Positions 1 through 64,000 of a stretch of DNA of 64,000 bases are shown here, piece by piece. This DNA comes from Mycobacteriales bacterium (lineage in GTDB: Bacteria; Actinomycetota; Actinomycetes; Mycobacteriales; QHCA01). How positions within the stretch are numbered: the stretch's first letter is position 1; every line of letters begins with the position of its first letter. A program made the position numbers and the translations under genes. A model generated the notes under the pieces. The model did not search any database, had not been told where the DNA came from, and was given only the letters and a program-made list of their open reading frames with translations. The stretch covers positions 55,899-119,898 of the forward strand of contig JBBRYN010000001.1 of the NCBI GenBank assembly GCA_038237645.1. Direction: 5' to 3'.

Positions 1-1455
1 GGCGTAGAGCGGATTGCCCCCGGCCAACTCCGTCAGCCGATCGAGGCTTGCCTCGTTGACCGTCGTGGCGCCAAGGAGGGCGCCGAAGAGCCGGAGCACG
101 TCGGAGTCTCCCAGCGGTCGCAAGAACAGGGCATCGGCGGTCGCGTCACCGCACCAGTCAGGCAGCTTGTCGAACAGCTCCGGACGTGCCGTGGCAACGA
201 CGCAGAGCGGCAGCGCGATTGCCTCTGCGACCAGGGACTCCAGGAAGTGCAAGAGCGGCAGGTCCGCCCAGTGCAGGTCCTCCACGACGAGCACCGTCGG
301 CCCGTTGGCGGCCATCGCCAGCAGCACCGCCCGCCACACGGAGAGCATCTGCGCCTGCTCCACCGCTGCGGCCGGCAGTCCGACCAGGGGCGCCAGGGCA
401 GCCACCGCGATGGGTCGGTCGTCTGTGGCGACCAGCGGTGCAAGCATCCGGCGCAGCCGATTTCCGGCCTCGTCCGCCTGGTCGGTCTCCCGGATCCCTG
501 CTTCCGCCTTGAAGATCTCGCCGAGGGAAGAGAAGCTCGTCCATGCGCCGTAGGCCGGGCAGTGACCGACCCGCCACCGAACCAGCTGCTGCGGTTGCGC
601 GGTGACCCGTCGATGCAGCTCGCGAACCAGACGGCTCTTGCCGATGCCGGGCGGCCCGACAACAGCCAGCAGGTGCGGACGGCGTTCGCACAGCGCTGAC
701 CAGAGAATGTCCCAGGCGCGATCGAGGTCCTTGCCCCGCCCGACCAGCGGCGACAGGTCCGGCTCGTCCCGGGTCGGCCTGGAGACCAGCTCCCGGGCGA
801 GCCAGACCTCGACCGGTGCCGCCTTGCCCGGCACGTCCAGATCCGGTACGGCGTCGTACTCGATCAGATAGCTGGTCATCCGGTAGGTGCTCGCATCGAC
901 GAGAACCTCGTCGGGGGGCGCCACGGACTGTAGCCGCGACGCCAGGTTGACGACGTCGCCGGCCAGCAGCGCGTGCCCTTGGGTGCGCAGCGCGCTCAGG
1001 TCGGCAGCGGCCTCGCCGCTGGCCACGCCGACCCGCAACCGCATGAGGGTGTCGCCGACGAGCGGAGTACCGCCGAGTGTCCGTTGCAACTCCAGCCCGG
1101 TGCGCACGGCGCGGTACGGGTCGTTCTCGTGGGCGGTCGGTGCGCCGAAGACGACCATCACCGCGTCCCCGATGTATTTCTCGACTATGCCCCCGTACTG
1201 CTCGGCAATGCCCTTCACGGCGGCGAAGTACGCCGACTGGACCGCGCGGAGATCCTCCGGGTCGAGCCGCTCGGCCAATGCGGTGAAGCCCACCAGGTCG
1301 GCGAAGAGCACACTGACCTCGCGCCGTTGCACGTCGGTGACCGGCTCGTCGGGACCGCCGGTCGCCGACAGGTCGCCCAGCCGGGATCCGCAACTGGTGC
1401 AGAAGGGGAGCCCGGCGTCGACCAGGGCCGCGCAGCTCGGACAGCGGGGGTGCAT
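1..1455 (-). CDS. Class III adenylate/guanylate cyclase fused to a large AAA/STAND-type ATPase regulator (N-terminal 485 codons; continues past the left edge)
   Basis: Absent from the ORF track because it has no stop in the window. Hand translation of the minus strand from ATG 1455-1453 gives MHPRCPSCAALVDAGLPFCTSCGSRLG (double CxxC zinc ribbon). This is followed by the cyclase core VSVLFADLVGFTALAERL...KYIGDAVMVVFGAP and then Walker A VGPPGIGKS (about 640-665). The frame stays open to base 1. Confidence 0.8.
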   Translation of the reverse strand, partial: MHPRCPSCAALVDAGLPFCTSCGSRLGDLSATGGPDEPVTDVQRREVSVLFADLVGFTALAERLDPEDLRAVQSAYFAAVKGIAEQYGGIVEKYIGDAVMVVFGAPTAHENDPYRAVRTGLELQRTLGGTPLVGDTLMRLRVGVASGEAAADLSALRTQGHALLAGDVVNLASRLQSVAPPDEVLVDASTYRMTSYLIEYDAVPDLDVPGKAAPVEVWLARELVSRPTRDEPDLSPLVGRGKDLDRAWDILWSALCERRPHLLAVVGPPGIGKSRLVRELHRRVTAQPQQLVRWRVGHCPAYGAWTSFSSLGEIFKAEAGIRETDQADEAGNRLRRMLAPLVATDDRPIAVAALAPLVGLPAAAVEQAQMLSVWRAVLLAMAANGPTVLVVEDLHWADLPLLHFLESLVAEAIALPLCVVATARPELFDKLPDWCGDATADALFLRPLGDSDVLRLFGALLGATTVNEASLDRLTELAGGNPLYA

Positions 1456-1660
1456 CCGTGCGCCACACCACCCGCAGTAGCGGGCCGCGGACGAGCTGTC
1501 CCACGAGCAGGACGGGCAGCGGGTGATCAGCGCGGCGACCTCCGCCTCTGGTCGGAGATCACATCCTTTCAGTGGTGTCGGAAAGGCGACAGCGGTCTGG
1601 GCAGATCCCGGCTAGCGTCGGTCAGAACGATGACCGAGCAGTGTCCGAGGGAGGATCACG

Positions 1661-1840
1661 ATGCCGCAGGTGAAGCTGGCCAAGGACTGGGTGCGCTCGC
1701 CGACGAGGACCGAGGCTGCGGGCACCACCGTCACGGTCGACGACGACACCGCACGGTGGCTCGTCACCAACGGGTACGTCAAGTTCCCCGCGGGGGGGAC
1801 GCCGAGCTGGGTGCATATGACCCATCCAGGCGGCGGTTGA
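1661..1840 (+). CDS. Small hypothetical protein (59 aa), just below the ORF-track size cutoff
   Basis: ATG at 1661 is preceded by GGGAGG at 1649-1654 with a 6-nt spacer. Hand translation is MPQVKLAKDWVRSPTRTEAAGTTVTVDDDTARWLVTNGYVKFPAGGTPSWVHMTHPGGG, with TGA at 1838-1840. Third codon positions are almost all G/C, as in neighbouring genes. Confidence 0.55.
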   Translation: MPQVKLAKDWVRSPTRTEAAGTTVTVDDDTARWLVTNGYVKFPAGGTPSWVHMTHPGGG

Positions 1841-1851
1841 CTGCCTGACGA

Positions 1852-2541
1852 TCAGGCCGGCGCGCCGGCCCGCCGGCGCAATGCGGTGAGGTCGTCGACG
1901 GCGACCCGGCGCCCTTCCACGTGCAGCCAGCCTCGGTCGGCGAAAGTGCCGAGGGCCTGATTCACGCTCTGCCGGGAGCCGCCGACCATCTCGGCGAGCT
2001 GGGTCTGGCTGAGGTCGATGACGACGGGTTCCCGGCTGGCTGCGCCGGCGAGGCGCACCAGGGTCTTGGCCACCCGCCCGGCGAGGTCAAGAAACACGTA
2101 GTCCGCAGTCTGGTCGGTAAGGCGGCGCACCAGCCCGCCCAGCGAGCGCAGGACCGCCTCGAGCAACGCCGGCTGGTGGTGCACCAATTCGAGGAATGCC
2201 GGCCGGGACAGCGACAACGCCGTGGTGTCCTCAAGCGCCTCGGCGCAGGCCGAGCGGGCCGCCCCGTCGAGGAGGGCGACCTCACCGAGGACGTCGGGGG
2301 GGCGGATGACGGTGAGCAGTGCTCGTTCGCCCGATGGTGCGGAGAGGAAGACCGAGACAGCGCCGGTGAGCATCACCAGGAGTGAGTCGCCGGGGTCGCC
2401 CTCGACGAAGAGCAGCTGACCACGCCGATAAGAACGGGGGACGGTCGCGGCGGCGACCCGCCCCCGCAACTGGCGGTCGAGGCCGGCGAAGACGTCGACG
2501 CCTGCAAGAAGGTCGGCGGGATCGATCTGCGGCGAGGCCAT
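1852..2541 (-). CDS. Crp/Fnr-family transcriptional regulator (cNMP-binding domain plus C-terminal HTH)
   Basis: The ORF-track protein has a cNMP-binding region (FVEGDPGDSLLVMLTGAV...LGEVALLDG) and an HTH (SQTQLAEMVGGSRQSVNQALGTF). The ATG at 2541 has AGGAG 10 nt upstream. The track start, GTG at 2550, sits only 1 nt after that AGGAG. Confidence 0.85.
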   Translation of the reverse strand: MASPQIDPADLLAGVDVFAGLDRQLRGRVAAATVPRSYRRGQLLFVEGDPGDSLLVMLTGAVSVFLSAPSGERALLTVIRPPDVLGEVALLDGAARSACAEALEDTTALSLSRPAFLELVHHQPALLEAVLRSLGGLVRRLTDQTADYVFLDLAGRVAKTLVRLAGAASREPVVIDLSQTQLAEMVGGSRQSVNQALGTFADRGWLHVEGRRVAVDDLTALRRRAGAPA

Positions 2542-2628
2542 ATTGCCCACGCTCCTGTCAGGTGTCCAACACTGTCTGCAACATCCTCCTCTCGTCTGTG
2601 GTCCGGCGGAGGTGGTTCCCCCTGGATC

Positions 2629-4119
2629 TCAGCTGATGGCCGGCGTCTCGGCCCATCCCTTCGTGCGCTCCACCGCAACTCGCCATCGCTGGTGCTGGCC
2701 GTCGTCGCGAGCCCCCTGGCGAGGATCGAAGCGGCGGTCCAGCCGCCAGGTCTCCTTCAGCTCGTCGGTGGACGACCACACACCGGTGGCCAGGCCGGCC
2801 AGGAAAGCCGCCCCGAGCGCGGTCGTCTCGGTGACCTGCGGGCGGCGGACGGGCACGCCCAGCTGATCGGACTGCAGTTGGCAGAGCAGGTCGTTGGTGC
2901 TGGCCCCCCCGTCGACCGAGAGCTCACCGAGCGGCAGCCGAGCGTCTCCGGTCATCACGTCGACCACATCGCGCACCTCGAAGGCGATCGCCTCGAGCGT
3001 GGCCCGAGCGACATGGGCTCTCGTGGTGCCGCGGGTGATACCGAAGACGGCTCCGCGCGCCTGTGGGTCCCAGTCGGGCGCCCCCAGCCCGGTCAGCGCC
3101 GGGACGAACACCAGACCACCGGAGTCTGGCACGCTGCAAGCCAGCGCTTCCACCTCAGCTGCCTGGCCGATGATGCCCAACCCGTCGCGCAACCATTGCA
3201 CCGCGGCGCCGGTGACGAAGATGGCGCCTTCCAGCGCGTATTTCGGCCCCGAGCCGAGGTCCCACGCCACCGTGGTCAGCAGCCCGTGCTGCGACCGGAC
3301 GGCCCGATCCCCGGTGTTGACCAGCACGAACGACCCGGTGCCGTAGGTGCATTTCGACTGACCTTCGGCGAAGCATGCCTGGCCGAACAACGCGGCCTGC
3401 TGGTCGCCCGCGAGGCCGGCCAACGGGAGGTCGAGGCCGAGGAAGGCGGCCGGATCGGTGCGGCCGATTTCACCGGAGCTGGGCACCACCTTGGGGAGGG
3501 CCGCCATCGGCACGTCGAACAGCTCGCACAGCTCCGCCGACCAACCACCGGCGAAGGTGTCGTAGAGCAGGGTCCGACTGGCGTTCGACGGGTCGGTGAC
3601 GTGCCGCACACCGCCGGTGAGCCGCGCCACGACATAAGAGTCGACGGTGCCGAGGCAGGTGTTGCCCGCGTGCACGCCTGCCCACGCCTGCTCGTCGTGC
3701 TGGGCCAACCAGGACAGCTTCGTGGCGGTGAAGTAGGGATCCAGGCGTAGCCCGGTGAGTTCGGTCACCCGCTCCTCATGACCCGCCGCCCGCCACTGCT
3801 GACAGAGCGCGGCAGTGCGCCGGTCCTGCCACACGACGGCTCGCCGCGGTGCGGCCAGCGTTATGCGATCCCAGAGCACAGCTGTCTCACGTTGGTTGGT
3901 CACTCCCACGCAGGTCGGTGCCTCTGCGCCGGCTTCGACCGCCTGCCGGCACGCCGAGAGCACCGCCTGCCAGATCTGCTCGGGCTCGTGCTCGACCCAT
4001 CCGGGCCGTGGGAAATGCTGGGGAAACTCCTCGTAGCCCCGGGCGTGGACCGTGCCGTCCACGGCGACGAGAATCGCTGTCACGCCGGTGGTCCCGGCGT
4101 CGATCGCCAGCACAGTCAT
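2629..4119 (-). CDS. glpK: Glycerol kinase (FGGY family)
   Basis: 496-aa ORF with MTVLAIDAGTTGVTA..., GWVEHEPEQIW, GVTNQRET, DQQAALFGQ and SVDGGAS, a typical GlpK pattern along the full length. Confidence 0.93.
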   Translation of the reverse strand: MTVLAIDAGTTGVTAILVAVDGTVHARGYEEFPQHFPRPGWVEHEPEQIWQAVLSACRQAVEAGAEAPTCVGVTNQRETAVLWDRITLAAPRRAVVWQDRRTAALCQQWRAAGHEERVTELTGLRLDPYFTATKLSWLAQHDEQAWAGVHAGNTCLGTVDSYVVARLTGGVRHVTDPSNASRTLLYDTFAGGWSAELCELFDVPMAALPKVVPSSGEIGRTDPAAFLGLDLPLAGLAGDQQAALFGQACFAEGQSKCTYGTGSFVLVNTGDRAVRSQHGLLTTVAWDLGSGPKYALEGAIFVTGAAVQWLRDGLGIIGQAAEVEALACSVPDSGGLVFVPALTGLGAPDWDPQARGAVFGITRGTTRAHVARATLEAIAFEVRDVVDVMTGDARLPLGELSVDGGASTNDLLCQLQSDQLGVPVRRPQVTETTALGAAFLAGLATGVWSSTDELKETWRLDRRFDPRQGARDDGQHQRWRVAVERTKGWAETPAIS

Positions 4120-4934
4120 CCGCCGACCGCCTCGCGCAACTTGTCGAGCACCAGCGGGTCGATGGCCCCGGGGAGTGCCCGCTCCTCATAGTTCTCCACT
4201 CCCATCCAGGTCTCCAGGTCCGGTTGGCCGAGGGCGTCGAGATGGCGGCGCACCTCGTCGGCGACCTCGCCTTGCAGGGGAAGGCTGCTGGCCGGGTCAG
4301 GTCTGCCGAAGTGCAACTCGTGCAGCGCCAGCAGCCGCACCAATTCGGTCACCGGCGCCGCGTGGTCGTCGACGCGGAGGTCCACCAGGACATCGCTGCC
4401 GCCGCCGTAGCCGCTACCCGGAGACACCACATAGACCGCCGCGCTCTGCCGCCCCCGGGCGTCACCACCGGCCTTGTCTCCGGCGGCGAGGGCCTCGATC
4501 AGCCGCGTTGCCAGCGGTGCGCCAGGATTGGCGGCCAGCCAGGTCTGCTCCATCTCCTGCGCGACCTCGGCACCGGTCAGGATGTTGCCCTGGCAGGCAT
4601 AGCCGGGCCCGCCGCATCCACCGGCCCAGGCGTTGCAGTCGGCACCGGTGAAGGTGGCGCCGTCGCCGTCCGGCCCGACCACGCCGATCTGCCGGGTCTG
4701 GCGGCCTGGGTCGGCAGCGATCAGTCCGGCGATGACGTGTTCGGCGGGAACGCCGGTCCGCAACAGCGCAAGCGCCTGAGGCCGAAAGGCGAGGTTGGCC
4801 AAGGCCTGGGTCGCGACCGCCCCGACGCCCACTTCGGCGGCCGGGACGGCACTGCCGACGGCGAGGAACTTGCTGGCGACCGCCACGCCGTACGACTGCC
4901 CGTCCAGGCCGCGTGCCACGATGGAAAACGTCAT
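4116..4934 (-). CDS. DUF1028 (Ntn-hydrolase-fold) protein with a C-terminal peptidoglycan-binding-like tail
   Basis: Shows MTFSIVARGLDGQSYGVAVASKFLAVGSAVPAAEVGVGAVATQA, the characteristic DUF1028 N-terminus. Its stop overlaps the glpK ATG (ATGA at 4116-4119). Confidence 0.75.
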   Translation of the reverse strand: MTFSIVARGLDGQSYGVAVASKFLAVGSAVPAAEVGVGAVATQALANLAFRPQALALLRTGVPAEHVIAGLIAADPGRQTRQIGVVGPDGDGATFTGADCNAWAGGCGGPGYACQGNILTGAEVAQEMEQTWLAANPGAPLATRLIEALAAGDKAGGDARGRQSAAVYVVSPGSGYGGGSDVLVDLRVDDHAAPVTELVRLLALHELHFGRPDPASSLPLQGEVADEVRRHLDALGQPDLETWMGVENYEERALPGAIDPLVLDKLREAVGG

Positions 4935-4951
4935 GGCCGGACGATAGTGCG

Positions 4952-6031
4952 CTACCGGCCGGGCTCGAACCAGAATGGCCTGGCGGCGAACCGCAGCTCC
5001 TCGTGGTAGGGCGGATGGCGGCGCCCCCGGTCGTCGCGGTCGGCGGACTCGAGGACAGCCCGTATCGCGTGGCGGTCGCCGATCGCGGCGGGCCCAGCCT
5101 CCGCCCGGGCCACCGGAAGCGCCCGCTCAGGCCGGTCGGGTCGCCAGCGGACGAGCACGACCGAGGGCGCCGGTGCCGGCCACAGTCGCAAGGTGAGCCC
5201 GCGCCAGTCGAACCTGTCGGGCTCAGGCAGCGGTGTTGCGCCCATCCTGGTGAGGGAAGCCGCCGTGCCCCGGCCACGGAGGGGAGCGAGATGGAGGTCG
5301 ATGGAGGAAGGGCGAACCCTCCCGGGCGACCAGACCGCCCGGGCCGACGAGCCGGTCAAGGCGACCTTCGGGTAAGGCCAGTCGTGCGAGAGTTCCTCGA
5401 GCAGGGCTCGGAGAGCGTCGGGGGCAGGGCCGGCCAGCTGGACCGGCAGCCGATCGGCAAGCGGCACCCGCAGTCGAGCGAGCCGTCGGGCCAGCAACCG
5501 ATTGCTCGCCTGCCGGTCGGCCGCCAGCCAGGCCCGGATGGCCTGGTCGTCGGACGCAATCAGCTGCTCGTGCTGGGCCTGCTGCTTGGCGCGCTCCGCG
5601 CGCCGCGTCGCCCGCACCTCGCTCCGGCGTTCTCGCGCCGTGATCGGGGACCTGGACAGCCGCTCGGCGGCCTCCCGGGCCGCGGCATTCTCGCGTACCC
5701 GACGTGCGCCGTCTGCCGAGTCGGCCCGCCGACGTGCAGACTTCCGACCGGCCAGCTCGCACGCCGCTGCGCGGCCCGGTGTCGCGCCGCATGTTGTCAA
5801 CCGCAGCTCCCAGCGCAGGCCACAGAACCCCAGCAGCCGCTGGAGGAGGCCGACAGGCGGGTCGACCCGACGTGCTTCGATCCGGGCGATCAGCGACTGT
5901 GACACAGTCGCGCGTCTGGCCAGGTCGCGTTGACTGAGTCGAGCCAGCCGGCGGCCGTGGCGTAACGCCGCTACGGCGTCGAGCCCGTCGACCTCCCGAG
6001 CGGCAGCCGATCGATGCAGCCCGTTCGCCAC
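4952..6031 (-). CDS. XRE-family HTH protein with an Arg/Glu-rich central region and an uncharacterised C-terminal domain
   Basis: N-terminus is LRHGRRLARLSQRDLARRATVSQSLIARIEARRVDPPVGLLQRLL (HTH_XRE pattern). It lies 17 nt upstream of the DUF1028 gene on the same strand. Confidence 0.65.
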   Translation of the reverse strand: MANGLHRSAAAREVDGLDAVAALRHGRRLARLSQRDLARRATVSQSLIARIEARRVDPPVGLLQRLLGFCGLRWELRLTTCGATPGRAAACELAGRKSARRRADSADGARRVRENAAAREAAERLSRSPITARERRSEVRATRRAERAKQQAQHEQLIASDDQAIRAWLAADRQASNRLLARRLARLRVPLADRLPVQLAGPAPDALRALLEELSHDWPYPKVALTGSSARAVWSPGRVRPSSIDLHLAPLRGRGTAASLTRMGATPLPEPDRFDWRGLTLRLWPAPAPSVVLVRWRPDRPERALPVARAEAGPAAIGDRHAIRAVLESADRDDRGRRHPPYHEELRFAARPFWFEPGR

Positions 6032-6063
6032 GTACCGACCCTCCCGCTAGCCCGAATCGTCTG

Positions 6064-6112
6064 GATGAACCTATGGGGTGAGTCGCCGAGCGACTCACCC
6101 CATAGGTTCATC
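6064..6112. repeat. Perfect 23-bp inverted repeat with a 3-nt centre in the divergent HTH / exoribonuclease intergenic region
   Basis: GATGAACCTATGGGGTGAGTCGC-cga-GCGACTCACCCCATAGGTTCATC, checked pair by pair with 23/23 complementary. It lies about 30 nt upstream of the HTH gene start (6031) and about 90 nt upstream of the exoribonuclease start. Confidence 0.95.
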
Positions 6113-6202
6113 TGTGGAAGGCGGCCCTGCTGTGGACGGCAAGCGAATCGTCCGCAGTCGCACGACTCGGCCGTGCATCTGGTCCGGTACGGTCGGTCGG
6201 TG

Positions 6203-6712
6203 GTGCGACGGGTCTTCTATGACTGCGAGTTCATCGAGGACGGACGAACCATCGACCTCGTGTCGATCGGCGCGGTCGATGAAGAGGGCCGAGAGTTCTA
6301 CGCAGTCTCCACCGAATTCGACCCGAACAAGGCGATCCCCTGGGTACGGGACAACGTCCTGGAAAAGCTGCCACCGCCGGCTGATGCCAGGTGGCGATCC
6401 CTGGAGACCCTCTGCGCCGACTTGCTTTCCTTTCTCACCGAACCGGGCGAGGCTCTGGAGCTGTGGGCGTGGTACGCCGCCTACGACCATGTCGCGCTTT
6501 GCCAACTGTGGGGTGCGATGCCCGCATTGCCACGGGTGGTACCGAGATTCACCAAAGACCTCCGGCAGCGATGGGACGACCTCGGCCGGCCCGCGCTGCC
6601 GCCCGCGCCGTCGGATCAGCACGACTCGCTCGCCGACGCCCGGCACAACCTCGAGCGATGGCTGACAATGGAGGAGCATCGGGGGAGGCACGGTTGGGGC
6701 AACGGCGAGTGA
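6203..6712 (+). CDS. 3'-5' exoribonuclease, Rv2179c-like (DEDD fold)
   Basis: VRRVFYDCEFIEDGRTIDLVSIGAVDEEGREFYAVSTEFDP...ELWAWYAAYDHVALCQLWG...PRFTKDLRQ closely tracks my recollection of M. tuberculosis Rv2179c (MRYFYDTEFIEDGRTIELISIG...). The track ORF (6014) is an upstream extension. GTG at 6203 (or 6200) was chosen to match the Rv2179c N-terminus. Confidence 0.85.
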   Translation: MRRVFYDCEFIEDGRTIDLVSIGAVDEEGREFYAVSTEFDPNKAIPWVRDNVLEKLPPPADARWRSLETLCADLLSFLTEPGEALELWAWYAAYDHVALCQLWGAMPALPRVVPRFTKDLRQRWDDLGRPALPPAPSDQHDSLADARHNLERWLTMEEHRGRHGWGNGE

Positions 6713-6729
6713 CTCGCTACCGTTTGCCC

Positions 6730-10124
<3,395 letters not shown>

Positions 10125-10128
<4 letters not shown>

Positions 10129-11147
10129 CTGTCCGGGTCTCCCCGGCCCAACAGCGGCGGGAGCTGTCGGACCGCGGTCGCCAGCTCGGCCAGCGTCTCG
10201 CCGTGCAGGGCCTGCGGGCCATCGCAGCGCGCCTGCTCCGGGTGGGCATGCACGTCGACCATGACACCGTCGGCCCCCGCCGCGATGGCGGCCCGGGCCA
10301 GAGGCACGACCAGGTCGAGCCGGCCGGCGGCATGCGACGGGTCGACGATCACCGGCAGATGGGATAAGCCATGCACCATCGGAACGGCCGAGATGTCGAG
10401 CATGTTGCGGATGCTGGTCTCGAACCCGCGCACCCCCCGCTCGCACAGCACGATGTCGAGGTTGCCGCGCTGGGCGACGTATTCCGCCGCCATTAACCAC
10501 TCTTCGTAGGTCGCGGTGAGCCCTCGCTTCAGCAGGACCGGTTTGCCTACCGAGCCGACAGCTTGCAGCAGCCCGAAGTTCTGCATGTTGCGGGTGCCGA
10601 TCTGCAACATGTCGGCGTACTCGGCGACCGCGGTGACGTCGGTGGCGTCGACGATCTCGGTCACCACGGGTAGGCCGGTCGCCTGGCTCACCTCCGCCAG
10701 GATCTTCAGTCCTTCGACGCCCAGGCCCTGAAAGGCGTAGGGCGAGGTCCGAGGCTTGAAGGCTCCGCCGCGCAGCAGCCGGGCTCCAGCGCCCTTTGCC
10801 AGCTCGGCCGCCTCGTGGGTCTGCTCAAGGGACTCCACGGCGCAGGGACCGGCGATCAACGTGAAGGTGTCGGGGCCGATGGGAACTCCGCCGACATGCA
10901 CCGTGCTTGTGTGCGGGTGGTTCTCGCGGCTCACCAGCTTGTACGGGGCGGTGATCCGGACGATGTCGGCCACGCCGGGCATCGTCAGCCCGTCGAGTGC
11001 CTCAAGCACTTCCTCGCCGGCGACGACGCCGATGATCGTGCGGCTCACCCCGCGGGAGACGAAGGCACTCCCGCCCGCCTTACGCACCGCGAGGACGACC
11101 TCGTCGAGGGCGCCTTCGCCGGCGCCGGGCTGCATGATGATGACCAT
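10125..11147 (-). CDS. Type I-beta DAHP synthase with an N-terminal ferredoxin-like regulatory domain
   Basis: IAGPCAVES, LRGGAFKPRTSPYAFQGLG, VLLKRGL, VLCERGVRGFE, VDPSHAAG, preceded by an extension of about 70 aa. Its stop (TAA) overlaps the ltaE stop (TAG) within TTAG at 10125-10128. Confidence 0.88.
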
Positions 11148-11178
11148 TGCGACGATCCTCGCACGGAGGCGATGCCGG

Positions 11179-13008
11179 CTAGCCGACGAGCCTGACGGTG
11201 CTGCCCTTCGGTGCTTGTTCCCCGCCGCCCGGTGTCTGTGACTGCACCCGGTCGCCGAAGAGGATCGGGAAAACCTGCACGTCGAATCCGGCGTGCTTCA
11301 ACACGCGCCGGGCGGCAGGGATCTTCATCCCGACCACATCTGGGACGTCGACGAGCGGGGGGCCGTCGGACACCGTGAGCGTCACGATCGAGCCTGGTGC
11401 CGCCTCCCCGCGGGACGGGTTCTGGGAGATCACGGCGTCCTTGGGAACCGTCTCGTTGTAGGTGCGTTTGATCTGAACCTCGAAGCCGAGCGTGACCAGC
11501 TGGGCCTCGGCATCTCCCACGTCATCGCCGATCAGGTTGGGCACGATAACCGGTGGCGGACCTGTGCTGACCGTGAGGATCACGGTTGTGGCAGGGCGGA
11601 CCAGCTGTCCCGCCCGGAGGGACTGGGAGATGACCTGCCCCGTGGGCACCGTGTCGTCGTGGCGTGTCGTGACTTGTGGAGTCAGCTTGGCGGCCCGCAG
11701 CTTGGCCTCTGCTGCCCGCCGCTCCTCGCCGCGGACGTCCGGCACCGCATGGCGTTCCTTGCCGCGCGACAGGACGAGGGTGATCGTGCCGCCCTTGCGG
11801 ATCCGGTGGGAGCTGGCGGGACTCTGGGAGATCACCGATCCGGTCGGCACAATCTCGCTGTAGGCCCTCGATCCGACGGCGGTCCGCAGCCCGGACTTCA
11901 CGGCCGTAGCCTGCGCCTGGGCGCTGGTCAATCCGACCAGCAGAGGTGCGACCGTATAGCGCCCGGTGCCGAGCCACCATCCGGTGCCCGCCATCAACGC
12001 TCCCAGCAATATGATCGCCACGACGGCGATCGGCATCCGCCGCGAGCGAGGTGGCCAGTCGTCCACCGGCACGTGCTGGGCGGGTCCCTGCAGGGGCACG
12101 GCGACAGTGGCGCTGGCTGGCGCTCCCGTGCGAGCTCCGGCCGGTAGGGCGACCGTGTGCAGCCCGAGGTCGTCGCGCACGTCACGCAACTCGGCGAGGA
12201 ACGCTCCCGCGTCGACCGGCCGCGCGCCGGGGTCGCGTCGGGTCGCGCGCACCACGAGAGCGTCGAGGGCGGGCGGGACGGCGACCCGCGTGGAGGGTGG
12301 CGGGACATCCTCGTGCACATGCCGGTAGGCCACGGAGACAGCGCTCTCGCCGGTGTACGGAACGCTGCCGGTCAGCATCTCGAAGAGCAGGACCCCGGCG
12401 GCGTAGACGTCCGTCCGCTCGTCGGCGGCGCCGCGGGCGACCTGCTCCGGAGCTACGTAAGCGGCCGTCCCGATGAGAACCCCGGCGGTGGAGGTGTGGG
12501 TGGCAGCTTCCACGGCCCGGGCAAGGCCGAAATCTGCGACCTTGACCGAGCCGTCGTCGCCGAGCAGCACGTTTTCCGGTTTGACGTCGCGGTGCACCAG
12601 CCCCGCCCGGTGAGCGGCGGCGAGCGCCACGAGCACCGGCCCGAGCACGGAGACGGCCTGTGCGGGGGAGAGCCTGCCCCGCTCGTGCAGCAGGTCACGC
12701 AGGTTGCGACCCGGCACGAGCTCCATCACGAGGAATGCCAGGCCGTCATGCGAGCCCTGGTCGAAGACACTGACGACGTGCCCGGAGCTCAGCCGCGCCG
12801 CCGCCTTGGCCTCTGCGGTGAAGCGAGCCAGGAACTGCGTGTCCTCGGCCAGTCCGGGGTGCATGACCTTGACAGCGACCACCCGGTCGAGGCGCTTGTC
12901 AAGGGCGCGGTAGACCGTCGCCATCCCGCCCCGGGCGATCCGCGCGTCGATCCGGTATCGCCCCTCGAGTAGCTTGCCGACGAGGGGGTCGGCCAGCGTC
13001 GTGTCCAC
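11179..13008 (-). CDS. Transmembrane Ser/Thr protein kinase with four extracellular PASTA domains (PknB-type architecture)
   Basis: Kinase motifs are VAVKVM, HRDVKPENVLL, VADFGLA and YVAPEQ. There is one TM segment (IAVVAIILLGALMAGTGWWL), followed by four repeats of about 65 aa each ending in ...TLxxSxG. Confidence 0.92.
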   Translation of the reverse strand: MDTTLADPLVGKLLEGRYRIDARIARGGMATVYRALDKRLDRVVAVKVMHPGLAEDTQFLARFTAEAKAAARLSSGHVVSVFDQGSHDGLAFLVMELVPGRNLRDLLHERGRLSPAQAVSVLGPVLVALAAAHRAGLVHRDVKPENVLLGDDGSVKVADFGLARAVEAATHTSTAGVLIGTAAYVAPEQVARGAADERTDVYAAGVLLFEMLTGSVPYTGESAVSVAYRHVHEDVPPPSTRVAVPPALDALVVRATRRDPGARPVDAGAFLAELRDVRDDLGLHTVALPAGARTGAPASATVAVPLQGPAQHVPVDDWPPRSRRMPIAVVAIILLGALMAGTGWWLGTGRYTVAPLLVGLTSAQAQATAVKSGLRTAVGSRAYSEIVPTGSVISQSPASSHRIRKGGTITLVLSRGKERHAVPDVRGEERRAAEAKLRAAKLTPQVTTRHDDTVPTGQVISQSLRAGQLVRPATTVILTVSTGPPPVIVPNLIGDDVGDAEAQLVTLGFEVQIKRTYNETVPKDAVISQNPSRGEAAPGSIVTLTVSDGPPLVDVPDVVGMKIPAARRVLKHAGFDVQVFPILFGDRVQSQTPGGGEQAPKGSTVRLVG

Positions 13009-13051
13009 GGCGAACAGTCTACGTACGGCCGGCCCTGCATACGCTGTGCCA

Positions 13052-14611
13052 ATGACCCGAGTCGCGCTGGTGTCCGATCTGCCCGCGGCGAGCGCGGTGG
13101 CCGATTACCTCCGCCGATGCGGATTGGCTGTCGACGACCGGGTGGCCGGAGCCGACGCCCTCGTCGTGTTGGCCGAGCACCCCGATCCTGCCCTGCTCGA
13201 CCTGGCGGGAGCCGGCCTGCCCACGATGCTGGCCGGGCCGACCGTCCACTCCTGGCGGCTGTCGACCGGGATCGACCAAGCGCTCGGACTGCTGCCCGGG
13301 CGCCTGACGCCGGCACACGAGGTCCGGCTGCGGCCGGGGATGGCCGCGGGCACGCTCGCCGACCGCCTGGACGACGGCGCCGTGCTGCTCAACGACCGGG
13401 TGCTCACCGTCGACAAGGTCAGCGACGACACGGCGGTGCTCCTGACGGCCAGCGTGGGCTTTGCCGAGCAGCCGATCGCAACTCTGCGTGGCTCGATAGT
13501 CACGCTGACGCTGGGCTGGACGCCGCAGACCCTCACCGACCCGACCTACTGCCGGCTGGTGCACCGGCTCCTGCGCTTGGTGCTCGGCCATACCGACCGG
13601 TCTCCGGTGGGCGTCGGGCTGTTGGGCTACGGGGCCATCGGGACCGAACACACCACTGCCGTCACGGCCGTCGCCGGGCTGGAGCTTGCCGCGGTCTGCG
13701 ACGGTAACCCACTGCGGTTGGACGCGGCACGGACGGCGAGCCCGCAGGCTCGCGCCTATTCCGCTGCCGAGGACCTGCTCGCTGACCCTGGCGTCGGCCT
13801 GGTGGTCGTGTCGACACCGCCCAACACCCACGCCGACTGGGCGTTGCGCGCCCTCGACGCGGGCAAGTCCGTCGTCGTGGAGAAACCCTTCTGCCTGACC
13901 GTCGCCGAGGCCGACGCTCTGATCGGGGCTGCCGCCGAAGCGAACCTGACGCTGGCGGTCTACCAGAACCGGCGGTGGGACGCTGACTTCCTGGCCCTCA
14001 AGCGGGCCTGGCGCTCCGGAATGCTCGGCGAAGTATTCCACTACGAGTCCTTCGTCGGCGGCTACGGCCATCCCTGCAACTTCTGGCACTCCCACGAGCC
14101 CGTCTCCGGCGGCGCGATCTACGACTGGGGCTCGCACTACCTCGACTGGGCGCTCGACCTGCTGCCGCAAGCGGTCGAGTGGGTGTCCGCCACGGCGCAC
14201 AAGCGGGTGTGGCACGACGTCACCAACGCCGACCACACCCGATTGCTCATCCACTTCGCCGACGGGGTCGAAGCCGAATTCACCCATTCCGACCTCGCGG
14301 CAGCGGCCAAGCCGAAGTGGTATGTGCTCGGCACCCGCGGGGCACTCGTCGGCTCCTGGCGCAGCGATCAGGCGGTGCCGGCCGACCACCCCGCGGTGCT
14401 CGACGCATATGCCGCCGACGGGTCGGTCACCCGGCTAGCGGTGCCACCGAGCCCGCGGCATGCCTTCCACCGCGAGCTCGCCGACCACCTGCTCGCCGGA
14501 GCGCCGATGTCGGTGACGCCGCTCGGATCGCGGCGCAACGTGGCGGTCATGGAGGCCGCCACCAGATCGGTTCGGCACGGCGGTCGACCCGAGTCGCTGC
14601 CCGGCTCATGA
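13052..14611 (+). CDS. Gfo/Idh/MocA-family oxidoreductase with an N-terminal ThuA-like extra domain
   Basis: The C-terminal two thirds show GVGLLGYGAIGTEH...VVVSTPPNTHADWALRALDAGKSVVVEKP (Rossmann fold and EKP motif). ATG at 13052 lies inside the track ORF. The assignment of the N-terminal ~190 aa is tentative. Confidence 0.7.
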   Translation: MTRVALVSDLPAASAVADYLRRCGLAVDDRVAGADALVVLAEHPDPALLDLAGAGLPTMLAGPTVHSWRLSTGIDQALGLLPGRLTPAHEVRLRPGMAAGTLADRLDDGAVLLNDRVLTVDKVSDDTAVLLTASVGFAEQPIATLRGSIVTLTLGWTPQTLTDPTYCRLVHRLLRLVLGHTDRSPVGVGLLGYGAIGTEHTTAVTAVAGLELAAVCDGNPLRLDAARTASPQARAYSAAEDLLADPGVGLVVVSTPPNTHADWALRALDAGKSVVVEKPFCLTVAEADALIGAAAEANLTLAVYQNRRWDADFLALKRAWRSGMLGEVFHYESFVGGYGHPCNFWHSHEPVSGGAIYDWGSHYLDWALDLLPQAVEWVSATAHKRVWHDVTNADHTRLLIHFADGVEAEFTHSDLAAAAKPKWYVLGTRGALVGSWRSDQAVPADHPAVLDAYAADGSVTRLAVPPSPRHAFHRELADHLLAGAPMSVTPLGSRRNVAVMEAATRSVRHGGRPESLPGS

Positions 14612-15585
14612 TCCGCTGGGGTTTCCTCGGCGCCGGCAACATCGCCCGGACGGCGCTGGCCCCCGCCGTCCACGCTGCCTCAGGCGCCGTGCTGCAGGCT
14701 GCCGCAGCGCGGGATCCCGATCGGGCCGCGGCACTCGAGCCGGCCGGTGCGGCATATTCCTCGTACGACGACCTGCTGGCCGACCAGGACGTCGATGCCG
14801 TCTACATCTCCCTTTCCAACGATGCCCACCTGCCCTGGACGCTGCGGGCGGTGGCCGCGGGCAAGGCGGTGCTCTGCGAGAAGCCACTTGGCCTGTCCGC
14901 GGCGGAGGTCGACGAGATCGCGGCCGCGGGCGGCACCGTGGTCGAGGCGTCGTGGTATCGCTGGCATCCGCGGGTCCGGCTGGCCCAGCAACTGCTGGCC
15001 GAGGCAGCGATCGGGTCTGTTCGCCATGTCTGCGCCGGGTTCACCTTCAGCGGGGTGGCGGCAGACAACTACCGGCTCGACCCACGGCGGGGGGGTGGCG
15101 CGGCATACGACGTCGGCTGCTACGCGGTCTCGGCGGCACTGTGGGCCTTCGCTGGCCGGCCGCCGCAGGAGGTCGTGGCCAGCGCCCGCTGGTCGCAGAC
15201 CCGTGTCGACCTGTCGATGGAACTGGCGGTGAGCTGGCCCGACGGAGGCACCGCCGAGATCCGCGCCGCAATCGAGGAGCCCGAACGTCAGTGGCTCGCG
15301 TTTGCCGGCGACGACGGCGAGATCGAGCTTCCCGGTCAGCCGTACACCAGCATGGCGGGCCAGGACACCGAGCTGAGCGTCTCCGATGGCCGTGACACCC
15401 GGCGGCTGACCGTGGCAGGAGCCAATGCCTATCAGTTGATGGTCGAGGAGGTGTCGTCGGTGCTCGAAGGTGGCCCCGGTTGGCTGCTGCCGCTGGCCGA
15501 GTCGCGGGGCTGCGCCGCCGTGCTCGACGCCGGCTTCACCAGCGCCCGGGCGGGCGGCGCGCCGACCGCCGTCGTCAGCCCTTGA
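14608..15585 (+). CDS. Gfo/Idh/MocA-family oxidoreductase
   Basis: MIRWGFLGAGNIARTALAPAV...YISLSNDAHLPWTLRAVAAGKAVLCEKP. ATG at 14608 overlaps the upstream stop (ATGA). Confidence 0.8.
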   Translation: MIRWGFLGAGNIARTALAPAVHAASGAVLQAAAARDPDRAAALEPAGAAYSSYDDLLADQDVDAVYISLSNDAHLPWTLRAVAAGKAVLCEKPLGLSAAEVDEIAAAGGTVVEASWYRWHPRVRLAQQLLAEAAIGSVRHVCAGFTFSGVAADNYRLDPRRGGGAAYDVGCYAVSAALWAFAGRPPQEVVASARWSQTRVDLSMELAVSWPDGGTAEIRAAIEEPERQWLAFAGDDGEIELPGQPYTSMAGQDTELSVSDGRDTRRLTVAGANAYQLMVEEVSSVLEGGPGWLLPLAESRGCAAVLDAGFTSARAGGAPTAVVSP

Positions 15586-16831
15586 CGACAGTAGCCGGCG
15601 CAGGCGTGCCCTGCCCGTTTGCCAGCGCCTTGGTGTTCTTCAGCGCGTCCAGGATCGCCATGCCCTGGGCCACAAGGCCGGCGGCCACCTGATTCACCCC
15701 GTCCGTCCCGTTGAGGATGGTCAGGTTGGACTTGGCGATGCCGGCGGCCGCGGCTTCGACGAGTTGCGGCAGGACCTCGACCAGGTGTGCCGCGGCGATC
15801 AACTCCTGGTTGCCGTCCTCGAGCGACTTCGCCCGGGCGGAGTTCGCCTGCGCCTCGGCCTCGGCCATGACCCGCTCGGCGTAGGCGCTGCCGTCCGCTC
15901 GGGCCTTCTCGGCCTCGGCCTCCGCGGTGGCAACCGTGGTCTTGTGGTAGGCCTCGGCCTCCGCCTCGAACTTCGCCTGGTCGCGCTGCGACTCGGCCAG
16001 GGTCCGCTGCTTGTAGGCCTGGGCGTCGGCCGGCCGGCGAACGTCGGCTTCCAGGCGCTGTGCTGCCAGGTCGGCCTGCAGCCGGGCCAGCGCCGTCTGC
16101 TGCTCGATCACCTCTTGGGAGGCCCGTGCCTCCGCCAGCGGACCGGCCTGGCTCGCTCTCGCCTTGGCCTGCTCCGTCTCGGCGTGGAAACCGGCCCGCT
16201 TGATCTCCGTGTCCCGCTCGTACTCGGCCTTGAGCGCGTATGCCTGCATCTCCTTCTGTGCGGCCTCCTGGTCGGCCCTTGCCGCCGCGATCCGAGCCTG
16301 ACTTGCCACGGCGGCGGCGTGCGGCGCTGCCAGGTTGTTTATGTAGCCGGACGCGTCCTCGATCTCCTGGATCTGCAAGGCGTCGACCACCATGCCCAGC
16401 TTCTCCATCTCTGCGTGGCTGCCGTCCTTGACCTCCTGGGCAACCCGATCGCGTTCCCGGATGAGCTGTTCGACCGTGAGCGCACCCACGATGGAGCGGA
16501 GGTGGCCGGCGAAGACCCGGCCCACCAGTTCTTCGATCCGATCCTGTTCGGAGAGGAACCGGCGGGCCGCGTTGGCGATGGACACCGGATCGTCACCGAC
16601 CTTGAACACCGTCACTGCCCGGACCCTGAGCCGGATGCCCTGCTGGGTGACGCAGTCCTCCACGATCTCCGCCTCGCGCAGCGCCAGCGACAGCACCCGG
16701 GCCTTCTGCTTGACCGGCAGCACGAAGCTGCCGTGGCCGGTGACGATCCGGAACTGGGTGTCGAGGGACCGGCCCTTGGACCCGGAGATGAGCAGTGCCT
16801 CGTTGGGCGCGGGAACGTGCCAGAAGAACAT
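15575..16831 (-). CDS. Flotillin / SPFH (band 7) domain protein
   Basis: MFFWHVPAPNEALLISGSK...RVLSLALREAEI... is followed by a long Ala/Glu-rich coiled region (AEAEAYHKTTVATAEAEAEKARA). The internal ATG at 16831 was chosen over the track start at 16900. Confidence 0.85.
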   Translation of the reverse strand: MFFWHVPAPNEALLISGSKGRSLDTQFRIVTGHGSFVLPVKQKARVLSLALREAEIVEDCVTQQGIRLRVRAVTVFKVGDDPVSIANAARRFLSEQDRIEELVGRVFAGHLRSIVGALTVEQLIRERDRVAQEVKDGSHAEMEKLGMVVDALQIQEIEDASGYINNLAAPHAAAVASQARIAAARADQEAAQKEMQAYALKAEYERDTEIKRAGFHAETEQAKARASQAGPLAEARASQEVIEQQTALARLQADLAAQRLEADVRRPADAQAYKQRTLAESQRDQAKFEAEAEAYHKTTVATAEAEAEKARADGSAYAERVMAEAEAQANSARAKSLEDGNQELIAAAHLVEVLPQLVEAAAAGIAKSNLTILNGTDGVNQVAAGLVAQGMAILDALKNTKALANGQGTPAPATVVKG

Positions 16832-16857
16832 CGAAGACTCCAGTCGCGGCGGACGGC

Positions 16858-17070
16858 TCACGGGAAGGGTGCGACGATAACGGATCGGGGGGAGGGGCAT
16901 TCGACGACGATGACGACGGTGTGCTTGCGGATGGGCGCTTCGGCCCAGGCGGCGAACGATTCGGTGGCGCCGCGCACCGGAAGGAGCACCTCGCCCAGGC
17001 CGCCGGCCGGGATCGGGACCGTCACGCGCCCGATCGCCCCGATCAGGCTCTGCCCGGCACTGCTTGTCAC
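16858..17070 (-). CDS. NfeD-like small OB-fold protein (flotillin partner)
   Basis: 70-aa ORF with GRVTVPIPAGGLGEVLLPVRGATESFAAWAE...HTVVIVVE. It lies 26 nt upstream of the flotillin gene, the usual NfeD-flotillin pairing. Confidence 0.6.
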   Translation of the reverse strand: MTSSAGQSLIGAIGRVTVPIPAGGLGEVLLPVRGATESFAAWAEAPIRKHTVVIVVECPSPRSVIVAPFP

Positions 17071-17124
17071 CTTCGGAGTCTAGGCCCCGCCGTACGACGC
17101 CCCGGAGCGTGGCAGGCTGGGTGG

Positions 17125-17463
17125 GTGACGGACAACCAGAACGAGTGGCTGCCGCTGCCGGTCGTCGCGGAGCGCCTCGGCATCGAAGTGAACAGGGTCC
17201 ACCAACTGCTGCGCGACGGCTGGCTGCTCGCCCATCGGGTCGACGGGGTGCTGCGGATCCCGGCCGACTTCATCAGGGGCGGGGCAGTGGTCAAGGGCCT
17301 GCCGGGCACCATCACCGTGCTGCGTGACGCCGGCTACGACGACGAGGACGCCCTGAGCTGGCTGCTTCGCGCCGATGACTCGCTGCCCGGCACGCCGGCG
17401 CAGGCGCTGGCGGAGAATCGCGGCACCGAGGTCAAGCGGCGGGCGCAGGCGGCAGCGTTCTAG
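17125..17463 (+). CDS. Rv2175c-like winged-HTH DNA-binding protein
   Basis: VTDNQNEWLPLPVVAERLGIEVNRVHQLLRDGWLLAHRVDGVLRIPADFI...LPGTITVLRDAGYDDEDALSWLL. GTG at 17125 lies inside track ORF 16795-17463. Only 2 nt separate its stop from the crtYc start. Confidence 0.7.
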   Translation: MTDNQNEWLPLPVVAERLGIEVNRVHQLLRDGWLLAHRVDGVLRIPADFIRGGAVVKGLPGTITVLRDAGYDDEDALSWLLRADDSLPGTPAQALAENRGTEVKRRAQAAAF

Positions 17464-17465
17464 CC

Positions 17466-17795
17466 GTGCCGGCTCGGTCGGTCTACCTGTTGGTCCTGCT
17501 CGGCTGCATCGTGGTCACGCTCCCGCTCGAGGTCTTTCTCGGCGTGCGCGTCTACCGGCGCTGGCGCCGGCTGCTGCTCGCCGTGCTGCCCACCGTCGCG
17601 GTGTTCCTGGCCTGGGACATCACAGCGGTCGCCGTCGGGCACTGGCACTACGACCGTGACCAGCTGACCGGCCTGACCTTGCCCGGTCGGCTTCCGGTGG
17701 AGGAGTTGCTGTTTTTCGTCGTCGTGCCGACCTGCGCGATTCTCGGCTTCGAGGCGGTCCGCGCCGTCCGCCGGTGGCCGGCCGGAGACGAGTGA
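17466..17795 (+). CDS. crtYc: Lycopene cyclase domain protein, heterodimeric subunit
   Basis: 109-aa hydrophobic protein with about 3 TM segments and LPVEELLFFVVVP (PxE(E/D) motif of CrtYc/Yd-type cyclases). Confidence 0.8.
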   Translation: MPARSVYLLVLLGCIVVTLPLEVFLGVRVYRRWRRLLLAVLPTVAVFLAWDITAVAVGHWHYDRDQLTGLTLPGRLPVEELLFFVVVPTCAILGFEAVRAVRRWPAGDE

Positions 17796-18121
17796 GCTAC
17801 ACCACCGCCGCGGTGCTCGGGGTCCTCGGCGCGGCGGCCGTCGACCTCGTGATGCTGCGGACCAGGCTGCTGACCCGCAGGCTGTTCTGGACCGCGTACG
17901 CGATCATCGTGTCCTGCCAACTGCCGGTGAACGGCATCCTCACCGGCCGAGGGATCGTGCGCTACGACCGGCACGCGATCCTCGGCCTGCGGATCGCCAA
18001 CGCCCCGGTGGAGGATTTGCTGTTCGGCTTCGCGATGGTGCTGCTGACCCTGTCGACCTGGGTGTGGCTGGGCCGACGCGGGATCAGTGCGACCCCTGCC
18101 GGACCGCGAACGCCGAGATGA
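17792..18121 (+). CDS. crtYd: Lycopene cyclase domain protein, second subunit
   Basis: VSYTTAAVLGVLGAAAVDLV...APVEDLLFGFAMVLL. GTG at 17792 overlaps the crtYc stop (GTGA at 17792-17795). Confidence 0.8.
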   Translation: MSYTTAAVLGVLGAAAVDLVMLRTRLLTRRLFWTAYAIIVSCQLPVNGILTGRGIVRYDRHAILGLRIANAPVEDLLFGFAMVLLTLSTWVWLGRRGISATPAGPRTPR

Positions 18122-18998
18122 GGCGGGGGAGCACCACCTGCGCGCGCTGCCGGCGCCCAACCGAGACCCGGCGGTCCAGCACCTGGTAACCGCAGTCCTC
18201 GACCCGGTCGAGGATGCTGCCATAGAGGGCGAACGCGGTCGCGATGCAGTCGCGGGAGGCAGGATGCAGCAGCCGGATTCCCGGCTGGGCGCTGCGGTAG
18301 ATCTCGCGGGCGCGGGCGATCTGATGGGCCAGCAGCCGGCGGACCCGCCCGTCGACCACGCCGCGGGCGAGATGCTGCCGGTCGACGCCGAAGAGCCGGA
18401 GGTCTTCCGTCGGCAGGTAGACCCGACCCCGGCGCAGATCCTCGCCGACGTCGCGGATGAAGTTGGTCAACTGGAAGGCGATCCCCAGGTCGGCGGCGTA
18501 GGGCTCGACGACCGAGCGCGGCAGGCCCGGGTGCTCCAACACCGGCAGCATCTGCAGGCCGATGACGGCGGCCGAGCCGTATACGTAGGTCATCAGGTCC
18601 GGGAACGTGTCGTAGTCGCTGACGGTCAGGTCGAGCCGCATCGAGGTGAGGAACGCCTCGAAGTACGGCAGCGGGATGTCCCACCGGCCGATCGTGTCGA
18701 AGACCGCGGGCAGGACGCCGTCGTCGCCGCGGCCGGACAGGAACCGCTGGCTCCAGCGGCCCAGGTGCTCCGCCTTCTGTTCGTCGGTCAGCGTCGACGC
18801 CAGGTCGTCGACGATCTCGTCGGCGTATCGCGCGAAGCCGTACAGCGCGTGCACGTAGGGACGCTTGTGCGCCGGCAGCAGCAGCGTCGCCAGGTAGTAG
18901 GTCTTGCCGTGCGAGGCGTTGAGTCGCCGGCACGTTTCGTACGACGCCCGCAGGCTGGGCGCGCTGATGCCGGCAGCGTCGAGTTCGCGGCCGCTCAC
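18084..18998 (-). CDS. crtB: Phytoene synthase
   Basis: HGKTYYLATLLLP, YGFARYADEIVDD, YVYGSAAVIGLQMLP, NFIRDVGEDLRRGRVYLP. GTG at 18998 overlaps the upstream gene stop (GTGA). The 575-aa track ORF is a wrong-frame extension over the upstream gene. Confidence 0.92.
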   Translation of the reverse strand: MSGRELDAAGISAPSLRASYETCRRLNASHGKTYYLATLLLPAHKRPYVHALYGFARYADEIVDDLASTLTDEQKAEHLGRWSQRFLSGRGDDGVLPAVFDTIGRWDIPLPYFEAFLTSMRLDLTVSDYDTFPDLMTYVYGSAAVIGLQMLPVLEHPGLPRSVVEPYAADLGIAFQLTNFIRDVGEDLRRGRVYLPTEDLRLFGVDRQHLARGVVDGRVRRLLAHQIARAREIYRSAQPGIRLLHPASRDCIATAFALYGSILDRVEDCGYQVLDRRVSVGRRQRAQVVLPRLISAFAVRQGSH

Positions 18999-20476
18999 CC
19001 CGGGACCTGTGCTGCCGGCCGCTCGCGGCGCAGCCTGCGCACCCCGACGACGGCCAAGTAATAGACGAGGCCGACCAGCACGATCACGTCGACAGCCACG
19101 CCCGCCGGCTGGGTGGCCCGCGCCAGGTTGTAGCCGTCCGGCAGCACCAGGAAGCAGAGGGCAGCACTGGTCGTCACTATCATCGTTCGCGCTCGACCCG
19201 TGATGCCGGCCGCCGCGAGCACCGCGACTGCCCAGGTCACGTACCACGGGTGCACCGCCGGACCGAGCGCCACGACCGCGAGCAGCGCCCAGCCACAGCC
19301 CTCGACGGCCGGCCGGATCCCACCCAGCCGGGCGGCCCGGATCCACAGCCACCCGCAGATGACGGCCATCACCGCGAATCCGATCCCCCGGGTGACCGCC
19401 AGCGCGGTGGGCGAGCCGCCCAGCAGGAGGCCGAGACCGGTCGGCAGAGACGTCCACTGCTTGCTGATCCCGACGGTGTGGACCGTGCCCACCCAGCCGT
19501 AGCCCAGCCCGCTCACCGCCGTGACGACGACGAAGGTCGCGCCGGCGACGAGAATGGTGGCGGCGACTGCCTGGGCCAAGGGCTGCCGGCGGCCCGGCAG
19601 CCGCTGCATCCACAGCAGCGCGACGAACGGCAGCGCCACCGCCGCGGTGGCCTTGACCGCCACTGCCAGGGCGCAGCGGACAGCGCCGGCCGCCGGTCGC
19701 CGGCCGGCGGCCATGGCGAGGCCCGCCACCATCAGCCCGACCATCAGTGCGTCGGCGTGGGCGCCCCCGACGAAGTGCGTGAGCACGAGTGGGTTGACCA
19801 GCCCCAGCCACAGGGCGTCCCGCTCGTCGGCGCCGCAGGCCCGGGCCGCCCGTGGCAGCGCCCAGGCCAGCAGCACCGTGCCGGCGATGGCGAGCACCCG
19901 CATCCCGGCCACCGCCAGGGCAAGGGAGTCACCGGAGCCGGCCACGACGAGGCGGGCCAGCCCCAGGAAGAGCGGTCCGTAGGCGAACGGCACGTGCAGC
20001 CAGGAGGTCGACGTCGACGGGACCCAAGGAGAGGCGAGGTCGGCGGCGCCGTGGGAGTAGGGATTGAGCCCGGCCCGCAGCATCTGCCCGGCCACGGCGT
20101 AGCCGTACACGTCACGGCTCAGGACGGGCGGGACGAAGATCAGCGGCAGTGCCCACAGCGCGGCCGTCGTGCACAGCCAGCGGGGGGTCAGCCGGTCGAG
20201 CAGGCGGCGGAGCAGCAGCCAGGCGACCACCAGCAGTGCCATGCCGACGATCGACACGGCGATGCACAGGATCCGGCCCACGCCGCCGCGCAGCGTGGCG
20301 AGGATGACCGTGTCGCGCAGGGGATCCGGTCGCGGGAGGACACCGGCGCCCAGCGCCCCGAGCGCCAGCAGGACGGCGCCTCCGGTCCCCAGCAGCCGTA
20401 CGCGGGTCGGGCTGCCCTGAATGCGCACCGGCTCATGCTGCCACGCCGGTCTCCGGCGGGCGGCGATCACACCCAT
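18995..20476 (-). CDS. Polytopic GT-C (GT87/DUF2029-like) polyprenol-phosphate-mannose-dependent mannosyltransferase, MptA/MptB-like
   Basis: 493-aa protein with about 12 hydrophobic segments. It has an early loop motif (SRDVYGYAVAGQMLRAGLNPY) typical of this family, and occupies the position of mptA (Rv2174) next to idsA2 in M. tuberculosis. Confidence 0.65.
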   Translation of the reverse strand: MGVIAARRRPAWQHEPVRIQGSPTRVRLLGTGGAVLLALGALGAGVLPRPDPLRDTVILATLRGGVGRILCIAVSIVGMALLVVAWLLLRRLLDRLTPRWLCTTAALWALPLIFVPPVLSRDVYGYAVAGQMLRAGLNPYSHGAADLASPWVPSTSTSWLHVPFAYGPLFLGLARLVVAGSGDSLALAVAGMRVLAIAGTVLLAWALPRAARACGADERDALWLGLVNPLVLTHFVGGAHADALMVGLMVAGLAMAAGRRPAAGAVRCALAVAVKATAAVALPFVALLWMQRLPGRRQPLAQAVAATILVAGATFVVVTAVSGLGYGWVGTVHTVGISKQWTSLPTGLGLLLGGSPTALAVTRGIGFAVMAVICGWLWIRAARLGGIRPAVEGCGWALLAVVALGPAVHPWYVTWAVAVLAAAGITGRARTMIVTTSAALCFLVLPDGYNLARATQPAGVAVDVIVLVGLVYYLAVVGVRRLRRERPAAQVPG

Positions 20477-20488
20477 GCGGGCCGGCGG

Positions 20489-22000
20489 TCAGCGCCGGGC
20501 ACGAGAACGGTAGGCCGGGTCCGGGCCGGTGATCCGCTCCGCGGCCAGCCGGCCGGAGATCAGCACCATAGGCACGCCGACGCCGGGCTGGGTGCCCGAG
20601 CCGGCGAACACCACGTTGTCCAGCCTGGGTGCCAGGTTGGCCGGCCGGAAGGGGCCGGTCTGCCGGAAGGTGTGGGCGGCGGCGAAGGGCGTGCCCATCG
20701 CCAGCCCGGCGGCCTGCCAGTCGGCCGGCGTCACCGCGTGCTCGACCTCGACGGCGTCGCCGAAGCCGACATATCCTCTGGCCTCCAGGACGGCCACCAC
20801 CTCGTCGCGGTACCTCGGCCCGACGGCCTCCCAGTCGATGCCCGCACCGGTGTGGGGTGTCGGCACGAGCACGGAGTAGGTCTGCCTGCCGGCCGGTGCC
20901 AGCGACGGATCGCTGCACGACGGGTTGGTGACCAGCAGCGAGGGATCGCTCATCAACTGCTGACGTCCGATCAGCTCGCCGAAGGCGCCACGCCAGGAGC
21001 GTCCGAAGTGGATGGTGTGGTGGGCGGTCTGCCGATATACCGCCGAGGAGCCGGCGTGCAGCAGGAAACACGACGGCGAGTAGCGCAGCCGCGCGACGCG
21101 CCTCGGCGCGGCCCGCGGTGGCAACAGTGCGCCGTAAGCGACCGGGAGGTCAGCATTGAGCACGACCACGTCGGCCGGTATCCGCTCACCCGTAGCCGTC
21201 AGGACGGCCACCGCCCGGCCGCCGATGACCTCCACCTGGACCACCTCGTTGTCGTAGCGGAAGGTGACACCGTGCTTTTCCGCGGCGCCGGCCAGGGCGA
21301 GCGGCACACTGTGCATGCCACCACGCGGGAAGTAGACGCCGGCCACCGAGTCCATGTAGGCGATGACCGCGTAGCTGGCCAATGCGTCGTACGGCGAGAG
21401 CCCGGCGTACATCGCCTGGAAGGAAAAGACCCGTTGCAGGCGGGGATCGGGCAGGTATGACGCGACCTTCGGCGCCAGCCGCCGGAAGCCACCCAGCATG
21501 AGCAGGTGGAGCAGCCGCCGGCTGACGAGGTCGATCGGGGAATCGAGATTGCGGTCGATGAAATCCTGAAACTGCACCCGGTAGAGCCGGGACACGAAGG
21601 CGACGAATCGCAGGTAGCCGGCCGCGGCGGCCGGGCCGCAGACCCGTTCGACCTCGGCGGCCATCTCGCCGGGGTCGGCCAGCACGTCGAGCCGCGAGCC
21701 GTCGGGGTAGCAGGCCCGGTAGATCGGGGAGATCGGCTCCAGGTCGAGCCAGTCCGACAGCCGCTCGCCTACGCAGTCCAGCGCGTCGGCGATCAGGTCG
21801 GGCATGGTGAGCACCGTCGGGCCGGTGTCGAAGGTGTATCCACCGACCGTCAGCCGGCCGGCCCGCCCACCAGGCACCGCCGCGCGCTCCAGCACGGTGA
21901 CGGCGCGGCCGGCGCCGGCCAGCCGCAGGGCCGCCGACAGCCCGCCCAGCCCGGCGCCGACCACGACGACGTGATCGGTCCGGCCGGCTACCGTCCGCAC
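20489..22000 (-). CDS. crtI: Phytoene desaturase
   Basis: HVVVVGAGLGGLSAALRLAGAG (FAD-binding motif) ... FAGSGTQPGVGVPMVLISG (CrtI C-terminal signature). GTG at 22000 lies 10 nt after the crtE stop. Confidence 0.92.
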   Translation of the reverse strand: MRTVAGRTDHVVVVGAGLGGLSAALRLAGAGRAVTVLERAAVPGGRAGRLTVGGYTFDTGPTVLTMPDLIADALDCVGERLSDWLDLEPISPIYRACYPDGSRLDVLADPGEMAAEVERVCGPAAAAGYLRFVAFVSRLYRVQFQDFIDRNLDSPIDLVSRRLLHLLMLGGFRRLAPKVASYLPDPRLQRVFSFQAMYAGLSPYDALASYAVIAYMDSVAGVYFPRGGMHSVPLALAGAAEKHGVTFRYDNEVVQVEVIGGRAVAVLTATGERIPADVVVLNADLPVAYGALLPPRAAPRRVARLRYSPSCFLLHAGSSAVYRQTAHHTIHFGRSWRGAFGELIGRQQLMSDPSLLVTNPSCSDPSLAPAGRQTYSVLVPTPHTGAGIDWEAVGPRYRDEVVAVLEARGYVGFGDAVEVEHAVTPADWQAAGLAMGTPFAAAHTFRQTGPFRPANLAPRLDNVVFAGSGTQPGVGVPMVLISGRLAAERITGPDPAYRSRARR

Positions 22001-22010
22001 GCGGCAGGCC

Positions 22011-23132
22011 CTAGCCCTGCCGCGCGGTCGCGGCGACGGCGAGGTCGCGCAGCACGCCACGCGCCTCCTCGTCGATGTCGGCCAGTGCCAGCGCGGTCAA
22101 CGACTGCTCGGCCCGTTCGCTGATCAGCCGCTCGCTCTGCGCCAGCGCCCCGGTCTCGGTGATGACCTCGCGCAGCGCGGCGACCCCGCCGGCGGACAGG
22201 TGCGGGTCGCCGAGATGGCCGCGGACGAGTGCCGACTGGCGGGGGTCGGCCCGCTCGAGGGTGAGCGAGATCAGCACGGTGCGCTTGCCCTCGCGCAGGT
22301 CGTCGCCGGCCGGCTTGCCGGTGGCGGACGGGTCGCCGAACACCCCCAGTACGTCGTCGCGAAGCTGGAATGCCTCGCCCAGCGGCAGCCCGTAGGCCGT
22401 GTAGGAGGCGAGGACATGCGGCGGGGCGCCGGCCAACGCGGCCCCGAGGTGCAGCGGCCGCTCGATCGTGTATTTGGCGCTCTTGTACGTTGCCACCCGC
22501 ATCGAGCGTTCCGTGGCGGAGCCACCAATGACATCCGTGGCGGAGCCACCAATGACATCCGTGGATGCCCCCCCCACGGCCTGCTCGAGCACGTCGAGGT
22601 ACTGGCCGGCCATCAACTCCGTCCGCATCACGTCGTAGACCGGTTGCCCGCGCTGCAGGACTTCGGCGGGCAGCCCCGAGGTGTTGTAGGTCTCGTCGGC
22701 CCAGATGAGGCACAGGTCGCCGAGCAGGATGGCCGCGGACTGCCCGAACGCCTCCGGGTCGCCGCGCCAGCTCTCGGTGCGGTGCAGGGAAGCGAAGCGG
22801 CGGTGCACGGCGGGCGCCCCACGCCTGGTCTCCGACCCGTCCATCACGTCGTCGTGGATCAGGGCGCAGGCGTGCAGCAATTCCAGCGCGGCAACCGCCG
22901 CGACGATCTGGTCGTTGTCGCCGCCGCCTGCCCCGCGCCAGCCCCAGTAGCCGAAGGCCGGCCGCAGGCGCTTGCCGCTGTCGAGCAGAAAGTCCGAGAG
23001 CGCGTCGGCGACCGGGCCCAGGTCCACGCTGATCGCGTCGAGCCGGTGGCGTTGCCGGGTCAGGATGGCGTCGATCGCCTTGGTGACGCGGGCACGGAGG
23101 TCGACTCTGTCGACCGGACTCTCTGCTGTCAC
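22011..23132 (-). CDS. crtE: Polyprenyl (geranylgeranyl) diphosphate synthase
   Basis: FARM motif LIHDDVMDGS and SARM motif FQLRDDVLGVFGD, plus KYKSAKYT-type YKSAKYTIERPL. It holds the position equivalent to idsA2 (Rv2173). Confidence 0.92.
   Translation of the reverse strand: MTAESPVDRVDLRARVTKAIDAILTRQRHRLDAISVDLGPVADALSDFLLDSGKRLRPAFGYWGWRGAGGGDNDQIVAAVAALELLHACALIHDDVMDGSETRRGAPAVHRRFASLHRTESWRGDPEAFGQSAAILLGDLCLIWADETYNTSGLPAEVLQRGQPVYDVMRTELMAGQYLDVLEQAVGGASTDVIGGSATDVIGGSATERSMRVATYKSAKYTIERPLHLGAALAGAPPHVLASYTAYGLPLGEAFQLRDDVLGVFGDPSATGKPAGDDLREGKRTVLISLTLERADPRQSALVRGHLGDPHLSAGGVAALREVITETGALAQSERLISERAEQSLTALALADIDEEARGVLRDLAVAATARQG
22513..22560 (-). repeat. Perfect 24-bp x2 in-frame tandem duplication inside crtE, with a diverged third copy at 22561-22584
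   Basis: GTGGCGGAGCCACCAATGACATCC occurs twice back to back. It encodes GGSATDVI-GGSATDVI within AVGGASTDVIGGSATDVIGGSATERS, between the two Asp-rich motifs. Confidence 0.95.
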
Positions 23133-23207
23133 GGGCCATCCTGACTCGAAGCGTGCACCCGAGTATCGGTCATGCCCATCCTCGGCCCGGCACTACGCTT
23201 CGGATCC

Positions 23208-24122
23208 ATGGCACTCGGATCGGCATCGACGCTGCCCAGGACCGCCGCGATCAGCGACCTGCTGGCCGCCGGCGGGCGCTCGGTGTCCTTCGAGTTCTTT
23301 CCCCCCAAGACCGACCAGGGGGAGCGGCAGCTCTGGCAGACGCTGCGCGACCTCGAACGCCTGCAGCCGACCTTCGTCTCCGTGACGTACGGCGCCGGTG
23401 GCGGCACCCGGGACCGTACGGTCGGCATCACCGAGCGCATCGCGACGGACACGACGCTGACCCCGGTGGCGCACCTTACGGCCGTCAACCACTCGGTGGC
23501 GGAGCTCCGCCGGATCATCGGCCTCTACGCGTCCGTGGGCGTGCGCAACGTGCTCGCCCTGCGCGGCGACCCGCCGGGCGACCCGCAGGCCGAGTGGCTG
23601 GCACACCCGGAGGGGCTCGCCTACGCCGAGGATCTCGTCCGGCTGATCCGCCACTCCGGCGACTTCTGCGTCGGGGTGGCGGCCTTCCCGGAGAAGCACC
23701 CGCGCTCGCCCGACCTCGACTCCGACATCCGCTACTTCGTGCAGAAGTGCCGTGCCGGCGCCGACTACGCGATCACCCAGATGTTCTTCCGGGCCGACGA
23801 CTACCTGCGGCTGCGCGACCGGGTGGCGGCCGCCGGCTGCGACATCGCGATCCTGCCCGGCATCATGCCGGTCACCAACGTGCAGCAGATCGAGCGCTTT
23901 GCCGTCCTCACCGGGGCCGAGTTCCCCGCCGATCTCGCGCAGCGACTGCACGCGGTGGAGGACGACCCGGAGGCGGTGCGGGCGATCGGTGTCGAGGTGG
24001 CCACCGACCTGTGCCGGACACTGCTGGAGGAGGGCGCGCCGGGCCTGCACTTCATCACCCTCAACCGGTCGACGGCCACTCGCGAGATCTGGGCGCGGCT
24101 CGCACTGTCCGACCGCGACTAG
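23208..24122 (+). CDS. metF: Methylenetetrahydrofolate reductase
   Basis: [41 protein letters not shown] at 23208 is preferred because TACGCT (TANNNT) ends 8 nt upstream, which suggests a leaderless mRNA. The track start at ATG 23172 remains possible. Confidence 0.88.
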
Positions 24123-24126
24123 CGGC

Positions 24127-24795
24127 ATGCGCGTGCTGCCCGACCGGGACGGCTACTTCACGCTGTGGTCCGGGCTGCACGGCGGGTACGACCCCCGCGC
24201 GGCGTTCTGGCCGCGGACCTGGCTGACAGTTTCCTACTACTGTGCCCGGCCGCTGGCCCGGCTCGGTGTCGCGCCCCACGTGTTGACCGCGGCCGGCGGG
24301 CTGACCAGCGGGGCGGTGGCCGGGGTGGCCTGGCTCGGCGGCCGCTGGGCGCTGCTCGCTGTCATTGTCGTGCTTGCCTCGGGGCTGACCGACAGTCTCG
24401 ACGGCGCCGTAGCGGCGCTGACCGGCCGGGCTACGGCGTTCGGCTACGTCCTGGACTCCCTCGTCGACCGGCTCTCCGACGGCTCCTACCTGCTCGCGCT
24501 GTGGCTGGTCGGCGCGCCGGCCTGGCTCTGCGTGCTCGGCGGGGTGGTCACCATGTTGCAGGAGTATCTGCGTGCGCGGGCCGGCAACGCGGGCATGGCC
24601 GAGATCGGCGTCGTGACCGTTGCCGAGCGGCCCACCCGGGTGATCATCACCGCCGTCACCCTGTGCGCGGCCGGGTTGCTCCCGCGCCACGCCGGTGCAG
24701 CCGCTGCTGCCGGTGCGGCCGCCTGGCTGGTCGCCGGCACGATGGGCTTCGGCCAGCTGGCCGTGGCGGTGCGGCGTAGCCTCACCGGCGGGTGA
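24127..24795 (+). CDS. CDP-alcohol phosphatidyltransferase family membrane protein
   Basis: DSLDGAVAALTGRATAFGYVLDSLVDRLSD matches D-G-x2-A-x8-G-x3-D-x3-D. The protein is multi-TM, and ATG at 24127 lies 4 nt after the metF stop. Confidence 0.8.
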   Translation: MRVLPDRDGYFTLWSGLHGGYDPRAAFWPRTWLTVSYYCARPLARLGVAPHVLTAAGGLTSGAVAGVAWLGGRWALLAVIVVLASGLTDSLDGAVAALTGRATAFGYVLDSLVDRLSDGSYLLALWLVGAPAWLCVLGGVVTMLQEYLRARAGNAGMAEIGVVTVAERPTRVIITAVTLCAAGLLPRHAGAAAAAGAAAWLVAGTMGFGQLAVAVRRSLTGG

Positions 24796-24854
24796 GGGGT
24801 GCCTATCGCTGACGAGTCTGGGTCGGCTGACCTGCGGACCTGCTGAAGGGTGGC

Positions 24855-25235
24855 TCACTGGTGCCGGTCCTCGATGACCAGCAGCCGGGCGCCAGCCTCG
24901 TTTTCGATGATGGTGCGGCGGGCGCGGTAGCTGCCGGGATGACGCGACAGGTGTTCTGGACTGGGAATGGCGACGGCCCGGACCTCTTGGCGGCGCAAAG
25001 CATCCATCAGCGCGCAGAAGGCCGACCGTTCTGGATGGTCGTGAGACGGGTCGTACAGATCCGTGAAGACGTGCCCCAGCGTCAGGCCTTCCCGCTCGGC
25101 GTACGAGTGGATTTCGGCTGCGAGCAGAGCACGCGTGTCCGGTGGATCGGCTGCCCATACCCGGAAGTAGCCGAGGATCAGCGGCCGTAGCCGACCGAAA
25201 CCAGCGTCGTCGATTACGAAATCGGGCACCGTCAT
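24855..25235 (-). CDS. Small resolvase-N-terminal-domain-like protein lacking the catalytic serine
   Basis: MTVPDFVIDDAGFGRLRPLILGYFRVWAADPP...IHSYAEREGLTLGHVF...RAVAIPSPEHLSR. By eye it aligns to the serine-recombinase catalytic domain (GYxRVSTxxQ), but with W-A in place of S-T and no DNA-binding domain. The internal ATG at 25235 was chosen. Confidence 0.5.
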   Translation of the reverse strand: MTVPDFVIDDAGFGRLRPLILGYFRVWAADPPDTRALLAAEIHSYAEREGLTLGHVFTDLYDPSHDHPERSAFCALMDALRRQEVRAVAIPSPEHLSRHPGSYRARRTIIENEAGARLLVIEDRHQ

Positions 25236-25407
25236 GGCGATGACGATCCGGTGACGTCCCGTGACCGGTCGAGGGCCGTTCGTGGGCGGCTTGCGGACCC
25301 ATCCGGGACCGGCCCCGGTCCCCAGTAGGACCAATGCTCGAGGCGCTTGCTCTTTGGATCCTGGGAGGTCAGCGTCAGACTGGACGTGTCGAAAGGAGTT
25401 GCGCACC

Positions 25408-26721
25408 ATGGCAGGTCGGGCTGCGACACCTCGCACGGTCCTGGAGCAGATGCTCTGGAAGCAGGACAGGACCTACGAGGAGTTGGCCTGCGACTTCGAC
25501 GGGTTGGCACGCCAGATGGGCGAGCGGGCAACGATGAGCGCTCGGCACCTTCGGCGGCTGGCGTCGGGGCAGCGGTCGGGCACGACGCCCGTGACCCGCC
25601 GAGTCCTTCAACAGATGTTCGGCCTGCCCACCGGTGAGCTTCTTCAGTCGTTAGCCGATGGGCACGGCACTGTCACCTCAACGCCGGCCGAGGGGATCCT
25701 GGCCGACCCGAGCGAGCGAGAGTTGGTTGCCATGGCGGCGCAGCGCGCCCGCAAATTCACCCTGTCCACCAAGGCGACCGCGAGTGCTGAGTCCGTGGAG
25801 CAGGTCTATGACGATGTTCGGCGGCTGGCTGTCGCCTACCCTCGACACCCGCTGTCGGAAGTCCTCGCCACTCTCGTCCAGGTGCAGGACAGCACGTATG
25901 AACTGCTCGAACATCGGCAACGGCCGCAGCAGGCGCGCGATCTGTACCTTCTTGCCGGGGTGGTGGGAGGCATGCTCGCCAAGGCCTCCCACGACCTGGC
26001 CGATCCATATGCCGCTATGACCCAGGCCCGCGCAGCATTCCTGTGTGCGGACAACGCTGATCATGATGGTCTCCGCGCATGGTTGCGAGGCCTCCAGGCT
26101 CTCATCGCTTACTGGGCCGGTCGTCCAGCCGAGTCGGTCCGGTATGCCCAGTCGGGCGCCGAATACGTGGCCGAAGGGTATGGATCGGCCGGGGTGTGGT
26201 TGTCCTTGAGCCAAGCCCGTGGACTCGCCTCGCTCGGCGACCGGGAGGGCACCATGCATGCGATCCGTCAGGCGGAGGACGGCTGGGAAATGTTCCAGCC
26301 AGATCAACTTGATGAGTTCGGTGGTATCTGCACATTCACTCGGTCGCGTCAGATCTACTACGCCGCGGACGCGCTCAGCTGGCTTCCCGATGAAGCCGTC
26401 CGTGCGGAGAACTACTCGGTCGAGGCCGTGCAGGCGTACAGCGACACTGACTCATCCGAGTGGGCGTTTGGCGATCAAGCCGGCTCGCACACGAACCTGG
26501 CCATCGCCCAGATTGCTCGCGGGGAGCTGGACGGTGCCTATGAAGCCCTCGACCCGGTGCTTGGTCTCCCGCCGGGGCGACGGATCAATGGGATCATCCA
26601 CTCCCTGCGGCGGGTGAACGACGCGCTGCGGCGATCGACGTCCGACGCGGACCGGGTTGTTGAGTTGCAGGAGGGAATCGAGGCATTCACTCGCACCCCG
26701 GTCGCGGCTCACCTGCGGTGA
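25408..26721 (+). CDS. XRE-type HTH regulator with a large C-terminal TPR-like helical domain
   Basis: ATG at 25408 has AAAGGAG 10 nt upstream. The N-terminus (TYEELACDFDGLARQMGERATMSARHLRRLASGQR) is HTH-like. The remaining ~350 aa are helical repeats (YLLAGVVGGMLAKASHDLADPYAAM..., LIAYWAGR...). Confidence 0.65.
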   Translation: MAGRAATPRTVLEQMLWKQDRTYEELACDFDGLARQMGERATMSARHLRRLASGQRSGTTPVTRRVLQQMFGLPTGELLQSLADGHGTVTSTPAEGILADPSERELVAMAAQRARKFTLSTKATASAESVEQVYDDVRRLAVAYPRHPLSEVLATLVQVQDSTYELLEHRQRPQQARDLYLLAGVVGGMLAKASHDLADPYAAMTQARAAFLCADNADHDGLRAWLRGLQALIAYWAGRPAESVRYAQSGAEYVAEGYGSAGVWLSLSQARGLASLGDREGTMHAIRQAEDGWEMFQPDQLDEFGGICTFTRSRQIYYAADALSWLPDEAVRAENYSVEAVQAYSDTDSSEWAFGDQAGSHTNLAIAQIARGELDGAYEALDPVLGLPPGRRINGIIHSLRRVNDALRRSTSDADRVVELQEGIEAFTRTPVAAHLR

Positions 26722-27341
26722 GCAGATGGGTTCGCACCCCGGTTCAAGTCCCCGGCCACCACGTCGTCCTGCGCGACTTCCGGCCCGACGATGTGGACGC
26801 TGCCCTTGCCGTGGTGGGCGACGACCGGGTAACACGATCGCTGTCCTTCGACAGCCGTGATCGAGATCAGGCAGCGGCCATGATCACCGGCGTGATTGAC
26901 CGCGCGAGCCGGGACCCTCGTATCGAGTACTACCTGGCAATCACGCTCACTCAGACGGACGAGGCCATCGGTTTCGCCCGGCTGGGCCTCGACGGAGTTC
27001 AAGCGGCAAAGCTCGGCTACGCGATAGCCGCTGATCTCTGGGGCCGTGGGTACGCCACCGATGCCGCACGCACTATCGTCAGCTTCGGATTCCACGACCT
27101 CGGCCTGCATCGGATCAGCGCCGCAATCGGCCCCGACAACGCGCACTCGATCGCCTTGATTGAGCGGCTCGGTTTTGCGTACGAGGGCCGCATCCGGCAC
27201 CACGTCTTGACCAATGGAGTGTGGCGCGACAGCTTGCTGTACTCCGTTCTCGCCGAAGAGTGGGTCGTCGCCCAGTCGGGTCCGGCCGCCCCGGCCGGAC
27301 CGGTGCTCAGCGCAGTGCCTCCGGCTGCCTCTGAGGGGTGA
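26718..27341 (+). CDS. GNAT N-acetyltransferase (RimJ/RimL-like)
   Basis: LRDFRPDDVDAALAVVGDDRV..., LGYAIAADLWGRGYATDAARTIVSFGF, RISAAIGPDNAHSIALIERLGFAYEG. GTG at 26718 overlaps the upstream stop (GTGA). Confidence 0.85.
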   Translation: MSRWVRTPVQVPGHHVVLRDFRPDDVDAALAVVGDDRVTRSLSFDSRDRDQAAAMITGVIDRASRDPRIEYYLAITLTQTDEAIGFARLGLDGVQAAKLGYAIAADLWGRGYATDAARTIVSFGFHDLGLHRISAAIGPDNAHSIALIERLGFAYEGRIRHHVLTNGVWRDSLLYSVLAEEWVVAQSGPAAPAGPVLSAVPPAASEG

Positions 27342-29038
27342 TCGTCGCCGGCGAGTTGTCCGCTGCCGGCGTGGCCGGTGAGCCGCTGGCGATCGTCGTC
27401 GTGCCGGGTGTCGGCCTGGCACTGGCCTGGGCCGGCGGCGAGCTGCAGGTGCCGACGCCCGAGCCGGCAACCGTCGTGCGCGATCTGGCGTCCCTGGATC
27501 CCCGGTGGACGTGGTGGTCGGCGCGGGCGACGGCGGCCACGCTGGTCGAGGCCGGAGTACGCCCGCGGATCTGCTGGGACCTCGGCGCGGTCGGACGGCT
27601 GCTGCACGGGCTGCGCCGCGACGACCCAGCGGCCGTGTGGGCCGCCGAGCACGGCCTGCCCGAGCCGCCGCTGCCCGCTGCGGCCCCCGACCTCTTCGAC
27701 CTGGACGCTGGATCGGGTGGGCCGGTACGCGGCGACGGTCAGCTCAGCCGGGAGTGGCTGGCCGGAAGCTGGGCGAGCGGCCTCGACTCGGCGCAGCGCT
27801 GGGCCAGGCTGGCGATGGCGGTCCAGGGTCGCCAGGAGGCGGCACTGCACGCCTTGCCTGATTTCCGGCCGGGGCCCCGGCAGCCGCCACTGGCCTGGTT
27901 GACCGCGTGCGCTGAATCGGCAGTGGCACTGTTGGCGGTGGAGCTCTCCCACGACGGGCTGCCGCTCGACCGGACGGTTTTCGCCGGGCTGCTGCGAGCC
28001 GCCATCGGCGAGCGGCCGGCGGATGCCGCTGAGCGGGCTGCCGGTCAGAGCGCCCGCGACGCGCTGGTGCTGCGGCACTTCGCCGGGCCGCCGGTCGACC
28101 TGCGCAACCCGCTGCAGGTGCGGGAGATGCTCGGCCGGGCCGGCTTCGACGTTCCGGACACCCGGTCCTGGCGCCTGCAGCCGCACGCCGCCACCAACCC
28201 GGGGATCGCGGCCCTGCTCGCCTGGCGCAAGGCCGAGCGAATTGCCACGACGTACGGCTGGCGCTGGCTGTCCCGGCACGTCGGCGAGGACGGGCGGCTG
28301 CGCGGGGGGTGGAACGCGGCCGACGGGGGATCCGGCCGGATGACGGCGGCGGCCGGGCTGCACAATCTGCCGGCGGTGCTGAGGACGGCCGTCCGTGCCG
28401 AGCCCGGCAAGATCCTGGTACGCGCCGACCTGGGCCAGGTGGAGCCGCGGGTGCTCGCGGCCGTCTCCGGCGACGCCGGGCTGGCACAGGCCGCCGGCGC
28501 GGACGACATGTACGCACCGGTGGCAGCAGCGCTCGGCTGCGACCGGCCGACGGCCAAGGTCGCCGTGCTCGCCGCGATGTACGGCCAGACCTCGGGGGTC
28601 GCCGGCGCGGCGCTGCGCGACATGGACCGCGCCTACCCGCGGGCCATGGCCTACCTGCGAGCGGCAGAGGAGTCCGGGCGGCGGGGCCGGGACGTGCGCA
28701 CCTACGGTGGCCGGCTGATCCCCCTGGCGCTGCCCGGGCCGGACGCCGCACCCGGCTACGGCCGCTACGCCCGCAACGCCGTCGTGCAGGGGGCGGCGGC
28801 TGAGCTGTTCAAGGCCTGGACGGCGACCGTCCGGGACGGTCTGCGAGTGATCGGCGGGGAGATCGTGCTGTGCCTGCATGACGAACTGCTGCTGCAGGTG
28901 CCACGGCGACAGGCCGGCGCCACCAGGGAACTGCTCTCCGCAAGTCTGGACAGCACGACTCGCTGGTGGGCCGCCGGCAGCCCGGTGCGTTTCGTCGTCG
29001 AGGTGAGCTTCGGCGCCAGTTGGGCCGACGCCCACTGA
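27338..29038 (+). CDS. Family-A DNA polymerase (short PolA-like, annotated in databases as bifunctional 3'-5' exonuclease/DNA polymerase)
   Basis: Motif A is RADLGQVEPRVLAAVSGD, motif B is RPTAKVAVLAAMYGQTSG and motif C is LCLHDELLLQV. GTG at 27338 overlaps the GNAT stop (GTGA). Confidence 0.8.
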   Translation: MIVAGELSAAGVAGEPLAIVVVPGVGLALAWAGGELQVPTPEPATVVRDLASLDPRWTWWSARATAATLVEAGVRPRICWDLGAVGRLLHGLRRDDPAAVWAAEHGLPEPPLPAAAPDLFDLDAGSGGPVRGDGQLSREWLAGSWASGLDSAQRWARLAMAVQGRQEAALHALPDFRPGPRQPPLAWLTACAESAVALLAVELSHDGLPLDRTVFAGLLRAAIGERPADAAERAAGQSARDALVLRHFAGPPVDLRNPLQVREMLGRAGFDVPDTRSWRLQPHAATNPGIAALLAWRKAERIATTYGWRWLSRHVGEDGRLRGGWNAADGGSGRMTAAAGLHNLPAVLRTAVRAEPGKILVRADLGQVEPRVLAAVSGDAGLAQAAGADDMYAPVAAALGCDRPTAKVAVLAAMYGQTSGVAGAALRDMDRAYPRAMAYLRAAEESGRRGRDVRTYGGRLIPLALPGPDAAPGYGRYARNAVVQGAAAELFKAWTATVRDGLRVIGGEIVLCLHDELLLQVPRRQAGATRELLSASLDSTTRWWAAGSPVRFVVEVSFGASWADAH

Positions 29039-29060
29039 TTGTTATTTCACTACCTTGCCA

Positions 29061-29085
29061 GTGCCGGACGACAGTATTCCGGCAC
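29061..29085. terminator. Hairpin in the AT-richer convergent spacer between the polymerase gene and crtD (possible bidirectional terminator)
   Basis: GTGCCGGA-cgacagtat-TCCGGCAC, an 8-bp perfect stem. A second TCCGGCAC copy lies at 29091-29098. There is only a weak T-tract. Confidence 0.35.
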
Positions 29086-29127
29086 AGGTTTCCGGCACAC
29101 TGGCCTCCGGCAGAAAGGTCAGCCGGT

Positions 29128-30639
29128 TCACGCGGGGCCGATCAGGCCCGCGGTGATCTGCGCCGAGAGCAGCACCAGCGGCAGCCCGCCGCCGGGATGC
29201 GCCGAGCCGCCGACCAGGAACAGCCCCGGCAGCGGGGCGCGGTTGGCCGGCCGCAGGAAGGCGGCCCGCGGGCCGTTGGACGACGTCCCGTAGATCGCCC
29301 CGCCCACCGACCGGGTCTCGCGCTGCAGGTCGGCGGGAGTGCGGACCTCGGTGAACATCAGCCGGTCGCGCACGTCGTGACCGCGGTCGGCCAGCACCTC
29401 CAACAGCCGCGCGGCGTAGGACTCCGCCCGGCCCGGCGCCGTCCAGTCGATCGCGCCGACGATCCCGTGAGCCCCCGAGTCGGTGCCGGCGTAGTGCCGT
29501 GCTGCATTGACCAGCACGAACCATGCCTCGTGCCCGTCCGGCGCAGCGGCCGGATCGTCCGGCACGCTGACGTACAGGGTCGGGTCGTCCACCGGTCGCG
29601 CAGCTGCGCCGAAAACGGCGTCGAACTCGGCGTCGTAGTCGACCGGAAAGAAGACGTTGTGGTGCGCCAGCCCGCGCGTACGTCCCCGTACCCCCAACAG
29701 CAGGACGAACGCCGACAGCGAGGGAGTGGCCCGGCGCAGCCGTCGCGCTGCACGGGGCAGGTCCACCAGGCTGCCGTAGACATGTGCCGCGTCGACGTCT
29801 GTGACGACGACGTCGGCCGGCAGCCGGCCGCCGCCGGCGAGCACCACGGCACTGGGCCGCCCGGCGGCGTGCTCGATAGCGGTGACATCTGCCGACGTGC
29901 GCAGCGTCGCCCCCGCCTCGATGCAGCGGGCCTGCAGCGCGCCGACGATCCGGCGCAGGCCGCCGCGGACATACCAGCCGCCGAAGGCCAGCTCGGCATA
30001 AGGGACGGCGGCCAGTGCCGCCGGCGCGCGCCGCGGGTCGGAACCGGTGTAGGTGGCGTAGCGCTCCAACAGCATCCGCAGCCGCGGATCGCGCAGGTGG
30101 GACCGCCCGAGACTGCGCAGCGTCCGCCATGGCGCGATCGCCAGCAGGTCGCGCACGTGCCGGCTCTGGCGGAGCAGCGCCGGCAGGCCGGCCACCGGTG
30201 CGGACAGGAACGGCCCCGACGCCGCGGCCCAGATCCGCTCAGCCCGGCGCCAGAGCCGGTCCCAGTCCGCGCCGGCCGAGCCGCCGAGGGTGGCCTCGAT
30301 CCGTTGGCAGAACATCTCGTGGTCGGAGCAGGAGTCCAGCATCGTGCCGTCAGCGAAGCGATATCTGGCCACCGGATCCAGCGGTACGAGGTCGAGCACC
30401 GACTCCAGCGGGTCACCAGTGACATTGAACAGGTCGCCCAGCACCTGCGGGAGGGTCAGCAGCGACGGGCCGGTGTCGAAGCGGAACTGCCCGGCCGGCG
30501 TCCCGGTGACGAACTCGCCGAGCTTTCCGCCGAGCGCCGTCGACTGCTCGCACACGGTCACGGTATGGCCCAGCGCCGCCAGCCGAGCCGCCGCCGCCAG
30601 GCCGCCCACGCCGCCACCCACGACGACGATCCGGCTCAT
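29128..30639 (-). CDS. crtD: CrtI-family carotenoid desaturase/ketolase (CrtD/CrtO-like)
   Basis: MSRIVVVGGGVGGLAAAARLAALG (FAD motif) ... LFLVGGSAHPGGGLPLVLLSAQ. It is the second CrtI paralogue in the window, and its ATG at 30639 overlaps the GT2 stop (ATGA). Confidence 0.8.
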   Translation of the reverse strand: MSRIVVVGGGVGGLAAAARLAALGHTVTVCEQSTALGGKLGEFVTGTPAGQFRFDTGPSLLTLPQVLGDLFNVTGDPLESVLDLVPLDPVARYRFADGTMLDSCSDHEMFCQRIEATLGGSAGADWDRLWRRAERIWAAASGPFLSAPVAGLPALLRQSRHVRDLLAIAPWRTLRSLGRSHLRDPRLRMLLERYATYTGSDPRRAPAALAAVPYAELAFGGWYVRGGLRRIVGALQARCIEAGATLRTSADVTAIEHAAGRPSAVVLAGGGRLPADVVVTDVDAAHVYGSLVDLPRAARRLRRATPSLSAFVLLLGVRGRTRGLAHHNVFFPVDYDAEFDAVFGAAARPVDDPTLYVSVPDDPAAAPDGHEAWFVLVNAARHYAGTDSGAHGIVGAIDWTAPGRAESYAARLLEVLADRGHDVRDRLMFTEVRTPADLQRETRSVGGAIYGTSSNGPRAAFLRPANRAPLPGLFLVGGSAHPGGGLPLVLLSAQITAGLIGPA

Positions 30640-31745
30640 GGCACGGGCCGTCCCTTCCAGACCAGCTCACCCCGTCGCCGGGCCAGGACCGACCGCGCGG
30701 TCAGCCAGCCGAACAACAACACCGACACCGGATGGGCGCAGGCGTCGGGCCACACCCGTCCGCCGGTGCGCCGGGCGGTGATAGCTCGGCCAGCCACACC
30801 GGCGAGGTAACCGACCAGGCCGGCCCGCGACCCGCGCAGGGCGGCCAGCGGCGGCAGCACGTACACCGCGGTGAGAGCCGCGGCGACCGTGACCGCGCCG
30901 CCGCGCGAACCGAATGCCGCCCACAGCGACTTGGCGTAGCCGGCCGACAGATCGGCCCAGTTCTCATACATCGTGCAGCTCGCCAGCCACGTGCCGTCGA
31001 CGACACCGCCCACGCCACCGGTGGCCTTGACCGCCCGGAGCAGCGCCACGTCCTCGACCACCGCCGCCCGGACGGCGGCATGGCCGCCGGCCCGGTCGTA
31101 GGCCGTCCGCCGGACGGCGAGGAACTGGCCGTTGGCCGCGGCCAACGACGGTCGCGGCGACCGCTCGGCCAGCCGGAGCGGGAGGAAGGACAGCCACGAC
31201 CATTGCAGCAGCGGCTGCACCAGTAGCGGGGCCGGCCCGGAGGCGACCTGCCGGGGGTACGGGGAGATCAGATCGAGGCCGGTGCGCTGCAGCAGGTCGA
31301 CGGCGGCCGAGACCGCGTGCGGTGAGAGCACCACGTCGGCATCGACGAACACCAGGACGGCGGCGGCCGGATCCGCGGCATCGGCAAGCTGCTGGCAGGC
31401 GTGCGGCTTGCCCAGCCAGCCGACCGGCGGCTCCCGCCCGGTGAGCAGTCTGGCGTCGCGGGTGATCGATCCGCGGGTCAGGGCGCCGCGGATCGCATCC
31501 GTGGTCCCGTCGGTGGAGCCGTCGTCGAGCACGACGATCTCCATCCGGTCGCCGGCCGTCTGCTGCAGCAGGGCGGCCAGGCACGGGCCCACCCGGTGCG
31601 CCTCGTCACGTACCGGCAACAGCACCGAGACCTTGACCCCGGGCGGCGGTGGCCGTGCCGACGGGCGGCGGAGCAAGGCGGCGTTGACCGCGGCATGCGC
31701 GGCGGCGCCTGCCGCAACGACGGCACACCACCGGACCGGCCTCAC
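30636..31745 (-). CDS. Family-2 glycosyltransferase, likely carotenoid glycosyltransferase (CruC/CrtQ-like)
   Basis: VSVLLPVRDEA, IVVLDDGSTDGT, FVDADVVL (DXD), plus C-terminal TM helices. GTG at 31745 overlaps the cruF-like stop (GTGA). The 680-aa track ORF is an over-extension. Confidence 0.8.
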   Translation of the reverse strand: MRPVRWCAVVAAGAAAHAAVNAALLRRPSARPPPPGVKVSVLLPVRDEAHRVGPCLAALLQQTAGDRMEIVVLDDGSTDGTTDAIRGALTRGSITRDARLLTGREPPVGWLGKPHACQQLADAADPAAAVLVFVDADVVLSPHAVSAAVDLLQRTGLDLISPYPRQVASGPAPLLVQPLLQWSWLSFLPLRLAERSPRPSLAAANGQFLAVRRTAYDRAGGHAAVRAAVVEDVALLRAVKATGGVGGVVDGTWLASCTMYENWADLSAGYAKSLWAAFGSRGGAVTVAAALTAVYVLPPLAALRGSRAGLVGYLAGVAGRAITARRTGGRVWPDACAHPVSVLLFGWLTARSVLARRRGELVWKGRPVP

Positions 31746-32494
31746 CGGCGCTGCCCGGCGATCAACGTCACGGCCAGCGGGACGGCGACCACCCCCATCG
31801 CCGCGGCACCCCACACCGCCGAGCCCGGCAGCCCGAAGAAGCACGCGTGCCCGGCGACCGAGGACGCGTAGGTCCACAGGTACAGCGTGATCGGCACCGC
31901 GTCCGACGGCGAACGTCGAGCGGGCAGCAGGAGTACGAGGAGTAGGCCCATCGTGCCGGCGACGGCCAGCCAGCCGGCGTAGTTGGACACCGGCACATGC
32001 GGCACGCCGGGCAGCGCGGGCTGCGGGTCCACCCATCGCCAGTGGCCCGCACCGACCATCTGCGGGTCGAGAAACAGGTCCCAGGTGGCCAGTGCCAGGC
32101 CGGACAGCAGCCCGTGCGCGAGCCGGCGCGAGGTCAGCCGGCCGGCCACCACGTACGCCGGGTAGGCCATCATCGTCCAGGCCAGCGGGACCACCAGCGG
32201 CACGCCGGCGACCCCGGCTCCCAGGCCGCCGGTGTAGGAGTAGCGCCCGAACGGGATCCCGGTGGCCACCCCGATCGCCTCGGCAAGCAGTCCTCCGGCG
32301 GCGGTGACTGCGACGAAGACGGCCGTCCAGCGGGCTCCCCGCGTCGCCGCGGCATGGGTAACTGAGGCAAGAAAGAAGCAGCAGACCGTGGTGACCGTCA
32401 ACGGGGAGCGCAGCGGCTCCCTGACGAGCGGGTAGGCGATCTCGGTGAGCACGGTGAGCGCCGCCGAGCCGGCGGCGGCCCGGCGACCCACCAC
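31742..32494 (-). CDS. cruF: Carotenoid biosynthesis membrane protein (PF04240 / CruF-type 1,2-hydratase-like)
   Basis: Polytopic protein with GIPFGRYSYTG, PLVVPLAWTMMAYPA, WDLFLDPQMV and SNYAGW. The start is approximate (GTG at 32494 or 32491, 11 nt after the GNAT stop). Confidence 0.7.
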   Translation of the reverse strand: MVGRRAAAGSAALTVLTEIAYPLVREPLRSPLTVTTVCCFFLASVTHAAATRGARWTAVFVAVTAAGGLLAEAIGVATGIPFGRYSYTGGLGAGVAGVPLVVPLAWTMMAYPAYVVAGRLTSRRLAHGLLSGLALATWDLFLDPQMVGAGHWRWVDPQPALPGVPHVPVSNYAGWLAVAGTMGLLLVLLLPARRSPSDAVPITLYLWTYASSVAGHACFFGLPGSAVWGAAAMGVVAVPLAVTLIAGQRR

Positions 32495-32505
32495 GGCGAC
32501 CCGGC

Positions 32506-33054
32506 TCAGCGACCCGCCCTGGGCAAGCCGTCGAGGGGGAGGGTGCGGGCCAGCACCCCGAAGCGCCTGGTGTCCCCGGCGAACCGGTGGTGCCGCCGGA
32601 GGTCGACGAAGTCGAGCCGGCGATACAGCCGCCAGGCCCGCGACTCGCCCTCGGGGGTCGACAGCACGACCGTGGCATGCGGGCACCCGTCGAGGAGGCG
32701 GGCGAGCAGCCGCTGGCCGATTCCGTGTCCCTGCTGGTCGGGCCGCACGTGCAGTTCGCAGACCTCGAATGGGTCGGTCAGCCACCGCGCCGCGACCTCC
32801 TCGTCGAGGTCGCGGCGCACCTCGTCGTGCCACCACTGGCCGGGTGCGCCTCGATAGCCGTACGCGAAGCCGATCACCTCCCCCGATTCGTCCAGCGCGC
32901 CGGTGGCCCGGAAGCCGTTGCGCTGGGTGTGCACGACGACGTACCCCTTACGTTGCCGTCCGGTTTCCGCCGAATAGCCCATGGCCGCGCAGTAGATGTC
33001 GAGCGCGGTGTCGAGATGGTGCCGCAGATCGGCGCCCGACCAAGTGACGATCAT
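32506..33054 (-). CDS. GNAT acetyltransferase embedded in the carotenoid tailoring operon
   Basis: LHVRPDQQGHGIGQRLLARLL (GNAT motif A), in a 182-aa ORF beginning MIVTWSGADL. Confidence 0.8.
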   Translation of the reverse strand: MIVTWSGADLRHHLDTALDIYCAAMGYSAETGRQRKGYVVVHTQRNGFRATGALDESGEVIGFAYGYRGAPGQWWHDEVRRDLDEEVAARWLTDPFEVCELHVRPDQQGHGIGQRLLARLLDGCPHATVVLSTPEGESRAWRLYRRLDFVDLRRHHRFAGDTRRFGVLARTLPLDGLPRAGR

Positions 33055-33085
33055 CGGGTGACGATCATCGGGTGACGATCATCGG
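33044..33085. repeat. Perfect 14-bp x3 tandem repeat spanning the crtA-like stop and the GNAT start
   Basis: GTGACGATCATCGG occurs three times at 33044-33057, 33058-33071 and 33072-33085. On the coding (minus) strand each unit reads CCGATGATCGTCAC and contains an ATGA. Confidence 0.95.
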
Positions 33086-33786
33086 GCCAGCGGGTCGCGG
33101 CCGAAGAGGGTGCCGGAGCTGCTGACCACAGCGAAGCGGGCGAACAACTCCTCGGCGTACCACCGTTCCTGCGTCGTTCGCCGGACGACCTCGGTGTGAA
33201 CCGGTCGACGGTAGGCGAAGTCGTGCAGCGAGTCGGCGTCGTCCCAGACGCTGAACGTCCCCTGCAGCCCGATCGGCAGCTCACCGATGCCCATGCTGAC
33301 CAGCAATCCCGGACAGCGACGCAGGTCGGCGGACACCGGTGGCACGGCCCGCCAGAAGGCCAGCGCCCGCTGCGGGGCGAGGCGGGCCCTGGTCAGGGCC
33401 GCCACCGGGCCCTGCCATCGTGCGGGATAGGGCCGGCCGAACGGTTCCCGGCCGGACCACCGGCCGCGGGATGCCAGCGGCACCAGGTCGCCGCGCCACC
33501 GCTCCGTGGCGATCCGCCGCCATCGGGCGGCGCTCACGGAGCGTTCGAAGGCATCCGCGGCGTCCCGGCTGGCCCAGGTGCTCAACAGGGCCCACCGGGT
33601 CGGGTCGCTGTCGCGGACGGTGAACGTACGGCCGCTGCCGGTGCCCAGGAGCTTGGCAAACCGCAGGCCTGACATCCGGCGCAGCGGCCGGCGGCCCGCA
33701 GCCATCCGCAGCAGCGCGGCCGGCATGCGCCGCAGCGGCACCCGCCACACGTGCAGTGTGACCAGCGCCGGCACGGGCTCCATCAT
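33079..33786 (-). CDS. Spheroidene-monooxygenase (CrtA)-like protein
   Basis: VTLHVWRVP...RPLRRMSGLRFAKLLGTGSGRTFT...WALLSTWASRDAADAF...RGRWSGREPF follows the pattern I recall for Rhodobacter CrtA (FRF..., GxxFxKLxGTGxGxGFT, ILATWxS, RGxWSGxxPF). It lies in the operon with other carotenoid genes. Confidence 0.55.
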   Translation of the reverse strand: MMEPVPALVTLHVWRVPLRRMPAALLRMAAGRRPLRRMSGLRFAKLLGTGSGRTFTVRDSDPTRWALLSTWASRDAADAFERSVSAARWRRIATERWRGDLVPLASRGRWSGREPFGRPYPARWQGPVAALTRARLAPQRALAFWRAVPPVSADLRRCPGLLVSMGIGELPIGLQGTFSVWDDADSLHDFAYRRPVHTEVVRRTTQERWYAEELFARFAVVSSSGTLFGRDPLAR

Positions 33787-33807
33787 GGTGGCTGAGCCTA
33801 CGGCCGG

Positions 33808-34269
33808 TCAGATCACCTCGATCGACCTGCCGCCGGTGGGCCGCAGCAATTCGTCGTAGCTGGTGTCGAAGACGGCGTCGGGTGTGCCGGCGCCGCACCA
33901 CACGACCGGATAATTGGCAAGGGTGACGTCGACCGCGGTCCGCAGCGGATGCGGATGGCCGACCGGCGCCACGCCGCCGATCGGCTGGCCGGTCGCCTCG
34001 CGCACGTATTCCGCGTCGGCCTGCTCGAGCGGGGGCAGGTCGAGCAGCACCGAGACCTTGGCGGTATCCACCCGGTGGGCTCCGCTGGCCAGGACCAGGA
34101 TCGGCTCGGTCGACCGGAAGATCAGGCTGTTGGCGATGGCGCCGATCTCGACGCCGAGCGCGTCGGCGGCCAGTGCCGCGGTCAGCGCCGCGATCGGCAG
34201 TTCACGTACGGCACCGGTGGCTCCCAGCGCTCGTAGCGCCGCCGCCACTCCCTCGGCATTGGGGTGCAT
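33808..34269 (-). CDS. YbaK/EbsC-type aminoacyl-tRNA editing (deacylase) domain protein
   Basis: 153 aa with IANSLIFRSTEPILVLASGAHRVDTAKV...ATGQPIGGVAPVGHP, a typical YbaK-fold pattern. Confidence 0.7.
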   Translation of the reverse strand: MHPNAEGVAAALRALGATGAVRELPIAALTAALAADALGVEIGAIANSLIFRSTEPILVLASGAHRVDTAKVSVLLDLPPLEQADAEYVREATGQPIGGVAPVGHPHPLRTAVDVTLANYPVVWCGAGTPDAVFDTSYDELLRPTGGRSIEVI

Positions 34270-34352
34270 GTCAACAGTTGAGCAGAACTACTCAGCTCCG
34301 TCGAGCAGCAGTCCGCAGGACCGGCCGCCGGGCGGCCGCAAGGGTTGTAGCC

Positions 34353-35711
34353 ATGACCTCGAGCGCCCTCACCGCCCGTTCCCTTGCCACCGCCACCCCC
34401 GTCTCCCGTGATCGCTACGCGGACTTCCTGCGCGTGTTCTCCATCGGCGTCGTCGTCGCCGGGCACTGGCTGATGGCGGCGCCCACCGTGGATGCAGTTG
34501 GCCGGGTCGCTGCCGGCAACGCGCTGGCCGCTGTCCCGGTGCTGCAGTATGCGACGTGGCTGCTGCAGGTGATGCCGTTGTTTTTCTTCGTGGGTGGATT
34601 CGCCCACTACACCGCGCTGCAGGGGCTGCACCGTCGCGGTGGGTCCTATCCGGACTTCGTGCGCAGCCGGGTCACCCGGCTGCTGCGTCCGACCGCGGTG
34701 TTCGTCACCACCTGGCTGGTGGCCGCCCTCGCACTGGAGGTGACCGGCCGGCAGGCGGGTCTGCTGGCTCTCGCCGTGCGTACCGTTGCCCAGCCGCTGT
34801 GGTTCCTCGGCGTCTATTTGGGCGTCATGGCGCTGGCTCCCACCATGCTGCGGTGGCACCGTCGCAGCGGAGCGGCCGTCCCCGTGCTCCTCGCCGCCGT
34901 CGCCGTGGGGGTGGACGTGGCTTCCTTCGGACTGGACGTGCCCGGCCTGCGCGCGATCAACATCGCCGTGGTCTGGCTGGCCGTGCACCAGTTGGGTTAC
35001 CTCTACGCCGATGGCACGCTCCTGCGCACCCGCCGGATCGGCCTGGGCATGGTCCTCGGCGGCCTAGGCACCGTGGTGGCTCTGACCACCAGCGGCGGGT
35101 ATCCGGTGTCGATGGTGGGGATGCCGGGTGAGGCAGTGACCAACATGAACCCGCCCACGGTCGCCCTGCTCGCGCATGCCGTCTGGTTGATCGGTCTGGC
35201 GCTGCTGGTTCGCGAACCGGTCACGCGCTGGCTCGACAACGTCCGCGTATGGACGGCCGTCGTCGCCGCGAACGGCGTCGTGATGACGGTGTTCCTATGG
35301 CACCTGACGGCGCTGTTCGCCGGTTACGGGGTCTGGCTGTGGCTGGGCGGGCACGTCGCGCCGGCCGGCAGTTCGCTGTGGTGGCAGACCCGGCCGGCGT
35401 GGCTGGCCGGCTTCGCCGTGCTCTGCCTCGTGCTGGTCACGGCTTTCCGCCGGGTGGAGCGGCCCCGCCCGGCACCGTCCGGAGGTCCGGCGCCCCGGCT
35501 CGATCCGGCCCGGTCGCGGGTCGCGGCGGCCGGCGCCGCAGCCTGCTGCCTGGGGATCCTGGGCCTGTCGGCAACCGGATTCGGCCGGATCCTCGCAGGT
35601 CACTCCGTCACGATGGTCGTACTGCCGATGTCGGTACCGGTTGCCGTGCTGCTGGTGTTCGCCGGTTGGCTGGCGCTGTCACTGCCTCCGTCTGCGTCGC
35701 GCCCCTCCTGA
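34353..35711 (+). CDS. Acyltransferase family 3 integral membrane protein
   Basis: RYADFLRVFSIGVVVAGHW..., MPLFFFVGGF, about 10 hydrophobic segments. ATG at 34353 lies inside track ORF 34173-35711. Confidence 0.75.
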   Translation: MTSSALTARSLATATPVSRDRYADFLRVFSIGVVVAGHWLMAAPTVDAVGRVAAGNALAAVPVLQYATWLLQVMPLFFFVGGFAHYTALQGLHRRGGSYPDFVRSRVTRLLRPTAVFVTTWLVAALALEVTGRQAGLLALAVRTVAQPLWFLGVYLGVMALAPTMLRWHRRSGAAVPVLLAAVAVGVDVASFGLDVPGLRAINIAVVWLAVHQLGYLYADGTLLRTRRIGLGMVLGGLGTVVALTTSGGYPVSMVGMPGEAVTNMNPPTVALLAHAVWLIGLALLVREPVTRWLDNVRVWTAVVAANGVVMTVFLWHLTALFAGYGVWLWLGGHVAPAGSSLWWQTRPAWLAGFAVLCLVLVTAFRRVERPRPAPSGGPAPRLDPARSRVAAAGAAACCLGILGLSATGFGRILAGHSVTMVVLPMSVPVAVLLVFAGWLALSLPPSASRPS

Positions 35712-35759
35712 CCGGCAAGTTCCGCCTCCAGCAGCCCTGCCCCTCCCGGGGTTGCGGTC

Positions 35760-35782
35760 TTGTCGGAGGAGAGGTTTACTGT
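35760..35782 (+). promoter_or_regulatory. RecA-NDp-like (PafBC-type) DNA-damage promoter
   Basis: TTGTCGGAG-gagaggtt-TACTGT fits the published mycobacterial motif tTGTCRgtg-N8-TAnnnT in both spacing and core. Confidence 0.55.
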
Positions 35783-35791
35783 TCCATGTGT

Positions 35792-35807
35792 TCGAACATA
35801 CGTTCGA
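35792..35807. promoter_or_regulatory. LexA operator (actinobacterial SOS box)
   Basis: TCGAAC-ATAC-GTTCGA is a perfect match to the TCGAAC-N4-GTTCGA palindrome. It starts 10 nt downstream of the TACTGT -10 element and lies about 180 nt upstream of the DUF6504 gene. Confidence 0.85.
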
Positions 35808-35989
35808 ACACCTCGTGCCGGTCGCTCGATCGGCGCGGGCGGATCTCTCGCCGCGGCGCGGTCCTCGACCCACCGCGTCCCGGTTGGGAGCCACCGGCCG
35901 GGGCGACGTGGGGAAGCGTTGCCTCGGTCCGGTGACCGCTGCTGCCCGTCTTCCCCGGCAGCACATCTGACGACGGCTGTGCGGGAAGG

Positions 35990-36343
35990 GTGTGTGCATT
36001 GACAAGGTTGTACGGCGATGCCGTTGACGACGCCGCCGAGGTGCGGCGGCGAGCCGACGAGCCTGAACAGTTCCTCTGGCGTGACCGGTTGTATCTCGTC
36101 CGGGCCGTGTTGGAGCACTGGATGGAGTCAGGAGGATGGTGGCGCACCGGTATGACGCGGGCGGCGCGCTCCGGTGCGCCTGCCGCTGGTGTGGACGGTG
36201 CGACAGGCGGTGCACTCGACGACGGGGAGCGGGAGTTCTGGCGGGTCGAAGCCGGTGCCGGCCGGCTCGACGACACCGGGGTGTTCGACCTGTGCTTCGA
36301 CTGGTCGCACGGCCAGTGGACCGTCGTCCGGGTGCAGGACTAG
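35990..36343 (+). CDS. DUF6504-like small protein
   Basis: EPEQFLWRDRLYLVRAVLEHWMESGGWW...EREFWRVEAGAG...GVFDLCFDWSHGQWTVVRVQD. The track start is GTG at 35990. TTG at 35999 has better spacing to GGAAGGG. Confidence 0.65.
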   Translation: MCALTRLYGDAVDDAAEVRRRADEPEQFLWRDRLYLVRAVLEHWMESGGWWRTGMTRAARSGAPAAGVDGATGGALDDGEREFWRVEAGAGRLDDTGVFDLCFDWSHGQWTVVRVQD

Positions 36344-36347
36344 TTCG

Positions 36348-36782
36348 ATGTCCCGGATCCCGCCTCCGGCCCGTCAGTCTGCCCTGAGCCTGCTCTCTCA
36401 GGCCCGGCGGGCGATGGACGAAGCGATGGCGCTGGAGCGGCCGGCCGAGCGTTACTCCGCCACGCACCTCGCGGCACTGCGGGCGGCTGCGGCGGTGCTC
36501 GCCGCACGGGCCCGGCCGACGGCACCCGTGCCCCGACGGTTGTCGCGCCCGACCAGTGCCTGGACGCTGCTGTGCCGGGTTGCTCCGGAGCTCACGGAGT
36601 GGGCCGGATTCTTCGCCGCTGGCGCGGCCAAGCGTGCCGCTGCCGAGGCGGGCCTGCCCCGTTCGGTTACCGCGCGGGAGGCCGACGACCTGGTACGTGA
36701 CGCCCAAACCTTCCTTACCGTCGTCGAGACCTTGCTCGGTTTGCTGACCGAGCCGATGCTCACCACCGCAAGGCGCGGGTGA
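36348..36782 (+). CDS. HEPN-like small protein (recalled as the SAV_6107 family) with an Rx4H motif
   Basis: ATG at 36348 lies 4 nt after the DUF6504 stop. The sequence is all-helical and carries ERYSATHLAALRAAAAVLAAR (R-x4-H) and AAFFAAGAAKRAAAEAG. It sits inside track ORF 36174-36782. Confidence 0.6.
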   Translation: MSRIPPPARQSALSLLSQARRAMDEAMALERPAERYSATHLAALRAAAAVLAARARPTAPVPRRLSRPTSAWTLLCRVAPELTEWAGFFAAGAAKRAAAEAGLPRSVTAREADDLVRDAQTFLTVVETLLGLLTEPMLTTARRG

Positions 36783-39700
36783 GAAGTGCCTTGGCAGATC
36801 CATTCGTGCACTTACACGTCGCGTCGGGCTACTCGCTGCGGCACGGCGCGAGCTCACCGCGGGTCCTGGCCGAGCGGGCCGCCGAGCACGGCATGGACTC
36901 CCTGGCGCTGACCGACCGGGACGGCGTCTACGGCGCAGTGAAGTTCGTCATCGCCTGCCGGAGTGTCGGAGTGCGGCCCTTGCTCGGGGTCGATCTCGCC
37001 GTCGCACCGGGAAGCACCGCAGCACCGGGAAGCACCGCAGCACCGGGAAGCACCGCAGCACCGGGAAGCACCGCCCGGCGCACCCCCGCACGGGGCGGAG
37101 CGGAGGTTGATCCCCGATTGCCGCGGGTGACCCTGCTGGCCCAAGACGGGCGTGGGTGGGCTTCGTTGTGCCGGCTGATCAGTGCCACGCATTTGGCGGG
37201 GGAGCGAAGTCGCCCGGTCACCTCGCTCGACCTGATCGCGTCGCATGCGGCCGGGTTGTTCGTGTTGCTAGGGCCGGCCTCGGAGTTGGGTCGCGCGGTG
37301 GCCGCCCACCGCCCCGACCTGGCCCGGGCCGTCCTTGCTCGCTGGCGAGCGGTGCTCCCCGCGGAGGATCTGCTCGTCGAGATCGTCTCCCACCGAGGAC
37401 GCGGAGACACCGGGCGGGCGGCGGCACTGCTCGGGTTTGCCGCAGCGACCAGCCTGCCAGCGATGCTGACCAACGCGGTGCGCTTCGCCGATCGGGCCAA
37501 CGCGCCGATTGCGGATGTTCTCGACTCCGCCCGCCGGCTGGTCCCCCTCGGTGCCCGCTCGGTCGACCGTGTCAACGCCGAGGGCTATCTGAAGTCGGGC
37601 AAGGAGATGGCCGTGGCGGCCTACGAGGTGTGCGGCCCCGACCGCGACGCGGCTGATCGCCTGCTTGCCCGCACCAGGCACGTTGCCGATCGGTGCGCGG
37701 TCGACCCCCGCACCGATATGGGCATCGGCGAAGTGCACTTCCCCGAGCTCGGGGGAGCCGGGGCCAACGGTGCGGCGGGTGCGGCGAGGGCCGTGCTGCG
37801 GGCCAGGTGCGAGGCGGGTTTGGGTCGGCGAGTCATGGCACCCACCGCAGAAGTCCAAGAGCGGCTCGATCACGAACTCGGCATCATCGACGGGCTCGGC
37901 TATCCGTCGTACTTCCTGACCGTGGCCGACATCGCCGACCTCATTCGCTCGCTGGGCGTGCGCTGTGCTGCCCGGGGATCGGGCGCCGGCAGCCTCGTCA
38001 CCTACCTGCTGGGAATCTCCGATGTCGATCCGATCCGTTACCGGCTGCTGATGGAGCGCTTTCTGTCGCCGCTGCGCCAAGCGTTGCCCGACATCGACAT
38101 CGACGTGGAGTCGGCTCGCCGGACAGAGGTCTACGAGGCGGTGCTTGCGCGATTCGGTGCGCAGCGGTGCACGTGCGTATCGATGATGGACACCTACCGC
38201 GCCCGGCATGCGATCCGCGATGTCGGGGCGGCGCTCGGGCTGCCGCCAGGTGAGATCGACGCGGTGGCCAAGGCGTTTCCGCACATTCGGGCAAACCAGC
38301 TCCATCAGGCGTTGCACGACCTGCCCGAGCTACGGGCCAGCGGGTTGGGGGAGGCGCGCCTGTCGCTGCTGTTCACCCTGGCCGAACGGCTGGACGGGCT
38401 TCCTCGGCACATTGCCCTGCACCCCTGCGGTGTGTTGCTCTCCGATAAGACGCTGCTCGACCGCACGCCGGTCGAGGCGAGCTACCTGGGCTTCCCGATG
38501 AGCCAGTTCGACAAGGACGACGTCGAGGAACTCGGATTTCTCAAGCTCGACCTGCTCGGCATCCGGATGCAGTCGGCGATGGCCCACGCGATCGACGAGG
38601 TGCAGCGGGTCGACGGGGAGCGGATCGACATCGACGCGGTGCCGCGCGACGACCCGACGACCTTTGCGCTTGTGCGCTCCACCCGGCTGCTCGGTTGCTT
38701 CCAGATCGAGTCTCCCGGCCAGCGCGAATTGATCGGCAAGTTCGGGCCCGAGACGTTCGATGACCTCATCGTCGACATCTCGCTGTTCCGTCCCGGGCCG
38801 GTCAAGAGCGACATGGTGACACCGTTCCTCGAGGCCCGGCAGGGCTGGCGGCCGCCCAGCTACTTCCACGACGACGTACGCCCGGCGCTCGAGCAGACCT
38901 GCGGCGTGGTCGTCTTCCACGAGCAGGTGCTCGAGATCGTCGCTGTGTTGACCGGCTGCTCGCTTGCCGAGGCCGACGAGGTGCGTCGCGCGCTCGGCGA
39001 CAAGGACGGCCAGGAGGAGGTGCGGGTCTGGTTCCGCCCATTGGTGCTGGCTCGTGGCTACGACCTGGCCACCGTCGATCGGGCGTGGGAGATTCTGCGC
39101 GCCTTCGGTTCGTTCGGTTTCTGCAAGGCTCATGCGGCGGCGTTTGCCCTGCCGACCTACCAGTCGGCGTGGCTCAAGGCGCACCATCCGGCCGCATTCC
39201 TCGCCGGAGTCCTCACCCATGACCCGGGCATGTATCCCAAGCGGCTGATTCTCGACGACGCCCGGCAGTTCGGCATCGCCGTGCTCGGGCTCGACGTCAA
39301 CGTTTCCGAGTCGACCTATCGGATGGAGCGGGTAGGAGACTTCGACGAGCCGCCATCGGGGATCCCCGCCCGGCCTCCGCGGGCGAGTTCCGAGGACCCC
39401 GGCCGGTCGTCGCGGGCGAGTTCCGAGGACCCCGGCTGGCCGAACAGTCGTTGTCATGGGATCCGGTTGTCGCTGGCCGACGTCAGGGGCATCTCCGCAG
39501 CCGAGATCGCCCGGATCGTGGCCGGCCGGCCCTACCATTGCCTGGCCGACTTCTGGCACCGTGCGGCGGTGTCCCGCCCGATCGCGGAGCGACTGGTGGT
39601 GGCAGGCGGCTTCGACACCCTCTACGGCATCGGGACGTCGCTGACGGTGCGCCGACAAGGTCAGGTGACCCGGCGTGACCTGCTGTTGCAGGTCGCCGAG

Positions 39701-40624
39701 CTCGACCAGTGGTCCCGGGGCGTGCGGCGGTCTGCTCGGGCGACGGCACCGCGTCTGGCAGGCAAGGGCCGCCGCAAGGCCGGCGGCAGCGGCGAGCGGA
39801 GCGGCTCACCCACAGACGATCCGATCCGCAGCCAGGCAGCCGGTCAGTCTCAGGCCGCGGCCGTGCCGGAGCCGGTTGACGTCCAGCTGATCCTCGACCT
39901 CGGTGACGACCCGGGGCACACCAGCCTGTCCGGGCTACCTGAGATGACCGGTGCCGAGCGGGTACGCGCCGAGCTCGACGTGCTCGGCCTCGACGCGAGC
40001 CAGCACATCGTGGATTTCTACGAGCCGTTCTTCGCCGCGGTCGGAATTACCCGGTCGCGGGATCTGCTCGGCTGTCGCAGCAAGGCCGAAGTGCTGGTCG
40101 CGGGAGTCAAGGTCGCCACCCAGACGCCACCGGTCAGGTCTGGCCGGCGGGTCGTTTTCGTCACCCTCGACGACGCCACCGGGCCGGTCGACGCGACGTT
40201 CTTCGAGGATGCCCAAGTCGGCTATGCCAGCACTCTTTTTCACTGCTGGCTGCTGGTCATCCGCGGTGAGGTTCGGCGGACGGGCCGGCGCGGGGTGTCG
40301 ATCCGGGCGACCGGCTGCTGGGAACTCCCCGCGTTGCGGGACGCATGGGAGTGCGGCGGCCTGGCGGCGGTCGCCGCGGCGATGCGGGCCCCTGCCGTGC
40401 TCACCGAGGAAGCGGTCCACGGCGCCGCCGAGAGCAGATCGGGCCGCCCCGTGACGACCCGGCCGCCGGGAGCCGGCCATGACGGTCCGGCCGGCCGCGC
40501 CGTGCTGGTCTCGGCCACCGGTTTCCGGCTCTCGCCATATGCCGACATCAAGCCACCTGGTGAAGCATCCCAGGGGGCGCCGCGCAAGCTGTGGCATTCC
40601 AGCCCGGGGAGTTCCGGTGGATGA
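36779..40624 (+). CDS. dnaE2: DnaE2-like error-prone DNA polymerase (DnaE-family C polymerase)
   Basis: The N-terminus FVHLHVASGYSLRHGASSPRVLAERAAEHGMDSLALTDRDGVYGAVKF resembles mycobacterial DnaE2 (ELHAHSAYSFLDGAS...ALTDHDGLYGAVRF). Core motifs are GCFQIESPGQRE, ISLFRPGP and FGFCKAHAAAFA, and the OB fold is VFVTLDDATGPVDATFF. GTG at 36779 overlaps the upstream stop (GTGA). Confidence 0.85.
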   Translation: MRSALADPFVHLHVASGYSLRHGASSPRVLAERAAEHGMDSLALTDRDGVYGAVKFVIACRSVGVRPLLGVDLAVAPGSTAAPGSTAAPGSTAAPGSTARRTPARGGAEVDPRLPRVTLLAQDGRGWASLCRLISATHLAGERSRPVTSLDLIASHAAGLFVLLGPASELGRAVAAHRPDLARAVLARWRAVLPAEDLLVEIVSHRGRGDTGRAAALLGFAAATSLPAMLTNAVRFADRANAPIADVLDSARRLVPLGARSVDRVNAEGYLKSGKEMAVAAYEVCGPDRDAADRLLARTRHVADRCAVDPRTDMGIGEVHFPELGGAGANGAAGAARAVLRARCEAGLGRRVMAPTAEVQERLDHELGIIDGLGYPSYFLTVADIADLIRSLGVRCAARGSGAGSLVTYLLGISDVDPIRYRLLMERFLSPLRQALPDIDIDVESARRTEVYEAVLARFGAQRCTCVSMMDTYRARHAIRDVGAALGLPPGEIDAVAKAFPHIRANQLHQALHDLPELRASGLGEARLSLLFTLAERLDGLPRHIALHPCGVLLSDKTLLDRTPVEASYLGFPMSQFDKDDVEELGFLKLDLLGIRMQSAMAHAIDEVQRVDGERIDIDAVPRDDPTTFALVRSTRLLGCFQIESPGQRELIGKFGPETFDDLIVDISLFRPGPVKSDMVTPFLEARQGWRPPSYFHDDVRPALEQTCGVVVFHEQVLEIVAVLTGCSLAEADEVRRALGDKDGQEEVRVWFRPLVLARGYDLATVDRAWEILRAFGSFGFCKAHAAAFALPTYQSAWLKAHHPAAFLAGVLTHDPGMYPKRLILDDARQFGIAVLGLDVNVSESTYRMERVGDFDEPPSGIPARPPRASSEDPGRSSRASSEDPGWPNSRCHGIRLSLADVRGISAAEIARIVAGRPYHCLADFWHRAAVSRPIAERLVVAGGFDTLYGIGTSLTVRRQGQVTRRDLLLQVAELDQWSRGVRRSARATAPRLAGKGRRKAGGSGERSGSPTDDPIRSQAAGQSQAAAVPEPVDVQLILDLGDDPGHTSLSGLPEMTGAERVRAELDVLGLDASQHIVDFYEPFFAAVGITRSRDLLGCRSKAEVLVAGVKVATQTPPVRSGRRVVFVTLDDATGPVDATFFEDAQVGYASTLFHCWLLVIRGEVRRTGRRGVSIRATGCWELPALRDAWECGGLAAVAAAMRAPAVLTEEAVHGAAESRSGRPVTTRPPGAGHDGPAGRAVLVSATGFRLSPYADIKPPGEASQGAPRKLWHSSPGSSGG
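37004..37075 (+). repeat. 18-bp x4 in-frame tandem repeat inside dnaE2 (APGSTA x4)
   Basis: GCACCGGGAAGCACCGCA is repeated four times, with the last base of copy 4 being C. It encodes residues of about 76-99 in the PHP domain. Confidence 0.95.
39378..39436 (+). repeat. 33-bp-period in-frame duplication inside dnaE2 (RASSEDPG x2)
   Basis: CGCGGGCGAGTTCCGAGGACCCCGGC occurs at 39378-39403 and again at 39411-39436, separated by CGGTCGT. It encodes PRASSEDPGRSSRASSEDPGWPN. Confidence 0.9.
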
Positions 40625-40699
40625 CCCTGCGCCGCCGATACGCTCGCGGGACGGGTTCGCCGACGACGGCGGCACGGGTCCAGCGCGAGGAGACACTCA

Positions 40700-41443
40700 G
40701 TGGCAGATCCCGGCAGGGCGCATACCGCTCCGCGCACTGCTGTTGTATGGACGGTGCTGCGAGCCGAGCTCGACCGCCATCCTGACGCCTCGCTGCGGGT
40801 GCTCGACGTCGGTGGCGGAAGCGGACAGTTCGCGGTGCCATTGGCCGAGCTCGGCCACCAGGTCACCGTTGTCGACGCCAGCCCCGACGCGCTCGCTGCC
40901 CTGGAGCGCCGGGCCGCCGAGCGGGGGGTGGCTGCGCGCATCACCGGTGTCCAGGGTGATGCCGACACGGTCCTGCAGGTCGTCGGGGCGTTCAGTCAAG
41001 ACCTCGTGCTGTGCCACAGCCTGCTCGAGGTCGTCGACGAGCCGGCCGCCGCACTCGACCCGATCGCCCAAACGATGCGCCCAGGCGGGTGTGCCAGCGT
41101 GCTCGTGGCCAACCGCAACGCCGTGGTGTTGTCGCGGGCGCTCGGCGGCCATCTTGCCGACGCGGTCCGGGCCATGCACGACCCGGCCGGGCGGTGGGGT
41201 GACGGCGATGCGGCACTTCGTCGCTACGACCTGCCTGAGGCAACCGCGCTGCTGGCTGCGGCCGGCCTGGTCATCGAGGCGGTGCATGGTGTGCGTGTCG
41301 TCGCCGACCTGGTGCCAGGCGTCCTCGCCGACGCGGAGACCGGTGGCCTCAAGGCCCTTCTCGAGCTGGAGCTGGCGGCCGCCGGCCGGTCGCCCTTCCG
41401 CGACATCGCCACCCAACTTCACCTGCTCGCCCGCCGGGGCTGA
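40700..41443 (+). CDS. Class I SAM-dependent methyltransferase
   Basis: RVLDVGGGSGQFAVPLAELGHQVTVVD (motif I). GTG at 40700 has GAGGAG 7 nt upstream. Confidence 0.8.
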   Translation: MADPGRAHTAPRTAVVWTVLRAELDRHPDASLRVLDVGGGSGQFAVPLAELGHQVTVVDASPDALAALERRAAERGVAARITGVQGDADTVLQVVGAFSQDLVLCHSLLEVVDEPAAALDPIAQTMRPGGCASVLVANRNAVVLSRALGGHLADAVRAMHDPAGRWGDGDAALRRYDLPEATALLAAAGLVIEAVHGVRVVADLVPGVLADAETGGLKALLELELAAAGRSPFRDIATQLHLLARRG

Positions 41444-41467
41444 TGTGACGGCGGCCGGAGAGGTCTG

Positions 41468-42775
41468 GTGAGTCGCTCCGCCCCCCCGCCGGTCGGTCCG
41501 GCCCCGGGCCCGGCCGCAGATGACACGGCCTGCACGATCCTGCACGTCGACATGGACGCGTTTTATGCCAGCGTCGAGCTGCGCCGCCGTCCCGATCTGC
41601 GAGGCAGGCCGGTGATCGTGGGTGGCAACGGTTCGCGGGGAGTTGTCCTGTCCGCGACCTACGAGGCGCGGGCGTTCGGCGTGCGTAGTGCCATGCCGGT
41701 GATGCGAGCCCGCCGGCTGTGCCCGCAAGCCACGATGGTGCGCCCGGACTTCGCCGCCTATACCCAGGCCTCCCGCGGGGTGATGGAGGTGTTCCGATCG
41801 ATCACGCCGTTGTTCGAACCGCTGTCCCTGGACGAGGCGTTCCTCGATGTGAGCGGCACCCGGCGGCGGCTCGGCCGGCCGGTGGCTATTGCGGAGTTGA
41901 TCCGCGGCCGCATCGCCGATGAGCAGGACATCACCTGCTCGGTGGGCGTAGCGACGACGAAGTTCGTCGCCAAGCTCGCCTCGGCCCGCTGCAAACCGGA
42001 TGGCCTGCTCGTCGTGCCCGCGGGCGGCGTGGTGGGCTTCCTGCATCCCTTACCCGTGGGTGCCTTGTGGGGGGTGGGGGAGCGGACGGAGGAATTACTG
42101 CTGCGGCTGGGGCTCAAGACCGTCGGCGATATCGCCAACGCTGCGGTGGCCACCCTGCGCCGGGCGCTCGGCGACGCAGCCGGAGCGCACCTGCATGCAC
42201 TGGCCTGGGGCCGCGACGAGCGCACTGTCGTGCCGCACGAGCCCGACAAGAGCATCGGTGCCGAAGAAACTTTCAGCACCGATGTCGATGATCCTGAGGT
42301 CATCCGGCGGGAGCTGCTGCGCCTGGCCGAGCGCACCGCTGCCCGACTACGTCTTAGTGACCAGGTCGGGCGAACGGTGAGCATCAAGGTGCGTTTCGCC
42401 GATTTCACCACGATCACCCGCTCCCGGACCCTTGACGTCCCGACCGACGTCGGGCGGGAGATCTATGGCACGGCACGGTCGTTGTTCGACGCGTTGGGAT
42501 TGCAACGCGCCCGGTTGCGCCTGGTCGGGGTGCGGGTTGAGGGGATCCTGCCGGGGTCGACCACCGCTCAGCAGCTGTTGCTGGGGGCTCCTGAGCACGG
42601 CTGGCGGGAGGCGGAGCAGGCGGTCGACCGGGCAGCCCGGCGATTCGGCGACGGCGCGGTCCAGCCGGCCGCCCTGGTCGATCCGACCGACCATCGGGCC
42701 GGGCAACCCGCTGCCCGGGCTGGTGCGCCCGTGAGAATGCGGGCGCTCGACCACGATTCCGGGCCGATCGGTTGA
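41468..42775 (+). CDS. dinB: DNA polymerase IV (Y-family)
   Basis: ILHVDMDAFYASVELRR, SLDEAFLDVSG and SVGVATTKFVAKLAS, so the catalytic acidic residues are present and this is DinB rather than ImuB. Confidence 0.92.
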   Translation: MSRSAPPPVGPAPGPAADDTACTILHVDMDAFYASVELRRRPDLRGRPVIVGGNGSRGVVLSATYEARAFGVRSAMPVMRARRLCPQATMVRPDFAAYTQASRGVMEVFRSITPLFEPLSLDEAFLDVSGTRRRLGRPVAIAELIRGRIADEQDITCSVGVATTKFVAKLASARCKPDGLLVVPAGGVVGFLHPLPVGALWGVGERTEELLLRLGLKTVGDIANAAVATLRRALGDAAGAHLHALAWGRDERTVVPHEPDKSIGAEETFSTDVDDPEVIRRELLRLAERTAARLRLSDQVGRTVSIKVRFADFTTITRSRTLDVPTDVGREIYGTARSLFDALGLQRARLRLVGVRVEGILPGSTTAQQLLLGAPEHGWREAEQAVDRAARRFGDGAVQPAALVDPTDHRAGQPAARAGAPVRMRALDHDSGPIG

Positions 42776-42878
42776 GCAAATTCTGAGCCTTCACTTTCCG
42801 ACGTGCGAATGCACTCGTAGACTCGGTAGGTACGACTGCGCACTGGGCGCCGCCGACCGTCCGGCAGGGGAGGAGTCC

Positions 42879-43280
42879 GTGCCTCTCTCAGAGCACGAGC
42901 AGCGCCTGCTCGATCAAATCGAGCGCGCGCTGTACGCCGAAGACCCCAAATTCGCCTCGGCCGTGCGCGCCTCCGATCCCCGCAACCGGGCGCGCCGGCG
43001 CTTGTGGCAATCCGGGGTGCTTTTCGTCGTGGGCGTCTCGTTGCTCTTCGCCGGCGTGATCAACAGCCACCTCATCGGTGCTGCCGTCGGCCTGGCCGGC
43101 TTCCTCATCATGTTCGCGGCCGCTGTTTTCGCCGCCACGAGCTGGAAGCGGATGAACGGTCGCGAGCCACTGCGCGTCGTCGGCAGCGACCGCCCCGGCC
43201 GGACGCGGGCGCGCAAGCCCTCGCTGCTCGACCGGATGGAGCAGCGCTGGCGGGGCCGCGACGAGAATCGCGGTCGCTGA
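42879..43280 (+). CDS. DUF3040 membrane protein (Rv2169c-like)
   Basis: MPLSEHEQRLLDQIERALYAEDPKFAS followed by two TM segments. GTG at 42879 is preceded by GGGGAGGAG. Confidence 0.85.
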   Translation: MPLSEHEQRLLDQIERALYAEDPKFASAVRASDPRNRARRRLWQSGVLFVVGVSLLFAGVINSHLIGAAVGLAGFLIMFAAAVFAATSWKRMNGREPLRVVGSDRPGRTRARKPSLLDRMEQRWRGRDENRGR

Positions 43281-43325
43281 CCACTCGTCGTCGCTCCGCC
43301 CGGCACGTCAGCCAAGCCACGCGGA

Positions 43326-45743
43326 TCAACCAGGAGGGTGCGGACGGAGGCGGCGCAGCACTCCCCGGCGCCCGCGTGTCAGGGCCGCGTCCACCTGGTC
43401 GAGCACATCGGCGATCCCCTTCCCGCTGCGCTGGCCGGCGAAGCGGATCGCCGAAGGGGGGAGCGCCCGTGCCCGCAGGCCCGCCCGCCGGGTGGCGCCG
43501 TGGCGCATCGCCCGGCGCAGTTGACCGACCGTGCCGGCCAGGCCGTCGGCTGACGGCGGCCGGGTCGAGTAGCGAGCCTGTTCCTCTGCCCTGGCCAGCC
43601 GGCGAAGCGCCGCGGCGGAAGCGTCGTCAAGGCCGGTGTCACGCGACAAACATTCGGCCGTAATCCGCGGGGTCTGCGCCTCGTCCGTGACATGGCCCAG
43701 GTCGTAGGCGCTGGCCAGCACCTCGTCCCAGGCGGCGTTGACCGCCAGCCGCGGGTCACTGCCGGACACCTCGCGCAGCCGCCTGCGCCGGCCCACCACC
43801 CGGAGGGCCGCTGGCGCGATGCACAGGAGTGCGCCCAGCAGGCCAGCAGATGCCCATTGTCCGGTGCGGTCCGGCGGGACCGCCGGCGTGATCGGCGCCG
43901 GCAGCGGTAGCGCGGTGTCCGACCGCCCTTCCCGGTCCTCGTGTGCCCCGACCTGGTGCGTCTTGTTGGTCTCGCCCGCCCCGGCCCCGCTCGGGTGATC
44001 CGGGGAGTCTCCGTCCGTCGCCGCGCTCGGCGCCGTGTAGGGCAGGATCGTGGCCCGGCCGGCGCCGCCCAGCGGGGTCGGATCCCAGGCGATCCAGCCA
44101 ACGTTGGAGAAGTAGATCTCCACCCATGCGTGCGCATCGCTCGTCGTGACCGACCAGTAGCCCTTCTTTCGCTGACCCTTCGTGTAGCCGATCGCGACCC
44201 TTGCCGGCAGCTCCGCGTATCGGGCCATCGCCGCCATCGCGGACGCGTACTGCTCGCAGTAACCGGCCTTGCTGTCGAGGAACTCCAGCAGGGCGCCGCC
44301 GCCGTTGCCGGGCGCAGTGCTGGTGGTGTATCGGAAGGGCTGCTTGCCGTCACGGAAGTAGTTGTAGAGCGCGAGCGCCCTTTCGTAGGGCGTGTTCCGC
44401 TGAGCGACGATGGCTTCGACCCGTTTCTTGATCTCCGGCCCGTCCGCGATGTCCGGCGTACTTCGATAGGCGGCCTGAGGGTCGGCGCTCCCCATCTCGT
44501 CACTGGCCTGCTTGAGCAGATCCGTCAACCGTGGGCTGAATCGATCGGGCGTGACGGACTGGAAGGAGTACTGCAGGTCCCTGGTGTTGGTCCGGCCGCT
44601 GAAGACGGTGCCACTGCGGGGGTCATAGCGCCAGTCGCCGTGGACGCTGACCCTCGTCGGAGTCGAATACACCGGCAGGTATTGCGACGTGCCCAGGCCG
44701 CGCACCTGCACCGACGTCTTGAACCTGACCTGCGGGACGGCACGGCCGATGCCCGCAACGGGCAGCCCGCCGCTCACCGGGCGGGTCGGCGAGGAGGTCA
44801 GCGGCGTCTGCTTCCACCCGCCGCCGGTGAACCGGTCGAGCGTCGTCACGCGCAGGTAAAAGGGCTGCGGATCGTCGGTGCGGACGCGGAGCAGCTCGAT
44901 CGGGGTCAGGCGGGTCAACTGCCCACGCAGCGCAGTGATCGGATTCAGGGCGGCGGAGTAGCCGCCCGGCCCCGAGCCGACGCCCTGGCCGCTGGCCAAT
45001 CCGGCCAGGCCGCCGGTGTGCACAAAGGGAATGACCACCGGCACCACGACGGCGATTCCGATCGCGGCCACCCCGATACGCCGGCCGACGGCAGTGATCG
45101 GGGAGGGTTCGAACGGGTCCGGCCGCCAGCCGTCGCCTTCGGTGGAGTGTTCGGTGAACGGGCGCCCCCATCGGGTGACGCGATCCCTGCCCTCGGCCAG
45201 CAGGAGGACGACGTATCCGGTGGCGCCCACGGCGAAGGGCAGCCAGCCGATGCCGTCGCGGGCCACGGCGACCGGCACCGCGAACATGGCGAGCAGCGGG
45301 AGACCGGCCAATGCCGCCCGTCGCATGCTCACCGTCAGGGCATCGATGACGATGGCTGCCGAACCCACGCCCAGCACGGTCAACAGCAGCAGGCCGCGAT
45401 GTGGTGGGACAGGCACAGCGAGCTGGACGACGTCACTGGCGGCGGCATTGATCAATTGGCGCAGGGCGCCGAACGTGCCGGCTGTCGGTACGGCGCCGAG
45501 GATCTCCGAGCCGTTGCCGAAGAGGGCACAAATCAGCAGCCCGAGTGCACCCAGGTTGACCAGCGGCACCAGGCCGTCCGGGGCTGACAGCCGGCGGACG
45601 GCCAGGCTGGTTCCGGTGATCGTGACCACGGTGAGGATCGCGTAACCGAGCCACGCCCAGGTGTCGAACAACGGCGCAAGGGGGGCGGTGCCCAGCAGGG
45701 TGGCGACGCCGCACGTAGCGGCGAGCTGGAGCCGGCTGCTCAC
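43326..45743 (-). CDS. Transglutaminase-domain membrane protein (TgpA-like: DUF3488 + transglutaminase core + DUF4129)
   Basis: N-terminal multi-TM region and a Cys-His-Asp core (GYCEQYASAMAAMAR...DAHAWVEIYF...WIAWDPTP). GTG at 45743 overlaps the DUF58 stop (GTGA). The 997-aa track ORF is over-extended. Confidence 0.85.
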   Translation of the reverse strand: MSSRLQLAATCGVATLLGTAPLAPLFDTWAWLGYAILTVVTITGTSLAVRRLSAPDGLVPLVNLGALGLLICALFGNGSEILGAVPTAGTFGALRQLINAAASDVVQLAVPVPPHRGLLLLTVLGVGSAAIVIDALTVSMRRAALAGLPLLAMFAVPVAVARDGIGWLPFAVGATGYVVLLLAEGRDRVTRWGRPFTEHSTEGDGWRPDPFEPSPITAVGRRIGVAAIGIAVVVPVVIPFVHTGGLAGLASGQGVGSGPGGYSAALNPITALRGQLTRLTPIELLRVRTDDPQPFYLRVTTLDRFTGGGWKQTPLTSSPTRPVSGGLPVAGIGRAVPQVRFKTSVQVRGLGTSQYLPVYSTPTRVSVHGDWRYDPRSGTVFSGRTNTRDLQYSFQSVTPDRFSPRLTDLLKQASDEMGSADPQAAYRSTPDIADGPEIKKRVEAIVAQRNTPYERALALYNYFRDGKQPFRYTTSTAPGNGGGALLEFLDSKAGYCEQYASAMAAMARYAELPARVAIGYTKGQRKKGYWSVTTSDAHAWVEIYFSNVGWIAWDPTPLGGAGRATILPYTAPSAATDGDSPDHPSGAGAGETNKTHQVGAHEDREGRSDTALPLPAPITPAVPPDRTGQWASAGLLGALLCIAPAALRVVGRRRRLREVSGSDPRLAVNAAWDEVLASAYDLGHVTDEAQTPRITAECLSRDTGLDDASAAALRRLARAEEQARYSTRPPSADGLAGTVGQLRRAMRHGATRRAGLRARALPPSAIRFAGQRSGKGIADVLDQVDAALTRGRRGVLRRLRPHPPG

Positions 45744-47014
45744 CGGGCACCCGCCCCGGCCGGCACCTGACCGGACATCGCCACCAGTGGCCAGAGGGTC
45801 GACAACGACGAGCCATGGCGGGCGACGAGCACCCGCCAGCCGCCCTGTTGCAGGCGGCGTACGACCGCGTCGTAGGCAGCCTTGGACTCGGCCGCCTCGC
45901 TCGGGGGCAGGCCGACCCAGGTGTCGCCGTCGAGCAGCAGCGCGATGCCGAGGGTCGAGTGAGCGAGCGTGCCACCGATCTGCGCCGCGGCGGCGACGTC
46001 GAGCCGGCCGAGGACCGCCACCACGAGTCCCTCGCTGCTGCTGCGGCGGAGTACGTCGACCACCGGCGCCGCGCTGCTGTGGGCGGACAGGCGCACCTCG
46101 GAGAGCTGATCGAGCAGCAGTCCAGCGGTATTGGCCCCGCGCGGTGCGTTGAGGTCGGCGTCGGCTTCGGTGAGGAGTCGCAGCGAGTAGCCCTCCCCGG
46201 CCAGGTGCACGGCGACGCTGGCCGCCGCACTGACCGCCCACTCGAAGCTCGACCCCGGGCCGTCGCCCCGGTGCGCCGCCGCGCGGGTGTCGAGAACCAC
46301 CGCCGCGCGGCTCTGCCACGGCTGCTCTTCGCGCCGCACCATCAATTCGCCCACCCTGGCCGTCGATCGCCAGTGCACCTTGCGGAGGTCGTCGCCCTGG
46401 CGGTATTCGCGGGTGGCAGTGTCGTCCTCGCCCTGGATGGAAACCGACCGGGCGTTGCTTTCGCCGCCACCGGCCCAGTCGCCGCCGAGCCGGACGCGCG
46501 GCAACGGGTGGACGACGGGTGAGACGGTGAGGGAGTCGACGCTACTGAACGATCGGGTCAGCTCGACCATGCCGAGCGGATCGGTCAGTTGCACCGACAG
46601 CGGGCCGATGACATACCTGCCCCGGACGTCGGCGCGAACCGGGTAGGTCACGGAACGCTTGCCCCGAGGGCGCACCCGATCGAGCACGAAGCGCGGCCGC
46701 CCCCCCAGCGAGTAGGGCAGGGTGTCTTCCATCAGCAGGACGCCGGTCGGCAGCCGCGAGACGTTTTCCAGGCGCAGCACCACCGTCGCGCGCTGCCCGA
46801 CAGGCACCTGCGCCGGTTCGAGCAGGCGGGAGCAGGCCAACCGGTAGCGGGTGCGGGTGACCACGGCGGCGGCGACGAGCGGCAACGCCGCCAAGAACAC
46901 CGCCACCCGCATCAGGTCGCGCTCGTGCAACACCAGCGCACATATCGCCGCAGCCGCACCCGCCGCGAGGAAGCAGCGCCCGCGGGTGGTCAGGCCGGAC
47001 AGCGCTTCCCGCAC
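45740..47014 (-). CDS. DUF58 (vWA-like) protein
   Basis: REYRQGDDLRKVHWRSTARVGELMVRREE is the DUF58 signature. GTG at 47014 shares 1 nt with the MoxR TAG stop. Confidence 0.85.
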   Translation of the reverse strand: MREALSGLTTRGRCFLAAGAAAAICALVLHERDLMRVAVFLAALPLVAAAVVTRTRYRLACSRLLEPAQVPVGQRATVVLRLENVSRLPTGVLLMEDTLPYSLGGRPRFVLDRVRPRGKRSVTYPVRADVRGRYVIGPLSVQLTDPLGMVELTRSFSSVDSLTVSPVVHPLPRVRLGGDWAGGGESNARSVSIQGEDDTATREYRQGDDLRKVHWRSTARVGELMVRREEQPWQSRAAVVLDTRAAAHRGDGPGSSFEWAVSAAASVAVHLAGEGYSLRLLTEADADLNAPRGANTAGLLLDQLSEVRLSAHSSAAPVVDVLRRSSSEGLVVAVLGRLDVAAAAQIGGTLAHSTLGIALLLDGDTWVGLPPSEAAESKAAYDAVVRRLQQGGWRVLVARHGSSLSTLWPLVAMSGQVPAGAGAR

Positions 47015-48009
47015 TAGGACTCCCGGCGGCCGTCTGGCACGGCGACCCGCGCGATGATGTCGCGGACCACGGACGCAGGCGTCCGGTGGGCGATCTGGGC
47101 GTCGGCCGTGGGCAACAGCCGGTGGGCGAGCACGGGACCGGCGAGGTCCTGCAGGTCGTCGGGCAACACGTAGTCCCGGCCGTCGAGGGCGGCGACGGCG
47201 CGCGCGGTGCGAACCAGGTGCAGCGTGGAGCGGGGGGAGGCGCCGAGCCGGAGGTCGCTGGAGCGCCGGGTCGCGCTCACCAGCTCGATGGCATAACGGC
47301 GCAGCGCGTCGGAGATGTGCACGGCCTGGGCGGTGCGGATCAAGTGGCGCACCTCGCGGGCGTCGGAGACCGGACGAAGGTCGTCGAGGGGGTCGGTCCG
47401 GCCGTGCGCGTCGATCATCTCCAGCTCGGCGGCCGCATCGGGATAGCCCATGGCGAGGCGGGCCGTGAATCGGTCGCGCTGCGCCTCCGGCAGTGGATAG
47501 GTGCCCTCCATCTCGATGGGGTTCTGCGTGGCGATCACCATGAAGGGCGACTGCAGCTCGTAGGTGATGCCGTCGACGGTGACCTGTCGCTCCTCCATGC
47601 ACTCCAGCAGGGCAGATTGCGTCTTGGGCGACGCCCGGTTGATCTCGTCACCGACGACGAGGTTGGCAAAGACCGCGCCCGGTTTGAACTCGAAGTCGCG
47701 GGTCTCCTGGTTGTAGACCGATACGCCGGTCACGTCGCTCGGCAACAGGTCAGGGGTGAACTGGATCCGGCGAACCGAGCAGTCGATCGACCGGGCCAAG
47801 GCCTTGGCCAACTTGGTCTTGCCGACTCCGGGGACGTCTTCGATGAGCAGGTGGCCCTCGGCGAGCATCACCGCGAGGGCGAGCCGGACGGCTTCTGACT
47901 TGCCCTCGATGACGTGCTCGATGTTCGTCATGATGCGGCCCGCGACCTCGAGCAGCCCGTCGAGGGAGCCCGGGGTCTCGTCGATACCCTCCAGCGCGCG
48001 GTGCGTCAC
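47014..48009 (-). CDS. MoxR-type AAA+ ATPase
   Basis: Walker A is EDVPGVGKT and Walker B is VVGDEINRASPKTQSALLECMEE, followed by VIATQNP. GTG at 48009 has GAGGAGGAG 7 nt upstream. Confidence 0.9.
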   Translation of the reverse strand: MTHRALEGIDETPGSLDGLLEVAGRIMTNIEHVIEGKSEAVRLALAVMLAEGHLLIEDVPGVGKTKLAKALARSIDCSVRRIQFTPDLLPSDVTGVSVYNQETRDFEFKPGAVFANLVVGDEINRASPKTQSALLECMEERQVTVDGITYELQSPFMVIATQNPIEMEGTYPLPEAQRDRFTARLAMGYPDAAAELEMIDAHGRTDPLDDLRPVSDAREVRHLIRTAQAVHISDALRRYAIELVSATRRSSDLRLGASPRSTLHLVRTARAVAALDGRDYVLPDDLQDLAGPVLAHRLLPTADAQIAHRTPASVVRDIIARVAVPDGRRES

Positions 48010-48249
48010 CAAACGACTCCTCCTCGACGGCGCAGGCCCGGGCCCGACTCCCACATCGTGCCGCATCTTCGGCGGCACCGCCCCTGCTGGCCGGCAGTCG
48101 GCGATGCGCGGGCCCGGTGACGGGCAGTGTCGGCGGCCACCCGGTGGGAGCCGGGCTCTGAGCCGCGCTTGCACTCGGGTCGTGCGCCGGTCCGACCGTA
48201 CGACCGCTGGGGAGCAGCCACGCACCCAACATGGCGTATCTGCAGTTCA

Positions 48250-48285
48250 GTGGAGCAAAGTGGAGTACGGTGGCGTCCAGTGGAG
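48250..48285 (+). promoter_or_regulatory. Four direct GTGG(A/C)G boxes at exact 10-bp phasing (candidate MraZ operator)
   Basis: GTGGAG at 48250, GTGGAG at 48260, GTGGCG at 48270 and GTGGAG at 48280. The array ends 54 nt upstream of the mraZ ATG. Confidence 0.6.
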
Positions 48286-48338
48286 GAAATGATGGCCCGG
48301 CCCGGCGGCCGGCGCAGAAACGGAAGCGGGTGGAAGGG

Positions 48339-48770
48339 ATGTTTCTCGGCACCCATTCACCCCGCCTGGATGACAAGGGCCGGCTGTTCCTGCCGGCGAA
48401 GTTCCGCGACGAGCTGGCGCCTGGTGTCGTCATCACCAAGGGCCAGGAGCGTTGCCTCTACGTCTTCCCCCTCGAGGAGTTCAACCGGATTACGGAGCGG
48501 TTGCGGGAGGCACCGGTCACTGCCAAGGCTGTCCGTGACTACACAAGGGTGTTCTTCGCCAGCGCCTCGGACGAGACGCCGGACCGGCAGGGGCGGATCA
48601 CGGTGCCGACGGCGCTGCGCGGCTACGCCGGGTTGACCAAGGATTGTGTCGTCATCGGTCAGAACACCCGGCTGGAGATCTGGGACACCGCCGCCTGGCA
48701 GGCCTACGAGTCGGAGCAGGAGCAGGCGTTCTCCGACCTGTCGGAGGAGGTGCTGCCCGGAGTCCTCTGA
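48339..48770 (+). CDS. mraZ: Division/cell-wall cluster transcriptional regulator MraZ
   Basis: [26 protein letters not shown]...[18 protein letters not shown] shows two SpoVT/AbrB-like halves. It is 143 aa from ATG 48339. Confidence 0.93.
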
Positions 48771-48771
48771 C

Positions 48772-48897
48772 GGTCGAGTGAGCATCGAGCGAAGCGAGGA
48801 GCGGAGCGAGATGACAACTGGGTCGAGTGAGCATCGAGCGAAGCGAGGAGCGGAGCGAGATGACAACTGGGTCGAGTGAGCATCACCGAAGCGAGAT
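48772..48897 (+). repeat. Tandem array A of a 49-bp repeat (2 perfect copies plus a third copy with a 12-nt internal deletion)
   Basis: The unit GGTCGAGTGAGCATCGAGCGAAGCGAGGAGCGGAGCGAGATGACAACTG occurs at 48772-48820 and 48821-48869, with a degenerate copy from 48870. The array begins 1 nt after the mraZ stop. Confidence 0.95.
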
Positions 48898-48993
48898 GCG
48901 GAATCGGTCGTGCTGCGAGCTCTCGGTCCGCTCCCGCCCCTGACGCACCTTCCCCGGTGTCAGGCGCGGCAGCGGAGCGGGACCTGGCAGCAC

Positions 48994-49156
48994 GCGGAGC
49001 GAGATGACAGTTGGGTCGGGTGAGCATCGAGCGAAGCGAGGCGCGGAGCGAGATGACAGTTGGGTCGGGTGAGCATCGAGCGAAGCGAGGCGCGGAGCGA
49101 GATGACAGTTGGGGTCGGGTGAGCATCGAGCGAAGCGAGGCGCGGAGCGAGATGAC
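48994..49156 (+). repeat. Tandem array B of the same 49-bp repeat family (3 copies plus a partial fourth)
   Basis: The unit GCGGAGCGAGATGACAGTTGGGTCGGGTGAGCATCGAGCGAAGCGAGGC occurs at 48994-49042 and 49043-49091, and at 49092-49141 with one extra G. A partial copy runs to 49156. The unit differs from the array A unit at 4 of 49 positions. The array ends 20 nt before the rsmH ATG. Confidence 0.95.
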
Positions 49157-49175
49157 GATCAGTCGAAGGGTCGAG

Positions 49176-50156
49176 ATGTCACAGCAGGGCGGCGATGACG
49201 GGTTGCGTGGCAGTGGCCACGTCCCGGTCCTGGTCGATCGCGTGCTGGCGCTGCTGGGGCCGGCTCTCGACGGTCACCCGGCGGTGCTGGTCGACGCGAC
49301 GGTCGGCATGGGTGGGCACGCCGAGGCCCTGGTTTCCGCGCATCCCGAGCTCACGCTGGTCGGGCTGGACAAGGACCCCGAGGCGCTGCGTCGCTCTGCC
49401 GATCGCCTGCGGCCCTACGCCGACCGGGTCGGGCTGGTGCACGCCGCCTACGACCGTCTCCCTGCGGTGCTGGCAGACCTGGAATTGCCGGCGGTCGACG
49501 GGGTGCTCTTCGACCTCGGGGTGTCCTCCCTGCAGCTCGACGACGCCGGCCGTGGCTTCTCCTACGCCAAGGACGCGCCCCTCGACATGCGGATGGACCC
49601 CACGAACCGGCTGAGTGCCGCGGACGTCGTCAACGACTATCCGATGGACGAGCTGGTCAGGATTTTGCGGGAATACGGCGAGGAGCGGTTCGCACATCGG
49701 GTCGCCGCGGCGATCGTGCGCGAGCGCGAGCACGGCCCGCTGAACTCCAGCGTCCGGCTGGCCGAGCTCGTCCGCGAGTCGATCCCCGCCGCCACCCGGC
49801 GGACCGGTGGCCACCCTGCCAAGCGCGCCTTCCAGGCACTGCGCATCGAGGTCAACGGTGAGCTGGAGTCGCTGCGGGCAGCCTTGCCGGCCGCCATCGA
49901 GCAGCTGCGCATCGGAGGGCGGATCGTTGTGCTGTCGTATCACTCGCTGGAGGACCGGATGGTCAAGCGGGTGCTGGCCAGCGGGGCCGCGAGCCGCACG
50001 CCGCCCGGGCTGCCGGTGCTCCTTCCGGGCACCGAACCGACGCTGCGGCTGCTCACCCGCGGTGCCGAACGGCCGACCGACGAAGAGGTCGCGGCCAACC
50101 CGCGGTCGGCTTCGGCCCGCCTGCGGGGCGCCGAGCGCGTCGGAGTCGCAGCATGA
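49176..50156 (+). CDS. rsmH: 16S rRNA (cytosine1402-N4)-methyltransferase
   Basis: [48 protein letters not shown] at 49176 was chosen. The track start (TTG 49011) would translate the repeat array. Confidence 0.9.
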
Positions 50157-50683
50157 CCGCCGCGGCACGGCTCCCGGCCAGTCGCGCGCCCCAGCATCCG
50201 GCGGCCGGCCGGCAGGTCCGCGCCCTGCATCTGGTGCCCCGGCACAACCTGCAGCCACCCACGGCGCCTTTCGTCGCGCTGATCGTGGGTCTGCTCGCCG
50301 CCGGCCTGCTCGGCTTGCTGCTGCTCAACACCGTCATCGCCGAGGAGTCATTCCGGGTGCACGCCCTGCAGCAGCGCGGTGCGGCGCTGGAGTTGCGCCA
50401 GCAGCAGTTGCAGCGCGATATCGACGGGTTGGAGTCGCCGAACTCGCTGGCCGCCCGCGCGCAGGCCATCGGCATGGTTCCCGCCGTCAGTCCAGCTTTC
50501 ATCAGGCTCAGTGACGGTCAGGTGCTCGGGGTGCCGGTGGCGGCCAGGTCGCGGCCGGCCGTCGCAGTGCCTGCGCACAGCCTGGCGCCGCGGGCTGCCG
50601 CGCGCACCCCGACACCTCCGGCGCCGCCGGCCGCCACGGCGCCGTTCCCCGCTCCGAGCCCCGTACCCAGTCCACGGCGGTGA
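50153..50683 (+). CDS. ftsL: Cell division protein FtsL (septum formation initiator-like, Pro-rich tail)
   Basis: Single TM segment ([22 protein letters not shown]) followed by a coiled region ([22 protein letters not shown]). The ATG overlaps the rsmH stop (ATGA), and the gene is in the conserved dcw position. Confidence 0.8.
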
Positions 50684-50687
50684 GGGC

Positions 50688-52682
50688 GTGACTCAGCGGG
50701 GCCGGCCGCCCCGGCCGGCGTCCACCCGGTCCGGGGCCAAGCCCACCCGGTCCGCAGCGAAGCCCAGCCGGTCCGCATCCAGCAGGTCGGGTGCCAAGCT
50801 CACCAAGGCCGCCGATCCCACCAGATCCGGGGCCAAGCCCACCCGGTCGGCAACCATTCGTCCGGCAGCAAAGTCCACCCGATCGGCCGGCCACCGTCGC
50901 CGGGCCCCCGCCCGGCGGTCGCCACCCGCCCGGCCGAAACAACGGCGCGGCATCCGGCTGGGCAGCCCGGCCCGGCGGCTGCAGTTCGGCCTGGTGACGG
51001 TCCTGGTGCTCTTTGCCGTGATCGGTGGCCGGCTGGTGCAACTCCAGGGCCTCGACGGCACCGCGTATGCCGCCCAGGCCGAGCGGCTGCGGCTGCGCAG
51101 CGTGGTCCTGCCGGCCCAGCGCGGCGACATCCTCGACCGGGACGGCAACATCCTGGTCCGCACGATCGAGTCCCGTACGGTCTTCGCAGATCCGACGCTG
51201 GTGGTCAACCCGGCTGGCACCGCTGCTCGGCTGGCCGGCCCCTTGGGCGCCGCCCAGCCCGCTTTGGTCGGCCAGCTGACCAAGCGGGGGCGATACGTGA
51301 TCCTCAAGCGTGGCCTGCGCCCGGAGGTGGCGAAGTCCATCACCGACCTCCACCTGCCGGGGATCGGGAGTCAGCCGGAAAACCAGCGGGAAGTCCCCGG
51401 CCACGACCTGGCCGCCAACCTGATCGGCTTCGTCGGACGCGACGGCAACGGGATGGCCGGCATCGAGAGCCGCTACGACGAGGTGCTGCGTGGCCGACCG
51501 GGCATGCACGAGTATCAGACCGCGCCGGGTGGCCAGGCGATGCCCGGTGATCTCGAGCGAACGGTGCCGGCGGTGCCGGGCCGGTCGGTGCAGCTGACCC
51601 TCGACCGGGACGTGCAGTACGTCGCCCAGCAGTCGCTGTCCGAGCGGATGCGGCAGACCGGCGCCTACACCGGTTCCGCCGTCGTCCTGGACGCCCGGAC
51701 GTTCCAGGTCGTGGCGATGGCCAGCTACCCCACCTACGACGCCGCCGATCCCGCAGCGGCACCCGCCACCGCCCTCGGCAACGCGGCAGTGTCCAACGTG
51801 GTCGAGCCCGGCTCGATCCACAAGGTCGTGACCATCGCGGGTGCGCTGCAGGCAGGAGTCATCTCGCCGGACACCGCGATGATCGTGCCACCCACCATCA
51901 CCAAGGGTGGCAAGACGTTTCGGGACACCCACATGCACGGAACTGTCCCGATCACCCTGATGGGCATCCTGGCCCAGTCGAGCAACGTGGGGACGATCGA
52001 GATCGCGGACAAGCTGGGCGCGCAGGGGGTCTACGACGCCCAGCGGCGGTTCGGGCTGGGCGCGAAGACCGGACTCGACTTCCCGGGCGAGAGCCCCGGC
52101 ATCGTGCAGCCGCCGGCGAACTGGTCCGGTCCCTCCGCCGGCGGTATCCCCATCGGCCTGGGGGTGGCGGTGACACCGCTGCAGATGGCGGTCGTCTATG
52201 CCACGATCGCCAACGACGGGTTGCGGCTCGAACCCAGCCTGGTACGCGGCTTCCGCAACGCCGACGGCACGTTCGCCCCGGCGCACCGCCCGAAGGCCAC
52301 CCGGGTGATATCACCGGCGGTCGCGGCGGTCATGCGTACCGACCTGTCGGCGATCACCAGCAAGCACGCGACCGGCAAGAAGGCCGCCATCGGCGGCTAT
52401 GTGATCGCCGGCAAGACCGGCACGGGGCAGCGGGTCGAGAACGGTCGTTACACGCAGGGCAACGTGACCTCCTTCATCGGCATGGCGCCGGCGGCTGACC
52501 CGAAATACGTGGTCGCCGTGTTCGTGCACGCCCCCAACGGCGTCGGCGGCGCAGTCTCGGCCCCGGTGTTCCGCGACCTGATGGGATATGTCCTGCGACA
52601 CTTCCGGGTGCCACCGCAGGGCCAGGCCCCGCCCGAGCTGTTCCTCGGCGCCAGGCAGCCGGCCGCCCGACCGGGTGGGTAG
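50688..52682 (+). CDS. ftsI: Division-specific class B penicillin-binding protein (FtsI/PbpB)
   Basis: TM segment LQFGLVTVLVLFAVIGG, a dimerisation domain, and the transpeptidase motifs SIHKV (SxxK), SSN and KTG (AGKTGT). GTG at 50688 lies 5 nt after the ftsL stop. Confidence 0.9.
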   Translation: MTQRGRPPRPASTRSGAKPTRSAAKPSRSASSRSGAKLTKAADPTRSGAKPTRSATIRPAAKSTRSAGHRRRAPARRSPPARPKQRRGIRLGSPARRLQFGLVTVLVLFAVIGGRLVQLQGLDGTAYAAQAERLRLRSVVLPAQRGDILDRDGNILVRTIESRTVFADPTLVVNPAGTAARLAGPLGAAQPALVGQLTKRGRYVILKRGLRPEVAKSITDLHLPGIGSQPENQREVPGHDLAANLIGFVGRDGNGMAGIESRYDEVLRGRPGMHEYQTAPGGQAMPGDLERTVPAVPGRSVQLTLDRDVQYVAQQSLSERMRQTGAYTGSAVVLDARTFQVVAMASYPTYDAADPAAAPATALGNAAVSNVVEPGSIHKVVTIAGALQAGVISPDTAMIVPPTITKGGKTFRDTHMHGTVPITLMGILAQSSNVGTIEIADKLGAQGVYDAQRRFGLGAKTGLDFPGESPGIVQPPANWSGPSAGGIPIGLGVAVTPLQMAVVYATIANDGLRLEPSLVRGFRNADGTFAPAHRPKATRVISPAVAAVMRTDLSAITSKHATGKKAAIGGYVIAGKTGTGQRVENGRYTQGNVTSFIGMAPAADPKYVVAVFVHAPNGVGGAVSAPVFRDLMGYVLRHFRVPPQGQAPPELFLGARQPAARPGG

Positions 52683-52693
52683 GCTCGCTGGCC

Positions 52694-54193
52694 GTGTCGG
52701 CAAACCCTGCGCTGCGCCCCGAGCGCGGGCCGCGTCACCGCCTGGCGGAGCTGACTTCCCGGCTCGGCCGGGCCGCTCCGACTGCCGACGTCGAGATCAC
52801 CGGCATCACCCATGCCAGCGCGGCCGTCCGGCCGGGTGACCTCTACGTCGCGCTGCCGGGAGTGCGGACCCACGGCGCACGTTTCGCCGTCGAGGCGGTC
52901 CGGTCGGGCGCCGTCGCCGTCCTCACCGATCCGGCCGGCCGGCAGCTCACCGGCGAGCTGGACGTGCCTTTTGTCGTGGTCGACGAGCCTCGTGCCCTGC
53001 TGGGCGACGTGGCGGCATGGACGTATGACGATCCGTCGTCGGCCCTGATCGTGCTGGGAGTGACCGGCACGAACGGCAAGACCACCACGGCATACCTGCT
53101 GGACGCCGGCCTGCGGGCCGCCGGCCACACCACCGGACTGGTCGGCACGATCGACACCAGGGTGGCGGGGGAGAGTGTGTCCAGTGTGCGGACGACTCCG
53201 GAGGCCACCGATCTGCAGGCGCTCTTCGCGGTGATGCGCGAGCGGGGGGTCGGTGCCGTCGCCATGGAGGTCTCGAGCCACGCCCTTGCGCTGCACCGGG
53301 TGGACGGCACGCGGTTCGCCGCCGGTCTCTTCACCAACCTCTCGCAGGACCACCTGGATTTCCACGGTGACATGTGCAGCTATTTCAGTGCCAAGGCGCG
53401 GCTCTTCGACGGCAGGTGCGCCCACGAGATCGTCAACGTCGACGATCCCTACGGGCGCCGGCTCGTCCGCCCGGCGACGGTCACGGTGTCGGCCGAGGGC
53501 GCGCCGGCGGCCTGGCGGGCGAGCGGGATCGCGAGCGACCCCACCGGCCCGTCGACCTTCGCCGTCGACGGTCCCGGCGGTGCGCACGCGGTGACGGCCG
53601 TACGCAGCCCCGGTGCCTTCAACGTGGCCAACGCACTGCTCGCGATCGCCACCCTGGTCACCATCGGCGTTTCGCTGGAGGATGCGGTGCGGGGGACGGC
53701 GGAGCTCACCGTGCCGGGCCGGATGGAGCAGGTCGATCGGGGCCAGGATTTCCTTGCCGTGGTCGACTACGCCCACACGCCGGAGGCCGTCGGCCGCGCC
53801 CTGGAGGCGCTGCGCCCGCTGACCCGGGGACGGCTGATCGTGGTGCTGGGCGGTGGCGGCGACCGTGACCGGGCCAAGCGGCCGCTGATGGGCGCGGCCG
53901 CGGCGCGGGGCGCCGACCTGGTCGTCGTCACCGACGACAATCCGCGTTCGGAGGATCCCGCCGCGATCCGGGCCGGAATCGTCGCGGGCGTTCGGCGAGT
54001 GGCCGGCATCGAGTCGCTGGACATCGGTGACCGCCGCGAGGCGATGGCTGAAGCAGTGCACCGGGCCGGACCGGGGGATACCGTGCTGGTCGCCGGCCGC
54101 GGGCACGAGCCGGGTCAGGAGATCGCCGGGGTGATGCATCCGTTCGACGACCGGTCGGTGCTCGCCGAGTTGCTCGACGAGCCGGCGCCGTGA
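52694..54193 (+). CDS. murE: UDP-N-acetylmuramoyl-L-alanyl-D-glutamate--2,6-diaminopimelate ligase
   Basis: GVTGTNGKTTTAYLL, DHLDFHG, DYAHTP and the DNPR motif (VTDDNPRSEDP), which indicates DAP specificity. Confidence 0.93.
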   Translation: MSANPALRPERGPRHRLAELTSRLGRAAPTADVEITGITHASAAVRPGDLYVALPGVRTHGARFAVEAVRSGAVAVLTDPAGRQLTGELDVPFVVVDEPRALLGDVAAWTYDDPSSALIVLGVTGTNGKTTTAYLLDAGLRAAGHTTGLVGTIDTRVAGESVSSVRTTPEATDLQALFAVMRERGVGAVAMEVSSHALALHRVDGTRFAAGLFTNLSQDHLDFHGDMCSYFSAKARLFDGRCAHEIVNVDDPYGRRLVRPATVTVSAEGAPAAWRASGIASDPTGPSTFAVDGPGGAHAVTAVRSPGAFNVANALLAIATLVTIGVSLEDAVRGTAELTVPGRMEQVDRGQDFLAVVDYAHTPEAVGRALEALRPLTRGRLIVVLGGGGDRDRAKRPLMGAAAARGADLVVVTDDNPRSEDPAAIRAGIVAGVRRVAGIESLDIGDRREAMAEAVHRAGPGDTVLVAGRGHEPGQEIAGVMHPFDDRSVLAELLDEPAP

Positions 54194-55575
54194 TCCCGCT
54201 CAGCCTGCAGGAGACGGCCACACTCACTGGTGGCCGGCTCGCCGATGCCCCGGATCCCGGTGTGCTCGTCACCGGCGGTGTGGTCTTCGACTCCCGGCAG
54301 GCGCGGCCGGGTGATCTGTTCCTGGCGCTGTCGGGTGAGCGGTCCGATGGTCACGATCATGCCGCCGCCGCCGCCGCGGCGGGCGCGGTGGCGGTGCTGG
54401 CCACCCGTCCGGTCGGGCTGCCGGCAATCGTCGTCGACGACGTGCTCGCCGCCCTGTCCGTGCTGGCGCGGGCCGTCCTCGAGCGGCTCCGCGACGTCAC
54501 CGTCGTCGGCGTCACCGGCTCCAGCGGCAAGACGTCCACAAAGGATCTCCTTGCCCAACTGCTGTCGCGGCTCGGCCCCACGGTGGCGCCGCCGAACTCC
54601 TTCAACAACGCCCTCGGTCACCCGTACACGGTCCTGCTGGCGACGCCGGAAACCCGGTACCTGGTGCTGGAGTACAGCGCCCGAGCCCTCGGCCACATCG
54701 CCGCGCTCTGTGCCGTCGCCCGGCCGCACATCGCCGTGGAGCTCAATGTGGGCACCGCGCACATCGGGGAGTTCGGCTCGGCCGAGGTCGTTGCCCTGGC
54801 CAAGGCGGAGCTGGTGACCTGCCTGGGTCCGGACAGCGTTGCCGTGCTCAACGCCGACGATGCGGCGGTGCGGGCCATGGCGCGCTCGACCACCGCGCGG
54901 ATCGTGCTCACCGGTCGCGACGCGGCGGCCGACGTGCGGGCCGAGGACGTCCGGCTGGACGAACGCGGCCGGGCCTCTTACACCCTGCACGCGGCCGGCC
55001 GCCAGGCGCCGGTGCGACTGGCGGTGTTCGGCGAACACGCCGTGGCCAACAGCCTGGCCGCAGCCGCGGTGGCGATCGAGTTGGGCCTGCCGGTGGCGGA
55101 TACGGCGGCTGCGCTCGGGCAGGCACGGGCGGTGAGCCGCTGGCGGATGGAGGTCGCCGAGCGGGCCGACGGCGTGACGGTGGTCAACGACGCCTACAAC
55201 GCCAATCCGGAGTCGATGGCCGCGGCGCTGCAGGCGCTGGCCGCGATGGGCCGTGGCCGGCGCACGTGGGCCGTGCTGGGTGACATGGCTGAGCTGGGCG
55301 ACCGGTCGACCCAGGAACACGAACTGCTCGGCCGGCTGGTCAACGACCGGGGCATCACCCGGCTCGTGGCGGTCGGTCCCCTGGCATCGGCCGTGCATGC
55401 TGGTGCCCTGCAGGCAGGACGGGAAGAAGGGATGTCCGCGCACGTGCCCGATATCGACGCGGCGTTGCGGCTGCTGCACAGCGAAGTCCGACGAGGTGAC
55501 GTGGTCCTGGTCAAGGCTTCCCGAGCGGCGGGTCTGGAGCGGATCGCGCTGGAGTTGCTGCGGGAGGAGGCGTGA
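54190..55575 (+). CDS. murF: UDP-N-acetylmuramoyl-tripeptide--D-alanyl-D-alanine ligase
   Basis: GVTGSSGKTSTKDLL, NNALGHP, DAYNANPESM. The GTG overlaps the murE stop (GTGA). Confidence 0.93.
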   Translation: MIPLSLQETATLTGGRLADAPDPGVLVTGGVVFDSRQARPGDLFLALSGERSDGHDHAAAAAAAGAVAVLATRPVGLPAIVVDDVLAALSVLARAVLERLRDVTVVGVTGSSGKTSTKDLLAQLLSRLGPTVAPPNSFNNALGHPYTVLLATPETRYLVLEYSARALGHIAALCAVARPHIAVELNVGTAHIGEFGSAEVVALAKAELVTCLGPDSVAVLNADDAAVRAMARSTTARIVLTGRDAAADVRAEDVRLDERGRASYTLHAAGRQAPVRLAVFGEHAVANSLAAAAVAIELGLPVADTAAALGQARAVSRWRMEVAERADGVTVVNDAYNANPESMAAALQALAAMGRGRRTWAVLGDMAELGDRSTQEHELLGRLVNDRGITRLVAVGPLASAVHAGALQAGREEGMSAHVPDIDAALRLLHSEVRRGDVVLVKASRAAGLERIALELLREEA

Positions 55576-56645
55576 GGTTCATCCTCGCTGCGGGATTCCT
55601 CAGCTTTCTGATCTCGATCTTCGGTACGCCGTGGGCGATCCGGCTGCTGACCCGTCGCGGGATCGGCCAGGAGATCCGGGCCGACGGCCCGACCAGTCAT
55701 CAGACGAAGCGGGGCACGCCGACCATGGGCGGGCTGGTCATCATCGCCGCCACGGTGCTGGGGTACGTGCTGTCCCACCTGGCACTGGGATTCGGCCCGA
55801 CCGCCAGCGCCGTGCTGCTGCTGGGGCTATTCGTCAGCCTGGGCGCCGTGGGTTTCGTCGACGACTACATCAAGGTGCGCAAGCGGCGCAGCCTCGGCCT
55901 CGACACCAAGGCCAAGCTGATCGCCCAACTCGTGATCGCCGTGCTCTTCGCCCTGCTGGCCCTGCAGTTCAGGGATGCCCGCGGTGTCGCGCCCGCCTCC
56001 ACCCACCTGTCCTTCGCCCGGGACATCTCGTGGCTCCCGCTGGGCGCGGTCGGCTTCGTCATCCTCGCGTACGTCATCGTCACTGCCGCGTCCAACGCCG
56101 TGAACCTCACCGACGGGCTGGATGGCCTGGCGACCGGCACGGCGGTGATGGTGTTCATCGCCTACACGCTGATCGCGTTCTGGCAGTTCCGGCACCAGTG
56201 CACGCCGCTCAATCACGAATTGCCGCCCCACTGCTACGCGATCCGCGACGGTGTCGACCTCGGCATGGTCGCCTTCTCGGCCGCCGGCGCCTGTTTCGGG
56301 TTCCTCTGGTGGAACGGCTCGCCGGCGCGCATCTTCATGGGCGACACCGGTTCGCTGTCCCTCGGTGGGCTGCTCGCCGGTCTGGCCATCCTCACCCGCA
56401 CCGAGACGCTGTTGATCGTCGTCGGCGCCCTGTTCGTGATCATCACGACGTCGGTCATCGTCCAGGTCGCGGTGTTCAAGCTGACCGGGCGCCGGGTCTT
56501 CCGGATGGCGCCGTTGCAGCACCACTTCGAGCTGGCGGGGTGGGGCGAGGTGACGATCGTGATCCGGTTCTGGATCCTCGCCGGGATCGGGGTCGCCGCG
56601 GGACTCGGCCTGTTCTACGCCGACTTCGTCACCGGTCAGCGGTGA
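55572..56645 (+). CDS. mraY: Phospho-N-acetylmuramoyl-pentapeptide transferase
   Basis: KRGTPTMGG, NAVNLTDGLDGLA, MGDTGSLSLGG, APLHHHFE-like APLQHHFELAGW. There is a GTGA overlap with murF. Confidence 0.95.
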   Translation: MRFILAAGFLSFLISIFGTPWAIRLLTRRGIGQEIRADGPTSHQTKRGTPTMGGLVIIAATVLGYVLSHLALGFGPTASAVLLLGLFVSLGAVGFVDDYIKVRKRRSLGLDTKAKLIAQLVIAVLFALLALQFRDARGVAPASTHLSFARDISWLPLGAVGFVILAYVIVTAASNAVNLTDGLDGLATGTAVMVFIAYTLIAFWQFRHQCTPLNHELPPHCYAIRDGVDLGMVAFSAAGACFGFLWWNGSPARIFMGDTGSLSLGGLLAGLAILTRTETLLIVVGALFVIITTSVIVQVAVFKLTGRRVFRMAPLQHHFELAGWGEVTIVIRFWILAGIGVAAGLGLFYADFVTGQR

Positions 56646-58012
56646 CGACCACCGACTACGCCGACCGCCCGATCCTGGTCACGGGAGCGGGGATCGCCGG
56701 GGGAGCGGTGGCCGAGGTCCTTCTGCGGCTCGGCGCCCGGGTCACCGTGGCCGACCGGATGCAATCGGCGCGCACGGAGGCCCTGCAGGCACTCGGTGCC
56801 CGGATCGCCATCGGCCTCACCGAGCTGCCGCCGGGATCCCAGCAGGTGGTGACCTCGCCCGGCTGGCGTCCCGGCCATCCGCTGTTGGTCGACGCGGCAG
56901 CACACGGCGTCGAGGTGATCGGCGACGTGGAGTTTGCCTGGCGCCTGCGGCCCCCGGCTGCCGGCGGCAAGCCCGCGCCCTGGCTGGCCATCACCGGCAC
57001 CAACGGCAAGACCACGACCGTGGAGATGCTGGCCGCCATCCTGCGCGCAGCCGGGCTGCGGGCGATCGCCGCAGGCAACGTGGGGCTGCCGTTGGTGCAG
57101 GCGGTGCTCGACCGGGAGCCCTACGACGTGCTGGCCGTCGAGCTGTCCTCGTTCGAGCTGCACTGGTGCTCGACCATCGTGCCTGCGGCGGCGGCCATCC
57201 TCAACATCGCGCCGGACCACCTGGACTGGCACGGCTCGATGGAGGGTTATGCGGCGGCCAAGCGCAGGATCCTGACACCCAGCACCTTCTACGTCCACAA
57301 CGACGACGACGGCTGGTCGGCGGAGCTGGCCGGTGGCGGCGCGGATGCCGGCTTCACGCTGCACGAACCCGGCCCCGGCCAGCTCGGTGTGGTCGACGGT
57401 GTGCTGGTCGACCAGGCGTTCGGCCACGGGGAGTTCGCCACCGTCGCCGCCCTGCAGGTCACCGGCCGGCACAACGTCGCCAACGCCCTGGCCGCCGCCG
57501 CACTGGCATTCGCCCACGGTGTGCCCGCGAGCGCGGCGTCGGCCGGCCTGGCCGCCTTCCGGGCCGGGCCGCACCGCAACACCCGCGTGGGATCGGTGGC
57601 CGGCGTCGACTACGTCGACGACAGCAAGGCGACCAACCCGCATGCGGCGGCCGCCTCGCTGGCCGCGTACGACCGGGTGGTGTGGATCGCGGGTGGTCTG
57701 CTCAAGGGAGCCGCCGTCGACGACCTGGTGGCGTGGCACGCCGGCCGGCTGGCCGGAGTCGTGCTGATGGGCGCCGACCGGGCGGCGTTCGCCCGGGCGA
57801 TGGCGCGACACGCGCCGGACGTCCCCGTGGTCGAGGTCGACAGGACCGACCATGGAGCCATGGCAGACGTCGTAGGTGCGGCAACCCGGCTCGCCCGGGT
57901 CGGCGATGTCGTGCTGCTCGCTCCGGCGGCCGCGTCGATGGACATGTTCGCCGACTACGCGGCCCGTGGCGCCGCCTTCGCCGAGGCCGTCGGCGCCCTG
58001 GAGGTGGCGTGA
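56642..58012 (+). CDS. murD: UDP-N-acetylmuramoylalanine--D-glutamate ligase
   Basis: ILVTGAGIAGGAVAEVL, ITGTNGKTTTVEML, DDSKATNPHAA. GTG at 56642 overlaps the mraY stop. The track ORF beginning at 55253 is a wrong extension. Confidence 0.93.
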   Translation: MTTTDYADRPILVTGAGIAGGAVAEVLLRLGARVTVADRMQSARTEALQALGARIAIGLTELPPGSQQVVTSPGWRPGHPLLVDAAAHGVEVIGDVEFAWRLRPPAAGGKPAPWLAITGTNGKTTTVEMLAAILRAAGLRAIAAGNVGLPLVQAVLDREPYDVLAVELSSFELHWCSTIVPAAAAILNIAPDHLDWHGSMEGYAAAKRRILTPSTFYVHNDDDGWSAELAGGGADAGFTLHEPGPGQLGVVDGVLVDQAFGHGEFATVAALQVTGRHNVANALAAAALAFAHGVPASAASAGLAAFRAGPHRNTRVGSVAGVDYVDDSKATNPHAAAASLAAYDRVVWIAGGLLKGAAVDDLVAWHAGRLAGVVLMGADRAAFARAMARHAPDVPVVEVDRTDHGAMADVVGAATRLARVGDVVLLAPAAASMDMFADYAARGAAFAEAVGALEVA

Positions 58013-59298
58013 GCGCCCCGACGGCCACCCGCCGGCCCACCGCACCGACCCGCGACCGCCGCACCGGAGACTCGGCTGCGGGCGGCCGCTGGCTCGATCG
58101 ACCGCTCGCTTCCTACTACCTGCTGCTGGGCAGCGCCGGCCTGCTTCTGCTGCTCGGCCTGGTCATGGTCCTGTCCGCGTCGAGCGTCAAGTCCTATGTC
58201 TCGACCGGCACGCCGTACGACATCTTCCGCCGGCAACTGGTGTGGGTCGCCCTGGGCCTGCCGGCGCTCTGGCTGGGGCTGCGACTGCGACTGCACACCT
58301 ATCGGATGCTGGCCTACCCGACGCTGCTGGTCTCCGTCATCCTGATGGTGCTGGTCCTGGTCCCCGGAGTCGGCGTGTCCGTCCCCGGCTCGACCCGGTG
58401 GCTCGACCTCGGCCCGTTGTGGTTGCAGCCATCGGAGCTGGCCAAGCTGGGTCTGGTCCTCTGGGGAGCTGACCTGCTGGTGCGCAAGCGGTCATTGCTC
58501 ACCCAGTGGAAGCACCTGATGATCCCGCTGCTCCCGGTCGCGACGCTGGACTTCGTCCTGGTGATGCTCGAGCCCGACCTCGGCACCACGTTGTGCATGA
58601 TCCTGGTGGTGCTGTCGTTGTTGTTCTTCGTCGGTGCCCCGCTGCGGATGTTCGGCCTGCTGTGCTCGGCCGTGGTGGGGCTCGTCGTCGTCGTCATCGT
58701 CGTCGAGCCCTACCGGATGGCCCGGGTGACCTCCTTCCTGCACCCCTTCGACGACCCGCAGCACACCGGCTTCCAGGCGGTGCAGGGCATCTACTCCCTG
58801 TCCTCAGGCGGCTGGTGGGGGGTCGGCCTGGGTGGGAGCAGCGGCAAGTGGAACGTGCCCAATGCCTACACCGACTACATCTTCGCGATCATCGGCGAGG
58901 AGCTCGGGCTGATGGGCGCGCTGCTCGTGCTCGTGCTCTTCGGGGTGTTCGCCTACGCCGGGCTGCGAATCGCCCGTCGCAGCACCGACCAGTTCGCCCG
59001 GCTGGTCGCCGGATCGGTGACTGCGTGGCTCACCGGGCAGGCGATCATCAACGTCGGGTACGTCGTGGGCCTGCTGCCGGTGACCGGCATCCCGCTGCCG
59101 CTCATCTCCTTCGGCGGCACTTCGCTGGTGTTGACGATGTTCGTGGTCGGGATGCTCGCCTCGTTCGCCCGGGCCGAGCCGCAGGCGGCGGCCGCCATTG
59201 CCGAACGCGGCCCGACCCGGTGGTCGCGGCTGTTGCGGCTGCCCGCGCCGGAGGTTGCCCTGCGCCGCGTGCCCTCGCCCCGGCGCGCGCGCCGGTGA
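58009..59298 (+). CDS. ftsW: Lipid II flippase / SEDS peptidoglycan polymerase FtsW
   Basis: 10-TM protein with [22 protein letters not shown] and [12 protein letters not shown] at 58009 overlaps the murD stop. Confidence 0.92.
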
Positions 59299-60386
59299 GC
59301 CCGCTGCGCTCCGTCGTGGTGGCTGGCGGCGGGTCGGCCGGCGACATCGAGCCGGCTCTGGCCCTCGCCGACGCCCTGCGGCGCAGCGACCCCGAGATAC
59401 GCATCACCGCACTCGGGACGAGGCGGGGGCTCGAGACGCGGCTGGTGCCGGCGCGCGGATATGACCTGCGGCTGGTGCCGGCGGTGCCCCTGCCGCGCCG
59501 GCCCACGCCGGCCCTGTTGCGGCTGCCGGACCGGGTGGCGGCCGCGGTCCAGGCGGTCCGGGCGGTGCTGGACGAGGTGGCCGCCGACGTCGTGGTGGGC
59601 TTCGGTGGCTACGTCGCCCTGCCGGCCTACCTGGCGGCGCGCCGCCGGCGGACCCCGATCGTTGTCAACGAGATCAACCGGCGACCCGGGCTGGCCAACC
59701 GCATCGGCGCCCGCCTCACCCGGTTCGTCGGTCTCGGCACGGAGTCGATCCCGCTGCCGCACGGCCGGGTCGTCGGCGTTCCGCTGCGCGCGGCACTCGC
59801 CGGCCTCGACCGTGCGGCTGCCAGGGATGCGGCCCGAGCGCACTTCGGCCTGGCCCTTGACGTCCCGTGCCTGCTCGTCAGCGGAGGGTCGCAAGGGGCG
59901 CGGTCGCTCAACCGGGCCGCCACTGCCGCGGCGGCGGACCTCGCGCGCGCCGACGTGCAGGTGCTGCACGTCACCGGGCCGAAGAACACCGTAGAGGTGC
60001 CCACCACCGGCGGGCAGCCGCCGTACGTCGTCGTGCCCTATGTCGACCGGATGGAGCTGGCCTATGCCGCGGCTGACCTGGCGCTGTGCCGGGCGGGTGC
60101 GATGACGGTCGCCGAGCTGACCGCGGTGGGCCTGCCCGGCGCCTACGTACCCCTGCCGCACGGCAACGGCGAGCAGCGGCTCAACGCGCTGCCGGTCGTC
60201 GCGGCGGGCGGCGGCCTGCTGGTCGACAACGCCGACCTCGACCCGGTCTGGATCCGTGACAGGCTGCTGCCCGTGCTGACCGATCCAGCCGAGCTGTCCC
60301 GGATGAGCACTGCTGCCGCCGGGGTGGGCCGGCGCGACGGGGATGTGGCGCTGGCCGAGCTCGTCCGCGAAGCGGCCGGCCCATGA
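59295..60386 (+). CDS. murG: UDP-N-acetylglucosamine--N-acetylmuramyl-(pentapeptide) pyrophosphoryl-undecaprenol N-acetylglucosamine transferase
   Basis: [45 protein letters not shown] at 59295 overlaps the ftsW stop. Confidence 0.92.
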
Positions 60387-61804
60387 CCGCGCCGCAATCG
60401 GCCGCGCCGGTCCTGCGCGCCGAAGATCTCGGCCGGGTGCACCTCGTCGGCGTCGGCGGCGCGGGGATGAGCGGCATCGCCCGGATCATGCTCGCCCGCG
60501 GCATCGGGGTCTCCGGCAGCGACGCCCGTGATTCCACCGCCTTGAGCGCGCTGCGGGCGGTGGGCGCCACCGTATGGGTGGGGCACGCCGCCGAGCACGT
60601 GGAGTCGGCGGACACGGTCGTCTTCTCCTCCGCGATCCGCGCGGACAACACCGAGTTGGCCGAAGGGCGCCGGCGCGGGCTCCGGGTGCTGCCGAGAGCT
60701 GCCGCCCTGGCAGCGCTGATGGCCGGCCGGCAGGGGATCGCCGTGGCCGGAACGCACGGCAAGACCACCACGACGTCGATGCTGACCGTGGCACTGCAGC
60801 ACTGTGGCACCGATCCCTCCTTCGCCATCGGCGGCGACCTCAACGAGGCCGGGTCGAATGCCCACCACGGCACCGGCTCGCTGTTCGTCGCCGAGGCCGA
60901 CGAGAGCGACGGGTCGTTCCTTCTGCTGTCGCCCCAGGCGGCCATCGTGACCAATGTCGAGGCGGATCACCTGGACTTCCACCGGACGGTCGAGGCCTAC
61001 GTCGCGGCGTTCGAGGAATTCGCCGCACGGCTGGCCCCGGACGGCTTCCTGGTCGCCTGTGCCGACGACGCCGGGTCCGCCGCGCTGGTCGCACATGCAC
61101 GGGCACAGGGTATTCGGGCCTACACCTACGGTTCGGCGGGTGACGCCGACCTGCGACTGGAGGAGGTGCGGACCCGGCCGAGCGGCACGTCCTACACCGC
61201 CGTGGCGGACCAGAAGCCGTTGGGCCAGGTGCGGTTGGTCGTGCCCGGCCGCCACTTGGCGCTGAACTCCGCCGCGGCCCTGTTGACCGGCGTCCGGCTG
61301 GGCCAGCCGGCCGGCCTGCTGCGTGAGGGGCTCGCTTCTTACACCGGCGTGCGCCGCCGCTTCGAGTTCAAGGGCACCGCCGGGGGAGTGCGGGTGTTCG
61401 ACGACTACGCGCACCACCCCACCGAGGTCGCCGCCCAGTTGCGGACCGCCCGGGAGGTGGTCGGCGACGGGCGGCTGATCGTGGCGTTCCAGCCGCATCT
61501 GTACAGCCGCACGCAAACCTTCGCCCGGGAGTTCGGGGTCGCCCTGGGGCTTGCCGACGAGGTGGTCGTGATGGACGTGTACGGCGCCCGCGAAGACCCG
61601 GTGCCAGGTGTCACCGGATCGCTGGTCGCCGTCCACGTGCCCCTGCCCCCGGCCCGCGTGCAGGTGCAGCCCTCGTGGTCCGCGGTTGCCGGCGACGTCG
61701 TCGGTCGCACCCGGCCGGGTGACCTCGTGGTGACGATGGGTGCCGGCGACGTGACCATGATCGGCCCGGAGGTGCTCGACCTGCTCGAGCAGCGGTCGTC
61801 GTGA
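60383..61804 (+). CDS. murC: UDP-N-acetylmuramate--L-alanine ligase
   Basis: [40 protein letters not shown]. There is an ATGA overlap with murG. Confidence 0.95.
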
Positions 61805-62532
61805 CGGCGACCCTGTCGCAGGTCTCGGCCCGTCGCTTCCGGTCCGCGGCGTGGAAGCGACGTTGGCGCAGTGGCCGGCTCCTGCTCATCGTGCTGGCGG
61901 TGGTGACGTGCCTCGGCGGCTTGGGCTACCTGGCGCTCGGCACCGATCTGCTGGTCGTCAAGACCGTCCGGGTGAGCGGCAACCAGCAGGACTCGACCCA
62001 GGCGATCCTGAGGGCGGCGCAGGTGCCCGTCGGGACGCCGCTGCTGCTGCTGGACGGGGCAGCGATCCGGCAGCGGGTGCTCGCAGCGGAGCCCGACGTC
62101 GCCTCGGTCGACGTGATGCGGTCCTGGCCGTCGTCGGTGCGCCTCGACGTCCGCGAGCGGGTCGCCTTCGCCGCCGCTCCCAGCGTGGGCGGGTTCGTGC
62201 TGATCGATCGCTCCGGACTGCCGTTCCGGCACGTGACGGTGCCGCCCGCCGGTGTGGCGGTAGTCGAGGTCGCGCATCCTGGTGCGGCAGACGCCGCGAC
62301 TCGCGCCGCGCTGGCGGTGTTACGGCGGCTGCCTGCCGACCTCCGTGCGCTCCTGGTTGCGGCAGCGGCGCCGACGGCCGAGCAGGTGACGCTGCGGCTG
62401 CGCGGTGGCCGGGACGTGCTGTGGGGAGGCGCCGACGACGGTGCCGTCAAGGTGGCGGTCGTCCGGGTCCTGCTGAAACGGCCCGGCCGGCACCTCGACG
62501 TCAGCTCGCCCGGCCTGGTGACGATCCGCTGA
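61801..62532 (+). CDS. ftsQ: Cell division protein FtsQ (POTRA domain)
   Basis: TM segment LLLIVLAVVTCLGGLGYLAL followed by POTRA-like VKTVRVSGNQQDSTQAILRAAQVPVGTPLLLLD. There is a GTGA overlap with murC. Confidence 0.88.
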   Translation: MTATLSQVSARRFRSAAWKRRWRSGRLLLIVLAVVTCLGGLGYLALGTDLLVVKTVRVSGNQQDSTQAILRAAQVPVGTPLLLLDGAAIRQRVLAAEPDVASVDVMRSWPSSVRLDVRERVAFAAAPSVGGFVLIDRSGLPFRHVTVPPAGVAVVEVAHPGAADAATRAALAVLRRLPADLRALLVAAAAPTAEQVTLRLRGGRDVLWGGADDGAVKVAVVRVLLKRPGRHLDVSSPGLVTIR

Positions 62533-62993
62533 TGCCGGCACAGTTTGATCCGGGGCAAGCCCATGACGTCGAGTCGGCGGACGGGCCGGAGTGGGATCGG
62601 CTGACGATCGCCGAACCGGGGCCGCAGCATTGCGCGTGCTCGCCGCCTGCGATCTCGTTGCGGCACTGCAATACATGCGCCGGACGGTGCGGTCCGCACC
62701 CCCGGCGATCGTCGAACGCGATGATCGAAGTCCTTGCTGTGGACCATCCGATTTCCCCGAAGGTGGAAGCCGAGCTTCTCGCCGATCTCCGTGCTCGGGT
62801 GTGGCCGCCGGGTGAATCGTACGAATACCGCCTCGCCGACCTGTTGTTCCGGCAATACCCGACCCTGCGGCCGGACGCCACCCCCACCTCATGTCGGCGA
62901 AGAACTCCGCTGCGGCAAGGGGATCGGCAGCCGTCGCACGCGCCCGGCGGCGGGCCACAACTTCTCGGTTCGTCCGACACGCCGCGGACGTGA
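62532..62993 (+). CDS. Candidate lineage-specific 153-aa ORF (or decayed gene) coupled to ftsQ in the ftsQ-ftsZ spacer
   Basis: ATG at 62532 shares 1 nt with the ftsQ TGA (TGATG). The ORF is hidden in the track inside the 61851-62993 ORF. It encodes a Cys/His-rich stretch (HCACSPPAISLRHCNTCAGRCGPH) and a plausible segment (MIEVLAVDHPISPKVEAELLADLRARVW), but the tail is Arg/Pro-rich and G+C is lower than in neighbouring genes. Confidence 0.3.
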   Translation: MPAQFDPGQAHDVESADGPEWDRLTIAEPGPQHCACSPPAISLRHCNTCAGRCGPHPRRSSNAMIEVLAVDHPISPKVEAELLADLRARVWPPGESYEYRLADLLFRQYPTLRPDATPTSCRRRTPLRQGDRQPSHAPGGGPQLLGSSDTPRT

Positions 62994-63117
62994 TTGACCT
63001 CGGTGCCAGCCGCACATAGCGTCCAGCCATCGGCCAGGTTGACATAACTATAAGCCTCTACCTGAGGGTAAGGGTAGCCGAGCCCCATCCACCACCACAC
63101 GGAAGGCCCATTCCGAA

Positions 63118-64000
63118 ATGACTCCTCCGCACAACTACCTCGCGGTGATCAAGGTCGTCGGAATCGGCGGCGGCGGCGTCAACGCCGTCAACCGGATGAT
63201 CGAGGTCGGGCTCAAGGGCGTCGAGTTCATCGCGATCAACACCGACGCCCAGGCCCTGCTCATGAGCGACGCCGACGTGAAGCTCGACATCGGCCGTGAG
63301 CTCACCCGTGGGCTCGGCGCCGGTGCGAATCCCGACGTCGGCAAGCAGGCGGCCGAGGACCATCGCGACGAGATCGAGGAGGTGCTCAAGGGCGCCGACA
63401 TGGTCTTCGTGACCGCCGGCGAGGGTGGCGGCACCGGCACCGGAGGCGCCCCGATCGTGGCCAGCATGGCCCGCAAGTTGGGGGCCCTGACCATCGGTGT
63501 GGTCACCCGGCCGTTCTCCTTCGAGGGCAAGCGCCGGGCCACCCAGGCCGAGTTGGGCATCGAGCACCTGCGTGACGAATGCGACACGCTGATCGTCATC
63601 CCCAACGACCGGCTGCTGCAGATCGGTGACAAGCACGTCAGCGTCATGGACGCCTTCAAGACCGCCGATCAGGTGCTGCTCTCCGGTGTCCAGGGGATCA
63701 CCGACCTGATCACCACGCCAGGCCTGATCAACCTCGACTTCGCCGACGTCAAGTCGGTGATGGCCGGGGCCGGGTCGGCCCTGATGGGCATCGGTAGTGC
63801 CCGAGGTGCCGACCGTGCCGTCTCGGCGGCAGAGACCGCGATCGCGAGCCCGTTGCTCGAGGCATCCATGGAGGGTGCGCACGGTGTCCTGCTGTCCATC
63901 TCCGGTGGATCCGATCTCGGGCTGTTCGAGATCAACGAGGCAGCCTCGCTCGTCGCCGACGCGGCACATCCCGATGCCAACATCATCTTCGGTGCCGTGA
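63118..64000 (+). CDS. ftsZ: Cell division GTPase FtsZ (N-terminal 294 codons; truncated by the window edge)
   Basis: Not in the track because it has no stop in the window. Hand translation from ATG 63118 gives [27 protein letters not shown]...[19 protein letters not shown]...NDRLL...NLDFADV. Confidence 0.95.

Follow-up and report, generated by a model that had tools for sequence, protein, structure and literature searches.

A long perfect palindrome upstream of a rare XRE-family regulator gene in uncultured actinobacteria and its probable role as operator and promoter

At positions 6064–6112 of the window (the whole stretch of DNA that was analysed, 64,000 nucleotides), a perfect palindrome with 23-nt arms and a 3-nt centre (dyad centre at 6088) lies between two divergent genes. 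On the minus strand, the gene at 4952–6031 encodes a 359-amino acid regulator of the XRE family. Its GTG start codon at 6031 is 32 nt from the end of the repeat and is preceded, at a distance of 7 nt, by a Shine–Dalgarno-like GGGAGGG (6039–6045, minus strand). On the plus strand, the gene at 6203–6712 encodes RNase AS, an Rv2179c-like 3'-5' exoribonuclease. This reading frame matched the Rv2179c-like family of Pfam and the RNase AS equivalog of NCBIfam (249 bits, cut-off 200). Its start may be at 6173, 6200 or 6203. The likely start codons (GTG at 6200 or 6203) are 87–90 nt from the repeat, and an automatic gene call in an independent assembly chose the GTG at 6173, 60 nt from the repeat. The original prediction, made from the letters of the window, had named an XRE-family helix-turn-helix (HTH) gene about 30 nt and an exoribonuclease gene about 90 nt away. 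Both the identities and the distances agree with the domain matches and measurements given here.

In the region 2629–10128, the minus strand carries genes for a glycerol kinase, a DUF1028 protein and the HTH regulator. Beyond the HTH gene, the plus strand carries the genes for RNase AS, 6-phosphofructokinase, a class II DAHP synthase and a threonine-aldolase-like enzyme. Long antisense open reading frames in this region are the usual artefacts of high G+C content. A block of RNase AS, phosphofructokinase, DAHP synthase and aminotransferase-like genes is common to the window and L003/L004. A literature search on RNase AS and Rv2179c returned nothing on the regulation of this locus.

The two arms (GATGAACCTATGGGGTGAGTCGC at 6064–6086 and GCGACTCACCCCATAGGTTCATC at 6090–6112, with CGA between them) were 100% complementary (23/23, 3 nt apart) in a repeat search of the window. 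This bears out the pairing originally described, as well as the two statements made with it, that such a repeat is not due to chance and that the window holds no second copy. None of 100 dinucleotide-preserving shuffles gave a match, and even when as many as three mismatches were allowed, the 64 kb contained no other copy of an arm. Neither a 14-nt core nor the outer box had additional copies within the 64 kb, and a search of the window for weaker sites or a regulon returned matches at chance level only. The palindrome sequence was identical in an independent assembly (L001, run SRR19962011). Local G+C content was 0.60–0.64 at the repeat versus 0.70–0.80 in the adjacent HTH gene, so that the repeat is, as had been noted, richer in A/T than its surroundings; by direct count, each arm has 13 G or C in 23 positions. 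As single-stranded DNA, the repeat folded into a hairpin with a ΔG of −29 kcal/mol (z = −11.8 relative to shuffles), and the RNA of the 179-nt intergenic region also folded stably (z = −6.6). An intrinsic (Rho-independent) terminator was considered and rejected. A terminator scan returned 0 terminator-like sites, no T-run was present beside either arm, and the neighbouring genes are divergent and begin rather than end here. The repeat is therefore not a terminator, as the original prediction had argued from the divergent genes.

The regulator has an N-terminal HTH domain (residues about 19–73), long helices (85–187) and a C-terminal alpha/beta domain. Residues 21–73 matched the Pfam families HTH_3 (30 bits, cut-off 23) and HTH_31 (28.9 bits, cut-off 27). 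Residues 80–359 (4952–5794, minus strand) had no match in Pfam, NCBIfam or the PDB. An AlphaFold model (AF2, pLDDT 73) consisted of the HTH, the long helices and a compact C-terminal domain, of which the alpha/beta domain at 220–310 was modelled with confidence. Going by this model, the helices could mediate oligomerisation. Structure comparison of the model with Foldseek gave matches to the HTH only, namely DdrO, HipB, ClgR, HigA2 and the C proteins (C.Esp1396I). In a sequence search of the PDB, the best match had an E-value of 0.006 and no relationship extended past the HTH. A conserved basic N-terminal arm (residues 1–20, RHRSAGA.E..GLD) precedes the HTH; it was modelled with low confidence and is therefore probably flexible. 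By analogy with the arms of phage repressors, it could contact DNA outside the inner boxes of the dyad described below.

The regulator family is rare. A search of 5.8 billion clusters returned 15 proteins with 48–100% identity, none of them from a cultured organism, the one named source being a Mycobacteriales MAG (metagenome-assembled genome). When the C-terminal 280 residues were used as an exhaustive phmmer query against 1.84 billion proteins, 9 cluster representatives matched. All family members came from metagenome assemblies and MAGs of uncultured actinobacteria, which were labelled, where a label was given, as Mycobacteriales, Pseudonocardiales or unclassified Actinomycetota. Viral collections yielded one weak protein match to the HTH alone (36% identity over residues 23–75). 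Across the 15 homologs, of which the overall identity was only 48–59%, the segment helix 2-turn-helix 3 (LSQRDLAR.A.VSQS..ARIE) was invariant.

Homologous loci were collected by exact-protein look-up and by scanning 185,579 species genomes with a DNA pattern and JGI metagenomes with a protein pattern. In the metagenome scan, 78 of 80 loci were generic XRE genes and only L016 and L017 belonged to the family. The comparison with orthologous loci, which had been proposed together with the original prediction, found the dyad kept throughout: an equivalent 45–49 bp dyad was present 28–47 nt before the start codon in 13/13 homolog loci with readable upstream DNA. This count consists of 13 full sites, apart from one contig that is cut inside the element, and represents about 12 distinct sequences. 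The arms were perfect in the window (23/23), L014 (22/22), L099 (18/18) and L004 (16/16), each with a different sequence. In L007, L009, L010 and L096 the arms were 85–94% complementary, and in L006 and L097 the dyad was reduced on the side distal to the HTH gene.

The genes around the dyad differed between loci. RNase AS was the divergent gene in the window, L004, L007/L013 and L014; in these loci a DUF1028 or FGGY kinase gene lay downstream of the regulator, except that the contig of L014 ended before any downstream gene. A ROK kinase gene was divergent in L006, L009/L012, L096, L097 and L098, with AAA+/VWA genes downstream where the contig reached that far. A gene for a PALP-ACT enzyme was divergent in L016, and in L010/L017 a co-directional gene for a trypsin-like protease lay upstream, followed by a terminator-like hairpin. 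Across these four neighbourhoods the sole constant partner of the dyad was the HTH gene. As the dyad also occurs where RNase AS is missing, we assign it to the regulator gene and not to the exoribonuclease mRNA. Two of the loci (L004 and L097) came from the same assembly, GCA_020064125.1, one of the RNase AS type and one of the ROK type, and each carries a separate version of the dyad. From the numbering of its contigs, this seems to be a bulk metagenome assembly, so that paralogs in one genome or two organisms are both possible.

The scan of the 185,579 species genomes with a family pattern of 19 specified bases returned five places. Three of these (L012, L013 and L014) were the single site in the respective genome and lay beside an HTH homolog; one was an AT-rich hairpin of Alistipes followed by a T-run, and one (L015, in an Acidothermaceae MAG) had a different architecture. 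The full family motif was thus found beside HTH homologs only. No second copy was present in any of the locus flanks searched, and viral contigs contained no match to the motif. Dispersed copies had been named in the original prediction as the sign of a generic repetitive element; the result was instead one copy in 64 kb and one per genome in three related species genomes. At positions 290–420 of the L015 contig (DASVDW010000097.1), there are two TGAGTCG-N5-CGACTCA palindromes and two tandem 19-nt units with a GACTCA half-site. They lie upstream of an open reading frame that was judged by eye to be DUF222/13E12-like, and the 4.6 kb contig encodes no homolog of the HTH protein.

Conservation within the dyad was arranged in blocks, with the aligned consensus cGAACCTATG-nnn-TGAGTCGc-n3-gCGACTCA-nnn-CATAGGTTCG. 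The inner boxes (TGAGTCG at 6079–6085 and CGACTCA at 6091–6097, with centres 12 bp apart) were nearly invariant in all loci. Their pairs (alignment columns 74–79/87–92) were identical in 13/13 sequences, apart from one pair that was identical in 11/13, and TGAGTC/GACTCA as well as CCT/AGG were invariant or nearly so in the 13 sequences. We propose, on the pattern of conservation, that the inner boxes are contacted by the recognition helices of the HTH. The outer box GAACCTATG (6067–6075) has its mirror in CATAGGTTC (6101–6109), towards RNase AS. The outer box in the HTH-proximal arm was better conserved than its mirror box. Between inner and outer boxes lies a triplet that varies between species (GGG at 6076–6078 and CCC at 6098–6100 in the window). 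Relative to 6088, the centres of the inner boxes are near ±6 and those of the outer boxes near ±17, which would put all four boxes on the same helical face at intervals of about one turn. Since the outer boxes are unlike the inner boxes in sequence, one type of HTH cannot read both. With 45–49 bp and arms of 20–23 nt, the site is far longer than a single XRE dimer requires.

A scan for promoters with the E. coli-type consensus returned 0 promoters. As this consensus is uninformative for an actinobacterium with 70% G+C, we used a script to look for TANNNT, the −10 pattern of actinobacterial promoters. On the HTH-sense strand of the aligned upstream regions (roughly 120 nt), TANNNT occurred at one conserved position, within the HTH-proximal arm, in 12/13 loci, and the 13th locus had CAGGTT. 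In the window, the predicted −10 hexamer of the HTH gene is TAGGTT (6068–6073, minus strand), the sole TANNNT in about 120 nt upstream of the gene. No −35-like hexamer was evident for this predicted promoter. Based on the position of the hexamer, transcription of the HTH gene would start about 7 nt outside the repeat (near 6060–6062, minus strand), leaving a leader of about 30 nt. With the sole −10-like hexamer in the HTH-proximal arm, the start is predicted to fall outside the repeat, and a repressor site would lie over the core promoter. The hexamer is located in the better-conserved proximal outer box, which would thus do double duty. A mirror copy of TAGGTT faces RNase AS (6103–6108, plus strand), with a predicted start near 6114–6116; this mirrored hexamer was intact in 6/13 loci.

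Direct repeats of the form TCC(A/C)CA were found on the distal side of the dyad, all in the same orientation (24 matches, versus 0.36 expected). In the window, the proximal TCCACA (6113–6118, minus strand) directly borders the HTH-distal arm, and the distal TCCACA (6131–6136, minus strand) 18 nt from the proximal copy. One repeat bordered the arm at a constant offset in 11/13 loci; the other lay 18 nt or 28–32 nt beyond. Besides the window, the repeats were present in L004, L006, L007, L009, L010, L014, L016, L017 and L096–L099. They were not mirrored on the HTH side of the dyad, and they may be the site of a second regulator. An assignment of TCCACA as a −35 element was rejected, as its spacing does not fit any −10-like hexamer. 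A second stem-loop was predicted at about 6129–6158 (plus strand; 11 bp stem, 8-nt loop, CTGTGGACGG...CGTCCGCAG). It spans the distal TCCACA and is located between the palindrome and the RNase AS start; by reading, no obvious counterpart was seen in the upstream regions of the homologs.

The arms of the dyad changed together. Ten of the 23 pairs were altered on both arms, and 88% of the cells in the alignment were paired versus 82% in shuffles, none of which reached the observed value (0/500); controls with slid partners had 30–41% of cells paired. The variable triplet, GGG/CCC in the window, was usually altered on both arms at once, to ACC/GGT in L004, to AGT/ACT in L014 and L016, and to AGG/CCT in L007, L098 and L099. 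Several loci tolerated 2–5 mismatches between the arms. Among the inner 20 pairs, read on the HTH-sense strand, there were 20 transversion mismatches, and G:U exceeded A:C by 8 versus 3, a difference that was not significant. The covariation term of RNAalifold was just −0.55 kcal/mol. Simple recognition of an operator by a dimer does not predict co-variation of the arms between the boxes. Since the recognition helix is unchanged, co-evolution of specificity is unlikely. The co-variation might come from selection for a hairpin or cruciform, from contacts with variable parts of the protein, or from template-switch mutation at quasipalindromes. Hotspots of template-switching at quasipalindromes were reportedly described by Ripley in 1982. 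Such mutation brings imperfect inverted repeats closer to perfection (Klaric, Perr and Lovett 2020, PMC7202029). The perfect 23/23 symmetry in the window is probably a secondary feature, and the arms evolve in concert, either by selection or by template-switch mutation.

We consider it probable, on the strength of the sequence comparisons, that the repeat is the autoregulatory operator and the promoter of the adjacent rare XRE regulator. This corresponds to one of two alternatives in the original prediction, the operator of the HTH protein, and it is favoured by the linkage to the regulator gene, the invariant inner boxes and the overlap with the predicted −10 hexamer. If the site is an operator, an invariant recognition helix is expected to face inner boxes that are also invariant, as seen here. 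In addition, the N-terminal domain superposes on those of DdrO, ClgR, HipB, HigA2 and C.Esp1396I, regulators that bind dyad-symmetric operators. These proteins have repressor roles. In the proposed mechanism, a dimer, or possibly a tetramer, of the regulator would place its HTH heads on TGAGTCG-N5-CGACTCA. Counted from the predicted start of the regulator's transcript, the dyad would extend from about −5 to −50. As TAGGTT, the predicted −10 hexamer of the HTH-proximal arm, would be covered, the bound protein would block RNA polymerase and the gene would be under negative autoregulation. Since the other arm holds the mirror −10 hexamer in the window, this protein, once bound, could also stop transcription towards RNase AS. 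What we infer from these patterns is where the −10 hexamer and the start sites lie, that this particular protein is the binder, and that it represses and does not activate.

In a rival reading, the repeat acts as a DNA hairpin or cruciform under negative supercoiling in the divergent promoter region, instead of or besides serving as a duplex binding site; selection for pairing would keep it perfect, and it might be recognised in the extruded form. We regard this as unlikely. It would account for the pairs altered on both sides, which neither the shuffles nor the slid controls reproduced, for perfect or near-perfect arms of differing sequence in the window, L014, L099 and L004, and for the stability of the hairpin. 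By geometry, the covarying triplet between the boxes is where a protein on one face of the helix would see the minor groove, which is also consistent with selection for pairing. However, the mismatches tolerated in several loci, including the transversion mismatches in the inner pairs, do not fit such selection, most of the stem is conserved in sequence and not in pairing alone, and the RNAalifold term is small. Moreover, template-switch mutation gives the same concerted pattern without selection (PMC7202029). The other alternative in the original prediction, that the repeat is a hairpin in the 5' leader of the exoribonuclease mRNA, may be widened to a transcribed RNA hairpin in the leader of either RNase AS or the regulator, acting as an RNase III target, a protective stem or a translational element. 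The stable fold of the intergenic RNA and the excess of G:U over A:C on the HTH-sense strand would be in keeping with it, but that excess is not significant and the transversion mismatches break pairs. The dyad is equally present with a ROK, PALP or co-directional neighbour, that is, where RNase AS is absent. The only −10-like hexamers sit inside the arms and face outwards, which puts both predicted start sites, and thus the transcripts, outside the repeat. Sequence-specific conservation of both arms would also be unexpected for a purely structural stem, and we hold a leader hairpin to be quite improbable. An Rfam family or a cis-regulatory leader of RNase AS was rejected: at a permissive threshold, Rfam gave only two sub-threshold matches to miRNA models in 5000–7500, both on the hairpin (E-values 0.2–1; 22 and 19.5 bits, gathering thresholds 84.5 and 74), and the dyad is present without RNase AS.

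The dyad could also be the operator of a different protein encoded elsewhere, with the adjacent XRE gene as the regulated target. The outer boxes and the strong excess of TCC(A/C)CA repeats do indicate that this region holds at least two recognition elements. The site, however, travels with the rare XRE gene through four neighbourhoods, the full motif was found only beside its homologs in the 185,579 genomes, and the invariant inner boxes match the invariant recognition helix. Autoregulation is, furthermore, the usual arrangement for XRE regulators, and we rate an operator for another protein as improbable. A generic dispersed palindrome (REP- or MITE-like), or a product of chance or assembly, is barely credible. 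The length and perfection of the repeat do resemble REP-type hairpins, and the search of its own genome spanned 64 kb. Yet there was one copy in the window, one per related genome and none in viral contigs, and the position relative to one gene is conserved; the identical sequence in the independent assembly L001 argues against an artefact. A further speculation, likewise improbable in our judgement, combines several of these elements. Within a symmetric promoter that works in both directions, the dyad would be a switch that can extrude as a cruciform or hairpin and is kept perfect by selection. The regulator would read either four boxes on one face or the extruded form and thereby couple supercoiling to the expression of its own gene and the opposite one, with the TCC(A/C)CA repeats as a second input. 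If true, the architecture of the operator would be new, and the sensor domain an uncharacterised one.

If the autoregulatory operator reading is correct, a rare family of regulators from uncultured actinobacteria gains a consensus for its operator and a predicted promoter. The dyad would also be a natural example of the arms of a long operator evolving in concert, which could help to separate selection for symmetry from template-switch mutation. The understanding of gene regulation is unchanged by this reading, as autoregulated XRE repressors with palindromic operators are commonplace.

Among known systems, the XRE autorepressors (DdrO with its RDRM motif, ClgR, 434/P22 c2) are similar in fold and arrangement. 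The HTH superposed on DdrO, ClgR and P22 c2 with 1.5–1.8 Å over about 55 residues (Foldseek), and the regulator's own gene is directly preceded by the dyad-symmetric site, which overlaps the predicted core promoter. Known operators of XRE autorepressors are about 14–20 bp long. In contrast, the dyad described here has 45–49 bp and two different boxes per half-site, and the protein, with 359 amino acids, has a long helical region and a C-terminal domain without a Pfam or PDB match. The C proteins (C.Esp1396I) share the XRE fold and offer a precedent for a four-box site, a long composite operator with more than one dimer. In the structure 3clc, a tetramer of C.Esp1396I is reported to occupy a 35-bp operator. 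Given its length, the element may work like such a composite operator, by analogy. C proteins have about 75–80 amino acids and are encoded beside restriction–modification genes, and their operator consists of two adjacent dimer sites of like sequence. The regulator here is unlike them in being large and in having no restriction–modification genes nearby, and its inner and outer boxes are dissimilar.

The antitoxin repressors HipB and HigA2 autoregulate through palindromes. The regulator shares their HTH fold and had a weak match to a HipB-like subfamily of NCBIfam (E = 4e-4, far below the cut-off). Unlike them, it is without a conserved toxin partner, since DUF1028, an FGGY kinase or an AAA+ ATPase is encoded downstream, depending on the locus. 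PADLOC gave a generic HTH match only and no defence or toxin–antitoxin model. A type II toxin–antitoxin operator was rejected because the downstream genes differ between loci. REP and MITE palindromes are similar in being long, stable, intergenic inverted repeats, but the element here is single-copy and linked to a gene, and its boxes are conserved in sequence across species. The mutational route known from quasipalindrome hotspots matches the species-specific, arm-symmetric changes seen here. It is a mutational process and not a function, however, and leaves the invariant boxes and the linkage to the gene unexplained; template-switch mutation would act on top of an operator. The regulator belongs to no named family beyond the XRE fold, and the element is of an ordinary kind, but unusually long and symmetric for an autoregulatory operator.

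Follow-up and report, generated by a model that had tools for sequence, protein, structure and literature searches.

Actinomycete genomes are rich in XRE-type regulators that stand beside small, enigmatic proteins (BldB/DUF397, AbaA, IosA), and antibiotic production and sporulation are under the control of such systems. Direct repeats in the spacer between the divergent iosA and whiJ9 genes are bound by WhiJ9, which controls iosA; AbaA, whose domain is an HATPase_c, neighbours WhiJ and BldB (PMC10294661). The XRE/DUF397 pairs were once proposed as toxin-antitoxin systems, but did not behave so (PMC10364602). NsdA and NsdB of Streptomyces coelicolor (SCO5582, SCO7252), which carry TPR-like domains, are summarized as having a negative effect on antibiotic production and differentiation (via PMC9739823). 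The catalytic domain of serine recombinases has itself been retained after loss of catalysis and exapted, in the poxvirus protein F16 (PMC4304020).

Positions 24796-27337 of the window (the whole 64-kb stretch of DNA that was analysed) were occupied by a horizontally acquired three-gene cassette, flanked by the genes for a CDP-alcohol phosphatidyltransferase and a PolA-like protein. The features of the cassette and its borders were:

24127..24795, plus strand: CDP-alcohol phosphatidyltransferase gene, the left flank, outside the cassette; a conserved core gene (GC3 0.91)
24793..24801, no strand: left copy of the 9-bp direct repeat TGAGGGGTG, beginning at the CDP-alcohol phosphatidyltransferase stop codon, where homology with two syntenic relatives (L022 and L023) ends
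24855..25235, minus strand: gene for a 126-aa stand-alone, truncated, Ser-less protein of predicted serine-recombinase fold, with Trp27 at the nucleophile position and EHLSR in place of DRLxR
25236..25407, no strand: 172-bp divergent spacer, common to the small gene and the regulator gene
25262..25332, no strand: array of pentamers phased at 11 bp, the presumed operator of the cassette
25392..25398, plus strand: Shine-Dalgarno sequence AAAGGAG of the regulator gene, 9 nt ahead of its ATG (25408)
25408..26721, plus strand: gene for a 437-aa NsdA-family regulator with a predicted five-helix N-domain (residues ~9-80), a disordered linker and a TPR-like alpha-superhelix (~103-430)
26718..27341, plus strand: gene for a RimJ/RimL-like GNAT acetyltransferase (PF13302), whose start overlaps the regulator stop (GTGA)
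27332..27340, no strand: right copy of TGAGGGGTG, finishing on the GTG start of the PolA-like gene
27338..29038, plus strand: gene for a bifunctional 3'-5' exonuclease/DNA polymerase (family A), the right flank, outside the cassette; a conserved core gene (GC3 0.89)

Acquisition of the block was indicated by the direct joining of the flanking genes in the two syntenic relatives and by a GC3 of 0.75, compared to ~0.90 in the flanks. The PolA proteins of L022 and L023 were 79% and 77% identical to that of the window, and both relatives had the same gene order of MTHFR, CDP-OH_P_transf and PolA. Judged by its nearest PolA relatives, the window comes from an uncultured Mycobacteriales/Pseudonocardiales-like actinomycete. 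The gap between the last two genes was 23 bp in L022 and 105 bp in L023, and DNA homology with the window ended at the CDP-OH stop codon and restarted at the PolA start. The GC3 of the three inserted genes was 0.748, 0.756 and 0.764 (flanks 0.89-0.93), and this shared atypical value suggests that they arrived together. The GC content of the block was 0.63-0.68 against 0.72-0.78 in the flanks, making its ~2.5 kb the lowest-GC 2.5-kb stretch in the whole window. A previous, sequence-only reading of this DNA had counted G+C by hand in three 60-nt stretches (29/60, 35/60 and 47/60); these counts were exact and the drop in composition was real, and its coordinates for the 126-aa ORF, the GYFRVW motif, the divergent spacer and the AAAGGAG site were equally exact. 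It had further proposed an acquired module of two genes, the small gene and the regulator, between conserved genes, with a comparison of relatives for presence or absence as a check. Insertion was borne out by GC3 and by that comparison, in which the flanking genes adjoined without the block, but the extent was not, as the low-GC stretch reached through the third gene, the GNAT at 26718-27341.

The direct repeat at the two junctions belonged to a repeat family (D1) of 25 nt at 76% identity, of which the first 9 nt were exact. Local alignment of the two junction regions was not significant by itself (p ~ 0.09), and the 9-bp repeat is convincing only because it lies exactly at the synteny break. 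If it is a true target duplication, the empty site would read TGAGGGGTGATC once. No tRNA gene was detected in the 64-kb window. A transposon or insertion sequence was considered for the block and rejected: it had the 9-bp direct repeat, but a search of the block revealed no terminal inverted repeats, and Pfam and NCBIfam profiles revealed no transposase or integrase among the three cassette genes.

The 126-aa protein, which contains LILGYFRVWAADPP with the GYFRVW motif, was predicted identically by public gene callers (P0001). Its likeness to the resolvase catalytic domain, proposed in the sequence-only reading, was borderline for the single sequence, with PF00239 matched over profile positions 2-101 of 145 at 22.6 bits, below the gathering score of 23.3 (E = 1.2e-4). 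Nevertheless, the AF2 model (pLDDT 84.5) backed the fold. The top 19 PDB matches of the model were all serine-recombinase catalytic domains, as were its top viral (BFVD) matches, and among the structural matches were OPG061 proteins, which we take to be F16. PF00239 was also matched by 66 of 105 relatives (E <= 0.01). On the model, the protein is thus predicted to have the serine-recombinase catalytic fold.

Residues conserved in the small family were G22, Y23, R25, P91 and H95. The nucleophile column contained R, S, Q, E, W and others, with Ser in 17 of 173 relatives. The active-site Arg/Asp set was incomplete, with R25 kept, the R68 equivalent replaced by His95 (153/173 relatives) and the R71 equivalent present as Arg98 in 80/173. 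The resolvase (gamma-delta) numbering was mapped through the HMMER alignment to TP901-1 integrase, and the correspondence to R8, D67, R68 and R71 of gamma-delta resolvase presumably holds. The model stopped after strand 4 (residues 117-120 of 126), without helix E and without a DNA-binding domain, so that profile and model support the earlier statements that the nucleophilic Ser is absent (Trp) and that no DNA-binding domain is present. With the nucleophilic Ser, the DRLxR Arg (now His), helix E and the DNA-binding domain lost, the protein as modelled cannot be a recombinase.

An exhaustive search recovered 594 representative clusters of the small family (50% identity), almost all of 100-170 aa, across which a form of ~110 aa with a common C-terminus was kept, together with the signature PxxxHL and the variable Ser column. 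The dN/dS values of 0.2-0.6 indicate that the family is under purifying selection. The 126-aa protein had no tblastn match among 72,556 plasmids and 50,697 phage records. Members of the family tend to be annotated as 'recombinase family protein' or 'DNA invertase' (e.g., P0016), labels that are misleading when mobile elements are scored.

The 437-aa protein had been read as an HTH plus TPR-like protein, of which the TPR-like part was confirmed, and it proved to belong to the NsdA family. NF053720 (NsdA family) was matched at 100.8 bits, against a cut-off of 75, over residues 12-422 and model positions 3-431 of 432. The AF2 model (pLDDT 87.6) comprised a five-helix N-domain, with five short helices at residues 11-78, and a TPR superhelix; its top PDB matches were all TPR proteins, the best being Rap bound to Phr peptide (4gyo) with a TM of 0.42 (E = 3e-4). 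As for the HTH, hhalign weakly placed 'SARHLRRLASGQR' of the regulator on the recognition helix of WhiJ-like HTHs (19 columns, E = 0.04, from a small XRE alignment), and Pfam models of HTH or TPR gave nothing above threshold in the regulator and 45 relatives. Thus, of the profile searches suggested with the sequence-only reading, PF00239 came out just under its gathering score and the TPR profiles gave no match above threshold. P0044, with a TPR domain 72% identical over 360 aa, had a canonical HTH_3/HTH_31 N-terminus, and some sources annotate orthologues of the regulator as XRE family. The N-domain is, as modelled, a putative divergent XRE-like HTH.

Within the NsdA family, the NsdA/NsdB equivalogs NF050130 and NF050135 did not match the 437-aa regulator. 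Family members in two small-family loci, L010 and L013 (376 bits on the NsdA-family model), reached only 94-134 bits on the equivalogs against cut-offs of 700-830, and the regulator family aligned weakly with the L010 protein in hhalign (E = 0.02). Nothing meaningful emerged when PDB sequences were searched with a profile of the regulator family.

Seven orthologous loci of the regulator were examined: two from Kribbella and Nonomuraea, and five on linear plasmids or plasmid-like contigs of Streptomyces. The context of locus L016 was AICE-like (FtsK/SpoIIIE). The GNAT was found after the regulator in 7/7, with 52-63% identity for the three compared. Its best NCBIfam similarities were to RimJ, AAC(6'), SpeG and BlmB, and in the window its 25-aa C-terminal extension crossed the right junction into the PolA start codon. 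No small-family ORF was found in the seven orthologous loci (0/7), suggesting that the small gene and the regulator may be paired only by accident in this genome. Upstream of the orthologous regulators, the slot was filled by a co-directional ATPase gene or by genes for products of 57, 110 and 94 aa, and these neighbours had no relation to one another; the three divergent products were considered as hidden small-family members and rejected as unrelated. Among metagenomic sequences, the nearest relatives of the regulator lay on contigs of 3.8-18 kb, none of them equal in length to a contig with a small-family match, which speaks only indirectly against the pairing. The two genes are therefore not the conserved pair that had been supposed. 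Judged by sequence conservation, the core of the cassette is a predicted two-gene operon of an NsdA-family HTH-TPR regulator and a RimJ-like GNAT, and the conserved partners of the regulator are the downstream GNAT and the phased operator array, both outside the earlier reading.

The array was composed of perfect boxes at 25295 (GGACC), 25306 (GGACC), 25317 (GGTCC) and 25328 (GGACC), corresponding to -113, -102, -91 and -80, and of degenerate boxes in phase with them at 25262 (TGACC), 25273 (GGGCC) and 25284 (GGGCG). Four boxes in one register had p < 5e-5 by shuffling, and the array was unique within the window. A homologous phased array was present at the equivalent upstream position in 7/7 orthologues, whose upstream regions aligned. 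From the ATG of the small gene, the distance was ~25 bp to the first degenerate box and 60-100 bp to the perfect ones, so that this gene has no space for a separate control region. A scan for sigma-70 promoters and intrinsic terminators, not tuned to actinomycetes, found none.

Across nine informative small-family loci, representing about six arrangement types, an XRE-type regulator was found within about four genes in eight. These neighbours included NsdA-family regulators (L010 and L013), WhiJ-like HTH_31-DUF5753 regulators (L001, L006, L014 and L019) and an HTH_3 protein (L004), while L009 had no regulator nearby. No HTH_3 or HTH_31 was detected among the neighbouring genes of control loci with gene tables, and one other XRE-type ORF was present in the scanned part of the window; the background rate taken from these two sources is a rough estimate. 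In these nine loci, the small family was enriched beside XRE regulators. Scans with the family alignment found only two loci in genome contigs and four in metagenome contigs, so the neighbourhood sample is small. The remark in the sequence-only reading that similar pairs recur in actinomycetes holds more loosely, for the small family beside XRE-type regulators, some of them NsdA-family, but not for this exact pair. In P0268 and P0285, the small domain was fused to HATPase_c_2.

We tentatively interpret the locus, with somewhat less than even confidence, as an autoregulated HTH-TPR/GNAT cassette in which the dead mini-resolvase is a non-catalytic accessory in the divergent slot. The regulator would oligomerise on an array of four to seven GGACC boxes, one helical turn (11 bp) apart, that precedes the operon, and would thereby control its own operon. 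The GNAT would be the output, its substrate most likely a small molecule or a protein. Across the array, the divergent slot varies between genomes, and here it is filled by the 126-aa serine-recombinase-derived protein; because the ATG of the small gene is no more than ~25-100 bp away from the array, its transcription is probably governed by the array binder. The small protein itself may be non-catalytic, a protein- or ligand-binding accessory or effector of XRE-type circuits, by analogy with BldB, AbaA and IosA, whose genes adjoin those of WhiJ regulators in Streptomyces. In this account, the array binder, the regulation of the small gene, the GNAT substrate and the physical interaction of the small protein are what we infer. 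The sharply defined and conserved architecture of the presumed operator, GGACC every 11 bp, makes experiments on DNA binding and oligomerisation straightforward.

A somewhat unlikely alternative is that the neighbours are fortuitous, the HTH-TPR/GNAT operon and its array being the whole unit and the small gene an unrelated passenger in a variable slot. [quoted passage not shown] However, all three cassette genes share the atypical GC3 of 0.75-0.76, the small family lies beside XRE-type regulators in 8/9 loci (three times of the NsdA family), and the small gene lacks the space for a control region of its own.

It is unlikely that mini-resolvases form an unrecognised class of actinobacterial signalling adaptors with a Tyr/Arg/His pocket, which would act in XRE-type developmental and antibiotic circuits and here tune the GNAT operon. 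These circuits would be those of WhiJ-like and NsdA-like regulators and AbaA-type anti-sigma-like ATPases, as with BldB/DUF397, and the small protein would bind the TPR domain and act through the phased GGACC array. Were the small family such a regulatory adaptor, it would offer a clean bacterial case of exaptation of a recombinase catalytic domain.

A toxin-antitoxin-like or defence addiction module appears quite improbable. Here the GNAT would be the toxin (with aminoacyl-tRNA or a ribosomal protein as target, for example), the HTH-TPR protein an autoregulating antitoxin, and the small protein an accessory. Toxins of the GNAT type whose antitoxins bind DNA form an established class (TacT, AtaT, KacT) and provide a precedent, and the layout would be suitable, a two-gene operon with the DNA-binding protein first, tight or overlapping stop and start codons and an operator array ahead, found on Streptomyces linear plasmids, in the AICE-like context of L016 and as an inserted island here. 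However, the GNAT is of the RimJ/RimL type (PF13302) rather than the TacT/AtaT type, and the RimJ, AAC(6'), SpeG and BlmB to which it is similar serve in detoxification or housekeeping. At 437 aa, the putative antitoxin has a sensor-like TPR domain, and the PADLOC defence models matched none of the three cassette proteins and no Cys-rich partner. The PolA-like flank scored 52 bits on the DRT 'RTasPolA' model of PADLOC, which was regarded as generic family-A polymerase similarity because this flank is a conserved syntenic core gene. The XRE/DUF397 pairs are, moreover, a precedent that failed as toxin-antitoxin systems (PMC10364602).

RNPP-type quorum sensing, an analogy drawn in the sequence-only reading, is highly improbable. 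The HTH-TPR protein would then sense a secreted and re-imported peptide encoded beside it, which would fit the generic architecture of HTH followed by TPR and the best PDB match of the regulator, Rap with its Phr peptide. That match had a TM of only 0.42, however, the other PDB matches were generic TPR proteins, and no sequence similarity of the regulator to RNPP families was found. A small secreted-peptide ORF was found beside the regulator in no locus, and the neighbouring product is predicted to be a folded, cytoplasmic alpha/beta domain of 126 aa instead of a secreted pro-peptide. Scarcely credible, and effectively refuted by family-wide conservation, is an origin of the small gene by decay of a serine recombinase that had brought the block in. 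Its recombinase fold would suit this, as would its place beside the border of an inserted block with a short direct repeat at either end, but the truncated form is kept in 594 clusters and under purifying selection. No C-terminal coding remnant of a recombinase lies downstream, where the left junction is just 59 bp away, and serine recombinases make 2-bp crossovers, which leave no 9-bp duplication.

The locus contributes two concrete pieces to the actinomycete XRE-type systems. One is a mobile operon of HTH-TPR regulator and GNAT, which occurs on linear plasmids of Streptomyces, in a context like that of an integrative element, and as a chromosomal island here. The other is a ~600-cluster family of recombinase-derived, non-recombinase mini-proteins with a conserved pocket, clustering with XRE regulators and now and then joined to an ATPase like the anti-sigma kinases.

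The small protein has the same predicted beta-alpha-beta core as the serine recombinase catalytic domain (PF00239; gamma-delta resolvase, TP901-1 integrase N-domain, IS607-family TnpA), with a TM of 0.55-0.68 to the serine recombinases 3lhk, 6dgc and 3bvp. Strand 1 still ends in the GYxR motif, and the profile match is weak but consistent. It differs in the free Ser column of its family, in the change from DRLxR to (E/D)HL(S/A)R with a conserved His, and in standing alone at ~110-126 aa without helix E (the dimer/tetramer interface) or a DNA-binding domain. F16, by comparison, is eukaryotic-viral and ~230 aa long, and has no detectable specific relation to the small family beyond the fold.

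On the side of the operon, TacAT, AtaRT and KacAT have a small RHH/DUF1778 antitoxin, whereas here the GNAT belongs to PF13302 and the upstream protein is 437 aa long. The RNPP proteins (Rap, NprR, PlcR, PrgX) and AimR share the order modelled for the regulator, an N-terminal helical/HTH domain followed by a TPR superhelix, yet differ in structure (TM 0.42), in their cognate peptide gene, in sequence, and in host, which is a Firmicute or phage instead of an actinomycete. The 437-aa protein passes the NCBIfam model of the NsdA family but represents a distant branch, in every case accompanied by a GNAT and in many located on plasmids or integrative elements, an arrangement undescribed for nsdA.

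The WhiJ/BldB(DUF397)/AbaA/IosA systems share with this locus an XRE-type regulator, putative here, beside small, obscure, non-DNA-binding proteins, and a slot beside the regulator that is filled by differing families (PMC10294661, PMC10364602). The cassette differs from them in a TPR-like regulator rather than DUF5753 and in a small protein of predicted resolvase fold; neither DUF5753 nor the DUF397 of the XRE-DUF397 pairs occurs in it, and its array has seven 11-bp-phased pentamers, compared to three 10-bp repeats for WhiJ9. The small family nevertheless joins the WhiJ systems through its position beside HTH_31-DUF5753 genes in four loci and through its two HATPase_c_2 fusions, and the iosA-whiJ9 spacer is a direct precedent for the architecture of the cassette.

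The gap between the CDP-alcohol phosphatidyltransferase gene and the PolA-like gene (27338-29038) of the window is occupied by a 2.54-kb block with the following features:

24793-24801 and 27332-27340, no strand: exact 9-bp direct repeat TGAGGGGTG, at the exact ends of the block
24855-25235, minus strand: small gene, a 126-aa ORF with LILGYFRVWAADPP
25262-25332, no strand: array of GGACC/GGTCC pentamers in 11-bp phase, degenerate in-phase boxes included
25408-26721, plus strand: regulator gene, a 437-aa ORF
26718-27341, plus strand: GNAT gene, GTG start overlapping the regulator stop codon

The ORF coordinates, both ORF lengths and the small-protein motif reported by the sequence-only reading were all found in the sequence, as were the 172-bp spacer between the divergent ORFs and the AAAGGAG site (25392-25398, 9 nt ahead of the regulator ATG), and its three hand GC counts were exact. 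The composition drop that it described as a lower-GC module was real but not limited to two genes: it spans ~24800 to ~27300 and therefore takes in a third, the GNAT gene. The block was the lowest-GC 2.5-kb stretch in the window, with GC3 values of 0.748, 0.756 and 0.764 for its three genes and 0.89-0.93 for every flanking gene. In L022 and L023, the two nearest long-contig relatives (PolA 79 and 77% identical), the gene order was that of the window (phytoene desaturase, polyprenyl synthase, MTHFR, CDP-alcohol phosphatidyltransferase, PolA), with a phosphatidyltransferase-PolA gap of 23 and 105 bp, respectively; DNA homology ended at the transferase stop codon and restarted at the PolA GTG. 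The junction repeat had an imperfect extension to 25 nt (76% identity), and the right junction was crossed by a 25-aa C-terminal tail of the GNAT (27264-27341) that is missing from homologues and whose TGA overlaps the PolA-like GTG start. The block had no terminal inverted repeats and no transposase or integrase gene, and a search of the window found no tRNA gene. On sequence comparison, the block is an insertion carrying three genes.

The surrounding carotenoid-type cluster (~20489-23132 and 29128-30639) comprised two phytoene-desaturase-like genes and a polyprenyl synthase, to which L022 and L023 add lycopene cyclase and phytoene synthase; the MTHFR, CDP-alcohol phosphatidyltransferase and PolA-like genes were embedded in it, in an order kept in both relatives. 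The polyprenyl synthetase gene contains a perfect 24-bp tandem repeat (22510-22564, 2.3 copies), translated as repeats of GGSATDVI. The PolA-like flank matched the PADLOC DRT model 'RTasPolA' at 52 bits, probably only through generic family-A polymerase similarity since the relatives carry it as a syntenic core gene. After the block, the region of lowest GC in the window (~5300-8200, 0.67-0.69) contained another XRE-type HTH protein gene (4952-6031, minus strand, 359-aa ORF, HTH_3/HTH_31), adjoined by an Rv2179c-like 3'-5' exoribonuclease gene (6014-6712, plus strand).

Seven loci with regulator orthologues were compared: L015, a Kribbella chromosome; L016, from Nonomuraea in an FtsK/SpoIIIE integrative-element-like context; and L017 and L024-L027, Streptomyces linear plasmids or plasmid-like contigs. 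A 180-aa GNAT was the next gene after the orthologue in all seven, with 52-63% identity to the window GNAT in the three compared (L015-L017). The regions upstream aligned with that of the window, where GGACC/GGTCC boxes lie at exact 11-bp intervals (-113, -102, -91 and -80). The array was homologous across all these loci, ~65-145 nt ahead of the regulator gene, and all others had phased box sets comparable to the window's (expected boxes, 0.4-0.8). Four boxes in one register had p < 5e-5 by shuffling in the window, and no other 172-nt stretch within the 64 kb had four in one register. The divergent upstream genes were unrelated to one another, and none of the seven loci had a small-family ORF, which refutes the claim that the two specific families form a recurring pair. 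Because the GNAT and array recur while the small-family ORF is absent and the upstream genes differ, the array, HTH-TPR gene and GNAT gene are, as far as these alignments go, a conserved unit, with the small gene in a variable slot.

Nine informative loci with small-family genes fell into about six arrangement types:

Window: small gene divergent to the NsdA-family regulator gene
L010, L013: Cys-rich ~120-aa gene separating the small gene from the divergent gene of an NsdA-family protein (376 bits)
L001, L019: Cys-rich gene and small gene near a WhiJ-like HTH_31-DUF5753 gene; a weak NsdA-like ORF in L019 as well
L006, L014: WhiJ-like gene adjoining the small gene; downstream, a different Cys-containing gene (105 aa)
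L004, same genome as the window: small-family paralogue with an HTH_3 protein (492 aa) encoded two genes upstream
L009: no regulator near the small-family gene

The recurrence in actinomycetes proposed for the pair itself thus survives as a looser association of the mini-resolvase family with an XRE-type regulator, present at 8/9 loci. No HTH_3/HTH_31 match was found among neighbouring genes of the control loci with gene tables (L015-L017, L022, L023), and the scanned part of the window yielded one more XRE-type ORF; the background XRE rate seems to be a few percent of genes, as a rough estimate only. That the adjacency of small gene and regulator is incidental is rather unlikely, with the absence of the small family from the seven orthologue loci on one side and its 8/9 association on the other.

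Genes directly up- or downstream of mini-resolvase genes encoded small Cys-rich proteins (~105-160 aa) resembling zinc ribbons (L001 5504-5992; L010 1604-1972; L019 ~4180-4977; L020 ~784-1515; L006 6345-6662; L014 ~6340-6704). They matched no Pfam or NCBIfam family, their genes are probably co-transcribed with the mini-resolvase gene, and the window copy had no such partner. L010 (1614-2008) and L013 (5371-5995) were near-identical elements (95% through the NsdA-family gene, 91% through the small gene) in which the segment between these genes was cleanly replaced, each encoding a different Cys-rich small ORF, in what looks like cassette exchange. In L004 (1190-3823, another contig), the gene of the second mini-resolvase paralogue, P0026, lay downstream of those for the 492-aa protein and a 381-aa protein 40% identical to its C-terminal part, hence a copy without the HTH; further along came an M48-peptidase-like gene and a gene for a ~1500-aa product.

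The nearest curated relatives of the GNAT were RimJ, AAC(6'), SpeG and BlmB, all far under their cut-offs. A GNAT toxin/antitoxin-like addiction module is improbable.

The regulator had no significant Pfam match and scored 100.8 bits against the NCBIfam NsdA-family model (cut-off 75), near end-to-end. More than 760 homologues (E <= 1e-3) occurred in Streptomyces, Kribbella, Nonomuraea, Actinomadura and Kitasatospora, the majority carrying a hypothetical-protein annotation and some an XRE-family one. Its AlphaFold model (pLDDT 87.6) had five short helices (residues 11-78), a disordered linker and an uninterrupted alpha-superhelix. PDB matches were TPR proteins throughout, the first being a Rap protein at a TM of only 0.42, and RNPP-type peptide sensing, as first suggested, is very unlikely. 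Pfam recognized no HTH in the N-domain of any of 45 relatives, and hhalign gave a weak HTH match. P0044 (518 aa, metagenome), a close relative that has undergone a domain swap, has a TPR-like domain 72% identical to the regulator's over 360 aa behind an unrelated N-terminus carrying a canonical HTH_3/HTH_31; since it couples the same TPR domain to a canonical HTH, it argues that the regulator N-domain is a DNA-binding module.

The small protein, called identically in public assemblies (P0001), scored 22.6 bits against Pfam Resolvase, just below the gathering score of 23.3 (profile positions 2-101 of 145). A 26-homologue profile matched, with weak E-values, the TP901-1 integrase catalytic domain, MJ0014 and IS607-family TnpA in PDB. 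The AlphaFold model was confident (pLDDT 84.5), in strand-helix-strand-helix-strand-helix-strand order, and its top 19 PDB matches were all serine-recombinase catalytic domains (TM 0.55-0.68). The top viral-model matches were likewise such domains, among them poxvirus OPG061, which we take to be F16. F16 is an inactivated serine recombinase (PMC4304020). Together, the profile matches, model and structural matches uphold the predicted resolvase catalytic-domain fold, as first proposed. Unlike the fold, catalysis and DNA binding do not hold: Trp27 occupies the nucleophilic Ser position, EHLSR replaces the DRLxR motif, and the chain stops after strand 4, leaving it without helix E or any DNA-binding domain.

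An exhaustive profile search gave 594 representative clusters, 81 with E <= 1e-10 and almost all of 100-170 aa. Across 173 aligned representatives the Ser column comprised R27, S17, Q15, E15, W14 and others, and G22, Y23, R25, P91 and His95 (153/173) were kept; PF00239 was matched by 66/105 representatives, and pairwise dN/dS of eight genes was 0.2-0.6. The truncated Ser-less form is therefore, by these comparisons, not a one-off decay but belongs to a branch of the resolvase domain that is stable, under selection and not a recombinase, and whose signature is GYxR ... PxxxHL(S/A)R, and a decayed integrase can hardly be credited. In two longer members from the same search, P0268 (342 aa) and P0285 (309 aa), the mini-resolvase-like domain, with the signature His and without the Ser, is N-terminal to an anti-sigma-kinase-like HATPase_c_2; both share the C-terminal tail DPxLLRRVxxGLRxLDDW. 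In Streptomyces, HATPase_c is the domain of AbaA, and the AbaA gene lies beside paralogues of WhiJ and BldB (PMC10294661).

The best-supported picture is that the cassette would be an autoregulated sensor-regulator/acetyltransferase unit. We infer that the HTH-TPR protein would bind the phased array on one DNA face and control both divergent promoters, co-regulating the small gene, and that the small protein may be a non-catalytic partner or effector, with any protein contact this implies. For this mode of binding and promoter control, the nearest worked-out parallel is WhiJ9, whose targets are direct repeats in the spacer between the divergent iosA and whiJ9 genes (PMC10294661). The first observation is confirmed and its interpretation partly supported. 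The locus itself falls into a familiar category, that of actinomycete clusters in which an XRE regulator has a small, enigmatic partner. Two of its features appear to be undescribed, the 11-bp-phased GGACC candidate operator of a mobile HTH-TPR/GNAT operon and the large family of Ser-less, helix-E-less mini-resolvases; literature searches found nothing on either.

Follow-up and report, generated by a model that had tools for sequence, protein, structure and literature searches.

In the relatives examined here, mraZ and rsmH are separated by a spacer of about 100-210 nt (101-207), as against 405 nt in the window (the whole 64-kb stretch of DNA analysed). This raises the question of what fills the longer spacer, whether it is peculiar to this locus, and what it might do to the genes on either side. 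A sequence-only reading had described two arrays of a 49-bp repeat there and likened them to the MIRUs, or mycobacterial interspersed repetitive units (Supply et al., 1997, per review PMC12548453).

The mraZ-rsmH spacer

The locus comprises the following features:

48339..48770, + strand: mraZ, 143 aa, stop codon TGA at 48768-48770 (open reading frame list)
48772..48902, + strand: array A, two 49-nt units and a degenerate third (TRF, nhmmer)
48902..49005, + strand: mraW RNA motif (Rfam RF01746; cmscan 61 bits against a gathering score of 50)
48994..49156, + strand: array B, units of 49, 49 and 50 nt and a 15-nt partial unit (TRF, nhmmer)
49157..49175, + strand: ancestral rsmH leader and ribosome-binding region, GATCAGTCGAAGGGTCGAG, of which GAAGGGTCGAGATG is kept in related loci L001, L003 and L008
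49176..50156, + strand: rsmH (mraW), 16S rRNA m4C1402 methyltransferase, 326 aa (match to database protein P0001)

The window mraZ is 87% identical in DNA sequence to the MraZ gene of L001, the product of which carries PF02381, and its length is the same in the window and the relatives. Downstream of it, both arrays of the sequence-only reading were recovered from the sequence and by TRF. The first two units of array A (48772-48820 and 48821-48869) are identical, each matching at an nhmmer E of about 3e-16, and are followed by a third copy (48870 to ~48902) in which the first 15 nt are retained and the rest is degenerate. This copy had been read as carrying a 12-nt deletion; it is indeed degenerate, but the deletion is one of two possible alignments, the other being that of nhmmer, which places 48870-48902 on unit positions 1-34. 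TRF delimits array B at 48993-49156 (period 49, 3.3 copies, 99% matches), and the 50-nt length of its third unit is due to an extra G near 49112. As assembled, the arrays hold 2.6 (A) and 3.3 (B) copies. Their units stand in direct orientation and differ at 4 of 49 positions, as had been claimed, A having the 'GAGGAGCGG' variant and B the 'GAGGCGCGG' variant of the repeat family described below. A 20-mer of the unit occurs five times in the window, far above the chance expectation of 0.01. The smaller features pointed out earlier are also present, namely a 12-nt sub-repeat (TRF rows 48787-48810 and 48836-48859), the GGAG...ATG and GAGTGA strings and a mini-ORF at 48811-48879. Within arrays A and B the units run head to tail and no unique spacers of similar length separate them, in agreement with the earlier statement that this is not a CRISPR.

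The segment between the arrays had been taken for a unique core of about 96 bp. The segment exists, but it is not unique sequence: cmscan identifies it over its full length (model positions 1-107, E 1.3e-12) as the mraW RNA motif, and arrays A and B bracket this known element, which the earlier reading had missed. Its hairpin arms (48909-48944 and 48959-48994; 36 nt, 83% complementary, inverted repeat I1) enclose the loop GCACCUUCCCCGGU (CUUCCCC), and the hairpin is retained in both the MFE and the centroid fold of the whole spacer. The position, upstream of rsmH (mraW) in an actinobacterium, is that of RF01746. The same motif lies in the same place, above the Rfam threshold, in L003, L005 and L008, while the L001 hairpin is present by sequence and falls below the threshold. 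Unlike its counterpart in every relative examined, the window motif is bracketed by arrays, which leave ~130 nt between it and the mraZ stop and ~180 nt between it and the rsmH start. A table in PMC3890552 places the mapped start of the mraW 5' UTR of Corynebacterium glutamicum just 16 nt upstream of the motif's 3' end; a start of that type here would give a transcript that includes array B and little of the hairpin. Neither a promoter nor a terminator turned up in a consensus scan of 47900-49400, and the units contain no TA dinucleotide, so that a TANNNT -10 box is not possible within them.

Downstream of array B lies rsmH: database protein P0001 (326 aa) is 100% identical to the window RsmH and carries PF01795, and RsmH homologues begin at the position of ATG 49176. 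The string GGGTCGAGATG, previously given as the end of array B, sits 9-19 nt beyond it. Conservation of GAAGGGTCGAGATG in the array-free loci L001, L003 and L008 indicates that the stretch before the start codon is the ancestral rsmH ribosome-binding region rather than the end of array B. The array itself has GGAGCGAGATGAC at either border, and this string resembles the ancestral rsmH leader seen in the relatives.

These relatives are represented by orthologous loci reached by way of RsmH homologues (75-82% identity), all with the gene order DUF58, MoxR-type ATPase, mraZ, rsmH, small ORF, PBP, murE, and the hairpin is present in their mraZ-rsmH spacers, from which the 49-nt arrays are absent.

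A dispersed repeat family

Whether the unit is dispersed or locus-specific, a check suggested with the sequence-only reading, was decided by an exact-match scan with the unit 20-mer GAGCATCGAGCGAAGCGAGG and by nhmmer, which together locate it at over 100 sites in related MAGs and in metagenomes. The scan covered a collection of species-representative genomes, with matches on 34 stretches, and metagenome contigs, with matches on 87. Contigs of one MAG, JBBQNN01 (Mycobacteriales bacterium Co_metawrap_279), account for 13 of the 34; six loci lie in the Jatrophihabitantaceae MAG CAXSBR01, three contigs belong to a MAG labelled Pseudonocardiales, and Micromonospora sp. CA-263727 has one locus. The metagenome matches come mostly from one sample and include dozens of Ga0136617 contigs, with many arrays at contig ends. 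About eight matches of the 20-mer (L011, L013, L015, L021, L035, L039, L053 and similar) lack extended similarity and were set aside as chance. An HMM of the unit yielded 143 arrays with nhmmer. Dispersal is thus seen in the relatives; of the source genome 64 kb were read, and neither the unit HMM nor the family HMM found a further copy in that window. The 20-mer was not found in viral contigs, nor the unit in phage or plasmid collections, and a search with the frame 0 repeat peptide gave one weak, uninformative match. A search of the open-access literature found no paper with the unit sequence, and nothing relevant on MIRU-like elements in other Actinobacteria. From the shared unit we judge it probable that arrays A and B belong to an interspersed minisatellite family present in several lineages of the class Actinomycetes.

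The family core is ~39 nt long, CGAGTGAGCATCGAGCGAAGCGAGG[C/A]GCGGAGCGAG[A/T]TG, after which comes a short linker that is largely particular to each locus. Conservation reaches 85% or more at every unit position from 4 to 39, and 92% or more if the two polymorphic sites, 21 and 29, are set aside; it drops to 68-88% over the ATG at 40-42, and the final 7-10 nt vary with the locus. Such conservation of the core across orders could reflect function instead of recent spread. Of 86 intervals, 63 show a period of 48 nt, and others one of 45, 47, 49, 50 or ~75 nt; the window arrays have a period of 49. Most internal arrays contain one copy (n=69), fewer two (n=25) or three (n=12). Across the family, copy number ranges from 1 to 4.

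The contexts of these arrays, as assigned by our own GC3-based heuristic gene calls, are mainly intergenic. Between co-directional genes, 22 arrays are sense and eight antisense; a further nine lie between convergent and seven between divergent genes. In 10 of 47 cases the stop codon of the same-strand upstream gene is the unit's own TGA, and in ~16 more it is within ~5 nt of the unit; a downstream gene on the opposite strand likewise has its stop codon next to the array. CTAG borders the array on the left in 18 and on the right in 16 of 109 arrays, about 30-fold more often than the ~0.5% expected, and is the sole feature, found in this subset, that resembles a target-site duplication. CTAG is a rare tetranucleotide in these genomes.

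Three pairs of loci with flanks 93-99% identical differ in copy number between samples: L121 (three copies) and L079 (two), L087 (three) and L071 (one), and L093 (two) and L066 (one). One aligned pair of alleles differs by exactly one 48-nt unit. Polymorphism of the MIRU type is therefore present in the family, at three loci other than mraZ-rsmH. Three true in-frame insertions were confirmed, in isoleucyl-tRNA synthetase (IleRS), GlpD and MshD, each with NCBIfam matches on either side of the insertion; the IleRS insertion is read in an antisense frame of the unit, and that in MshD has one copy in one sample and three in another. Of 13 calls of an array inside a gene, at least six proved on inspection to be stop-free run-through of the repeat and were rejected.

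Two further contexts bear on how units are placed and built. The dcw cluster of a relative, L127, 73% identical to window positions 52808-60092, has a three-unit antisense array in the ftsI-murE spacer, unlike the window, where that spacer has no array. In Micromonospora and on two other contigs the core directly follows the fusA stop, and the repeating unit of L037 and L109 takes in a duplicate of part of the fusA end, which indicates that the linker is made from local sequence.

Comparison with MIRUs and other repeats

The likeness to MIRUs on which the sequence-only reading had settled is partly real. Like MIRUs, the family consists of short tandem repeats (40-100 nt; 49 nt in the window) spread over many loci, mainly intergenic and often within operons; its units are purine-rich, with ATGA-type stop-start overlaps and an SD-like GGAG, and their copy number varies from one strain or population to the next. 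In both, gene callers lengthen the downstream gene, RegX3 being given 245-277 aa and the ORF here running over 49011..50156. The window arrays are in sense orientation. For MIRUs, translational coupling has been proposed (PMC12548453) and copy number is reported to affect the activity of neighbouring promoters (PMC4128351), and a 2025 review cites MIRU mobility and coupling to the 1997 paper alone, wording them as likely (PMC12548453).

The comparison fails at the level of sequence. We fetched the Mycobacterium tuberculosis senX3-regX3 MIRUs (77-nt units, 3.1 copies) and took the 53-nt sequence of M. avium MIRU292 from PMC7977185; against both, the family HMM gave a best E of about 3, from the 11-mer GAGCGNAGCGA alone. 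GAGCGNAGCGA and ATGAC are the only strings in common, and the first impression of similarity that they gave did not hold up against shuffling controls: in ATGAC-anchored global alignments to MIRUs, 10-56% of composition-matched shuffles scored equally or higher. With such an E-value and shuffles matching the scores, homology to MIRUs is not demonstrable.

The rules of organisation also differ. The host of the present family is not Mycobacterium, and its orientation is biased (22:8), whereas that of MIRUs is fixed. Its period is usually 48 nt, which keeps the frame and yields no unit-length mini-ORFs, and some copies lie in frame within protein-coding genes. At senX3-regX3, the MIRU units form exact ATGA overlaps with senX3, with each other and with regX3. 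In the window each predicted ORF spans two units, the mraZ stop lies 8 nt before the first GTG, and the last ORF runs into rsmH and does not overlap the rsmH start.

Other repeat classes share single traits with the family. Rickettsia palindromic elements and similar selfish DNA occur in protein-coding genes and can sit there in frame; the units in IleRS, GlpD and MshD do so as well without destroying the genes, but they are tandem, non-palindromic and mostly intergenic. REP/BIME, ERIC and MITE-type repeats are dispersed, intergenic, non-coding and lineage-specific. The present units, unlike these, stand head to tail and form no stable stem-loop, and the list of inverted repeats contains no terminal inverted repeat within the unit such as a MITE or REP would have. 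The family is best described as a separate and new MIRU-like family of interspersed minisatellites that follows looser rules.

Origin, translation and possible role

Array A starts right after the TGAC of the mraZ end, which is also found in array-free L001, and at the spot of the GGAGCGAGATGAC flanking array B, L001 has GGAGCGAGACGAC and L003 AGCGAGATCA. The arrays carry the two variants common in the family at position 29 (A or C), which favours two seeding events over a local copy of one array. In the rsmH leader of L001, the closest relative, GGAGCGAGACGACAACCGGAAGGGTCGAG is a 30-nt stretch that matches the family unit junction weakly (nhmmer E 0.8); an older array may have left it behind, or the homology may have been there beforehand, and the mraZ-rsmH site may be old, or even the source of the family, instead of a recent insertion.

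We propose that an element of the family settled on both sides of the mraW hairpin and would thereby have stretched the spacer to 405 nt. New sites would be seeded beside stop codons at short homologies, here at the mraZ TGAC, which mimics the unit end ...ATGAC, and at the GGAGCGAGATGAC that bounds array B on both sides. Once seeded, arrays may grow and shrink by slippage or unequal recombination, as the copy-number differences between samples at other loci suggest.

The element might be tolerated as a translation-compatible cassette. In the 48-nt form all TGAs fall in one sense frame and two sense frames are open, and by eye the antisense frames of the window A unit contain no stop. Each unit has GTGA at positions 7-10 and ATGA at 40-43, so that no TGA lacks an overlapping GTG or ATG, and the ATG is preceded by GGAG. 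Given these overlaps and the GGAG, ribosomes leaving mraZ could terminate and restart, and initiation at rsmH is not obviously blocked. The arrays are most likely a selfish or near-neutral passenger, with modest, copy-number-dependent side effects on dcw; an effect of copy number on rsmH and dcw expression is possible.

A stronger reading, modelled on MIRUs, is that the arrays form an adaptive translational relay or frame switch, in which mraZ and rsmH would be coupled by 4-nt stop-start overlaps and, with a 49-nt period, gain or loss of a unit would decide whether ribosomes cross the mraW hairpin or stop within it, tuning dcw expression. It concerns one further feature:

48778..49122, + strand: predicted mini-ORF chain with overlapping GTGA/ATGA (script run on the sequence)

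The predicted chain runs from GTG48778 to TGA48879, from GTG48876 across the mraW hairpin to TGA49007, from ATG49004 to TGA49072 and from GTG49069 to TGA49122, after which GTG49119 is in frame with rsmH. Unbroken from 48778 into the rsmH frame, it fits the termination-reinitiation coupling proposed for MIRUs (PMC12548453), and copy number varies in this family and reportedly acts on neighbouring promoters in MIRUs (PMC4128351). In simulations, a gain or loss of one unit in array A halts the chain at TGA 48941, within the 5' arm of the hairpin, the same change in array B leaves it intact, and without the extra G it runs past the rsmH start in the wrong frame. Such a chain arises almost automatically, however, because every TGA of the unit is preceded by G or A; its non-trivial steps, an open frame over the hairpin (2/3) and the exit frame (1/3), would coincide by chance with a probability of ~0.2. 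Elsewhere in the family the usual 48-nt period gives an open frame and no relay, the unit ATG shares a frame with the downstream gene at roughly the rate expected by chance, and eight of the 30 arrays between co-directional genes are antisense; in the window the first GTG has no well-placed SD. A relay is possible as far as the sequence permits, but as an adaptive device we consider it unlikely.

More speculative still is an extension of this reading in which a hitherto unrecognised mobile 'stop-SD-start' cassette spreads between actinomycete orders by homology-guided insertion at stop codons and the arrays act as a copy-number-dependent switch on the hairpin. We think this improbable. If it were true, a unit gained or lost would alter whether ribosomes pass the hairpin or stop inside it, recombination between the direct arrays A and B could delete the hairpin, and through either route expression of the dcw cell-division operon would vary heritably and reversibly.

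Somewhat less probable again is that the units act as structured or protein-bound regulatory RNA or DNA, whether as decoys, as alternative pairing partners for the hairpin or in the form of a binding array. In its favour, the core is conserved from lineage to lineage, GGAGCGGAGCGAGA of the A unit is 93% complementary to the hairpin 5' arm at 48921-48934 (I3, I4), and A-type units fold better than shuffles (z -2.7; L040, -3.7). These values do not extend to B-type units (z -0.73) or to the whole spacer, which folds no better than shuffles (z -0.86) and keeps the normal hairpin, and the predicted pairs are 2-bp GC stems typical of GAGCGR periodicity. No Rfam family matches the arrays even at E<=10, and the core occurs in many unrelated contexts, in both orientations and also inside genes. 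The modelled folding energies leave A-type units a small residual chance of a structural role.

It is very unlikely that part of array B encodes an N-terminal extension of RsmH. GTG49119, ATG49152 and ATG49053 are all in frame with rsmH with no intervening stop (ORF 49011..50156), family units are tolerated in frame within real proteins, and in L023, L082 and L098 a unit ATG appears to be the real start codon of the gene downstream. The homologues nevertheless start at ATG 49176, behind the conserved GAAGGGTCGAG ribosome-binding region, the identical database protein has 326 aa, and the extension is missing in all relatives. A tandem duplication of the rsmH leader confined to this locus, or an assembly artefact, unrelated to any repeat family, can be dismissed almost entirely: the unit junction does resemble the ancestral leader (as in GGAGCGAGACGACAACCGGAAGGGTCGAG of L001), short-read assemblies often misjudge repeat copy number and many family arrays lie at contig ends, but locus specificity is already contradicted by the ~39-nt core, which recurs on over 100 independent contigs drawn from several assemblies and samples, and both arrays are anchored by unique sequence on either side within intact mraZ-hairpin-rsmH synteny.

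At this locus the mraW RNA motif appears to tolerate displacement far from both neighbouring genes. On the practical side, the arrays break short-read assemblies and make gene callers extend ORFs. The family is apparently an independent one with a MIRU-like life-style, abundant in several uncultured lineages. It offers material for the study of insertion, tolerance and translation relay: alleles of one locus that differ in copy number, orthologous spacers with an array in one lineage and none in another, sense as well as antisense copies, and in-frame insertions in essential genes.

Other small tandem repeats and boxes in the window

Several small tandem repeats outside the 48/49-nt family, an interspersed MIRU-like minisatellite, occur in the window:

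22510-22564, perfect 24-nt repeat, 2.3 copies, TCCGTGGCGGAGCCACCAATGACA, inside or beside the minus-strand ORF 22011-23192
33044-33086, perfect 14-nt repeat, 3.1 copies, GTGACGATCATCGG, where two minus-strand ORFs meet
37004-37074, perfect 18-nt repeat, 3.9 copies, within a long plus-strand ORF (~36701-40624)
39364-39442, 33-nt repeat, 2.4 copies, within the same plus-strand ORF
50722-50781, 21-nt repeat, 2.9 copies, in the N-terminal proline/alanine-rich part of an FtsI-like penicillin-binding protein

The repeats at 37004-37074 and 39364-39442 are probably coding. The 14-nt repeat is a further small repeat sited at a gene junction; its coding-strand sequence, CCGATGATCGTCAC, contains the ATGA stop-start overlap in repeated form.

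Four GTGGAG-type boxes with 10-nt spacing lie ~55 nt 5' of the mraZ start:

48244-48285, boxes in the order AGTGGAG, AGTGGAG, GGTGGCG, AGTGGAG

They look like the known MraZ operator of other bacteria.

The dcw clusters of relatives

In the closest relative (L001), the gap from the mraW hairpin (Rfam RF01746) to rsmH is occupied by a G-rich, GGGGGCGGGTGGCGGGC-like repeat (2920-2965), which differs from the 48/49-nt family; after it comes a 30-nt stretch with a match to the family's unit junction. The dcw cluster of another relative, L127, carries three units of the family in the ftsI-murE spacer (7519-7658), antisense to the genes, and the orthologous site in the window (~52683-52800) is empty.

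Repeats within, behind and ahead of genes

Copies of the 48/49-nt family have also been inserted in frame within genes at other loci:

L091 1912-1958, isoleucyl-tRNA synthetase
L051 2069-2140 (same as L056), GlpD
L087 7062-7195 (same locus as L071), MshD

At the MshD insertion the copy number differs between samples, with three copies in one and a single copy in the other.

Gene calls can also reach into such repeats. Several database calls for M. tuberculosis RegX3 measure 245-277 aa, as against 227, because the gene caller ran upstream into the MIRUs (L131, the senX3-regX3 locus, 1355-1593), and the window ORF 49011..50156 is an artefact of the same kind.

The stop codon of fusA (EF-G) lies directly 5' of a family core in Micromonospora sp. 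CA-263727, one metagenome contig and one MAG labelled Acidimicrobiales (L037 5232-5266, L109 2163-2262, L036 6167-6202), and in L037 and L109 the repeat unit contains a duplicated fusA end. The copy behind fusA may be an old one. Among 109 arrays of the family, CTAG is found at the border, on either side, in 16-17%, where ~0.5% would be expected; these borders could mark a preferred target, or they could be a built-in stop codon that works in both directions.
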